Below are positions 1 to 44,853 of a DNA stretch of 44,853 nucleotides, piece by piece; within the stretch, counting starts at the first letter, position 1, and each line of letters opens with the position of its first letter. The DNA is taken from positions 10,659-55,511 of the forward strand of contig JAIMKT010000019.1 in NCBI GenBank assembly GCA_020692245.1, read 5' to 3'. The notes beneath the pieces were generated by a model. The model searched no databases. It had not been told where the DNA came from and worked only from the letters and a program-made list of their open reading frames with translations. The position numbers and the translations under genes were made by a program. The stretch is from Microcoleus sp. GA_180221_E-2-1-MAG-45_12. GTDB lineage: Bacteria; Cyanobacteriota; Cyanobacteriia; Cyanobacteriales; JAAUUE01.

Positions 1-301
1 CCGCCCCCCGCAGGTCAGCCCCTTGGAGCATCACCCCGTGGAGATCCGCATCATGGAGTTTGGCTCCGTTCAATTTAGCTTGGTTGAGATTTGCCCCACA
101 GAGTTTACTAGAAGTTAAATTAGCTTGCCCCAAATCTGCCCGACTGAGGTAGGTAAAAGTCAGGTTGGTATTGTGGAGATCTGCTCGCTGCAACCCAATC
201 CCAATCAGGTCTGCCCCAAATAAATTTATGCCACTGAGATTAATCCCCGTAAACTTTGTCTGTCCAGCCTCGTAGCGTTTAATCAGTTCCTTCCCATCCA
301 T
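1..301 (-). CDS. Pentapeptide repeat protein (5' part; runs off window start)
   Basis: Manual translation from ATG at 301: MDGKELIKRYEAGQTKFTGINLSGINLFGADLIGIGLQRADLHNTNLTFTYLSRADLGQANLTSSKLCGANLNQAKLNGAKLHDADLHG...; A(D/N)Lxx repeats; not in ORF track. Confidence 0.9.
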   Translation of the reverse strand, partial: MDGKELIKRYEAGQTKFTGINLSGINLFGADLIGIGLQRADLHNTNLTFTYLSRADLGQANLTSSKLCGANLNQAKLNGAKLHDADLHGVMLQGADLRGA

Positions 302-319
302 TTTCTAGTCCCCACCCAA

Positions 320-374
320 GTTATTGAACCGCCATCCTACATAAATTGTAAATTGCCGTTATTGAACTGCCATC
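320..374. repeat. Two 17-bp direct repeats upstream of the pentapeptide gene
   Basis: GTTATTGAACCGCCATC (320-336) and GTTATTGAACTGCCATC (358-374), 1 mismatch, 38-bp period. Confidence 0.7.
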
Positions 375-482
375 ACCGACATTCAGCCATTTTTATTCCT
401 ACCTCAGTTCTATCATCTTTACTTGCGACTTTGAACATCTCCAACATCTCGATTATTTTGCACCCTCCCACCTCTTGAGCTT

Positions 483-1247
483 TTAAACCTCTGGCTTATT
501 CTCCAAAACTAACTCGGCTAGCCCTAGATAGGAAATTCCTTGGGGTGTAATCTCAAATCTACAGGGTAATACCTCTAAACCTTTGGCTAACCCTTCCCGG
601 AGCAGTTGACCATAGAGGCGATCGAACTCATCTCCCGGACTGAATCGATCGCAATCCCCCCGATTGATAAAATACAGCATTACTCCCCGGTATTGAGGTA
701 ACAAAGCTGTCAATTCTCGCAGATGCTTTTGTCCCCTCGTAGTTTCAGTATCGGGGAACAAAGCCAAGGGTGGCTGGGCAAGGGTGGTACTTTTCACTTC
801 TAGATAAACAGGGCTGAAACCCTCATCTCCAGTTAAGAGGAAATCTATGCGGCTATCTTTTGCCTCTCCATAGACAACTTCTGGGGTGATTTTTTGATAG
901 TTGCCCAGGGTCGGCAGTAGATATTTTTCTAAAACCAGCTTGGTAACACGGTTGGGCATGGCGGTGTTTACCCCGACCCAGACCCCATCAACCCTAATCA
1001 ACTCCCAAGTATAAGCTAGTTTCCGTTTGGGATTATTACTTTTTGAGACAAGAACTTCGCTACCGACAGTAGACACACCAGTCATAGGGCCAGTATTGGG
1101 ACAGTGGGCAGTGATAGTTTCTCCAGTCACCAACTCAATATCTGCAAAAAATCTTTTGTAGCGCTTGATTAATACACCTGCGTAGAGAGGAGGATAAGCA
1201 TAGATTAAATTCCCTGTCACCGAATCTTGAGAAGCCCCAGTGTTCAT
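483..1247 (-). CDS. sfsA: DNA/RNA nuclease SfsA (sugar fermentation stimulation protein)
   Basis: Motifs KRYKRFFADI, AHCPNTGPM, SRIDFLL, EVKSTTL, FPDTETTRGQKHL; start more likely ATG 1247 than 1298. Confidence 0.92.
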   Translation of the reverse strand: MNTGASQDSVTGNLIYAYPPLYAGVLIKRYKRFFADIELVTGETITAHCPNTGPMTGVSTVGSEVLVSKSNNPKRKLAYTWELIRVDGVWVGVNTAMPNRVTKLVLEKYLLPTLGNYQKITPEVVYGEAKDSRIDFLLTGDEGFSPVYLEVKSTTLAQPPLALFPDTETTRGQKHLRELTALLPQYRGVMLYFINRGDCDRFSPGDEFDRLYGQLLREGLAKGLEVLPCRFEITPQGISYLGLAELVLENKPEV

Positions 1248-1276
1248 TTTAATATCCAAAGTCAATAAAGGTGAAT

Positions 1277-1317
1277 TGTTATCAAATATACAGATCATAT
1301 AGGCAAATTAATACAAT
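1277..1317 (+). promoter_or_regulatory. Putative NtcA-activated promoter of amt1
   Basis: TGTTATCAAATATACA (TGT-N10-ACA; GTT-N8-TAC) at 1277-1292, then TACAAT (TAN3T) at 1312-1317, 20 nt downstream; cyanobacterial amt1 genes are known NtcA targets. Confidence 0.65.
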
Positions 1318-1476
1318 CTATGCTTTGTAAAACATATATCTGTGTGATCTACACAAGATTAATACCACATACTTTTTTCATATTTAGAAAGAAGTTTTGA
1401 CTAAGCTCTCAGGGGCTAGTCTCAAGGTATGTCAAGAAGAAAGACTTTGTACAATAACTAAGGGAAATTTGAGGAC

Positions 1477-3075
1477 ATGAGCATAAAAGTTCGTGGGTAT
1501 GGTGGGAGGAGACGCTCCAAAAGACCATCTAGAGAATTAACAAAGGCAATTAGCTTCTTTGAGGGCATTAAGCAGCAGATTAAAAGCTTACGTCCAACAG
1601 CTCAAGCCTGTATTCCGATCGCCATAATTATTGTGATGTTATGGGGTGTAGCTGTCCAAGCACAGGATGCACCGAGTGCACCGAGTACAGAAGACCAAAT
1701 GGCGGAACTAAAAGTTGGTCTGGATACCATGTGGGTCATGGTTGCAGGGATGCTAGTATTTTTTATGAATGCTGGCTTCGGGATGTTAGAAACTGGTTTT
1801 TGTCGCCAGAAAAATGCAGTCAACGTCCTTTCTAAGAACTTGATTGTTTTTGCCCTCGCCACTGTTGCTTTCTGGGCGCTCGGCTTTGGTTTGATGTTTA
1901 GTGATGGCAATCCTTTTGTTGGTACTAGCGGCGGTCTGTTCCTCAGTGGTGCGGACAATAGCCCTGCTACCGGAGATGCCTATGTAGGGATTTTTAGCTC
2001 CCTAAACTGGACTGGTGTGCCTCTGGCTGCGAAGTTTTTCTTCCAACTAGCCTTTGCAGGAACAGCCGCCACGATCGTCTCTGGGGCTGTGGCAGAACGC
2101 ATCAAATTCATGGAATTCTTGGTCTTTAGCTTGCTACTGATAGGAATTACCTACCCCATCACTGGACATTGGGTTTGGGGTGGTGGTTGGCTTTATACTT
2201 TGGGTTTCTGGGATTTTGCTGGTTCCAATGTCGTGCACGCCGTTGGTGGCTGGGCAGCTTTGATGGGGGCAGCAATCTTAGGCCCAAGAATTGGACGCTA
2301 CAACGCTGATGGCAGTAGTAATCCCATGCCCGGTCACAACATGAGTATTGCTACCTTGGGTTGTCTCATTCTTTGGTTGGGTTGGTTTGGATTTAACCCC
2401 GGCTCTACCATGGGTATTGGTGATGGCAGCGCGATCGCTCACATTGCTTTGACAACGAACATCGGGGCAGCGACTGGGGGAATTGCAGCAACTGCTACTG
2501 CTTGGATTTTCCTTGGTAAGCCCGACTTATCCATGATCATCAATGGTATTTTAGCTGGTCTAGTTTCGGTAACTGCGGGCTGCGCCTTTATCAATGTGCC
2601 TTCTGCTGCCATTATCGGCATTGTTGGTGGTGTGCTTGTGGTCTTTGCTGTGGGCTTCTTTGACAAGCTCCAGATTGATGACCCCGTAGGTGCAATCTCT
2701 GTTCACCTCTGTAATGGTGTCTGGGGAACCTTGGCGATCGGTCTGTTTGCTGTCGGTGGCAGTGAAGCAGAAGGCGCTCTCTATGGGCCCGGGCTAGGTC
2801 CAAATGCTGGGCTGCTCTTTGGTGGCGGTCTTGGCTCTCTTTGGACTCAGTTTATCGGGGTTGCTGCGGTGGGTGGCTTTACAGTCCTTCTTACCTCTAT
2901 TTTCTGGTACGCTCTCAAATTCACCGTTGGGATTAGAGTTACACCTGAAGAAGAAATGGAAGGATTAGATATTGGCGAACACGGCTTGGAGGCTTACTCT
3001 GGCTTTGTGAAACAGTCGGAAAGCACCCAAAGTAGCTATGGAGCGATCGATTCTGTAGAATCCAGCACTTACTAG
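1477..3075 (+). CDS. amt1: Ammonium transporter (Amt family)
   Basis: FFMNAGFGMLETG, FFFQLAFAGTAATIVSGAVAER, DFAGSNVVH, LWLGWFGFNPGS, IDDPVGAISVH, EEMEGLD; GAGG RBS. Confidence 0.97.
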   Translation: MSIKVRGYGGRRRSKRPSRELTKAISFFEGIKQQIKSLRPTAQACIPIAIIIVMLWGVAVQAQDAPSAPSTEDQMAELKVGLDTMWVMVAGMLVFFMNAGFGMLETGFCRQKNAVNVLSKNLIVFALATVAFWALGFGLMFSDGNPFVGTSGGLFLSGADNSPATGDAYVGIFSSLNWTGVPLAAKFFFQLAFAGTAATIVSGAVAERIKFMEFLVFSLLLIGITYPITGHWVWGGGWLYTLGFWDFAGSNVVHAVGGWAALMGAAILGPRIGRYNADGSSNPMPGHNMSIATLGCLILWLGWFGFNPGSTMGIGDGSAIAHIALTTNIGAATGGIAATATAWIFLGKPDLSMIINGILAGLVSVTAGCAFINVPSAAIIGIVGGVLVVFAVGFFDKLQIDDPVGAISVHLCNGVWGTLAIGLFAVGGSEAEGALYGPGLGPNAGLLFGGGLGSLWTQFIGVAAVGGFTVLLTSIFWYALKFTVGIRVTPEEEMEGLDIGEHGLEAYSGFVKQSESTQSSYGAIDSVESSTY

Positions 3076-3113
3076 CTGTCGATTAGTTGAAACAATTAAC
3101 TAATTATGCTTAC

Positions 3114-3161
3114 AAAAACACCACTTTCTGGGCTAGTCATAGCTTTGGGAAGTGGTTTTTT
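3114..3161 (+). terminator. Rho-independent terminator after amt1
   Basis: AAAAAC-ACCACTTTC...GGAAGTGGT-TTTTT stem-loop with T tail. Confidence 0.75.
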
Positions 3162-3222
3162 AGTGGCTTTTTAATGGCTTTTTTGTTAGGTTATTGGGGT
3201 TGATCAACTCAGGAATACGCCC

Positions 3223-4164
3223 ATGATATGGCAAACAAAAACTCCCGTAGCGATGATTGTTTTTAATCGTCCCAGCACTACTGAAAAGGTATTTGCCGCC
3301 GTCCGAGCAGCGAAACCCCCCAAGCTATTTTTGATTGCTGATGCCCCCCGCCCCGATCGACCAGAGGATACTGAAAAATGCGCCGCAGTGAGAGCGATCG
3401 TTGAACAGGTAGATTGGGATTGTGAAGTTTTTAAGAACTATGCGGAGACTAACTTGGGCTGTGGTGTCCGTCCCGCCTCTGGGATTGATTGGGTATTCGA
3501 GCAGGTAGAAGAAGCGATTATCCTTGAAGATGATTGTCTGCCCCATCCCTCTTTCTTTCGCTACTGTGATGAAATGCTGGAGTATTACCGAGATAATCCC
3601 CGGATTATGACCATCTGTGGCTTAAATATTCAGTTTGGGCGGCGGCGGACTCAGGATAGCTACTATTTTTCTCGATTTAATCACTGTTGGGGCTGGGCAA
3701 GTTGGCGGCGGGCTTGGCAGCATTTTGACTACCACCTGAAACTTTGGCCAGAAGTCAAGGAAGGGGACTGGTTGATGGATTTGCTGGAAGATGATTATTC
3801 TGTAAAGATTTGGACAGATGTTTTTGACAAGGCGGCTGCCGATCAGCTCAATGGTTGCTGGGATTTTCAATGGACTTTTGCGGCTTGGCTCCAAGGTGGT
3901 CTGGCTGTATTACCGAATGTCAATTTAATTTCTAATATTGGTCATCATGCCGACGGCACCCATACCCTGTCCAAAAATAACGACTACGACACCATGGATG
4001 TGGAAGAAATGCAATTCCCGCTGATCCACCCCCGGTTTATTATTCGTGATCGACAGGCGGATCTATTTACCCAAAACACCTACTACGATTACCATCCGGG
4101 GCTTACTAAAAAAGTTCGGAAAAAGTTACGGCTGTTGTTGAAGGGTTCCCTTGTCAAACAGTGA
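3223..4164 (+). CDS. GT-A fold glycosyltransferase (HlpA-like / GT2-related)
   Basis: TPVAMIVFNRP, LFLIADAPR, NLGCG, IILEDD (DxD-like), WGWASWRRAW, WDFQW, NLISNIG. Confidence 0.82.
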   Translation: MIWQTKTPVAMIVFNRPSTTEKVFAAVRAAKPPKLFLIADAPRPDRPEDTEKCAAVRAIVEQVDWDCEVFKNYAETNLGCGVRPASGIDWVFEQVEEAIILEDDCLPHPSFFRYCDEMLEYYRDNPRIMTICGLNIQFGRRRTQDSYYFSRFNHCWGWASWRRAWQHFDYHLKLWPEVKEGDWLMDLLEDDYSVKIWTDVFDKAAADQLNGCWDFQWTFAAWLQGGLAVLPNVNLISNIGHHADGTHTLSKNNDYDTMDVEEMQFPLIHPRFIIRDRQADLFTQNTYYDYHPGLTKKVRKKLRLLLKGSLVKQ

Positions 4165-4222
4165 TCCAAATTTAGCTAGACTAGATAGAAGTTTTTGGTG
4201 ACGTGATTTTAGGTGAATTTTT

Positions 4223-5593
4223 GTGGGTATTAAAGTTGGTTTATTGGGTTTAGGGACAGTAGGAGCAGGGACAGCGACAATTTTGTTGAGTCCTCAGGGT
4301 CGTCATCCCTTATTAGCAGAAGTAGAATTAGCTGGGGTCGGGGTGCGATCGCTCACCAAGCCGAGGGAGGTAAATTTACCACCAGAAATCTTGACTACGG
4401 ATTTAGCGCAGATTGTTCGATCGCCGGAGATAGATATTGTCATCGAAGTTTTGGGGGGAATTGAGCCAGCCCGGAGTTTGGTTTTGGAAGCGATCGCCCA
4501 CGGTAAACATATTATTACTGCCAATAAAGCCTTGATTGCTCGCCACGGGGACGAAATCTATACTGCCGCCAACCATGCTGGGGTCTACGTGATGCTAGAA
4601 GCGGCGGTGGCTGGAGGGATTCCCATTATCCAAACCCTGAAGCAAACCCTAGGGGTGAATCGAATTCAGACGATTACTGGCATTATTAACGGCACCACTA
4701 ACTATATTCTCACCCGAATGCGGGAAGAGGGGGGGGACTTTGGGGATATTCTCGCCGATGCCCAAAAGCTGGGTTACGCTGAAGCCGACCCCACGGCAGA
4801 TGTAGATGGTCTGGATGCATCGGATAAAATTTCGATTTTGGCTTCCCTAGGATTTGGGGGCAGAATTAAGCTGGAAGATGTTTATTGTGAAGGGATTCGA
4901 TCGATCACCAAAACAGACATTGCCTACGCCGAGCAGTTGGGTTTTGTGATTAAGCTGCTGGCGATCGCCTCTAGGGATAAAGCTCATCCCGACCAATCGC
5001 CCCCCAGGTTATCGGTACGAGTCCATCCGACCCTCATTCCCCAAGACCATCCCCTCGCTAGTATCAACGGGGTCTACAATGCTGTATCGGTGGTGGGTGA
5101 ACCCTTGGGACAAGTAGTATTTGAGGGGCCCGGAGCCGGAGCCGGAGCTACTGCTAGTTCCGTGGTAGCGGATCTACTGCAAGTGCTGGCGGTGCTGAAA
5201 ACTAAGGCAGTGTGGAGTCAGGCAGGAGTTCCCGATACTGGCGATGGTTCCAAGATCAGCCTCTTGCATCCCCTCTTAAGTTGCGCCCATCAGGAGTATT
5301 GTGAAATTTCCACCATGGAAGAGTTAAAAACTCGCTTTTATACTCGGTTCATTACTAGTGATCAGCCGGGGGTGATTGGCAAATTAGGGACAATTTTTGG
5401 TGATCATCAAGTTAGCATTGAGTCGATCGTCCAGAAAGATATCTATGAAAAAGATACCCATGAAGCGGCGGCGGAGATTGTAGTTGTCACCCATAATGTG
5501 GCAGAAGGAAATTTTCGAGCAGCGATCGAAGAAATTAAACAACTCCCTACAGTTCAGAGTGTCTCTAGCATGATTCGAGTCTTGGAACCGTAA
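4223..5593 (+). CDS. hom: Homoserine dehydrogenase with C-terminal ACT domain
   Basis: GLGTVG, TANKA, EAAVAGGIP, NGTTNYIL, GYAEADPTADVDG, GPGAGAGATAS, DQPGVIG (ACT). Confidence 0.96.
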   Translation: MGIKVGLLGLGTVGAGTATILLSPQGRHPLLAEVELAGVGVRSLTKPREVNLPPEILTTDLAQIVRSPEIDIVIEVLGGIEPARSLVLEAIAHGKHIITANKALIARHGDEIYTAANHAGVYVMLEAAVAGGIPIIQTLKQTLGVNRIQTITGIINGTTNYILTRMREEGGDFGDILADAQKLGYAEADPTADVDGLDASDKISILASLGFGGRIKLEDVYCEGIRSITKTDIAYAEQLGFVIKLLAIASRDKAHPDQSPPRLSVRVHPTLIPQDHPLASINGVYNAVSVVGEPLGQVVFEGPGAGAGATASSVVADLLQVLAVLKTKAVWSQAGVPDTGDGSKISLLHPLLSCAHQEYCEISTMEELKTRFYTRFITSDQPGVIGKLGTIFGDHQVSIESIVQKDIYEKDTHEAAAEIVVVTHNVAEGNFRAAIEEIKQLPTVQSVSSMIRVLEP

Positions 5594-5596
5594 GCA

Positions 5597-5710
5597 CAGT
5601 TATTCAGTGAACAGTTATCAGTTATCAGTTACTTGTACTGAGCGGAGTCGAGGTATCAGCGAACATTTACTTTTACTAATTTGGACTGAGCGGAGTCGGA
5701 GTGGCAGTTA
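5597..5710. repeat. STRR heptamer array (CAGTTAT/CAGTGAA) with two embedded SDR/REP-like elements
   Basis: CAGTGAA CAGTTAT CAGTTAT CAGTTA, then CTTGTACTGAGCGGAGTCGAGG (5632-5653) and TTGGACTGAGCGGAGTCGGAG (5681-5701). Confidence 0.75.
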
Positions 5711-5748
5711 AGAAGTTAATATGTCTGAGTTTAATTAACCTAACCGAT

Positions 5749-6256
5749 TTATTGGCTTTCTCCCGTGGGGAAGCTACTGCGCTTGGTGAAATCTTCGGGG
5801 CGAACTCCGGCTAAAAATTCTCGGAAGGCTCTTCTTTCCTGTTCATCGGCATCTCGATCGACCGGAATCGAGGCATCGGCAATTACTTCCTCCATTACCC
5901 AAATGGGGCTGCCAGTCCGCACTGCCATGGCGATCGCATCACTGGGACGAGCATCAAATTCCTTAACCACTTCTCCCTGCCGCACGCAAAGCACCGCATA
6001 AAAAGTATCACTCTGGAGGGAATGAATAATTATCTTTTCTAAGGTTAGATCCCAAGCCTCAATCATTGTCACCATCAAATCGTGGGTCATGGGACGGGGG
6101 GGAGTTTGTCTTTCCAAAGCACTGATGATTGCCTTAGCCTGATCTTGACCAATATAAATTGGCAGCGCCCGCCGATCTTCATAATCTTTCAAGAGCACGA
6201 TCGGACTACGGGTGACGGCTTCTAATGCAATGCCAGCAACTTTCATTTCAATCATT
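5749..6256 (-). CDS. Bifunctional nuclease family protein (DUF151)
   Basis: MIEMKVAGIAL...PIVLLKD...LPIYIG...RPMTHDL...DARPSDAIAMA; start at MIEMKV (ATG 6256) preferred over TTG 6303. Confidence 0.9.
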
Positions 6257-6503
6257 AGTTTTGCCTCTAAAGTCGGGTCACTAGTTGGTAGGGAAAAGTC
6301 CAACTGAAAAAATTATCCATAAATTGTCGCTATAGTATTATATTGGCATTGGGAATAGTTAATTTACCAATCCATCAAAATTCTGGAGAATAAACCACTT
6401 TTTTTTGAAGAAACTATCCAAGCAAACTATATTCTTTTAGTATGCCTCAAGGTCAGGTTACTTTAGCCTTAGTTTTAAATTAGTTTAAACAAGATATTTT
6501 AAG

Positions 6504-6615
6504 GGCGTTGCTGGATTAAGGGATGAAAAATATTTGTCCAAAATTTTAGATGCTTACATTGACTACTTTTGACAATCTGCATCATTGACAATTCATACTG
6601 CCACTCAGCAACGCC
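6504..6615. mobile_element. MITE, 112 bp, imperfect TIRs, 8-bp target-site duplication
   Basis: Left end GGCGTTGCTGGATTAAGGGATGAA; right end TTCATACTGCCACTCAGCAACGCC (outer 10 bp perfect IR); ATTTTAAG at both 6496-6503 and 6616-6623; no coding capacity. Confidence 0.85.
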
Positions 6616-6738
6616 ATTTTAAGCAAAGTTTTTGATAATTTTCTCCAGTGAATTTACTGAAAAATATTTTTTTAGAATTCATTAATTCTTGAGAAACTAC
6701 TTCCCGACCAAAAATCTCTCCTAATACCTAAGCAAGCA

Positions 6739-7416
6739 ATGTTTACTGGGCTAGTCCAATCGATCGGCGAAATCAAGGCAGTAGGTCAAGACAGTTGGCA
6801 AGTTAGTTACCCAGAAAAATCTCCTGTTGGTCATGGCTTGGAGCTAGGAGATAGTGTGGCAGTAGATGGGATTTGTTTAACGGTGGAAGAAATAACTGCC
6901 CAAGGATTTTTGGCAAGTGTTTCCCCAGAGACTCTCCAGCGCACCACTCTTGCATCTTTACAAACCAAAATTGTGAACTTAGAAACTTCCCTCAAAGTTG
7001 GCAGTAAGTTGGGCGGTCACTTTGTCACGGGACACATTGACGGCGTAGGGAGTTTAACGGTTTCCGTAGTTAATGCTAGTTCTTGGGAAATGAGATTTGC
7101 GGCTCCCAGGGGTTTAGAACCAGAGTGGCAAGAGGCGATCGCTCCCTACCTTGTTCCCAAGGGTAGTGTGGCAGTAAATGGCGTGAGCTTGACGGTGGCA
7201 GCCTGCGATCCAGAGGGTAGTTGGTTTCAAGTGGCGGTGATTCCCCATAGTTTCAGCCAGACCAATTTGGCAACCCTGAAGGTGGGCGATCGAGTCAATA
7301 TTGAGGCAGATATTCTCAGTAAGTACGTAGAAAAATTAATCAGCCACCCCCGTTTATCTCGCAACCATAGAGAGGATATCACCCCAGACTTTTTGGCAGA
7401 ACACGGATATGTGTAA
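6739..7416 (+). CDS. ribE: Riboflavin synthase (alpha chain)
   Basis: MFTGLV N-terminus, GDSVAVDGICLTV, LGGHFVTGHIDG, KGSVAVNGVSLTV, VNIEADILSKY. Confidence 0.96.
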   Translation: MFTGLVQSIGEIKAVGQDSWQVSYPEKSPVGHGLELGDSVAVDGICLTVEEITAQGFLASVSPETLQRTTLASLQTKIVNLETSLKVGSKLGGHFVTGHIDGVGSLTVSVVNASSWEMRFAAPRGLEPEWQEAIAPYLVPKGSVAVNGVSLTVAACDPEGSWFQVAVIPHSFSQTNLATLKVGDRVNIEADILSKYVEKLISHPRLSRNHREDITPDFLAEHGYV

Positions 7417-7550
7417 ACAGTGAACAGTTATCAGTTATCAGTTATCAGTAAATAGGATAGTTAATAGTTGATAGCTAATAGTAGTTGCGACTTTAGTCGC
7501 CAATGCCCAGCAAATATAGGCTTCTTAAACATTCTCTAACTGATAATTGA
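7417..7550. repeat. STRR heptamer array, GTAG-type palindrome and inverted heptamers
   Basis: CAGTGAA(CAGTTAT)3CAGTAAA; GTAGTTGCGACTTTAGTCGC (7481-7500); TAACTGATAATTGA (7537-7550). Confidence 0.7.
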
Positions 7551-7554
7551 AATT

Positions 7555-8523
7555 ATGGATTATATTCTCAAGGCAACTCCAAAAACAGTCCATCTTGGGG
7601 GATTTTCGGCAAACTTACCTCCGGCTTTGGTGGTGGAGTCGGGCGATCGAGTAGAGGTGGAAACTTATACTGGGTTTAAAATTTATGACCAAGCTCCGCC
7701 GGAATTTTTGACCCCGGAATTTGTAGAAATTTGCCAAACATTAGGAGAGGAACGAAAAGTTGGGCCAGGACCTCATCTGCTCACGGGGCCAATCTATGTC
7801 CAGAATGCTGAACCCGGTGATGTGTTGGAAGTTTGCCTTGAGTCTATTTCGCCTCGGTTAAGTGTGGGGTTTAATGCCATTCGTCCCGGTTGGGGAGCCT
7901 TACCCGAAGATTTTCCCGACCATGCCCTGCGGTTTATTCACCTAGATTTGGCGGCGCAGAATACAGAATTTCCTGTGGGTAGCGGGATTAAAATTCCCTT
8001 GAAACCATTTTTTGGGATTTTGGGGGTGGCAACGGAGGAAAGTACTCGATCGTCCGTCCCGCCGGGAATTTATGGGGGGAATGTGGATAATCGGGAATTG
8101 CAAGCTGGAACTAGGGTATTTTTACCAGTCTTTCTGCCGGGAGCCTTGTTTTCCCTAGGAGATGGTCATGCGGCTCAAGGAGATGGGGAGGTCAACGTTA
8201 CGGCGATCGAGACTTCGATGAATGGCACAATCCGCCTAATTCTCCATAAAGGTGTCGATATTACTCAACCCATTGGGGAAACTGCCACCGATTTTATTAG
8301 TATGGGCTTTGGGGAAACCCTCGATCGAGCCTTTGAAATTGCCCTGAAAAACATGATTGAATTACTAGTAAAACTAACAGGAATTGACAAAGAAGAAGCC
8401 TATGTTCTCTGTAGTTTAGCGGTGAATTTTCATATCACCCAAGTCGTTAATGCACCCCAAAAAGGAGTCCACGGGATGTTACCAAAGGCAATCTTACCAA
8501 AGGATATTAATTGGCAGTTTTAA
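7555..8523 (+). CDS. Acetamidase/formamidase family protein
   Basis: GPHLLTGPIYVQNAEPGDVLEV, PPGIYGGNVDN, FSLGDGHAAQGDGEV, EEAYVLCSLA. Confidence 0.92.
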   Translation: MDYILKATPKTVHLGGFSANLPPALVVESGDRVEVETYTGFKIYDQAPPEFLTPEFVEICQTLGEERKVGPGPHLLTGPIYVQNAEPGDVLEVCLESISPRLSVGFNAIRPGWGALPEDFPDHALRFIHLDLAAQNTEFPVGSGIKIPLKPFFGILGVATEESTRSSVPPGIYGGNVDNRELQAGTRVFLPVFLPGALFSLGDGHAAQGDGEVNVTAIETSMNGTIRLILHKGVDITQPIGETATDFISMGFGETLDRAFEIALKNMIELLVKLTGIDKEEAYVLCSLAVNFHITQVVNAPQKGVHGMLPKAILPKDINWQF

Positions 8524-8549
8524 TTATTTAATTTGGGTAGAAAAAACAC

Positions 8550-8987
8550 TTAAGATAAATTTTCTAAATCAGCCAAGTCTTGCAACCTTCCTGATGCCCT
8601 TTTATTTTTTCTGAGGTTCTCTAGGTCGATAAAATCGAGATTTACACCATCAATTATAACTTCTACTTTTGATGCATAGCATTCCTCAAACTCCACACCA
8701 TCGGGACTTGTAATCAAATCTATTCGGTTAGGAGGATACCCTAATTGAACTACTTGATTAGAAACAAGAAAGTCGTTAGGTTTTAACTCTAGGGAACCAA
8801 AACCAAACTGTTCTAGAGCTTTAATGATCTTTTCAGCGTTATCCAAGCTTATTTCAATCCAAATGTCGATATCTTTTGTGTAACGAGGATATCCATGAAA
8901 AGCAACTGCGTAACCACCAATAATCAAGTATCGAACCTGATTATCATTTAAGGATTGTATAAACTCTTTGAAATCTTGATTCAGCAC
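8550..8987 (-). CDS. Nucleotidyltransferase-fold protein (putative toxin-antitoxin component)
   Basis: YLIIGGYAVAFHGYPRYTKDIDIW (GG...DxD), C-terminal NKRASGRLQDLADLE; GTG start overlapped by upstream small ORF. Confidence 0.8.
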   Translation of the reverse strand: MLNQDFKEFIQSLNDNQVRYLIIGGYAVAFHGYPRYTKDIDIWIEISLDNAEKIIKALEQFGFGSLELKPNDFLVSNQVVQLGYPPNRIDLITSPDGVEFEECYASKVEVIIDGVNLDFIDLENLRKNKRASGRLQDLADLENLS

Positions 8988-9120
8988 CGTATTTCCATTG
9001 ATGAAACTCCTGACGAATTTGCTCTAAGCAGGCAAGCCGGTCTTGGTAAGATTGACCCTGCCAATAAGTAAAATCACTTTTGGATTCGTGGAGATTAACT
9101 TTTTGATAAACAATTTGCAT
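8944..9120 (-). CDS. 58-aa hypothetical protein, probable partner of the nucleotidyltransferase
   Basis: Manual translation MQIVYQKVNLHESKSDFTYWQGQSYQDRLACLEQIRQEFHQWKYGAESRFQRVYTILK*; overlaps downstream gene by 44 bp; below ORF-track cutoff. Confidence 0.7.
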   Translation of the reverse strand: MQIVYQKVNLHESKSDFTYWQGQSYQDRLACLEQIRQEFHQWKYGAESRFQRVYTILK

Positions 9121-9235
9121 TTTTAGAGATGACTATGATTTTTAGAATTGCCTAGATTGATTTGCTGGTTTATTTGATCTTAGATTTATAACCTTGATCT
9201 GAATTTTAGTCATACCTAAGACAATTCACTAAAAT

Positions 9236-9931
9236 TTAATCATCATTAAATAAACCCAACAATGGAGCAAGGATAACCCCATAGACAAAGCCGCCAGCGT
9301 GCGCCCAATAAGCCACACCCCCTTCCTCCATACCCACATGAGCAGTGGTTTCTAGCATGGCAACACCACTAAATAGTTGCTGGACAAACCAAAATCCGAG
9401 GAAGAAAATGGCGGGAATCCTTGGAAAAAAGGGAAATATGCCGATCGGCACAAAGGTAACAATTACTGCTCTGGGAAACTTGAGGACGTAGGCGCCCAAA
9501 ACTCCGGCGATCGCCCCACTTGCCCCCAAGGAGGGAATTACTGATTGAGCCGAGAAATACCATTGAGTGAAACCAGCCAAAACTCCACAGAGGAGGTAGA
9601 AAACTAGATACTTAAAGCCACCTAATTCTTCTTCAATGTTGTTACCAAAAATCCACAGAAACCACATATTAAAGCCTACATGGGCAAATCCCGCATGGAG
9701 AAACTGGCTCGTGATCAAGGTCAGCGGTTCTGGAATGGGCTGGTTGATGGCTCCTCCTTGCAATTCTAGGGTCAATTCCTTAGGGATGATGGCAAAGACT
9801 TGGAGAAATCCTTGTAATTCTGCGGGGCTGAGGGTAAGTTCATAGCCAAATACCAGTAGATTAATAATAATCAGGGCATAGGTGACGTAGGGAGTGATGT
9901 GGATTGGGTTTTCATCCTTGAGAGGAACCAT
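9236..9931 (-). CDS. Rhomboid family intramembrane serine protease
   Basis: FLHAGFAHVGFNMWFLWIFG, GASGAIAGV (catalytic Ser), VAYWAHAGG (catalytic His). Confidence 0.93.
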   Translation of the reverse strand: MVPLKDENPIHITPYVTYALIIINLLVFGYELTLSPAELQGFLQVFAIIPKELTLELQGGAINQPIPEPLTLITSQFLHAGFAHVGFNMWFLWIFGNNIEEELGGFKYLVFYLLCGVLAGFTQWYFSAQSVIPSLGASGAIAGVLGAYVLKFPRAVIVTFVPIGIFPFFPRIPAIFFLGFWFVQQLFSGVAMLETTAHVGMEEGGVAYWAHAGGFVYGVILAPLLGLFNDD

Positions 9932-10108
9932 AGGACTACCTTGGGTTTTAGGATTGAATTTTAGGAATTGATGATTGAGAAATTATTGATAAATTATTGA
10001 GGATCGAGAAGAAATTGAGGATTGGAGATGGAATATTGGCGATCGTGTCAGTGGTCATGATTGAAATGTTATCATTAGTTCGGTTATGAAGTTATTTGAG
10101 AAGTTGAT

Positions 10109-10174
10109 CGTGAATCGATCGTAAACCCATCGTGAATATATTGTGAATCTATTGTGAATCTATTGTGAATCTAA
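10109..10174. repeat. Six tandem imperfect 11-bp repeats
   Basis: CGTGAATCGAT CGTAAACCCAT CGTGAATATAT TGTGAATCTAT TGTGAATCTAT TGTGAATCTAA. Confidence 0.8.
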
Positions 10175-10178
10175 GGCT

Positions 10179-10382
10179 ATGCAAGAATTTTTTAATAATG
10201 TATCTCGTTATCCCCGCTATTTTATTACCTTTACCCTAGGGATATTTTTTGCTTTGTTTGAGTGGCTCAAGCCCTTGTTTCAAAAGCCAGTAACAGCGAT
10301 CGCCCTCATCGGGTTTTTTATCGGCGGAGCCTTGTTCATCAGTTTTACCCTCCGGGCTATGCTGGGTTTATCCCCGGTTTAG
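10179..10382 (+). CDS. DUF751 family small membrane protein
   Basis: FFNNVSRYPRYFITFTLG...FTLRAMLG; usual position upstream of rbfA in cyanobacteria. Confidence 0.85.
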   Translation: MQEFFNNVSRYPRYFITFTLGIFFALFEWLKPLFQKPVTAIALIGFFIGGALFISFTLRAMLGLSPV

Positions 10383-10449
10383 ATTAGTTTGTAAGTTATT
10401 TTGTAAGTTCGTTTAAGTTAATTTTTAGGTTAGTTTTAGGTAAAAAGTT

Positions 10450-10953
10450 ATGGCTACAGATCGTCGTGTGTCCCGTGTGGCAGCAAGTATTAAGCGGGAA
10501 ATTAGTCAGATGTTGATGCAAGACATCAAGGACGATCGAGTCGGCACAGGTATGGTCAGTGTAACCGAGGTAATTGTCTCTGGAGATTTGCAGCACGCCA
10601 AGATTTATGTGAGCATCTACGGCTCCGAAGAAGCAAAAGCCACCACCCTCGAAGGGCTTGCCTCAGCCAAGGGTTATGTCCGCAGTGAACTGGGCAGAAG
10701 AATACGTCTCCGGCGGACTCCAGAAATTTCTTTTCTCCACGACCTTTCTCTAGAGCGGGGAACTAATATGGTTAATCTCCTCAATCAATTGAGCTATGAG
10801 CGATCGCTGGTAGAAGCCAATTCTGAACAAGATTCTCCCATAGAATTAGACGATGAACTTGATGATGAACTTGATGATGAACTTGATGATGAACTTGATG
10901 ATGAACTTGATGATGAACTTGATGATGATCTCCTTGAAACCGAAGAAGATTAA
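10450..10953 (+). CDS. rbfA: Ribosome-binding factor A with acidic repeat tail
   Basis: [46 protein letters not shown]. Confidence 0.95.
10843..10926 (+). repeat. 12-bp coding tandem repeat (ELDD)x7 in rbfA
   Basis: GAATTAGACGAT followed by (GAACTTGATGAT)x6. Confidence 0.95.
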
Positions 10954-11058
10954 GATATTTAATAAATAATAATTTTTGATACTAATTTTATTAATTAATT
11001 TTCATCAATCAGATTATCTCTAGAACTTTGATATTAATTTGATTTTTATAGCTCTTTT

Positions 11059-12699
11059 ATGAGTCAACAACTACCCAATTTAGAAAAGCTATCTTTACCT
11101 CAATTAGTAGCTCAAATGTTTGTGGTGCGGGCTTCTGGTTATTTATTTGATCATCAGATTCAGTATCCAGCTTGGGAGCCACCACGGGAAAAGTTGCGGC
11201 ATTTGGTGGCAGACCTCGGTGTGGGGGGAGTGATTTTTCTGGGGGGGAGTGCGGCGGAACTGAGCTTGCGGATTCAGGAGTTGCAATCTTGGGCAGAGAT
11301 TCCCCTGTTAACGGCGGCAGATATTGAAGAAGGCGTGGGGCAGCGCTTTAGTGGGGCAACTTGGTTTCCCCCGCCCATGGCTCTGGGAGCGATCGACCAA
11401 ACTGACTCTACCTTGGCTGGGGATTATGCCTATCAGATGGGGGCAGTAACTGCAAAAGAGGCGCGGGCGATCGGGTTGAACTGGGTCTTGGCTCCGGTGG
11501 TCGATGTGAATAATAATCCAGATAATCCGGTGATTAATGTCCGGGCGTTTGGAGAAGACGCTGCTACTGTAACAAGGCTAACTCAGGCGTTTATTCGGGG
11601 CTGTCAAAATTACCCAGTACTAACCACTGCGAAGCATTTTCCGGGGCATGGAGATACGGCGGTGGATTCCCATCTAGAATTGCCCGTGCTGTCCCATAGT
11701 CCAGAGCGTTTAGAGTCTTTGGAGATGGTGCCCTTCCGGGGAGCGATCGAGGCGGGGGTGGATAGCATTATGTCGGCTCATTTATTAATTCCCAGTTGGG
11801 ATGCCCAAGCGCCTGCTACCCTTTCTCGATCGATCCTCACGGGGAAACTCCGACAGGAATTAGGCTTTGGGGGGTTGATCGTCACCGATGCCCTAATTAT
11901 GGGGGGAATTGCCAACACTTACGGAGCCACGGAAGCCCCAGTATTAGCAGTGGAAGCAGGGGCAGATATTTTGTTAATGCCAGCGGATCCTGAAGGGGCG
12001 ATCGAGGCTCTGGTAGTAGCAGTGGAAACAGGGAGAATATCCCTAGAGAGAATCCATCAAAGTGTGTTGAGAATTTGGCAAGCTAAACAAAAAATATTTT
12101 CTGTAGTTCCATCTAAACCCCAAGTAAGTCCTACTATTCCTCTGACTCTTCATCTGGCTCAACCCCAAAGTTTGACGATCGCGGGAGAAATTATCCGTAA
12201 ATCTTTGGTAGTCCACGGTAGTTTGTCAAGGGATTATGACAAAAATAGTGAAGCTCCTCCGCAACATAAGTTAATACTCCGCAACCTGATCTACACAGAT
12301 GAGGCGATCGATTGCGATTTCCTCAGCCGCCAATCTCCCGCCATTGCTATCCCCAAATCCCTTGACTATCAACTGCAAATCATCGATCAATACAGTGGCT
12401 ACATCCCTTGTCTGGAGAGCAGTTCAGAGGGACAGACTGCAACCTCTAGCCAAACCTTGCTCCAGCTATTTATTCGGGGAAATCCCTTCCGGGGCAGTGC
12501 TGGAGCGACAAGTGCTGCTGAAAATCTTGTGAAAAAATTGTTACAAATAGAGGAGTTACAAGCTTTGGTCATCTATGGCAGTCCCTACGTTTATCAAAAA
12601 TTTAGAAATCTATTGCCAGACACTTTACCTAGTATATTCACGTATGCCCAAACTCCTCTAGCCCAAGCTCTTGTTCTAGAAACTTTATTTCCACTTTAG
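11059..12699 (+). CDS. Glycoside hydrolase family 3 (NagZ-like beta-N-acetylglucosaminidase)
   Basis: AADIEEG, APVVDVNNNPDNPVINVRAFG, KHFPGHGDTAVDSH, IVTDALIMG. Confidence 0.9.
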   Translation: MSQQLPNLEKLSLPQLVAQMFVVRASGYLFDHQIQYPAWEPPREKLRHLVADLGVGGVIFLGGSAAELSLRIQELQSWAEIPLLTAADIEEGVGQRFSGATWFPPPMALGAIDQTDSTLAGDYAYQMGAVTAKEARAIGLNWVLAPVVDVNNNPDNPVINVRAFGEDAATVTRLTQAFIRGCQNYPVLTTAKHFPGHGDTAVDSHLELPVLSHSPERLESLEMVPFRGAIEAGVDSIMSAHLLIPSWDAQAPATLSRSILTGKLRQELGFGGLIVTDALIMGGIANTYGATEAPVLAVEAGADILLMPADPEGAIEALVVAVETGRISLERIHQSVLRIWQAKQKIFSVVPSKPQVSPTIPLTLHLAQPQSLTIAGEIIRKSLVVHGSLSRDYDKNSEAPPQHKLILRNLIYTDEAIDCDFLSRQSPAIAIPKSLDYQLQIIDQYSGYIPCLESSSEGQTATSSQTLLQLFIRGNPFRGSAGATSAAENLVKKLLQIEELQALVIYGSPYVYQKFRNLLPDTLPSIFTYAQTPLAQALVLETLFPL

Positions 12700-12752
12700 C
12701 GATGCAAATATTGCAAGAAATCATTACAGTGTGTAATTTATCTCATTAGTTT

Positions 12753-12766
12753 GTAAGTTTGTATAC
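12753..12766 (+). promoter_or_regulatory. Putative NtcA box upstream of DUF4327 gene
   Basis: Perfect GTA-N8-TAC: GTAAGTTTGTATAC; TATACT at 12804-12809 lies further away than the usual class II spacing. Confidence 0.5.
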
Positions 12767-12860
12767 TAAAAATATTTGTTGCTCACGCTAAGAAAATTTG
12801 ATCTATACTACTCAATAAGATCATTAAGACTAAAATTTATTAAGTCCAAGGTCAAATCTT

Positions 12861-13211
12861 ATGAGTACGCCAACATTATCCGTCAAACCAATCGCAGCTA
12901 CTACTTCCCCAGTATCCTCTATGCCAGCTATTTCGTCGGCTCCAATTGCTATACCTGTTATACCTAATTCATCCTCTACATCTATATCCACTATGTCCCC
13001 TGTACAGTACTCGATCGATGTGCTACAGGAGGAAGCTCGTCACTTGGTAGAAAAAGGCGTAGTCAGCCGCCAACAGCCCATCTATGTCCTCTGCGAATAT
13101 ATTCCGGCTCGGGACTGGGTGTGCGTGGAATATGAGCTAGAACGCTGCGACTTTCTCCTTCGCGATCGTATTGCCGATCTCGTGGGTTCAGAAGTTTGGG
13201 ACAATGACTAA
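12861..13211 (+). CDS. DUF4327 family protein (start may be ATG 12993)
   Basis: YSIDVLQEEARHLV..G.VSRQQPIYVLCEYIPARDW..VE.ELE..DFLLRDRIADL...E.WDND. Confidence 0.85.
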   Translation: MSTPTLSVKPIAATTSPVSSMPAISSAPIAIPVIPNSSSTSISTMSPVQYSIDVLQEEARHLVEKGVVSRQQPIYVLCEYIPARDWVCVEYELERCDFLLRDRIADLVGSEVWDND

Positions 13212-13377
13212 TCAGTGAGCAGTTATCAGTGAGCAGTTACCAGTTATCAGTAAATAGTTATTAGTAAATGGTTATTGGGCTATTGATGAATATTTAATAA
13301 TATTTGGGAGTATTTTGGTGATAAATACTTATCAGCTTTTATTAGCTAACGCTTATTGGTTAACTGCCACTGATTAG
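13208..13377. repeat. STRR heptamer array with distal inverted copy
   Basis: CTAATCAGTGAGCAGTTATCAGTGAGCAGTTACCAGTTATCAGTAAA...; TAACTGCCACTGATTAG (13361-13377) is the reverse complement of the left end with a 1-nt gap. Confidence 0.75.
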
Positions 13378-13404
13378 GTATTAACTTAGATATTAATTCG
13401 GACA

Positions 13405-13767
13405 TTAATCTGGTTGGGAATTTCGTAATTTCTCTAGCTCCGATCGCAGGTCGGCAATTTTATCTGTGAGTTCTTCTACGGATTGCTGGGCATCGGGAGA
13501 GGTAGTTTCTCCTTCACTATCAGAGGTTGTCGGGCTACCTGCTCCCTGTTGCTTGAGCATGGAATCAATAAAGCTCCGGGCTTCCAACTCGGTCATCTCT
13601 CCCTTGGCTACCCATTCCTGCACCTTTTCTTGGAGTTCGGCTTGGAGGACAGTGAGACTTTCCTGCCGTTTTTGGGGATCTTGTAGAGTTTCCAGAATGC
13701 TGGCGGTTGCCCCGAGGGAAATTCTTAAACCAGTTTGCAGAGATTGCCAGAGAGCATCAGTATTCAT
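13405..13767 (-). CDS. Hypothetical coiled-coil, phasin-like protein
   Basis: GLRISLGATASILETLQDP...W.AKGEMTELEARSFID...C-terminal coiled coil. Confidence 0.7.
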   Translation of the reverse strand: MNTDALWQSLQTGLRISLGATASILETLQDPQKRQESLTVLQAELQEKVQEWVAKGEMTELEARSFIDSMLKQQGAGSPTTSDSEGETTSPDAQQSVEELTDKIADLRSELEKLRNSQPD

Positions 13768-13967
13768 AGATTTGTAGATTTTGTGAGATTTAGATTAATA
13801 GATTGATTTTGATAATTAGCGTTTCGAGTCCATTATAATAGATAGCCACCAAACCAATTTCTCTAGATTTTAGAGTCTTATCTTTAGATTTTTGATTTAG
13901 ATTCTGGGGAATGGGGAATATCAAGGTCGATCGCCATCGATCGCTACCCATCGCTAATTTTCTCCCT

Positions 13968-14846
13968 ATGACTCCAACTACAAAGCCCAATGCAAATCCT
14001 ACGGCTGTATTATTAGTTTCCTGCCCAGACCAAAAGGGGCTAGTTGCGAAAATTGCCAATTTTATCTATGCCAACGGTGGCAACGTCATCCATGCAGATC
14101 AGCATACCGATAGTGTCGCTGGTTTGTTTTTAACGAGAATCGAGTGGGAATTAGAGGGATTTAATCTGCCACGGGAAGTCATAGCTCCAGCTTTTCAGGC
14201 GATCGCTCAACCCCTAGAGGCAACTTGGCGACTCCATTTTTCTGATGCTATTTCTCGCATGGCGATCTGGGTGAGCAAACAGGATCACTGTCTCTATGAT
14301 TTGCTATGGCGGCATAAGGCACGGGAATTCCCAGCAAAAATTCCTTTAATTATTAGTAATCATCCTAATTTAGGCGACATTGCCACCCAATTTGGCATTG
14401 ATTACCATTACCTGCCAATTACAAAAGAAACTAAGTTAGAGCAAGAAACCAAACAACTGGCTCTGCTAGAAGAATATGCGATCGATGTGGTAGTTTTAGC
14501 TAAATATATGCAGGTGATTAGCGAAGATTTTATTAATCAATTCTCAAAACCAATTATTAATATTCACCATTCTTTTTTGCCAGCTTTTGTCGGTGCTAGT
14601 CCCTATCAACAGGCTTACGATCGAGGGGTAAAAATCATCGGGGCAACAGGGCATTATGTCACCAAAGAATTAGATGCTGGCCCAATCATTGAACAGGATG
14701 TCGTCCGAGTTAGCCATCGAGATCAAGTGATAGATTTAGTTCGCAAAGGTAAAGATTTGGAACGAGTTGTGTTAGCAAGAGCGGTGCGATCGCATTTACA
14801 AAATCGGGTCTTGGTTTATGGGAATCGGACGGTAGTTTTTGAATAG
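13968..14846 (+). CDS. purU: Formyltetrahydrofolate deformylase
   Basis: ACT SCPDQKGLVA, VSKQDHCLYDLL, ISNH, VLAKYMQV, NIHHSFLPAFVGASPY, GVKIIGATGHY, LDAGPIIEQDV; ATG 13968 preferred (track gives 13911). Confidence 0.96.
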   Translation: MTPTTKPNANPTAVLLVSCPDQKGLVAKIANFIYANGGNVIHADQHTDSVAGLFLTRIEWELEGFNLPREVIAPAFQAIAQPLEATWRLHFSDAISRMAIWVSKQDHCLYDLLWRHKAREFPAKIPLIISNHPNLGDIATQFGIDYHYLPITKETKLEQETKQLALLEEYAIDVVVLAKYMQVISEDFINQFSKPIINIHHSFLPAFVGASPYQQAYDRGVKIIGATGHYVTKELDAGPIIEQDVVRVSHRDQVIDLVRKGKDLERVVLARAVRSHLQNRVLVYGNRTVVFE

Positions 14847-14895
14847 TTTTTGAGTAGCTTAGAAAAATCTTAAATATTTTTAGATCAGAAGAATT

Positions 14896-15276
14896 ATGAA
14901 TTGGCAATGTACAGAGGCTTTTGTGGCTTTGGGGTCGATCGACCTAGATAAATTAGTTATTTTTTATACTCAACTCTTCGGGCAAAATCCTCAACCCTAT
15001 CAACCCAAAATCTACGCCGAATACCACCTGCCGGGGCTACGTCTCGCTATTTTTGTCCCCAAACCTGACCATGAATTAGAATTTGGGCAATCTAGACAAT
15101 CCAAAACTGGCAGCATGAGTATTTGTCTTCAGGTATCAGATTTAGAGCAGGTAATCAGAGAATTAGAAGTAATGAGCTATCCCCTAGGTAATATAATTAC
15201 AGCTAGTCATGGCAGGGAGTTATACATCTACGATCCCGATGGCAACCGCTTAATTTTCTATGAACCAAAACTATAA
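14896..15276 (+). CDS. VOC/glyoxalase family protein
   Basis: FY..LFG, ICLQVSDLE, SHGRELYIYDPDGNRL. Confidence 0.88.
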   Translation: MNWQCTEAFVALGSIDLDKLVIFYTQLFGQNPQPYQPKIYAEYHLPGLRLAIFVPKPDHELEFGQSRQSKTGSMSICLQVSDLEQVIRELEVMSYPLGNIITASHGRELYIYDPDGNRLIFYEPKL

Positions 15277-15325
15277 CTTCTTTAAAAAATCTATTAGATG
15301 AAGCTCGATCGAGAAATAAATACAC

Positions 15326-15370
15326 AAAAATAGCGATCGCCCTTATCAAAACTGATAGGTATGCGATCGC
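15326..15370 (-). terminator. Terminator of rpsU whose stem uses two HIP1 sites
   Basis: AAAAATA-GCGATCGC-CCTTATCA-AAAC-TGATAGG-TAT-GCGATCGC; reads as hairpin plus U-tract on the minus strand. Confidence 0.65.
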
Positions 15371-15434
15371 CCTGAGGAAGCTAACTTAATTTGAGTTAAA
15401 TTAATTTGACAACTCGAAGCACTAAGCCCCTGCC

Positions 15435-15614
15435 CTAATTGTGCCAGCGTTTTTTCCGGCGAGCTTCTTCTTTCCGCTTCTTTTTTTCTAGAGGAGTTTC
15501 AAAGTGGCGGTGTCTCCGAACTTCTGTCAGAATTCCAGCCTTAGATACTTGACGCTTAAAGCGGCGCAGGGCTGAATCAATGCCCTCATTTTGTCCAACA
15601 ACGACTTGGGTCAT
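15435..15614 (-). CDS. rpsU: 30S ribosomal protein S21
   Basis: Manual translation [59 protein letters not shown] (59 aa); missed by ORF track. Confidence 0.97.
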
Positions 15615-15714
15615 TCTTTACTACTCTTTAATGTAATGATTAATTTTTTGTCTAATGATTAGTCCTTATCTAGCTTATCACACGATCGAGCATCTAATTC
15701 ATATCTTGCAACGA

Positions 15715-16674
15715 CTAGAAAAACCACTGGATCGGATTTTGATCTAGATGATCTGTCACCGTGCTGCCGATCGCCACGATTCGAGCCAAATCTTCTGGGC
15801 TGATGGTTAAATCTCCAGCTTGGGCATTTTCTTGGGCTTGCTCAGGGGATCTAGCTCCCACGATCGCACTAGTTTGGGGGCGAGTAATTAACCATGCAAG
15901 GGCAAGCTGTCCAAGGGTACATTCATAAGTGGCAGCAAGGGGACGGAGGGCGGCGATCGCTTCTTGCACCCGTTGATAGTTGGCTGGTTCCCGGAGGCGG
16001 TGCTTCGATCGAATATCACCCTCAGCAAACTGATGATCTGCCCCGAATTTCCCCGTCAGGAACCCTTGGGCAAGGGGAGAATAGGCAAGAATGGAGATAT
16101 TTTCGGCAAGGCAGTAGGGCTGGAGTTCGGTTTCTGCCCAGCGCCAAAAGAGGGAATAGGGGGGCTGAATACTATCAATTCTCCCGTATTGGCACGCCTC
16201 CTGTAGTTGGCTCAGAGAAAAGTTCGACACGCCGATAGAGCGGATTTTTCCTTGGCTTTGGAGCAAATTCAGCGCCGTCATGGTTTCCTCAAGGGGGACA
16301 ATTTCACTATTAAAAGCCCCGCTTGGCCAGTGGATTTGGTAGAGATCAAGATAATCAGTTTGGAGATTTTGCAGCGATCGTTCACAGGCAGCAATTACCT
16401 GATCCGGTTTTAAGTGGTTGGGAAACACCTTAGAAGCATAAACTAACTGATCTCGCTGTCCTGCCAGAGCTTCACCCACAATCCGCTCAGAGTGACCATC
16501 CCCATAGATCTCTGCCGTATCGATCGTGGTAATTCCTGCCGCCACTGCTGCTTGGAGGGCTTGGATACTCTCTGCATCTTCAATGCCAACCCAGTTCCGC
16601 TTTCCCGCCTGCCAAGTCCCCATAATAATCGCCGTAATGGCAATCCCTGATTTCCCCAACAATCTCTTTTCCAT
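15715..16674 (-). CDS. Aldo/keto reductase
   Basis: IDTAEIYGDGHSE, SL.NLQTDYLDLYQIHWP, GKIRSIGVSNF, YSPLAQGFLTGK. Confidence 0.94.
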   Translation of the reverse strand: MEKRLLGKSGIAITAIIMGTWQAGKRNWVGIEDAESIQALQAAVAAGITTIDTAEIYGDGHSERIVGEALAGQRDQLVYASKVFPNHLKPDQVIAACERSLQNLQTDYLDLYQIHWPSGAFNSEIVPLEETMTALNLLQSQGKIRSIGVSNFSLSQLQEACQYGRIDSIQPPYSLFWRWAETELQPYCLAENISILAYSPLAQGFLTGKFGADHQFAEGDIRSKHRLREPANYQRVQEAIAALRPLAATYECTLGQLALAWLITRPQTSAIVGARSPEQAQENAQAGDLTISPEDLARIVAIGSTVTDHLDQNPIQWFF

Positions 16675-16801
16675 AACTTCCTGTAGATATTGCCTAGATA
16701 TTGCTCAGATATTATCCTCTAACTTTAAAACTATGCCTAAAAATCACCTAAAATCATTAAGGTCAATGATATTTCCCTCCATTCTTGTAATTTCTTAATC
16801 T

Positions 16802-17131
16802 ATGCACGCCCTCTCAATTCCCACTTGGATTATTCATATTTCTAGCGTTTTGGAATGGATTGTTGCCATTGGGTTAATCTGGCGGTATGGGGAAGTGACG
16901 GGCGATCGAGCTTGGTTTGCCCTTGCCTACGGAATGCTGCCCGCCTTGGTGAGTGCTATGTGTGCCTGTACATGGCATTTCTTTGATAATAGCCCTGATC
17001 TTGAATGGTTGGTAACTCTCCAAGCAGCGATGACTGTCCTCGGCAATTGTACTTTTTGTCTGGCTGGCTGGTGGATCTGGCGACACCGGGATCAGATTAA
17101 ACCAGATAATAATTCAGATAATTCAGATTAA
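16802..17131 (+). CDS. ycf49: Ycf49 / DUF2499 membrane protein
   Basis: MHALSIPTWIIHISSVLEW...MLPALVSAMCACTWHFFDN...LVTLQAAMT. Confidence 0.88.
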   Translation: MHALSIPTWIIHISSVLEWIVAIGLIWRYGEVTGDRAWFALAYGMLPALVSAMCACTWHFFDNSPDLEWLVTLQAAMTVLGNCTFCLAGWWIWRHRDQIKPDNNSDNSD

Positions 17132-17334
17132 ATTAAAGCTAGATTAATTCTTGGGTTAATTATGAGTTTAATTACAGGATTAATCACCTAATTCATAAAA
17201 ATTTATCACCGGACTCGATCGCCTCAACTAGCATCAACTAAAATTAAGAGCAGTTATTTCCCCTTGCGCCCAAAATTCCCCAAGTTTGCAACGTTCCCCA
17301 AGAATTAATTAATTCCCCTAACCCCAGATCGATC

Positions 17335-17607
17335 GTGTTTCATCTCCTCCAGTCCATTCTCCAGTTTTGCCGTCCTTTTCTAGTGCCGACCTGCTTCCTT
17401 GTGACTTGGTGGCTCATTGCCTTCAGCCTAGTTTCTCTCTATCGCACTGGCAAAAATGGCATCCGTCAAATCCAACAGCTACACAGTATTCCCTGTAGTG
17501 GGTGTGAATTTTTTACCAATGATTATCGACTCAAATGCACAGTGCATCCAGATACCGCCAATTCTGATGTCGCCATTAGCTGCCCCGACTTCTGCCCCAG
17601 AAGGTAA
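17335..17607 (+). CDS. Conserved cyanobacterial membrane protein with Cys-rich C-terminus
   Basis: TM helix then LHSIPCSGCEFFTNDYRLKCTVHP...CPDF. Confidence 0.75.
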   Translation: MFHLLQSILQFCRPFLVPTCFLVTWWLIAFSLVSLYRTGKNGIRQIQQLHSIPCSGCEFFTNDYRLKCTVHPDTANSDVAISCPDFCPRR

Positions 17608-17651
17608 GCTACAGCAAAAAAACAGCAAAAAAGGGGATAGAGTTGCGAACC

Positions 17652-17954
17652 CTAACTATTGCTAAACTCTTCGAGAATATCCATCAACTGCATTTGGGCT
17701 TGCATGGGCAGCAGGTCAGCGAGGGGAATTTCCAGCTTGCCGCCCCCCAACTTCACCGGGGTATTGCGGAGAATGTGTAACACTTGGTCTTCTTGGAGAT
17801 CATCAGCTAGGAGGGGATAAAGCTGGTCTGCCAAAAAAGTATGCAGGTGAGCATCCCGGAGATATAGATGCCACTTGGCTACATCCATATACACATTGTC
17901 ACCGATCGCTGCTGCGAGTTGTTCTATTGCTTCTGTATTACTAGATTTTGTCAT
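17652..17954 (-). CDS. DUF3181 family protein
   Basis: IEQLAAAIGDNVYMDVAKWHLYLRDAHL...VKLGGGK...L.DLLP. Confidence 0.85.
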   Translation of the reverse strand: MTKSSNTEAIEQLAAAIGDNVYMDVAKWHLYLRDAHLHTFLADQLYPLLADDLQEDQVLHILRNTPVKLGGGKLEIPLADLLPMQAQMQLMDILEEFSNS

Positions 17955-18205
17955 GGCTTCTTACCATCAGGGGAATAATCGGCGATCGCAAAAATATAAA
18001 CTCCATGCAACACCAAAATTGCACCGGAAACAGCTGTCACCCACACCAACCAATCCCAACTAGTCTGATTCAGGGTATGGAAAAACCACAGCCCAGAATT
18101 GACACAGGAAAAAGCAGCTACATGGGTAGCAAAGGTCATGCGGTCATCGAGACGGCGATATTCAGGGTCTTGGCGATCGGGGATACGAGACCAACGAGGA
18201 GGCAT
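17951..18205 (-). CDS. 2TM domain-containing protein
   Basis: MPPRW...DPEYRRLDDRMTFATHVAAF...NSGLWFF; 4-bp overlap with DUF3181 gene. Confidence 0.82.
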   Translation of the reverse strand: MPPRWSRIPDRQDPEYRRLDDRMTFATHVAAFSCVNSGLWFFHTLNQTSWDWLVWVTAVSGAILVLHGVYIFAIADYSPDGKKP

Positions 18206-18329
18206 AGTAGTTAAAGTTTAAGTGGATAGAATCAATCTTGAATTAGATAGATCTTAACCCAAATCCTTAACTAAAATTCTCTCTCGATGATTATTTGCTG
18301 ATTATTTTTTGAGATTACTCTCCCTAAAT

Positions 18330-19397
18330 CTAGCTTAACCAACCCTTCAGCCGCCTTGCTACTTGGGGACGACGTAACTTCCGCATCGCCTTGCTTTGAA
18401 TTTGCCGGACACGCTCCCGGGAGAGATTAAACATCAAACCTACCTGCTCTAGGGTGTAGGGTTCATTGGTGGTCAAACCATAGCGCAGCGAAATCACATC
18501 TTTTTCCCGCTCCGTCAGCACATCCCCCAAGACTTGCCAAATTTCTTGACGCATCATCGCCTCGCCCATCTGTTCTTCTGGCAGTTGGTTTTGGTTATCC
18601 TCTAGGAGATCCACTAGTTCCGTGTCTTCCCCTTTGCCGACTCGGTGGTTGAGGGAGAGCGATCGCCGACGGAGTTGCAATAGTTGCCGGAGATGATTGG
18701 GGGAAACATCTAGTTCCTTGGCAAGTTCTTCTTCCTTGGGGTTGCGGCGGAGTTGCTGCTTTAGTTCTCGTTGGGCTTTCTTGAGCTTGTTGAGCTTCTC
18801 GACAATGTGGATGGGTAGGCGGATCGTCCGGGCATCGTTGGCGATCGTGCGGGTGATGGCTTGGCGAATCCACCAGTAAGCATAGGTAGAAAACTTGTAG
18901 CCCTTATCTGGATCAAACTTTTCGGCAGCACGGTTCAAGCCCAAGGCTCCCTCTTGGATCAAATCTAGGAAAGGCACACCCCGATTGAGATAGCGTTTGG
19001 CGATCGACACTACCAAGCGGAGATTGGAACGAATCATTTTCCGTTTGGCAACCCGTCCCCGATAGAGGCGATTTTCTAGCTGCCGTTCTGTAAACCCCAA
19101 AGATTCTGCCAATTCTGGCTTAGTCGGCTTACGGTTGAGCTTTTGCTGTAAACCTGTCTGGACTTCATCCACCATCACCAAAAATTGCACCCGTTTAGCA
19201 AGTTCCACCTCTTCCTCTGGTTTTAGGAGGGGATAACGAGCCATTTCCTTAAAGAATGCGCCTACGGTGTCATCACCACTGGTTTTCCGGTAGCCCGATA
19301 GCTGAGGAGCAGCCATATCATCCCCGGCTTGGGTAAAATATTCATCAACTGGGGCGAGGGGGTCAAGCTCTTCAAAATCATTATTCATATCAAACAT
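18330..19397 (-). CDS. sigE: Group 2 sigma-70 factor, SigE type
   Basis: DTVGAFFKEMARYPLL, SNLRLVVSIAKRYLNRGVPFLDLIQEG, TRTIANDARTIRLP, SLNHRVGKGEDTEL, RKLRRPQVARRLKGWL match SigE-clade sequence. Confidence 0.88.
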   Translation of the reverse strand: MFDMNNDFEELDPLAPVDEYFTQAGDDMAAPQLSGYRKTSGDDTVGAFFKEMARYPLLKPEEEVELAKRVQFLVMVDEVQTGLQQKLNRKPTKPELAESLGFTERQLENRLYRGRVAKRKMIRSNLRLVVSIAKRYLNRGVPFLDLIQEGALGLNRAAEKFDPDKGYKFSTYAYWWIRQAITRTIANDARTIRLPIHIVEKLNKLKKAQRELKQQLRRNPKEEELAKELDVSPNHLRQLLQLRRRSLSLNHRVGKGEDTELVDLLEDNQNQLPEEQMGEAMMRQEIWQVLGDVLTEREKDVISLRYGLTTNEPYTLEQVGLMFNLSRERVRQIQSKAMRKLRRPQVARRLKGWLS

Positions 19398-20027
19398 CCT
19401 AGTTAATTTCTGTGATTACGGTCTAGAGAAAGGCGTTTCTGTGGCTCTTTTGACCTTTAGTATTTATTTAACTGATGCGGACGAAAATCCAAAATTAGAT
19501 TAGGTTGCTAATGGGTGTGACCCCCAAGGCTGACTACTTTGATCAGATGTTATAGTAACGGGAATTCCAATGGCAACTTTATCAAACTGTTGTTTTTACC
19601 TAGTTTCTATCTAGAGAATACAATAAGGGACACTACATATCCAAAATACCAGAAAATTACGGCACAAATGTTGTTCTAGTAACAAAATGTCACTACCAAA
19701 ACCTTGCTGGTGTCGAGATATTACCGAATTCTGATCAAAAAACCATAGATCTGACTCCTACTTTTCTGCCCCAAATTCTCTCCAAATCAGGGAGACAGCC
19801 CCGTACCAGCTCTACAAAAAGATTTACGGGATTTTACGGAGATTTTTGAGAAGTTTTTTTAAGTTAAGATAGACAGGAATTAATTTCTATAGCCGAAATC
19901 TCCATAGCAAAAATTTTTATAGACAATTTTAATGGTCGGAGCAGAATATATTGGGGCAAAGTATATTGCTGCTTCTGAATAATGATCGCCCGTCACTGAT
20001 TTCCTATTTAACTATAACTAACTACCC

Positions 20028-22631
20028 ATGCTTGATTATGATTCTGGGTTAACCTTGGCAACGCCCTCTACTCCCTACTTTCCCGATCGCTCCCCCTTGG
20101 ATTCGGTGGAACCTGTTGATCTGGTTAATCATGGTGAGCATCTCCCAAAACTTTCTTTAGAATCTCCAGAATCCGCAACTGAATGGGTAGAAGTCCTTGT
20201 AGATTGCCCCGGACAGCAAGGCTTATACACTTACAAAGTAGCCCCAGAATTGGGAGTGCAGCCGGGAGATATTTTGAGCGTTCCCTTCGGCAATAGACAG
20301 TTGGGAGCGATCGCCCTGCACCTGTTATCTTCTCCCCCGACGCAGCTAGACCCAGAAAAGATCAAATCCGTAGAAGAAATTATTTGTCGGAATTATTTCC
20401 CCACTCACTACTGGGAACTCCTCGATCGAGTGGCTCGCTATTACCAAACATCCCTATTGCAAGTGATGAATGTTGCCCTGCCGCCGGGATTACTCAGTCA
20501 GAGCCAGCGCCGGATTCGCCTCAAGGGAAAAATTCCTGCCCAAGGAGATCTATTTCTCAGTACCAGTGCGAAGGAAATCTTGAAGCTCTTGCAACAGCAA
20601 AAAACTAGTGGCTACAGTTGGCGGCATTTGCAAAAACAGGTGAAATTCGCCAGTCGGGGTTTGCGAGAATTAACCAAACTAGACTGGGTAGAAAGCTATT
20701 TGGAACCTCCGAAGCCGCCCCGTCCTCAGCAAAAAAAGGTAGTGACTCTGACTAGGGGCATAAATGCCGAACTCCCAAAATTAACCCCGAAGCAACAGGA
20801 AGTTTTAGATATTCTGCGCCGCTCTGGAGGAGAGTTGTGGTTGTCGGAGCTATTACAAGTTTCCTTAGTGAGTAGTAGCGTTGTGGAGGGGTTGGCAAAG
20901 AAGGATTTAGTAACGATCGAATCTAGAGAAGTCCTCCGCAAGGGAAATACAGGGATACGCAATCCAGACCAGCCCAAGGAATTGACCCCCGATCAGGCGA
21001 TCGCCCTAAAGCAAATTAACTGCCTTTCTGGATTTACCCAAGTTTTACTCCACGGGGTCACGGGGTCAGGGAAAACCGAAGTCTACTTGCAAGCGATCGC
21101 CCCCATTCTGGCTCAGGGAAAATCTGCCCTTGTCCTTGTCCCGGAAATTGGTCTGACTCCCCAACTCACCAGTAGATTCCAAGACCGTTTTGGGCAGCGA
21201 GTTTTTGTTTATCACAGTGGTTTGGGTAATGGGGAACGTTACGATACCTGGCGGCAGATGCTCATGGGGGAACCACAGGTAATTATCGGTACTCGATCGG
21301 CAGTTTTTGCCCCCCTGCCCCAATTGGGAATGATTATCCTTGATGAAGAACACGATAGTAGTTTTAAGCAAGACCAGCCTGCTCCCTGTTACCATGCCCG
21401 GACGGTGGCAAAATGGCGATCGCAACTAGCAGACTGTCCCCTTATTCTTGGCTCTGCCACCCCAGACCTCGAAACATGGGTACAGGCTCAAAATCCTTGT
21501 GAATCTGGTGAATCTAACCAATTTCTCTACCTTGCCCTGCCAGAGAGAATTAATACTCGTCTTCTGCCCAAGATTGAAATTATTGATATGCGTTTGGAGT
21601 TTCAGGCAGGAAATAGGTCTATTTTTAGCTTGGCTTTGCAGGAAGCGATCGCCCAAATGCAGAAAAGTGGGCAGCAGGGAATTTTATTTGTGCCTCGCCG
21701 GGGCTATAGCACCTTTGTTTCCTGTCGCAGTTGCGGTTATGTCATGGAATGTCCCCACTGTGATGTGTCCCTTTCTTACCACCATATTAAACATCCCCAG
21801 CGAGAATCTAAGCCAGTCTTGCAATGCCACTACTGCAACCACCAACGCCCCCAACCAACCCAATGCCCAGAGTGCGGCTCTCCTTATTTCAAATTTTTCG
21901 GCAGTGGTACTCAGCGAGTGACCCAAGAACTGGAGGAATTATGCCCCGGTTTAAGAATCATGCGGTTTGATAGCGATACTACCCGCACCAAAGATGCTCA
22001 CCGAATTTTGCTCGATCGCTTTGCCCAAGGAGAAGCCGACCTATTAGTGGGAACCCAAATGCTCACCAAGGGTATAGATTTAGCCCAAGTTACCCTAGTG
22101 GGGGTAGTTGCTGCCGATGGTTTATTACACCGGGCCGATTACCGAGCTACAGAGCGGACTTTCCAAACCCTAACTCAGGTAGCAGGCAGAGCCGGACGGG
22201 GAGATTTACCGGGGCGAGTCCTGATTCAGACCTATTCCCCCGACCACACCGCAGTGATGGCAGTACAACGGCAAGATTATCCCAGTTTTGCCGCCACAGC
22301 CCTGAAGGAACGCATTGATCTAGGCTATCCTCCCTACGGAAAATTGGTGCTACTCCGTTTGGCTGGTCAACCGGGAGAAGCAGTACAGGCAGCAGCCGAA
22401 GCGATCGCCGATTATCTAGAAGATTTACCCGATCGAGCCTTTAATCTCTTGGGGCCAGCCCCCGCCACAATTCTCCGGGTAGCCGATCGCTTCCATTGGC
22501 AAATTCTCCTGAAATTTCCTCCCCAAGTCATCCCAGTGTTACCATCTCTAGAGGAACTCCGCAGTTTAGTTAAGAGCCTAAGCTCTGGTGTGAGTCTATC
22601 GATCGATGTCGATGCACTGAATTTGGGATGA
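20028..22631 (+). CDS. priA: Primosomal protein N' (helicase)
   Basis: HGVTGSGKTEVY, LVPEIGLTPQ, DEEHDSSFKQ, four CxxC motifs, GTQMLTKGID, QVAGRAGR. Confidence 0.97.
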   Translation: MLDYDSGLTLATPSTPYFPDRSPLDSVEPVDLVNHGEHLPKLSLESPESATEWVEVLVDCPGQQGLYTYKVAPELGVQPGDILSVPFGNRQLGAIALHLLSSPPTQLDPEKIKSVEEIICRNYFPTHYWELLDRVARYYQTSLLQVMNVALPPGLLSQSQRRIRLKGKIPAQGDLFLSTSAKEILKLLQQQKTSGYSWRHLQKQVKFASRGLRELTKLDWVESYLEPPKPPRPQQKKVVTLTRGINAELPKLTPKQQEVLDILRRSGGELWLSELLQVSLVSSSVVEGLAKKDLVTIESREVLRKGNTGIRNPDQPKELTPDQAIALKQINCLSGFTQVLLHGVTGSGKTEVYLQAIAPILAQGKSALVLVPEIGLTPQLTSRFQDRFGQRVFVYHSGLGNGERYDTWRQMLMGEPQVIIGTRSAVFAPLPQLGMIILDEEHDSSFKQDQPAPCYHARTVAKWRSQLADCPLILGSATPDLETWVQAQNPCESGESNQFLYLALPERINTRLLPKIEIIDMRLEFQAGNRSIFSLALQEAIAQMQKSGQQGILFVPRRGYSTFVSCRSCGYVMECPHCDVSLSYHHIKHPQRESKPVLQCHYCNHQRPQPTQCPECGSPYFKFFGSGTQRVTQELEELCPGLRIMRFDSDTTRTKDAHRILLDRFAQGEADLLVGTQMLTKGIDLAQVTLVGVVAADGLLHRADYRATERTFQTLTQVAGRAGRGDLPGRVLIQTYSPDHTAVMAVQRQDYPSFAATALKERIDLGYPPYGKLVLLRLAGQPGEAVQAAAEAIADYLEDLPDRAFNLLGPAPATILRVADRFHWQILLKFPPQVIPVLPSLEELRSLVKSLSSGVSLSIDVDALNLG

Positions 22632-22657
22632 ATACTGCTTTATACATGGAGGGCTAG

Positions 22658-23038
22658 ATGGGAACCAGGACTGTGTTAGTGATTGATGATGAGGATGATA
22701 TCCGGGAAGTTGCTCAACTGTGCTTAGAGGCTGTGGGGGGATGGCAAGTAGTTACTGCTGCCTCTGGACAGGAAGGAATACTCAAGGCTGCCGCCGTTGC
22801 CCCCGATGCGATTCTCCTTGATGTAATGATGCCAGACCTAGACGGGCCGACCACCTTTGTTCATCTCCAAGCTGACCCCGCTACTAGGGCTATTCCGGTA
22901 ATTCTTTTGACTGCCAAGGTGCAAGCCTCGGAACAACGCAAATTTGCAGCTTTGGGGGTAAAGGCTGTGTTAGCCAAACCCTTCGATCCCTTGACTTTAG
23001 CGGAACAGGTGGCGGAGGTTCTGGAGTGGCAAGATTAA
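22658..23038 (+). CDS. Single-domain CheY-like response regulator
   Basis: LVIDDE, ILLDVMMPDLDG, LLTAK, KPFDP. Confidence 0.93.
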   Translation: MGTRTVLVIDDEDDIREVAQLCLEAVGGWQVVTAASGQEGILKAAAVAPDAILLDVMMPDLDGPTTFVHLQADPATRAIPVILLTAKVQASEQRKFAALGVKAVLAKPFDPLTLAEQVAEVLEWQD

Positions 23039-23107
23039 TCACCAGAGTAATTAAGCTCGATCGCCATATTAATAAGGAGAATCAGGATCATCACTTGGGG
23101 ATAACTC

Positions 23108-23521
23108 ATGAAATACTTGCTAGGCTTTGATCCCGGACGAGATAAATGTGGGGTGGCGGTGGTAGAAAAGGTGACAAATACCCCAACGATCGATCGAGTG
23201 TGTCTCCATCAAATTTTGCCATCATCGATCGCAGTATCAGGTTTACAAGATTTGTGTCGGCAGTTTGACTTTGAAGTGTTGGTAATGGGAGATGGGACTA
23301 CAGCCAAGGAGTGGCAGGAAAAGTTTCGCCAGAGTTTAGCTATTCCGGTGGTTTTGGTGAATGAACGCAATAGTACTCTAGAGGCGCGCGATCGATACTG
23401 GCAGATGTTTCCGCCCCAAGGTTTCCAAAAAATTATCCCCCAAAGTTTACGGCGTATCGATCGGCCGATCGACGATATTGTGGCAATCCTGCTGGTGGAG
23501 CGCTTCCTAGCAACTCAGTAA
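23108..23521 (+). CDS. YqgF/RuvX family nuclease (RNase H fold)
   Basis: LGFDPGRDKCG, VMGDGT, VNERNSTLEAR..YW, PIDDIVAILL. Confidence 0.88.
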   Translation: MKYLLGFDPGRDKCGVAVVEKVTNTPTIDRVCLHQILPSSIAVSGLQDLCRQFDFEVLVMGDGTTAKEWQEKFRQSLAIPVVLVNERNSTLEARDRYWQMFPPQGFQKIIPQSLRRIDRPIDDIVAILLVERFLATQ

Positions 23522-23529
23522 TTGTAGTT

Positions 23530-23982
23530 TTAATCAATAGATTGCCAATCTAATGCCCTAATAAATCGATTCAGATGAGCGACATTAGTAGTTGCTACGA
23601 TTGCCTCTGTTGTGTCACTACAAAGAAGACGTGCTTGGGCAGCTAGAATAACATCCCCATCTAATGCTTTGGGATCGGCAGTGGGTTGCCCTGATTGTCT
23701 TGCTTCTGCCCATATACTAGCCGCTAATATCATTGTCTTTGTCTGAATTGAACTATATTCAAGAGTCTGCTTTAAGTTATCAAGACGGCGGACACTGTTT
23801 AATAAACCTGCACGGAGCAGTTCTCGGCGCACCTCATAATCAGCAATTTCTGGAATAATAACCCGTTCTCCTCTTTGTAAAAGAGATTTTAGCCACATTT
23901 GACAGGCAAGAGGAATTCCCTTAGCTTTAGGATTAGTTACCATCCCTAGGGGACCCGAGTCCAGTACAATTAGTCGATTCAT
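23530..23982 (-). CDS. PIN-domain (VapC-like) toxin
   Basis: IVLDSGPLG, PEIADYEVRRELLR, ALDGDVILAAQ, VATTNVAHL. Confidence 0.88.
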   Translation of the reverse strand: MNRLIVLDSGPLGMVTNPKAKGIPLACQMWLKSLLQRGERVIIPEIADYEVRRELLRAGLLNSVRRLDNLKQTLEYSSIQTKTMILAASIWAEARQSGQPTADPKALDGDVILAAQARLLCSDTTEAIVATTNVAHLNRFIRALDWQSID

Positions 23983-24281
23983 GGGAACAATGGACGATTA
24001 GATAACCGATCTTCATCAAGAGCAACTTTCAGAAAATCCCATGTTTGTTGATGTTCAGAAGCATCTTCATCGCTATTAATCCAAGAATCTAATAGGTCGA
24101 TCGCTGCTTGATTTTTCTGGGCTTGCTCAACATTAACAATCGGTAAAGTAGTTGATGGAATTCTTTGCCTAAACTGACGCAAAGTGTTTAGTAAATCTGT
24201 CCAATGCTCTTTGGGAGTTGCTTCAATCTCATCAAGTAGTAATTTGAGAGAAGTTGGAGATGAGCCAGAAGGGTTGACCAT
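23979..24281 (-). CDS. Putative antitoxin paired with the PIN toxin
   Basis: 100 aa, 4-bp ATGA overlap with PIN gene, NQAAIDLLDSW...EHQQTWDFLK.ALDEDR.S.R.LFP. Confidence 0.75.
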   Translation of the reverse strand: MVNPSGSSPTSLKLLLDEIEATPKEHWTDLLNTLRQFRQRIPSTTLPIVNVEQAQKNQAAIDLLDSWINSDEDASEHQQTWDFLKVALDEDRLSNRPLFP

Positions 24282-24590
24282 AGATTAAAAATGGCAATCA
24301 AAAACTATTAATTTGATTTTATTGTACGTGTTGCCGGAGTGTAAAGCACTAGCATGATTGTAGTTTTGGAGCCATACCTCGATTAGCCATACACCTCCCA
24401 CAATTTCTAAATTTTCTTCAGGATGATTCCGGATTCTCTAAATTTTGGAGCTAGTTTCTAAAATAATCTCTGGAATAGTTGTGGCATCCTGTGGCACTTT
24501 TAGAGATTCTCGCCGTCCTAGGGGGGTAAGTCTCATAAGTTTTGAGAATTTTCTGATACACTTTAAACCAAAATTAACTTTTACTGAAAA

Positions 24591-25127
24591 ATGTTTCTAT
24601 CTATAAAAAAGCCCCTCCACATCTTATTGTCTGCGACTTTGGTAGCTGGTAGCTTGCTCACAGGTGGTTTAACCGCATTTGCTCAAAATACTCCCGGATT
24701 TACCATTTTTAGCGGGGTGCGGGGTGAAAATGAATTGAGATATTTCCTCGATTTTGGTGGTCGTCCCTTTCAGTTTGAGCGTTATCGCCTGCGGATTCCC
24801 TCCAGCAAAATGGAAACTGGCGTATCCGAGTTTATTGTTGCCTACCCAGATTACTTTGATGGCATTATCGATCCGGGGGCGATCGAGCTATCAGTCCGGG
24901 GCAGAACTGTTCCTGTAGATGCAGTAGTAGACACGGAAGCCCGGCGGATTCAAATTGTCCCTAGAGAAGTAGTGGTTTCTGGCAGCCCTGTGGAAATTAT
25001 TCTCAGTAATGTCAAAAATCCCCAGTACGGCGGCACCTATTACTTTGAAGCCTTTGCCAATGCTCCCGGAGATGTTCCCCTATCTCGCTATCTAGGGACT
25101 TGGATCATCACGATCGGCGGCAATTAA
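24591..25127 (+). CDS. DUF2808 family secreted protein
   Basis: Signal peptide (AFA|Q), LRYFLDFGG, RYRLRIP, SNVKNP..GGTYYF, YLGTWII. Confidence 0.82.
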   Translation: MFLSIKKPLHILLSATLVAGSLLTGGLTAFAQNTPGFTIFSGVRGENELRYFLDFGGRPFQFERYRLRIPSSKMETGVSEFIVAYPDYFDGIIDPGAIELSVRGRTVPVDAVVDTEARRIQIVPREVVVSGSPVEIILSNVKNPQYGGTYYFEAFANAPGDVPLSRYLGTWIITIGGN

Positions 25128-25186
25128 CTCTTTGGTTAAATCTCTTGAATTTAAGACTATAATTCAGACTCTATTCAACCACTGGT

Positions 25187-25576
25187 TTAAGATACAGGCA
25201 GAAAAGACACATGGGCAAAAACAATCTTCCAACCTTGGGGGAATTTGTACCAAGTTTGACTCTGCCTGCCATACCGGGGAGTGCCGTTGATATTCCGTTT
25301 AAATTCTAAAATTACTGAAGCCGTATCTTCCCCGATCGTTACCACCTTTAGCTTGATAATCTCCCTCTCTAGATTGACTGCTGGTCGTCCTTGACGGAAC
25401 TCTCGAATCTCTTCAATCCCGTACAGATTTTCCGTTGCCCCCAGCCGAATAACTTCTGGAGAGTCCCAAAATAGCCGATCCATAGTGGGAATATCATTAG
25501 TACATAGCGCAGTTTCGTACTCCATATAGAGGGCAGTTAGCTCGGCAACAAGGGCAGGATTGTTAATTTCTGGCAT
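25187..25576 (-). CDS. AtzH-like / HpxZ (DUF3225) protein
   Basis: YETAL..ND...LFW.S...IRLG..ENLYG..EI..FR, GRQSQTW, GWKIVFAHVS. Confidence 0.85.
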   Translation of the reverse strand: MPEINNPALVAELTALYMEYETALCTNDIPTMDRLFWDSPEVIRLGATENLYGIEEIREFRQGRPAVNLEREIIKLKVVTIGEDTASVILEFKRNINGTPRYGRQSQTWYKFPQGWKIVFAHVSFLPVS

Positions 25577-25669
25577 GGTGTTTATTTCTGGAACCTAGTG
25601 TTAAAATTCTTAAAGCTAAAGATACCAGCTTTTCGATCGTCCACTGATTAGAATTTACTCAGGTTTTAC

Positions 25670-26446
25670 ATGGTTACATCATTCCAGAATAGCTCCCTGC
25701 CTACATCTAGCAATGTTCCTGAAGATTTCGGTTATCGAGGATTAATTATTGGACTCATAGTTATTGGAACATGGGCGGTAAGTACAGGGTTCCTATTTAC
25801 AATTGATGTCAGCCAGACCCCGATCTACTTAATAATTCCTGCCATGCTCTGGCAAATCTTTCTCTACACTGGTCTATTTATCACCGCCCACGATGCAATG
25901 CATGGGGTTGTCTTTCCCCAGAATAAAACCATTAATGATTTGGTGGGTAATGTCGCTGTTAAATCCTACGCCTTATTTGATTACCAAAAACTAGTCAAAA
26001 AACACTGGGAACACCACTACCATCCCGCTAGTACTGAAGACCCCGATTACCACGAAGGAACCCACAAAAACTTTTTTATCTGGTATGCAAAATTCATGGG
26101 AACCCACTGGAGTTGGTGGCGGATTTTGGGCTTGAGCTTGCTCTACAACGTGATGAAATCCCAGCTTCATATTCCTGATGACAATCTCACTCTATTTTGG
26201 GTATTACCTTCCCTCCTCAGTTCCGTACAACTTTTCTACTTCGGCACGTACCTGCCCCATCGAGAACCCGCAGCAGGCTATAGTGACGACCACCGAGCCA
26301 CCAGCAGCTATCGCCCTCTCTGGCTATCCTTTATCACCTGCTATCACTTCGGCTACCACTGGGAACACCACGAATATCCGCTCCTCCCTTGGTGGCAATT
26401 ACCCAAAGCAAGAAGAACTCTTTTGCCTGAATATGTTGCTGAGTAG
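25670..26446 (+). CDS. crtW: Beta-carotene ketolase
   Basis: LYTGLFITAHDAMHG, KHWEHHYHP..EDPDYH, QLFYFGTYLPH, TCYHFGYHWEHH..P.LPWWQLP. Confidence 0.93.
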   Translation: MVTSFQNSSLPTSSNVPEDFGYRGLIIGLIVIGTWAVSTGFLFTIDVSQTPIYLIIPAMLWQIFLYTGLFITAHDAMHGVVFPQNKTINDLVGNVAVKSYALFDYQKLVKKHWEHHYHPASTEDPDYHEGTHKNFFIWYAKFMGTHWSWWRILGLSLLYNVMKSQLHIPDDNLTLFWVLPSLLSSVQLFYFGTYLPHREPAAGYSDDHRATSSYRPLWLSFITCYHFGYHWEHHEYPLLPWWQLPKARRTLLPEYVAE

Positions 26447-26511
26447 ATATTAGTAGGGTGGGTAACGCCCACCAATAACCCCACCACAGATATTTTGTGT
26501 AGATGCTGTAG

Positions 26512-27177
26512 TTAAGAAGATAAGTCTTTTAACTCTTCCATCAGGTATATGCCCCTTGAAGTCCCTAGGCGAGTTGCTCCGGCAGTGATTAGTTCTGCGG
26601 CTTGGGCATAGGTTTTGATGCCTCCAGAAGCTTTGATGCCTACGGATCCTCCGGTGATTTCTTGCAACAGCCGGATATCGGCAACGGTAGCTCCCCCCCG
26701 CCAACCCGTACTAGTCTTCAGGAAGGCGACTCCCGCATCTAGACAGATTGCCGCAGCTAAACGAATTTCATCGGGGGTTAGTAAACTAGTTTCTAAGATT
26801 GCCTTGACTGGTCGATCGCTCTCTTCGCAGATTTGAGCAATATCTTGATAGACTTCTTCTTTCTTCCCCGCCTTCAGCCAGCCTAAATTAATCACTACAT
26901 CTAACTCATCAGCTCCATTATCCACCGCTTCTTGGGCTTCGTAGAGCTTGGCACTAGAAGTTGTCGCTCCGGTAGGAAACCCAATGACTGTACACACCTT
27001 AGGCTGTTTACCGTGGAGGAGTTGGGCAGCTTGATAGACAGCACTGGGATAGACACAGACGGAGGCAAAATGATAGCGATCGGCCTCTTCGCAACATTGG
27101 ATCACCATATCTGGGGTAGCGCAGGGATCGAGGAGGGAGTGATCAATAAAGGGCGCAAGGTTTATAAGTTGTTCCAT
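26512..27177 (-). CDS. deoC: Deoxyribose-phosphate aldolase
   Basis: [54 protein letters not shown]. Confidence 0.96.
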
Positions 27178-27224
27178 AGGATTTTAAGAGAGATTTTTTG
27201 AGAGATGTTGAGAGGGGATTGTTT

Positions 27225-28070
27225 ATGGGATGGGGGCAGAAAGTTGTTAAAGGGTTAAAAGTTGTTAAAGGGTTAAAGGGATTAGTGGGAGCTTTGGTTT
27301 TTTATACCCGTTTACCTGTTGCTGCCCAGATTCCCTACGAGATCGATCGCATTGGGCGGTTTGCTCCGGTGGTAGGTCTGCTCCTAGGGATTTGTCTAGT
27401 AATTGGGGATTGGGGGCTAGTCTGGTTGGGAATAGGGAGTTTTAGCCGGGCTGTTTTATTGGTTTGTCTGTGGTGTTTGCTGACGGGAGGCTTACATTTA
27501 GACGGGGTGATGGACACGGCGGATGGGTTAGCAGTGCAAAATCCACAACTCCGGCTCCAAGTGATGCAAGATAGCCAGACGGGAGCTTTTGGGGTAATGG
27601 CTGGGGGATTGTTACTCTTGCTAAAGGTAGCATTTTTAACAGACTTGGAACATAGTCAGGCTCTTATTTATAGTTCAGGTATTTATAGTCCAAGATTTTG
27701 GGCGTTGTTACTCGCTCCAGTATGGGGTCGATGGGGACAGGTGCTGGCGATCGCTTTCTATCCCTATCTACGACCAACGGGGAAGGGGGCTTTTTTGAAG
27801 GCAGAAATGCAACTGCCCATAGATTTTCTTTGGGGTGCAGGATGTTTGATCTTGCTCACGGGGCTACAAATCTGGAAAATGGGGAACTGGTGGTTTACTC
27901 TGGGGTCATTTCTGGGGGGTGGGACGATCGCTTGGGGAGTGGGCTATTGGTTCCATCGGCGTTTGGGTGGACACACGGGGGATTCCTACGGGGCAGTGGT
28001 GGAGTGGACGGAGGCGGCTTTTTTGGGACTGGTGTTGGTGGTTGAGGCGATGATCGATCGATTCACCTAG
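27225..28070 (+). CDS. cobS: Adenosylcobinamide-GDP ribazoletransferase (cobalamin synthase)
   Basis: FYTRLP, TGGLHLDGVMDTADG, MQDSQTGAFG, GGHTGDSYGAVVEWTE; start uncertain (27198 or 27225). Confidence 0.93.
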   Translation: MGWGQKVVKGLKVVKGLKGLVGALVFYTRLPVAAQIPYEIDRIGRFAPVVGLLLGICLVIGDWGLVWLGIGSFSRAVLLVCLWCLLTGGLHLDGVMDTADGLAVQNPQLRLQVMQDSQTGAFGVMAGGLLLLLKVAFLTDLEHSQALIYSSGIYSPRFWALLLAPVWGRWGQVLAIAFYPYLRPTGKGAFLKAEMQLPIDFLWGAGCLILLTGLQIWKMGNWWFTLGSFLGGGTIAWGVGYWFHRRLGGHTGDSYGAVVEWTEAAFLGLVLVVEAMIDRFT

Positions 28071-28115
28071 ATACTTTAGAATCAAGAATTAAAAATTAAA
28101 AAGAAATAATTAACG

Positions 28116-29693
28116 ATGCCTAAAAATAATAACTTGATACTTTCACCCCTCGCTCTATCTTTAGTTTTCTCTCTAGTTATCCAATCGATCGCCGGAGCCA
28201 CACCCCTAAAATTTGGACAGTTTGATCGGAGTATTGATCGAGGTTCTACTCAAGAATCTACTCAAGAATTACCCCTAGACTCTTCTCAAGAATTATCACC
28301 CAAAGCCGATCGATCCCCAGAGGCTGGAGCCAAACAAACTAGTTTCTGTGCCAATCAATTGGCTGGCTCTATTGACCAAATTATTCGAGAGGCGGGGTTC
28401 GCTCGATCGCAACTAGGAATTTTAGTGACAGGGGTGAATAGCAATCAAGAATTTTATAACCTGAATGGCGATCAGCTCATGATCCCGGCTTCTACGGTCA
28501 AGCTCCTAACTTCGGCAGCAATTCTCCATCAACTAGGGGCAGAGCATCGGATTCGTACTTCTATCTATGATCCCGGTGATAACTCCTTGGTGGCGATCGG
28601 GCGGGGGGATCCCAGCTTAGATAATGCTCAATTCCAACGCCTAGGGCAGCAACTCCGCAATCAAGGCAAAGGTAATATTAATCTCTTGATTGGGGACGAT
28701 AGTTATTTTCAAGGAAATTTATTTAATCCGGCATGGTCTTGGACTGATATCGAAAATGGGGATGCACCGCCTGTGAGTAGTTTGGTAGTTAACCAGAGCT
28801 ATGTGTATCTAAATCTTGCGCCCCAGCAGGCAGGCAGTCCCCTGCGGTTACGTTGGAGTGATCCCCTCGCTGGCAATCAATGGCGGGTGAGCAACAATAC
28901 CCGGACTGGCGGCAGTGGCTCTTCCATTCAGATTAATTTCAATCCCAACGAAAATATCCTGCGGCTAAGTGGCAATATGGCAGCCAATCGGGGAGCCGAG
29001 GAATTTGGCTTGTCAGTCATGGAGCCAAGTTTGTATTTTGTGCAACGTCTCCAATCGGAATTAAATAGTTTGGGGATCGTGGTGAATCAATCGAAAGTAC
29101 AGAGTAATGGATCGCCCCTTGTGATTCCTGATCTGTGGCAAGAAGTCGCCTTTGTGGAATCTGCTCCTCTGAGGGAATTATTAAAAGAAGTGAATGCTAG
29201 TAGCAATAATTTCTATGCCGAAATGTTGGCTGCCAAACTAGGCAGGGTGACAACGGGGGACGATCGCAACTGGTTAGCGGCGGTGGAAAATACCTTAACT
29301 GAATTGGGGGTAGATCCCAGAGGTTATCGCCTTGTAGACGCTTCAGGACTAGCTAGGCAAAATCAAGCCTCGGCGAGAGCGATCGTCCAGACTCTCCAAG
29401 CTATGGCAAAAACTCCAGAAGCTATAGCCTATCGTGATTCCTTCGCCCTTGCGGGAGAAACTGGCACTCTCAGTAATCGTCTCCGCAATACTCCTGCTGC
29501 TCGCATTTTTTGGGGTAAAACTGGGACTCTCCGGGGTGTTGTGTCTCTTTCTGGCTATCTAGAAAATCCCAACAATGAGCCATTAGCTGTCAGCATCACC
29601 GTGAATAATTCGCAAAGATCCACCGCAGATGTCCGGTTTGGGATCGATCGTCTTGTAGTTCAAATCAGTCGGCTACGCTCTTGCAACAATTGA
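28116..29693 (+). CDS. dacB: D-alanyl-D-alanine carboxypeptidase/endopeptidase (PBP4)
   Basis: PASTVK (SxxK), GRGDPSL, SNNFYAE (SxN), DASGL.R, GKTGTL (KTG); signal peptide. Confidence 0.94.
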   Translation: MPKNNNLILSPLALSLVFSLVIQSIAGATPLKFGQFDRSIDRGSTQESTQELPLDSSQELSPKADRSPEAGAKQTSFCANQLAGSIDQIIREAGFARSQLGILVTGVNSNQEFYNLNGDQLMIPASTVKLLTSAAILHQLGAEHRIRTSIYDPGDNSLVAIGRGDPSLDNAQFQRLGQQLRNQGKGNINLLIGDDSYFQGNLFNPAWSWTDIENGDAPPVSSLVVNQSYVYLNLAPQQAGSPLRLRWSDPLAGNQWRVSNNTRTGGSGSSIQINFNPNENILRLSGNMAANRGAEEFGLSVMEPSLYFVQRLQSELNSLGIVVNQSKVQSNGSPLVIPDLWQEVAFVESAPLRELLKEVNASSNNFYAEMLAAKLGRVTTGDDRNWLAAVENTLTELGVDPRGYRLVDASGLARQNQASARAIVQTLQAMAKTPEAIAYRDSFALAGETGTLSNRLRNTPAARIFWGKTGTLRGVVSLSGYLENPNNEPLAVSITVNNSQRSTADVRFGIDRLVVQISRLRSCNN

Positions 29694-29886
29694 CAGTTAT
29701 CAGTTATCAGTAAACAGTAAACAGTGAATAGTTGCTTTGATAAGTCTTACAATGAAAATGTCGAACTGCTTGGTACGAATATATCTTCATAGTGCAAAGC
29801 CTTGCGCCCCTACAATTGACTTTACTTCCTGTACCTCCCTGTACCTCCTGATAACTGTTCACTGTTAACTGATAACTGTTCACTGA
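29694..29886. repeat. Inverted STRR arrays enclosing a degenerate GTAG-family REP
   Basis: Left (CAGTTAT)2 CAGTAAA CAGTAAA CAGTGAA; right CTGATAACTGTTCACTGTTAACTGATAACTGTTCACTGA (29848-29886); inner GTGCAAAGCCTTGCGCCCCTAC (29792-29813). Confidence 0.8.
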
Positions 29887-29889
29887 TTT

Positions 29890-30810
29890 ATGCCTCAATC
29901 GATCGAGAAATTGGAAATAGAATTGGCAAAACTAGAATTGGCGATCGCCGATCTCTGTCAACAATTGACCACCATCTATCCTCCCTACCTCAAACTCTTT
30001 GGGGAAACTATTCGCCGCCAGTTAATCATGGCTGTGTATCAAATCTGTACGGATACCCATCCCCACGCTTTTCTACAAATGTCCCTGACCCAAAGATCGG
30101 ATCTACAAACCAAAATTAAGCATATTGCCCAAGGCATCCAGCAGCAAACTTTAGCTCCCTTAGAAAATCTGCGAGAGATTACGACTCCCGACTCTTCCCC
30201 GGAACTTCCTGATACACCAAATAATCTGCCAAGTAGTTCACTGAGTAATTCTCCAAATAATACCCTGAGTAACCTACTAACTAAAGCATCGGGCGATTCT
30301 CCAAAGGAGAGACTACACCAGCGACAATCTGGAAAAATCAAAGCTCTTGTACATTGGCAAAAACAAACAGATACAGAGATTAATCAACTATTGCAACAGG
30401 CTTCCCAAGAAGTAAATCAAGTCCTCCATCAAGCGGGATTACTTACCCAGAAACTGCCCCTGGGACTCCTCGAAGCTGCTGCCAAAATGGAATCCCTAAA
30501 CGCCACTGCCATTGTAGGGAAGCCCAGTATTCTCAACTTGATGATGGAAGTAGAAAGCCTCAAAGAAGGAAAAGATGATGATTCAGAAGAAGAGGAATCT
30601 GCCCCAAAGGAACCCATTGGTTTAACTGCGGTGTATCTCCGGTGGACAGAACTAGAATTTCATAGTCCAGAGTTGAGTCTGGCAGCCCAGAATGTTCGAT
30701 CGACCGTCAGCAAGCTCCACAACCTCGATCGAGAGTATCACCGCCTGTTAAAATATCATCAAGTTGCCCAAGCCCAAGCTGCTTGGCGATCGAGTTGGGT
30801 CGATGATTAG
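29890..30810 (+). CDS. Conserved cyanobacterial hypothetical coiled-coil protein
   Basis: 306-aa ORF; RRQLIMAVYQICT..HPHAFL, YLRWTELEF, AQAAWRSSW. Confidence 0.78.
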   Translation: MPQSIEKLEIELAKLELAIADLCQQLTTIYPPYLKLFGETIRRQLIMAVYQICTDTHPHAFLQMSLTQRSDLQTKIKHIAQGIQQQTLAPLENLREITTPDSSPELPDTPNNLPSSSLSNSPNNTLSNLLTKASGDSPKERLHQRQSGKIKALVHWQKQTDTEINQLLQQASQEVNQVLHQAGLLTQKLPLGLLEAAAKMESLNATAIVGKPSILNLMMEVESLKEGKDDDSEEEESAPKEPIGLTAVYLRWTELEFHSPELSLAAQNVRSTVSKLHNLDREYHRLLKYHQVAQAQAAWRSSWVDD

Positions 30811-30887
30811 AGAGCGAGTTTCCCCATATTTTGCGCTGGATCGATCGAGTCAAGGCTCAACCCCATTACATCAGTATTACCGACTAG
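30811..30887 (+). pseudogene. 3' remnant of a glutathione S-transferase-like gene
   Basis: Manual translation ...SEFPHILRWIDRVKAQPHYISITD*, resembling the GST C-terminal 'FP.I..W..RV..QP' helix; no start codon. Confidence 0.55.
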
Positions 30888-30990
30888 TGACGAGTGGCTC
30901 CTGATTTAGGAGATCATGCAATAATGGTAATTATAGATATATATTTTTTTAATCTTCAAGATTTCCTAAATTAAGAGCGATCGCCGTCCC

Positions 30991-33129
30991 ATGCAAGAAA
31001 TCCTATACCTAGAAATTCCCACCCCTCATACTTCTCAAGTGATCCAGTGGCTCCAGCAGCATTGGCAACCCAGCCATGGGGAAATTAAGCCTAGTCCAGA
31101 GGGAGTCCAGTGGTATGCAGCCTCCACATCTCAGGAGCGATCGTCCCTAGGAGCAAGCAATCTAGGAGATATTAATATTTTTCTGTGGTCATTGCAGAGG
31201 ACTACCTACCTGAAGGCGTTTCGCTACCAAGCCCAACCCCTTCCCCAAGAATCTGTCCTGCTTGTCCAACTCCAACGGCAACTAAGGATTACTTTCCCGC
31301 CCCAGTATCCAGAGCCGCCCTCGATCGATCCTCAAGTTTCCATCTTCACTGCCCTCGCACCCTACTACCCCGAAACCGTTAAATTTTTCCAAAAAATCCC
31401 CAAGGGAGAAGCAGACCTGAACCGAGTTTATTGGTGGGAGCAGCGCTGGCGGGAAGGAGTCCGCAATCCCCAAACCCCGAAGCAGGTCTTATTTGCTGAT
31501 CATGCAAAAAGTAGTTCTGGTGATCCAGAGTCACCCAGTTATGATTTGGTTTACCTAGGGGGAGCCTTGGGCGTGATCCATGCCGCAGTGATGGCTCGGT
31601 TGGGCTACAAGGTACTGCTGGTGGAGCGGTTAGGCTTTGGCAGAATGAACCGGGAATGGAATATTTCTAGAGATGAATTCCAGAGTTTAATTGATCTAGG
31701 TTTGTTTACACCAAGCCAGTTTGCCAGCGTGATTGCCAAGGAATATCTAGATGGGTTTAATAAATTTTTTGATGCCAACAATCCCCCCAGTCTAAAATCC
31801 CCAATTCTCCATACTCCCAAGGTGTTAAATATTTGCATCGATGCGGAAAAGCTCCTCAACCTCTGTGGGGAAAAACTGCGGGCAGCCGGGGGCGAAATTT
31901 GGGATGAGACGGAATTTATTTCTGCCAATATCGCCGTCGATCGAGCCACCCTTTCCCTCACCCATTTACCGACTAAAACCCCAAAAACCGTAACTACCAG
32001 ATTAATTGTGGATGCCATGGGAACCGCTTCCCCGATCGCTTGGCAGTTGAACGGCGGACGAGCCTTTGATAGTGTGTGTCCGACGGTGGGCGGGGTGGTG
32101 AGCAAGGGGTTTGATCCTGAAGTTTGGGATCTCGACTACGGCGATGTCTTAAATAGTCATGGGGACATTTCCCGTGGCAGGCAGCTAATTTGGGAACTCT
32201 TCCCCGGTGCGGATGGCGAAATTACCATCTATCTATTCCACTACCATCAGGTGAATGCCACTAACCCCGGTTCCCTGCTGGAAATGTATGAAGACTTTTT
32301 TACCATCCTGCCAGAATATCGGCGTTGTGATATGGAAAAACTGGAGTGGCGGAAGGCAACTTTTGGTTATATTCCGGGACATTTTAGCGTGGGGAGTCGC
32401 GATCGAACCGTGGCTTTCGATCGATTAATTGCCATTGGGGATGCGGCTTCTTTGCAATCTCCCCTCGTGTTTACGGGCTTCGGCTCCCTAGTGCGGAATT
32501 TAGGCAGGTTAACCCATCTTTTAGATACTGCCCTCAAGCACGATCTCCTCAAGGCAGAGAACCTGAATCAAATCCGGGCTTACCAGAGCAATACTGCTGT
32601 CACTTGGCTCTTTTCTAAGGGGATGATGGTACCGACGGGGGCGAGTCTCCCACCCCAGAGAATTAATTCTATGCTGAATACCTTTTTTGGGATTTTAGCC
32701 GACGAACCCGCCTCGATCGCCGATACCTTCATCAAAGACCGCACTAACTGGCTCACCTTCAACCGTCTTGCCATCAAAGCTGCCCTCAGAAACCCCGGTC
32801 TGCTCATCTGGATTTGGCAGTTGGCAGGATTTAAGGATATTCTCCGGTGGCTGGGTAGCTATGTAGATTTTACTGTCACCGCTTTTATTGGTTGGTTACT
32901 GGCGGGTTGGGTTCCCCAGCTTTTCCAAAAATATCAATCTTGGCTAGAATCCAAATTTCCAGCTCTGTGGCTCCGGTGTTTGGCGCAAACCTATGCTTGG
33001 AAGCATGGCTTAGGGAAAAATCAAAAACTTAAAGTTACTGGGGAAATTCTTAAGTCTCCCATGAAAAACTCGCTCCCGGTCGATCGTCCCCTCGTGGCTC
33101 CCCTGCCGCCCCAGAAAACTAATAATTAA
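30991..33129 (+). CDS. cruA: CruA-type lycopene cyclase (FAD-dependent), copy 1
   Basis: YDLVYLGGALG FAD motif, MNREWNISRDE, VDAMGTASPIA, DSVCPTVG, IGDAASLQSPLVFTGFGSLVR; long N-terminal domain typical of cyanobacterial CruA rather than CruP. Confidence 0.8.
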   Translation: MQEILYLEIPTPHTSQVIQWLQQHWQPSHGEIKPSPEGVQWYAASTSQERSSLGASNLGDINIFLWSLQRTTYLKAFRYQAQPLPQESVLLVQLQRQLRITFPPQYPEPPSIDPQVSIFTALAPYYPETVKFFQKIPKGEADLNRVYWWEQRWREGVRNPQTPKQVLFADHAKSSSGDPESPSYDLVYLGGALGVIHAAVMARLGYKVLLVERLGFGRMNREWNISRDEFQSLIDLGLFTPSQFASVIAKEYLDGFNKFFDANNPPSLKSPILHTPKVLNICIDAEKLLNLCGEKLRAAGGEIWDETEFISANIAVDRATLSLTHLPTKTPKTVTTRLIVDAMGTASPIAWQLNGGRAFDSVCPTVGGVVSKGFDPEVWDLDYGDVLNSHGDISRGRQLIWELFPGADGEITIYLFHYHQVNATNPGSLLEMYEDFFTILPEYRRCDMEKLEWRKATFGYIPGHFSVGSRDRTVAFDRLIAIGDAASLQSPLVFTGFGSLVRNLGRLTHLLDTALKHDLLKAENLNQIRAYQSNTAVTWLFSKGMMVPTGASLPPQRINSMLNTFFGILADEPASIADTFIKDRTNWLTFNRLAIKAALRNPGLLIWIWQLAGFKDILRWLGSYVDFTVTAFIGWLLAGWVPQLFQKYQSWLESKFPALWLRCLAQTYAWKHGLGKNQKLKVTGEILKSPMKNSLPVDRPLVAPLPPQKTNN

Positions 33130-33915
33130 ATGATCGATCGCAACCAAGAAACCTATCAAACTCCCAGTCTTGTTCGGCACTACACCCAATTAAACAAGCT
33201 CCAACCCGCAGAACAGACAATTTTGGAACTCTTGCGAGACCAACTCCCGACCATGAGAATGTTAGATATTGGCATTGGTGGCGGCAGAACAACTCAGCAC
33301 TTTTCCCCTTTAGCTGGAGAGTATACGGGGATAGATTATTCTCCCCAAATGATTGCCGCCTGTCAGCAACGATTTGCCCGATCGCCCCAAACCATGGCTC
33401 TAGAGGTGATGGATGCCAGAAACATGCACCAGTTTGCGGATAATTCCTTTGATTTTATTTTGTTTAGCTTCAATGGGATTGATTATGTGTCGGGGAGCGA
33501 TCGATTAAAAATCCTCTCAGAAGTCGCTAGGGTTGGCAAAACTGGCTGTTACTTTTATTTTTCTAGTCACAATCTTCAAGGCATAGCAGCAGAGTTTAAT
33601 TGGCGCACCAAGTTAAGTTTAAATCTTCTAAAGACCTATGTTAATTTAGTGATGCTGGGCTTATTAAATATATTCAACTTAGAAACTACTCGCAAACAAC
33701 TAGAAACCGCTGATTATTTAATCATTAAAGATGAGTCCCATAACTTCCGGCTACAAACTTATTACATCCGTCCCCAAGCCCAAATCCAACAGTTAGAACC
33801 TAGTTTTGAAGAGATTAAAATCTACTCATGGCAAACTGGTTTAGAAATTACTAATCTTCAAGAGTTATCGACAAATTTTGATATGTGGTTTTATTATCTT
33901 TGTATAGTTAAATAG
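33130..33915 (+). CDS. Class I SAM-dependent methyltransferase, copy 1
   Basis: MLDIGIGGGRTT, YTGIDYSPQMI, MDAR.M..FADNSFDFILFSFNGID; ATG directly follows the cruA TAA. Confidence 0.9.
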   Translation: MIDRNQETYQTPSLVRHYTQLNKLQPAEQTILELLRDQLPTMRMLDIGIGGGRTTQHFSPLAGEYTGIDYSPQMIAACQQRFARSPQTMALEVMDARNMHQFADNSFDFILFSFNGIDYVSGSDRLKILSEVARVGKTGCYFYFSSHNLQGIAAEFNWRTKLSLNLLKTYVNLVMLGLLNIFNLETTRKQLETADYLIIKDESHNFRLQTYYIRPQAQIQQLEPSFEEIKIYSWQTGLEITNLQELSTNFDMWFYYLCIVK

Positions 33916-33951
33916 GTTAAACAAATTAAACAAATTAAATGAATTAAATAG

Positions 33952-34403
33952 TTAATTCTTAATCCCAGTCGCAGCAATTCCTCGGATAAATTGGCGTTGC
34001 CCAATAATAAATAAAACTACGATCGGAAGCGTGGCGATCGCTACCCCCGCCATGAGTAATTGCCAATTATTTGTAAACTGTTCCTGCAACTCTGCTAGAG
34101 CTAATTGGACTGTGCGTAATTCTGGGCGAGTCGTAAAAACTAGGGGCTTAAATAAATCATTCCATTCCGCAATAAAAGTAAATAAAAATAATGTCACCAA
34201 GGCGGGACGAGCCAAGGGCAGAATAACATGCCAGAGAATTTGCCACGGTGTTGCTCCATCAAGGGCAGCAGCATCTTCTAGCTCAATGGGGATAGTTTGG
34301 AAATATTGACGCATGAGAAATATGCCAAAACCATTAGCCGCCGTGGGGAGAATTAACGCCCAGTAAGTATTAATCATCCCGCCCCATTTTAATACCAAAA
34401 AAA
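33952..34403 (-). pseudogene. 5'-truncated copy of the sugar ABC permease
   Basis: Identical to the 3' half of 37449-38333; cut at the duplication junction, with an in-frame TGA just upstream. Confidence 0.92.
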
Positions 34404-34487
34404 TAGGAGATCATGCAATAATGGTAATTATAGATATATATTTTTTTAATCTTCAAGATTTCCTAAATTAAGAGCGATCGCCGTCCC

Positions 34488-36626
34488 ATGCAAGAAATCC
34501 TATACCTAGAAATTCCCACCCCTCATACTTCTCAAGTGATCCAGTGGCTCCAGCAGCATTGGCAACCCAGCCATGGGGAAATTAAGCCTAGTCCAGAGGG
34601 AGTCCAGTGGTATGCAGCCTCCACATCTCAGGAGCGATCGTCCCTAGGAGCAAGCAATCTAGGAGATATTAATATTTTTCTGTGGTCATTGCAGAGGACT
34701 ACCTACCTGAAGGCGTTTCGCTACCAAGCCCAACCCCTTCCCCAAGAATCTGTCCTGCTTGTCCAACTCCAACGGCAACTAAGGATTACTTTCCCGCCCC
34801 AGTATCCAGAGCCGCCCTCGATCGATCCTCAAGTTTCCATCTTCACTGCCCTCGCACCCTACTACCCCGAAACCGTTAAATTTTTCCAAAAAATCCCCAA
34901 GGGAGAAGCAGACCTGAACCGAGTTTATTGGTGGGAGCAGCGCTGGCGGGAAGGAGTCCGCAATCCCCAAACCCCGAAGCAGGTCTTATTTGCTGATCAT
35001 GCAAAAAGTAGTTCTGGTGATCCAGAGTCACCCAGTTATGATTTGGTTTACCTAGGGGGAGCCTTGGGCGTGATCCATGCCGCAGTGATGGCTCGGTTGG
35101 GCTACAAGGTACTGCTGGTGGAGCGGTTAGGCTTTGGCAGAATGAACCGGGAATGGAATATTTCTAGAGATGAATTCCAGAGTTTAATTGATCTAGGTTT
35201 GTTTACACCAAGCCAGTTTGCCAGCGTGATTGCCAAGGAATATCTAGATGGGTTTAATAAATTTTTTGATGCCAACAATCCCCCCAGTCTAAAATCCCCA
35301 ATTCTCCATACTCCCAAGGTGTTAAATATTTGCATCGATGCGGAAAAGCTCCTCAACCTCTGTGGGGAAAAACTGCGGGCAGCCGGGGGCGAAATTTGGG
35401 ATGAGACGGAATTTATTTCTGCCAATATCGCCGTCGATCGAGCCACCCTTTCCCTCACCCATTTACCGACTAAAACCCCAAAAACCGTAACTACCAGATT
35501 AATTGTGGATGCCATGGGAACCGCTTCCCCGATCGCTTGGCAGTTGAACGGCGGACGAGCCTTTGATAGTGTGTGTCCGACGGTGGGCGGGGTGGTGAGC
35601 AAGGGGTTTGATCCTGAAGTTTGGGATCTCGACTACGGCGATGTCTTAAATAGTCATGGGGACATTTCCCGTGGCAGGCAGCTAATTTGGGAACTCTTCC
35701 CCGGTGCGGATGGCGAAATTACCATCTATCTATTCCACTACCATCAGGTGAATGCCACTAACCCCGGTTCCCTGCTGGAAATGTATGAAGACTTTTTTAC
35801 CATCCTGCCAGAATATCGGCGTTGTGATATGGAAAAACTGGAGTGGCGGAAGGCAACTTTTGGTTATATTCCGGGACATTTTAGCGTGGGGAGTCGCGAT
35901 CGAACCGTGGCTTTCGATCGATTAATTGCCATTGGGGATGCGGCTTCTTTGCAATCTCCCCTCGTGTTTACGGGCTTCGGCTCCCTAGTGCGGAATTTAG
36001 GCAGGTTAACCCATCTTTTAGATACTGCCCTCAAGCACGATCTCCTCAAGGCAGAGAACCTGAATCAAATCCGGGCTTACCAGAGCAATACTGCTGTCAC
36101 TTGGCTCTTTTCTAAGGGGATGATGGTACCGACGGGGGCGAGTCTCCCACCCCAGAGAATTAATTCTATGCTGAATACCTTTTTTGGGATTTTAGCCGAC
36201 GAACCCGCCTCGATCGCCGATACCTTCATCAAAGACCGCACTAACTGGCTCACCTTCAACCGTCTTGCCATCAAAGCTGCCCTCAGAAACCCCGGTCTGC
36301 TCATCTGGATTTGGCAGTTGGCAGGATTTAAGGATATTCTCCGGTGGCTGGGTAGCTATGTAGATTTTACTGTCACCGCTTTTATTGGTTGGTTACTGGC
36401 GGGTTGGGTTCCCCAGCTTTTCCAAAAATATCAATCTTGGCTAGAATCCAAATTTCCAGCTCTGTGGCTCCGGTGTTTGGCGCAAACCTATGCTTGGAAG
36501 CATGGCTTAGGGAAAAATCAAAAACTTAAAGTTACTGGGGAAATTCTTAAGTCTCCCATGAAAAACTCGCTCCCGGTCGATCGTCCCCTCGTGGCTCCCC
36601 TGCCGCCCCAGAAAACTAATAATTAA
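34488..36626 (+). CDS. cruA: CruA-type lycopene cyclase, copy 2
   Basis: Translation identical to copy 1. Confidence 0.8.
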   Translation: MQEILYLEIPTPHTSQVIQWLQQHWQPSHGEIKPSPEGVQWYAASTSQERSSLGASNLGDINIFLWSLQRTTYLKAFRYQAQPLPQESVLLVQLQRQLRITFPPQYPEPPSIDPQVSIFTALAPYYPETVKFFQKIPKGEADLNRVYWWEQRWREGVRNPQTPKQVLFADHAKSSSGDPESPSYDLVYLGGALGVIHAAVMARLGYKVLLVERLGFGRMNREWNISRDEFQSLIDLGLFTPSQFASVIAKEYLDGFNKFFDANNPPSLKSPILHTPKVLNICIDAEKLLNLCGEKLRAAGGEIWDETEFISANIAVDRATLSLTHLPTKTPKTVTTRLIVDAMGTASPIAWQLNGGRAFDSVCPTVGGVVSKGFDPEVWDLDYGDVLNSHGDISRGRQLIWELFPGADGEITIYLFHYHQVNATNPGSLLEMYEDFFTILPEYRRCDMEKLEWRKATFGYIPGHFSVGSRDRTVAFDRLIAIGDAASLQSPLVFTGFGSLVRNLGRLTHLLDTALKHDLLKAENLNQIRAYQSNTAVTWLFSKGMMVPTGASLPPQRINSMLNTFFGILADEPASIADTFIKDRTNWLTFNRLAIKAALRNPGLLIWIWQLAGFKDILRWLGSYVDFTVTAFIGWLLAGWVPQLFQKYQSWLESKFPALWLRCLAQTYAWKHGLGKNQKLKVTGEILKSPMKNSLPVDRPLVAPLPPQKTNN

Positions 36627-37412
36627 ATGATCGATCGCAACCAAGAAACCTATCAAACTCCCAGTCTTGTTCGGCACTACACCCAATTAAACAAGCTCCA
36701 ACCCGCAGAACAGACAATTTTGGAACTCTTGCGAGACCAACTCCCGACCATGAGAATGTTAGATATTGGCATTGGTGGCGGCAGAACAACTCAGCACTTT
36801 TCCCCTTTAGCTGGAGAGTATACGGGGATAGATTATTCTCCCCAAATGATTGCCGCCTGTCAGCAACGATTTGCCCGATCGCCCCAAACCATGGCTCTAG
36901 AGGTGATGGATGCCAGAAACATGCACCAGTTTGCGGATAATTCCTTTGATTTTATTTTGTTTAGCTTCAATGGGATTGATTATGTGTCGGGGAGCGATCG
37001 ATTAAAAATCCTCTCAGAAGTCGCTAGGGTTGGCAAAACTGGCTGTTACTTTTATTTTTCTAGTCACAATCTTCAAGGCATAGCAGCAGAGTTTAATTGG
37101 CGCACCAAGTTAAGTTTAAATCTTCTAAAGACCTATGTTAATTTAGTGATGCTGGGCTTATTAAATATATTCAACTTAGAAACTACTCGCAAACAACTAG
37201 AAACCGCTGATTATTTAATCATTAAAGATGAGTCCCATAACTTCCGGCTACAAACTTATTACATCCGTCCCCAAGCCCAAATCCAACAGTTAGAACCTAG
37301 TTTTGAAGAGATTAAAATCTACTCATGGCAAACTGGTTTAGAAATTACTAATCTTCAAGAGTTATCGACAAATTTTGATATGTGGTTTTATTATCTTTGT
37401 ATAGTTAAATAG
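36627..37412 (+). CDS. Class I SAM-dependent methyltransferase, copy 2
   Basis: Translation identical to copy 1. Confidence 0.9.
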   Translation: MIDRNQETYQTPSLVRHYTQLNKLQPAEQTILELLRDQLPTMRMLDIGIGGGRTTQHFSPLAGEYTGIDYSPQMIAACQQRFARSPQTMALEVMDARNMHQFADNSFDFILFSFNGIDYVSGSDRLKILSEVARVGKTGCYFYFSSHNLQGIAAEFNWRTKLSLNLLKTYVNLVMLGLLNIFNLETTRKQLETADYLIIKDESHNFRLQTYYIRPQAQIQQLEPSFEEIKIYSWQTGLEITNLQELSTNFDMWFYYLCIVK

Positions 37413-37448
37413 GTTAAACAAATTAAACAAATTAAATGAATTAAATAG

Positions 37449-38333
37449 TTAATTCTTAATCCCAGTCGCAGCAATTCCTCGGATAAATTGGCGTTGCCCA
37501 ATAATAAATAAAACTACGATCGGAAGCGTGGCGATCGCTACCCCCGCCATGAGTAATTGCCAATTATTTGTAAACTGTTCCTGCAACTCTGCTAGAGCTA
37601 ATTGGACTGTGCGTAATTCTGGGCGAGTCGTAAAAACTAGGGGCTTAAATAAATCATTCCATTCCGCAATAAAAGTAAATAAAAATAATGTCACCAAGGC
37701 GGGACGAGCCAAGGGCAGAATAACATGCCAGAGAATTTGCCACGGTGTTGCTCCATCAAGGGCAGCAGCATCTTCTAGCTCAATGGGGATAGTTTGGAAA
37801 TATTGACGCATGAGAAATATGCCAAAACCATTAGCCGCCGTGGGGAGAATTAACGCCCAGTAAGTATTAATCATCCCGCCCCATTTTAATACCAAAAAAA
37901 TCGGAATTACTAATAGTTGAAAAGGAATAATTAGGGTGGCAATTATCAATAGTAATAGAAGTTTTCTGCCGGGAAATTGTAATCTGGCGAGGGCATAACC
38001 AGCTAGGGATGAGGTGATTATTTGGAGGGCTGTTACTGCCAAAGCAACTAGGGTAGAGTTGCCAAAAGCAAGGAGAAATTTCCCCCGACTCCAAGCCTCT
38101 TCATAGTTTGCCCAAGTAAAACCGCCTTCTAGGTTGGTGAAGGAAAAATATAGGGGGACTAATAAAGGTAGAAGAACAATTAATACACCTAGAAATAACA
38201 GCAGGATAGAGAAGATCGATCGATCCCCCAACATCACACCCCCTAAAACCTGTCGCCCAGAGTTAGCTTGTGAATTATGAGAAGTGCTTAAATTACTAGA
38301 TAGCTTATTTGGTGAATTTTGATTCATAGCCAT
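37449..38333 (-). CDS. Carbohydrate ABC transporter permease (MalG-like)
   Basis: NYEEAW, FGNS, LAGYALARL.FPG, EAA loop [30 protein letters not shown]. Confidence 0.93.
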   Translation of the reverse strand: MAMNQNSPNKLSSNLSTSHNSQANSGRQVLGGVMLGDRSIFSILLLFLGVLIVLLPLLVPLYFSFTNLEGGFTWANYEEAWSRGKFLLAFGNSTLVALAVTALQIITSSLAGYALARLQFPGRKLLLLLIIATLIIPFQLLVIPIFLVLKWGGMINTYWALILPTAANGFGIFLMRQYFQTIPIELEDAAALDGATPWQILWHVILPLARPALVTLFLFTFIAEWNDLFKPLVFTTRPELRTVQLALAELQEQFTNNWQLLMAGVAIATLPIVVLFIIGQRQFIRGIAATGIKN

Positions 38334-38468
38334 TGATTAACCTGTTCTTGAGATAGATTCATAATCTCCGCTACCTGTTGCTGAGAAATCTTCTACTTAA
38401 TAATTGGTGATTTTCTCCATCCATTCAGTACCTAGTGTATCCTGAGAAAAACACTTGAGGAGAGAATT

Positions 38469-39191
38469 ATGGGTTGGCAGCGATCGCACGGCAGAAAATT
38501 TAATCAGCTTCGTCCCCTGAGTTTTGTCCGCAGTTTTACCCGCTTTGCTACTGGTTCCGTGTTAGCTAAGTGTGGTGATACTCAAGTTCTTTGTACTGTA
38601 AGTATCAGTCCGGGAGTACCTAGATTCCTCGAAGGACAGGGACAGGGATGGCTAACGGCAGAATACCGAATGCTCCCCGGTGCTACCCCTCAGAGACACC
38701 CACGGGAATGGCAAAAACTTTCTGGCAGAACTCAAGAAATTCAGCGTTTGGTGGGGCGGAGTCTCCGGGCTGCTCTAGACATGAAGCTCTTAGGAGAAAG
38801 AACAATCACCATTGATGCAGATGTGCTGCAAGCTGATGCTGGCACGAGGACTACGGCGATTAACGGCGGTTTTGTGGCTTTGGGGGAAGCGATCGAGCAA
38901 CTTTTAGCCAGGGGTGAACTGGAGCGATCGCCGATCGTTCATCAAATTGGGGCTGTTTCCGTGGGCTTATTAGAAAATGAACCTTTTTTAGATTTAGATT
39001 ATCCTGAAGATGTGGGTGCAGAGGTAGATCTCAATGTGGTCATGAACGAGGAATTACAGTTAATTGAAGTGCAAGGTACTGCCGAACACCAAAGTTTTAG
39101 CCGTCAGCAACTTAATGAAATGCTGGATCTAGCCGAAGTTGGTATTAAAGAAATATTTGACTTGCAAAAGAAAGCCCTGATTTCTTCCTGA
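38469..39191 (+). CDS. rph: Ribonuclease PH
   Basis: [52 protein letters not shown]. Confidence 0.97.
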
Positions 39192-39254
39192 AACTTTGGT
39201 AAATAGAAATAATATCAAACCTTCTATTTATTTTATTAAATTTTATTTATATCT

Positions 39255-41057
39255 ATGCCAGAAATCATCAAGAATACTTGGCAACATCTCCAGAAAAATG
39301 CCAGAGCAAAATTAGCATTGATCATGTTAGTTATTGCTCTCATCGGTCTGCCTGTAGTGAATGACTACGGGATCACTGTAGATGAAGGCACAGAAATTTC
39401 TATGGTACGCCGCAATCTAGAATGGGTCGCCAATGGCACGCCAATTCCGGGTGATTTAAAATATTTTGGGACGGCTTTTAATGTTTTCTCAGAAACAATT
39501 TTTCAAGCAAAAGAATTTGTAGTTAATGGCTTTTCTTTTAAGAGTCTAGATTATGCACAACAGCTAAATAGTGAAGCAAGTAGGCTCCAAGCTCTGAAGG
39601 ATCGAGTGATCGTCAAACATTATGTAACTTTTATTTTTTCGGGAATTACCTACCTCGCAGTAGCTGGGATCGTAAGTATTTTTTGTGGGGTAGAGTATGC
39701 ATGGTTAGGAGCTTTGAGTTTAGCAGTGATGCCAATTCATTGGGGGCATAGTTTCTTTAATCCCAAAGATACTCCCTTTGCAGCCATGTTTACTCTCTCT
39801 AGTTTAATGGGAGCTTATTTAATTAATTATTATCTAGGCAACAATCAGGATAGTAATAATCAGGAAGAAAATAATCGGGACGATCGAGCTTATCCAAACA
39901 ATTCAAAGCCCACAGAGTATCCAGATCATCCAAATCCTCTCGGTAATCTAAATCAGCAAAAAATCAAGCTAGGTAATAATCAAGCTACTACCTATACTAT
40001 TTTTTATGGAATTCTTCTAGGCTTAAGTTCTGGGGTGAGAATTGGAGCTTTTTTGATTTTATTTTTCTTTTTGATTACTTACTTAATTCTCTGGTGGGAA
40101 CGGGGTAGAGATAAGGAATCATTAGTTAATTTTGCTGGGTTATATCTAGCTCTGGGTATTACTTGGGCGATCGTTCATGCCATTTTTTATCCGGGGTTTT
40201 GGGGTAATCCGATCGCTGGCTTTTTTGAAACCTTAAATTATCTATCTAACCATAGCCTCAAGATTACGGTTCTATTCAAGGGCTGGAATTTTCCGATCCA
40301 AAAAATATCAAGATGGTATTTGCCTACGTGGATTTTTATGGCAGTGCCTGTAATATTTAACTTTGGATTTCTAGTCGGTTCAACGTGGATTATTGCTCGG
40401 TATCGGCAGCTTTCTATCTTACAAAAATCCTGTGCTATGCTCCTCTGGTGGCAAATATTACTCCTGCCTCTATTTGCTGTAGTTAGAAGAACTCCTGTAT
40501 ACGATGGAATGCGGCATTTTCTATTCATTACACCGGGATTAGTAGCCTTTACAGTAATAGCAATTGTTTGGTTATATCAGGGATTAAATAAATTTAGTAG
40601 CAAAAATTATCAACGTTTTAGTAGCAAAAATTATCAACGTTTTTTAGTAGGGCTAGTAACAGCCATATATTTAGCAATCATGATAGACATGGTGAGTTTA
40701 CATCCTTACCAGTATGCCTATGTGAATCGAGTTGCCGGCGGAATTCAGGCGACCCCAGACCAGTTTGATCTAGAAATTCTCGGCTTGAGCCTGCGGGAGG
40801 GGATGGAATGGTTAAATGAAAATGGAACTTCTAGTAGTAAGGTATTAATAGGCGGATTACCAAATTCAGCCAAATTATATGCTGCTCCCAGATTTCAAAT
40901 ATTTTCTGTTGAAGATAGTCAGGCAAATTTTGATAAACCTTTTTATTATCTAAGTTGGCTGCGTTGGGGACAGCAGTATGAATTTTCAGAATGTCCGATC
41001 GTCCATCAAGTAACCCGGCAAGGGGTATCTTTTGCGGTAATTCGTGAGTGTAAATAG
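39255..41057 (+). CDS. GT-C superfamily membrane glycosyltransferase (ArnT/PMT-like)
   Basis: Multi-TM; DYGITVDE, GHSFFNPKDTPFA, YDGMRHFLF, HPYQYAYVN. Confidence 0.72.
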   Translation: MPEIIKNTWQHLQKNARAKLALIMLVIALIGLPVVNDYGITVDEGTEISMVRRNLEWVANGTPIPGDLKYFGTAFNVFSETIFQAKEFVVNGFSFKSLDYAQQLNSEASRLQALKDRVIVKHYVTFIFSGITYLAVAGIVSIFCGVEYAWLGALSLAVMPIHWGHSFFNPKDTPFAAMFTLSSLMGAYLINYYLGNNQDSNNQEENNRDDRAYPNNSKPTEYPDHPNPLGNLNQQKIKLGNNQATTYTIFYGILLGLSSGVRIGAFLILFFFLITYLILWWERGRDKESLVNFAGLYLALGITWAIVHAIFYPGFWGNPIAGFFETLNYLSNHSLKITVLFKGWNFPIQKISRWYLPTWIFMAVPVIFNFGFLVGSTWIIARYRQLSILQKSCAMLLWWQILLLPLFAVVRRTPVYDGMRHFLFITPGLVAFTVIAIVWLYQGLNKFSSKNYQRFSSKNYQRFLVGLVTAIYLAIMIDMVSLHPYQYAYVNRVAGGIQATPDQFDLEILGLSLREGMEWLNENGTSSSKVLIGGLPNSAKLYAAPRFQIFSVEDSQANFDKPFYYLSWLRWGQQYEFSECPIVHQVTRQGVSFAVIRECK

Positions 41058-41090
41058 TGTACATTAGGTAATGTAAATTAATATTGAAGT

Positions 41091-41597
41091 ATGAATTATT
41101 TAATTGCTGTTCTGAGCGATCGCATCCAAGCAGAAGAGGCTTACACAGCTTTGGAAACGGCTGGATTAACCACTAGGCAAGTCAGTATTCTGGGCAGGGG
41201 CTATAAAAGTGCCGATGAATTTGGTCTCATTGATCCTAAGCTGCAAGCCCAACAGCAGGCTCAACGGATGATTTACTGGTTAGCTCCCTTTGGCTTTATT
41301 GCCGGATTTGGTTTTAATGTTGTTACCGGGCTAGATACTTTTCCTTGGGCAGGAACCTTGGGTAATCAGATCATTGGCGGTATTTTTGGGTCGATCGCTG
41401 GGATGATGGGCGGTTTCTTCGTTGGCGGTGGCGTGGGCTTGGTGGGCAGTGGTGATGCTCTACCCTATCGAAATCGTCTTGATGCGGGTAAGTATTTAAT
41501 CGTTGTCCAAGGGACGGATAGTTTAACTAGTCAAGCTACTAAGGTTTTGAAAAAGTTTAATCCCGAAAGCATCCAAGGCTACCAAGAAGAAGGTTAA
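41091..41597 (+). CDS. Hypothetical membrane protein with Gly-rich helices
   Basis: MNYLIAVL.DRIQAEEAYTALE, ILGRGYKSADEFG, YRNRLDAGKYLIVV. Confidence 0.8.
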   Translation: MNYLIAVLSDRIQAEEAYTALETAGLTTRQVSILGRGYKSADEFGLIDPKLQAQQQAQRMIYWLAPFGFIAGFGFNVVTGLDTFPWAGTLGNQIIGGIFGSIAGMMGGFFVGGGVGLVGSGDALPYRNRLDAGKYLIVVQGTDSLTSQATKVLKKFNPESIQGYQEEG

Positions 41598-41619
41598 AAA
41601 TCATTGTTTATGTTACCTT

Positions 41620-42399
41620 ATGTTACCTAGAGTAGAATTATTAAAAGGTTTAGAAAATCGAGAAACCATTGCAAGGGTGATTGATCTAGCCGAGCAAGCC
41701 ATTAAAACGTGGGAAGTGGTGGTGACGGATTTTCTCTCGCCGCCGGAGTTGGTCGAAGTTCGCCAAGTATTCGATCGCCTCACAGAAATTCAGTTAGTGG
41801 TCTGGGGTGGTTATCCCCAAGCAGAAAGACAGCGTTGTGCGATCGCCAGAGCCGATATTCCCCTCAGCCAAGAGAGTGTCACCCTCGCCGCCGTGGACAT
41901 CGCCGGAAATTTTCTCTTTGATCCCGCCACTCACCGAGATTTTTTGGGTTCTTTGCTGGGCTGTGGCATTGTCCGAGAAAAAACTGGGGATATCATTATC
42001 CTCGGAGAACGGGGAGCGCAGGCGATCATAGTACCAGAAATGGTGGAATTTCTCACTCTGCATCTGCAACAGGTGCGATCGGTACCAGTCCAAGTCAAAG
42101 AGATTTCCCTCACTGATCTAAAAATTCGAGAACCCAAGAAAAAAGAACTAACCACCGTTGAAGCCTCCTTGCGTTTGGATGCGATCGCTTCGGCTGGGTT
42201 TGGGCTATCTCGGAGCAAAATGGTAGATTTCATTAACTCTGGGGATGTACGGGTAAATTGGAAGGATGTGAGCCAATCTAGCTACAACCTAAAGATGGGG
42301 GATTTGGTAGCTCTGCGGGGTAAAGGTCGGCTAGAAGTCGGGGAAATTACTGTCACCAAAAAAGACCGTTATCGAGTTCAGTTAACTCGTTTTCTCTAA
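41620..42399 (+). CDS. YlmH/Sll1252-type S4 RNA-binding domain protein
   Basis: TDFLSP, GGYPQAERQR, ATHRDFLG, REKTGDI, VEASLRLDAIASAGFGLSRSK, RGKGR. Confidence 0.92.
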   Translation: MLPRVELLKGLENRETIARVIDLAEQAIKTWEVVVTDFLSPPELVEVRQVFDRLTEIQLVVWGGYPQAERQRCAIARADIPLSQESVTLAAVDIAGNFLFDPATHRDFLGSLLGCGIVREKTGDIIILGERGAQAIIVPEMVEFLTLHLQQVRSVPVQVKEISLTDLKIREPKKKELTTVEASLRLDAIASAGFGLSRSKMVDFINSGDVRVNWKDVSQSSYNLKMGDLVALRGKGRLEVGEITVTKKDRYRVQLTRFL

Positions 42400-42478
42400 A
42401 GTTTTATCTAAAAAAATCAACTCACTAATTCCCCCATCAAATCTACACTAAATCTATGCTAAATCTAGGAGATAGTTA

Positions 42479-43462
42479 ATGCTAGATATTAATAAACATC
42501 CTGAAAAGTCAAGAGTCAAATTTAGTGTGGTGATTACGACTTTTAATCGCTGGCAATTACTTGAAAGGGCAATTTTTAGTGCTTTGCAACAAACTATTCC
42601 CTGCGAAGTAGTCGTGATTGATGATGCCTCCACTGATGCCACAGAGAAACACATTAAAAAACTCCTTGTCACCTATTCTGAGAGATTAATTTACCATCGT
42701 TTTTCTGAAAATTTAGGACATTCGGCGGCGGTGAATCAAGGGGTAAAATTAGCTACGGGAGACTGGATTAAATTAGTTGATGATGATGATTATTTAGCGA
42801 TTAATTGCCTAGAAGAATTAAGTAACGTAATTAACTATTATCCTCAAGCAGTGATCTGCTCCATGCAAGCCTTTCAAGTAAATGAAATGGGGCAGGAAAT
42901 TAGTAGAACCAGAAAAGTTGGTCAGGAGCCAGTGGTTTATATAAAACAGGAGGATATTCACTACGGGATGTTGTTGGAATTAGTCCCCTTTGGTACACCG
43001 ATTCAAGTGTCTTTTCGTCGGGATGTTTTTTTGGAAACTAAAGGATGGGATTCGCACCTAGATACTAACTACGATGATATTGATTCTTGGATTAAGATTG
43101 CAAAGTTTGGGGATGCAATTTTTATTAACCATTGTCTAGGGTATCGCACGGTGTGGGCAGGGGGATTAAATCAAAAGTTCTCGATCGTCGATCGCCTTAA
43201 AGTTAACATCTGGATGAAGGCAAGAATCTATCAATTAATCAACCCCAAATACAAGGATCATCTCCCCAGTCTAGACACCATCCAAATCTATCTCCGTCTC
43301 CATTGGGGCTTAGTTGCTCTCAAACAAAAACAACTTTCTACGGCTTTTTCTTTACTATTTCCTGCCCTCTTTTTCCCTAGAGCTTGGCAACTCCTTTGGG
43401 GCAGAAAACACCAAGGACAATTAACTCAGAAAATTTATCAAAAGTTACCAGAAAATATTTAA
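42479..43462 (+). CDS. Glycosyltransferase family 2
   Basis: FSVVITTFNR, VVVIDDASTD, NLGHSAAVN.G, WIKLVDDDD. Confidence 0.92.
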   Translation: MLDINKHPEKSRVKFSVVITTFNRWQLLERAIFSALQQTIPCEVVVIDDASTDATEKHIKKLLVTYSERLIYHRFSENLGHSAAVNQGVKLATGDWIKLVDDDDYLAINCLEELSNVINYYPQAVICSMQAFQVNEMGQEISRTRKVGQEPVVYIKQEDIHYGMLLELVPFGTPIQVSFRRDVFLETKGWDSHLDTNYDDIDSWIKIAKFGDAIFINHCLGYRTVWAGGLNQKFSIVDRLKVNIWMKARIYQLINPKYKDHLPSLDTIQIYLRLHWGLVALKQKQLSTAFSLLFPALFFPRAWQLLWGRKHQGQLTQKIYQKLPENI

Positions 43463-43499
43463 ATTAGCTGAGAACTTTAGCCGAGAATTATTGTTTGTC

Positions 43500-44853
43500 T
43501 TACCAAGGATTGCCGACCATAGTAAATGCACTCCAGAAATAGGGATGCCGGAGCGATCGATCGCCCAGACTTCTTAATTCATCAGTCAGAGGAATAGTAC
43601 CATTGACTGTTACCAGATTTCCACCCTCTAACCGCACTTCTCCCCGGAGCATTGCTAACTGTGCTTGTCGTAATGCTTCTGCCTTAGTAGTTGTCACCTG
43701 TAATTGTTGATAGAACTTAGTCATTAACCCTAAAGTTGCTGCATCATTCACTTCCCACAAACTCGCTAGGGCAGACCTGACTCCAGCATTGATGGCTAAA
43801 CTGGCAAAACCTAACTCCGCATCTCGATCGCCCAAGGCGGTTTGACAAGCACTAAGTACCAATAAATCTACCGGAGGATTGCCCCAATTAAGCTGGCTAA
43901 GTTGGTCTAGGCTCAGTTTCTGATCCCAAAGTTGAATATAGGAATTGGCTCGATCGCCCGGACTAAACACTGCATGGGTGGCAAGATGAATCATCCGAAA
44001 CGGTCTAGCCTGTCGTTGCTGAATAAGGTTATTTAGGGTAAAGCGATCGTTCAAAAACTCTGAACCTTGCCATAGTTCACTAACGGTATTTACTTCTAAA
44101 GACACGGCGGGTAAAGGACTTAAGCCAGAATCACCAAAAGTCGTCGCCCCCATCGCCAAGACCTGAGAACCTTCTAGAGGATTGTAGGTAGGTGGAGTTA
44201 AGTTGAGAGAGGGCATTAAGCCTACACTGTAGCGTTCTACAATAAATCCCTGACCATCATGGAGAGCCGCGAGGGGGATCGATCGTAGTCCTGTATCCAT
44301 CAAAAATACTAAGTTATCAATCCCTTGGGCTTGGAGTTCAGCTTCCAAAGGTGCTATTAACCACTTATACATCTGTTGAGATGGAGTCAGAAACCCACGC
44401 GAGCTACGAAAATTAGTCACTTCAGAACGAAAATTATTAGCTACTTCCAATACTTGGCGGCGGGTAGTTGTAGGAAACTGGACTCGAACCGGTTCTCCTT
44501 TCCCATTAATCATAATTATTTCCAGAAGATCATTCTCCCCAGCAGTGCGATTAGTTTGGGCAGCTAAATTAGCACTATTAAAGTTATTAGAGCTATCTTG
44601 AGGAGCAAAGAAAACATAAACTAGGGCAGGTTTAACTCTAGTAGTTTCAGTAATCAGATTGAGCTTAATTTTAGTGTCTTGTAAATTATATTGGGTGTTT
44701 AATTGCGAGTTAATATCTTCTTCCGATCTATTAGCTGTTGTCGAATTGCTTGTTTGATTGGAATTTGCTAAAGAATTTGCTTCACTTCCCGATCCATTAG
44801 CTGTTGTCGAATTGCTTGTTTGATTGGAATTTACTAAAGAATTTGCTTCACTT
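43500..44853 (-). CDS. CHAT (caspase-like) domain protein, 3' part; starts beyond the window end
   Basis: Frame open to window end; IPLAALHDG..FIVERY, IHLATHA (His), LLVLSACQTALGD (Cys), ASLWEVND, HPYFWSAFTMVGNPW. Confidence 0.9.
   Translation of the reverse strand, partial: SEANSLVNSNQTSNSTTANGSGSEANSLANSNQTSNSTTANRSEEDINSQLNTQYNLQDTKIKLNLITETTRVKPALVYVFFAPQDSSNNFNSANLAAQTNRTAGENDLLEIIMINGKGEPVRVQFPTTTRRQVLEVANNFRSEVTNFRSSRGFLTPSQQMYKWLIAPLEAELQAQGIDNLVFLMDTGLRSIPLAALHDGQGFIVERYSVGLMPSLNLTPPTYNPLEGSQVLAMGATTFGDSGLSPLPAVSLEVNTVSELWQGSEFLNDRFTLNNLIQQRQARPFRMIHLATHAVFSPGDRANSYIQLWDQKLSLDQLSQLNWGNPPVDLLVLSACQTALGDRDAELGFASLAINAGVRSALASLWEVNDAATLGLMTKFYQQLQVTTTKAEALRQAQLAMLRGEVRLEGGNLVTVNGTIPLTDELRSLGDRSLRHPYFWSAFTMVGNPW
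44723..44853 (-). repeat. 66-bp coding tandem repeat in the CHAT gene (two units visible)
   Basis: SEANSLVNSNQTSNSTTANGSG / SEANSLANSNQTSNSTTANRSE. Confidence 0.9.

Follow-up and report, generated by a model that had tools for sequence, protein, structure and literature searches.

Does the 3,497-bp repeat that carries a predicted lycopene cyclase gene, cruA, in this contig of Microcoleus sp. GA_180221_E-2-1-MAG-45_12 reflect a genuine duplication, and if so, how might it have arisen and persisted? We analyzed the stretch of 44,853 nucleotides (nts) presented above (the window), the 4.2-Mb assembly from which it comes, related genomes, and contigs assembled from sequencing runs.

The repeated unit

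Comparing the window with itself at a period of 3497 gave one unbroken identity run, 30907-34404 versus 34404-37901 (3498 positions). The two copies lie head-to-tail, and the joint between them shares exactly one base, T. This is the layout given in the first-pass annotation, which had reported an exact repeat with identical proteins and a truncated permease. The unit is the sole repeat of more than 400 bp at at least 95% identity in the assembly; the next best is a 92% paralogue pair on contig C113. The 59-bp word that spans the junction has a single occurrence in the assembly. The features of the locus are as follows.

30907..34403, + strand: unit copy 1, 3,497 bp, from the identity run; a Logan contig covers 30907-34404 in runs X1 and X3
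34404..37900, + strand: unit copy 2, 3,497 bp, letter-identical to copy 1
34375..34433, no strand: novel junction, join at 34403/34404 with one shared T, found in Logan contigs
30991..33129, + strand: cruA orthologue copy 1, 712 aa, predicted lycopene cyclase
33130..33915, + strand: class I SAM-dependent methyltransferase copy 1, 261 aa
33952..34403, - strand: truncated permease, 3' half (codons 145-294), carbohydrate-type ABC permease cut at the junction
34488..36626, + strand: cruA orthologue copy 2, 712 aa, ORF identical to copy 1
36627..37412, + strand: methyltransferase copy 2, 261 aa, ORF identical to copy 1
37449..38333, - strand: intact ABC permease, UgpE/MalG-like, containing the right breakpoint (37901)
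30898..30912, no strand: hairpin with a 5-bp stem and 5-nt loop, left breakpoint in the loop; borderline, equaled by about 5% of random sites
34427..34456, - strand: predicted sigma-70-like consensus match (10/12), put in front of the truncated permease by the junction

In both copies the methyltransferase ORF begins immediately past the cruA stop, and of the native sequence upstream of cruA just 84 nt are kept in copy 2. Between the methyltransferase gene and the junction we found no terminator-like site, and transcription could possibly read through into copy 2. A fusion protein across the junction is ruled out by an in-frame stop three codons upstream of the truncated permease. A search of Rfam over positions 26000-42000 gave no matches.

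The junction in sequencing runs

The evidence from sequencing runs is at the level of Logan assembled contigs, whose depth only approximates copy number. Runs X1, X2, and X3 belong to a single study (P1), which is possibly the source of this genome. In all three of these runs the unit was one contig, breaking exactly at 30907 and 34404/37901. Its depths were 19, 14.6, and 15.9 in X1, X2, and X3, and those of the two adjacent flanks were 9.21/9.7, 8.12/8.17, and 9.01/8.42, giving unit/flank ratios of 2.01, 1.79, and 1.82, respectively. At the contig level, the raised depth (1.79 to 2.01 times the adjacent flanks) was limited to the 3,497-bp unit. The nearest right-flank contig in X3 had a depth of 6.09 and contigs further left had depths of 5.3 to 8.9, values that would raise the unit/flank ratio. 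The junction was a separate 59-bp contig in X1 (depth 14.7, or 1.55 times the flank depth) and in X3 (depth 9.5); in X2 it was where a loop contig of 3,527 bp closes, with the sequence stepping back 3497 at that joint. The mean copy number is thus approximately 2. Because the depths do not add up exactly, a mixture of 1, 2, and 3 copies is possible. The tandem order is deduced; no contig fragment spans both copies.

Compared to the window, X2 and X3 had 10 differing sites in rph, of which 7 fell at third codon positions, so the junction is not restricted to one library. Close strains from two other studies had the single-copy parental state. X4, about 98% identical, had no back-joint and had one contig crossing 30907 (depth, 11.5 versus 8.9 over the unit); in X5 the junction piece was absent from the list, and the sole loose end was the normal left flank. 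Searches for the junction pattern among JGI metagenome contigs and viral contigs gave 0 matches each, although the nearest records may lie outside that coverage. We gave no weight, as evidence for the junction, to a truncated permease of 141 aa on an NCBI contig of 81 kb, because a contig end would yield an identical gene call.

Sequence at the breakpoints

The first-pass annotation had described a junction with one shared T, neither HIP1 nor insertion sequence (IS), and a weak resemblance between TAGGA and TCGGA, and our comparisons agree. An overlap of at least 1 nt occurred at 44% of random joints, so a one-base overlap is at the level of chance. The TAGGA/TCGGA likeness is present but weak; a 4-of-5 match touching the joint was found in 6% of 39,719 random joints and in 8.5% of 5,000 AT-matched random joints. 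Within 60 bp, the parental sites shared no direct match longer than 7 nt, and the 7-nt match was off-register. No HIP1 octamer lies at either breakpoint (the nearest are 70 and 370 bp away), and we rejected a HIP1-mediated rearrangement. Duplication by an IS or transposon was likewise rejected: self-BLAST of the window found no repeats at either breakpoint, and none of 7 proteins scanned (the unit ORFs and those of the adjoining genes) matched a transposase family. Ku gave no match in the 95%-complete assembly, although the control search was positive in Bacillus subtilis, and Ku/LigD nonhomologous end joining was therefore set aside. The assembly has one match to recA and also has competence genes.

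The 3,497-bp repeat is an ordinary tandem duplication independent of short homology, a class that has long been known. Near-zero homology at the junction is not unusual; in Acinetobacter, 36 of 104 junctions were without identity, as cited in PMC4432121.

Alternative explanations

An assembler error or a library chimera has to be considered, since the assembly is a gapped draft of 132 contigs with runs of N flanking the window on either side, and the positive runs are from one study and may share a protocol. However, the base-exact junction was recovered in contigs of three runs with about twofold unit depth, the samples carry different alleles nearby, and random chimeras would not be expected to yield the same junction each time, at the depth of the chromosome. 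We regard an artefact as extremely improbable. The first-pass annotation had offered misassembly as one choice and a recent duplication by illegitimate recombination as the other; at the contig level the former is largely refuted and the latter is supported, as is the roughly doubled depth that had been proposed as a check. It is also very unlikely that a 3.5-kb extrachromosomal circle accompanies single-copy chromosomes and that the assembler unrolled its loop. A circle and a tandem array look alike in short reads, and X2 does assemble the unit as a closed loop, but the unit codes for just CruA, the methyltransferase, and half a permease, with no replication protein among its ORFs, and a nonreplicating circle is not expected at about one per chromosome. 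Excision from a single-copy chromosome would leave a deletion join from 30906 to 37902, and none is listed in X1 or X3 (contigs do drop rare variants); the flank contigs of these runs extend 30 bp into the unit at both sides.

The endpoints themselves could have been chosen, if the left hairpin were a hotspot, cut preferentially by a nuclease, a topoisomerase, or an HUH transposase. The left breakpoint is in the hairpin loop, and a weak, imperfect stem encloses the right one in its loop, with stem scores matched by 4.6% (left) and 7.3% (right) of 3,972 random sites; the duplication described in PMC4432121 likewise has an inverted repeat at one endpoint. Yet the hairpin test was designed post hoc with the sequence already known, and the right site is without folding energy; of 1,487 random sites, 75% fold equally well or better. 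In addition, the two breakpoint sites have no common motif, and there is a single known event. A site-directed origin thus appears improbable.

Proposed origin and comparison with known duplications

The locus very likely carries a real head-to-tail duplication of cruA and the methyltransferase gene, which probably arose in one recent, homology-independent break-and-join event between two chromosome copies and is predicted to give about a double dose of both genes. The cyanobacterial host is probably polyploid. In the event that we propose, a break in the cruA upstream region (30907) would have been joined to a break that a sister chromosome had inside the permease gene (37901). The joint could have been made by end joining of the gyrase type or by a template switch, routes that are indistinguishable here; a template switch would have been aided at most by the imperfect T-x-GGA match. 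The last copy retains an intact permease, so the cost is probably small. RecA could now expand or collapse the array, loss would be slow at this unit size, and most chromosomes were likely reached through clonal expansion.

A graph assembler outputs a single edge two times, and so the exact identity of the copies in the assembly is not in itself proof of a recent event. A stronger argument is that, in runs whose contigs retain allele bubbles at other places, the unit is still one contig without breaks. Among 20,000 random 3,497-bp windows, 86% contained a complete ORF together with 84 nt upstream of it, and 51% contained two complete ORFs; the capture of intact genes is therefore no sign of selection.

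The closest parallels come from other bacteria. The cat amplifications of Acinetobacter baylyi ADP1 are also head-to-tail, with 0 to 5 bp of junction identity and no IS (PMC9997567), in a host that, like this one, has recA and competence genes. However, the ADP1 amplicons described were 12 to 290 kb, laboratory selected, and at high copy, with a known selected gene (PMC9997567; PMC4432121, citing Reams and Neidle 2004), whereas here the unit is 3.5 kb, at about two copies, in environmental samples, and with no proven selected gene. The 9.2-kb patAB duplication of Streptococcus pneumoniae M184 resembles ours in that it is present twice, lacks direct repeats at its ends, has one endpoint with an inverted repeat, and sets its second copy in a new sequence context; for M184 a measured phenotype, overexpression by read-through, transfer by transformation, and loss at 0.018 per generation are described (PMC4432121), whereas the cyanobacterial case is known from sequence alone. 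In size class the best match is to the 2.6- and 3.3-kb duplications of Pseudomonas aeruginosa described in PMC12607827, which predict slow loss and a capacity for further amplification; these are engineered constructs that carry a junction marker in a noncyanobacterial host, and their rates may not transfer to a probably polyploid cyanobacterium.

The duplicated genes in relatives

The cruA query had a match in 197 of 201 genomes, with 65 to 68% identity to the orthologue versus 32 to 36% to a paralogue of 521 to 550 aa. This short paralogue of about 520 aa we take to be CruP. JGI labels members of the query's own 90%-identity cluster CruA; Pfam gave no match, and NCBIfam gave only a weak match to the geranylgeranyl-reductase superfamily. 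Orthology thus backs the earlier identification, and the 712-aa protein is supported as a full-length orthologue of CruA, a conserved cyanobacterial protein of roughly 700 aa, and as a predicted lycopene cyclase, an assignment made via orthologue clusters and labels. Like the CruA cyclases of Synechocystis (sll0147), Synechococcus 7002, and Arthrospira (PMC8291087, PMC11857680), it is full length and distinct from the shorter paralogue; unlike in those systems, cruA here occurs twice, is coupled to a methyltransferase gene, and has no CruP-like paralogue that we found. Neither cruP nor crtL was found in the assembly, so cruA is the sole cyclase candidate found there.

cruA is single copy in nearly all of 200 relatives. 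Just 1 of these 200 other genomes had two full-length matches, which were on separate contigs; each of 4 congeneric genomes had one cruA, and none of 160 related loci had a second copy. The methyltransferase gave only generic class I matches, all under the NCBIfam cutoffs, and carries automatic UbiE labels. It was found in 5 of 41 genomes, and its neighbors differ among G001, G003, and G040. A conserved cruA-methyltransferase module was rejected, a methyltransferase being nearby at 0 of the 160 cruA loci.

Selection or passive spread

That the duplication raises cyclase dosage, as first suggested, holds for gene count alone; the methyltransferase gene is doubled equally. Extra CruA or extra methyltransferase may nevertheless have been advantageous in this habitat and made the duplication frequent, some cells perhaps carrying still more copies. 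Selection of this kind would add a cause to the same mechanism. We hold this only tentatively. The junction is common in the population, its depth being about equal to or above the flank depth in X1 and X3, and unselected duplications are put at 10^-2 to 10^-5 per site in PMC12607827; but according to the same source short duplications last thousands of generations without selection (a 3.3-kb one in Pseudomonas, lost at about 1.6 × 10^-4 per generation, can last about 4,300), and a clonal bloom or bottleneck could fix a duplication passively. cruA is the only cyclase candidate found, and its knockdown slows growth by about 40%, a downward sensitivity to dosage (PMC8291087). However, the counts in relatives give no visible recurrence (collapsed assemblies would hide it), and the equal doubling of the methyltransferase gene does not single out cruA.

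The first-pass annotation had CruA feeding myxol synthesis, which is probably the wrong direction. In Synechocystis, knockdown of cruA raised myxoxanthophyll to 326% and lowered beta-carotene (PMC8291087), and more CruA is therefore expected to favor bicyclic carotenoids. Mild selection for extra CruA, giving more bicyclic beta-carotene and ketocarotenoids, may be the most plausible helper in the spread of the duplication, and we would put it at somewhat less than an even chance; selection on cyclase dosage is unproven. A bolder reading, which we think unlikely, has the duplication sweeping through a wild, recombining population by means of a junction that can be transferred: DNA across the joint would be acquired by natural transformation and would rebuild the duplication in different haplotypes, with selection for more CruA in a lineage devoid of CruP and CrtL. 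Such a reading would fit the presence of competence genes and the high frequency of the junction in samples whose flanks have different allele tracts; transfer by transformation has been demonstrated in pneumococcus.

Significance

Our literature search, which left most subscription journals outside its coverage, found no report of a cruA duplication. The finding is of modest weight: the locus offers a clean, data-backed case in which a short, repeat-free gene duplication is frequent in cyanobacteria sampled from the environment. Such duplications are usually lost in assemblies, and this one affects a gene that is single copy in almost all relatives examined. If differences in pigment and fitness prove true, the locus would offer a natural setting in which to ask if carotenoid flux is limited by CruA and if short duplications serve as a stable, re-amplifiable memory outside the laboratory.

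Structure of the duplication

The window holds one run of identity at a period of 3,497 nt, which aligns 30907-34404 with 34404-37901 and defines a 3,497-bp unit in two letter-identical, head-to-tail copies.

30907..34403, copy 1 of the unit; left breakpoint at 30907, in the cruA upstream region
34403/34404, junction between the copies
34404..37900, copy 2 of the unit; right breakpoint at 37901, inside an ABC permease gene on the minus strand

Each copy contains a 712-aa open reading frame (ORF), the predicted cruA, and a 261-aa methyltransferase ORF that starts at the first base past the cruA stop (33129/33130 for the stop and ATG in copy 1). The permease gene in which the unit ends is intact in copy 2 and reduced to codons 145-294 in copy 1. 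The first-pass annotation had described these two intact gene pairs and the cut permease correctly. A permease fusion protein across the join is ruled out, because the frame closes three codons upstream of it. A minus-strand sequence resembling a promoter now faces the half permease, and cruA copy 2 retains 84 nt of native upstream sequence with no terminator-like site ahead of it.

No second repeat of >400 bp at ≥95% identity was found anywhere in the 4.2-Mb, 132-contig assembly. A 65-bp unit occurs in two near-identical copies at 44720-44853, the window end just ahead of an N gap. Elsewhere in the genome (G000:C113:55965-60034), two neighboring membrane-protein paralogues share a 644-bp exact core inside a 92%-identical 1.4-kb stretch, reflecting either gene conversion or assembly collapse.

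Presence in sequencing runs

Among 22 runs listed, all sampled words were found in three (X1 to X3), which belong to one study labeled aquifer metagenome, possibly the source of this genome. These and two runs of other studies with near-identical strains (X4 and X5) were compared at the level of assembled Logan contigs. The unit forms a single 3,498-bp contig in X1 and X3, with its ends exactly at the breakpoints, and a 3,527-bp loop in X2, where a joint leads back 3,497. A 59-bp contig matches 34375-34433 with zero mismatches in X1 (depth, 14.7) and X3 (9.5). Divided by the average depth of the long contigs immediately flanking it on either side, the depth of the unit was 2.01, 1.79, and 1.82 in X1, X2, and X3, and the corresponding ratio for the junction was 1.55 (X1) and 1.09 (X3), but these ratios depend on the flank contigs chosen and, as the tool cautions, such contig depth is not copy number. 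In X3, a short right-flank contig (depth, 6.09) and contigs further left (5.3 to 8.9) give a higher copy estimate. About two copies is a fair reading, and a mixture of copy numbers is possible.

Ten rph sites, seven of them in third codon positions, distinguish X2 and X3 from the window, so the junction is common to nonidentical samples. The single-copy parent is seen in X4, a ∼98% identical strain, in which one contig of no higher depth spans 30907 and no contig makes a back-joint; X5 had flat depth and no junction piece among the pieces listed. Between the two readings offered previously, a true amplification or an assembly artefact, the junction contigs, the loop, and the approximately twofold depth in X1 to X3 favor the former at the level of contigs.

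The exact identity of the copies is partly built into the assembly, since the assembler walks one edge twice. Recency is better indicated by the unbroken state of the unit in runs where two-allele bubbles persist close by. Clustered allele tracts occur between or within X1 to X3 at 38547-38882 (rph), 26374-26517, 28703-28823, and 29348-29408, which suggests coexisting recombining haplotypes.

Junction and mechanism

The two parental sites and the junction have a single T in common, as first noted. At least one base is shared in 44% of random joints of the same spacing, so this overlap is at chance level; the weak TAGGA/TCGGA likeness is matched by 6 to 8.5% of random joints. The reported lack of HIP1 and insertion sequences held: the HIP1 sites nearest the breakpoints are 70 and 370 bp away, and no transposase was among seven proteins scanned within and next to the unit. 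The left breakpoint lies within the loop of a 5-bp hairpin (∼5% by chance in a post hoc test), and the right site folds barely. At 29685-29890, ∼1 kb away from the left breakpoint rather than at it, are short intergenic repeats that recur many times in the genome and genus.

We conclude that the duplication is genuine and recent and that, by the features tested, it belongs to a known class, the short-homology-independent tandem duplications. In Acinetobacter, junctions of this class have 0 to 5 bp of identity (PMC9997567), against one shared base here, and 36 of 104 lacked identity, as cited in PMC4432121, which also describes a 9.2-kb pneumococcal duplication without direct repeats that is transferable by transformation. 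In a 2026 preprint presenting a detection tool (10.64898/2026.05.22.727201), each reference genome is reported to carry 4 to 53 tandem duplications, and junctions in evolved isolates have 0 to 3 bp of microhomology. Among the titles listed by literature searches, none concerned cruA duplication or this class of duplication in natural cyanobacterial populations.

The junction would have been made by a single event between chromosome copies, either break-and-join or template switching, after which RecA could expand or collapse the array through 3.5 kb of perfect homology, a two-step scheme described in reviews (PMC11721125). Genes for recA, dprA, and comEC were found in this genome (95% complete), and Ku was not. 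Spread to most chromosomes requires selection or clonal expansion. In Pseudomonas aeruginosa, the reported loss rate of a 3.3-kb duplication is ∼1.6e-4 per generation, corresponding to a half-life of roughly 4,300 generations (PMC12607827); with such slow loss, persistence does not require continuing selection. The content of the unit is no argument for selection, because 86% of random windows of its size likewise contain a complete ORF preceded by as much upstream sequence. That a selected junction spread among haplotypes by transformation, the boldest reading, seems improbable.

Genes in the unit

The 712-aa protein had no Pfam match and one weak flavoprotein match, but many homologues, two from its own 90% cluster, are labeled lycopene cyclase CruA by JGI, which supports the predicted identity first proposed. 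Of 201 genomes from the order, 197 have a match to it (196 of 200 excluding this one). Five of the 200 had two matches; low best scores in four suggest split genes, and the fifth, G091, alone has two full-length cruA-like genes (69% and 65% identity), nontandem on separate contigs (C122 and C19). A second copy was found in none of 160 related loci, 140 of which had at least 3.5 kb on at least one side, although collapsed assemblies would mask such duplications. The closest named genome record (L013) has 81% protein identity. A shorter paralogue (32 to 36% identity), which we take to be CruP, is present in four comparison genomes, the congener G003 and three of other genera. Neither this genome nor the congeners G001, G002, and G004 (assemblies 87 to 95% complete) yielded a match to it, possibly a lineage-level loss. 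No CrtL scored above the family cutoff. A crtW (beta-carotene ketolase, above the NCBIfam cutoff) at 25670-26446 is 4.5 kb to the left of the duplication, and another contig carries a second, crtW-like gene of 52% identity (G000:C72:19368-20066).

A class I enzyme of generic type, the methyltransferase occurs in 5 of 41 genomes. Its placement behind cruA is species specific, and congeners keep both genes in different contexts: in two, the gene after cruA is, from its sequence, presumably thrB-like; in one, a methyltransferase-permease-rph block is on a separate contig from cruA; and in G001 the methyltransferase has a GTG start and follows another gene. The pair is thus a rearrangement product, and these contexts rule out a conserved carotenoid module. 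Just left of the duplication, 30813-30887 is the 3' remnant of a putative glutathione S-transferase-like gene, named by sequence likeness; G001 has a whole 200-aa gene of this type between a 306-aa ORF and cruA, and G002 has the same deletion as the window.

In Synechocystis, cruA knockdown is reported to lower beta-carotene, zeaxanthin, and echinenone, to raise myxoxanthophyll to 326%, and to lengthen doubling time by 40% (PMC8291087). This probably runs against the earlier remark that CruA feeds myxol as well as beta-carotene synthesis. If cruA dosage matters in this Microcoleus, the duplication would be expected to shift synthesis to bicyclic carotenoids and not to myxol.
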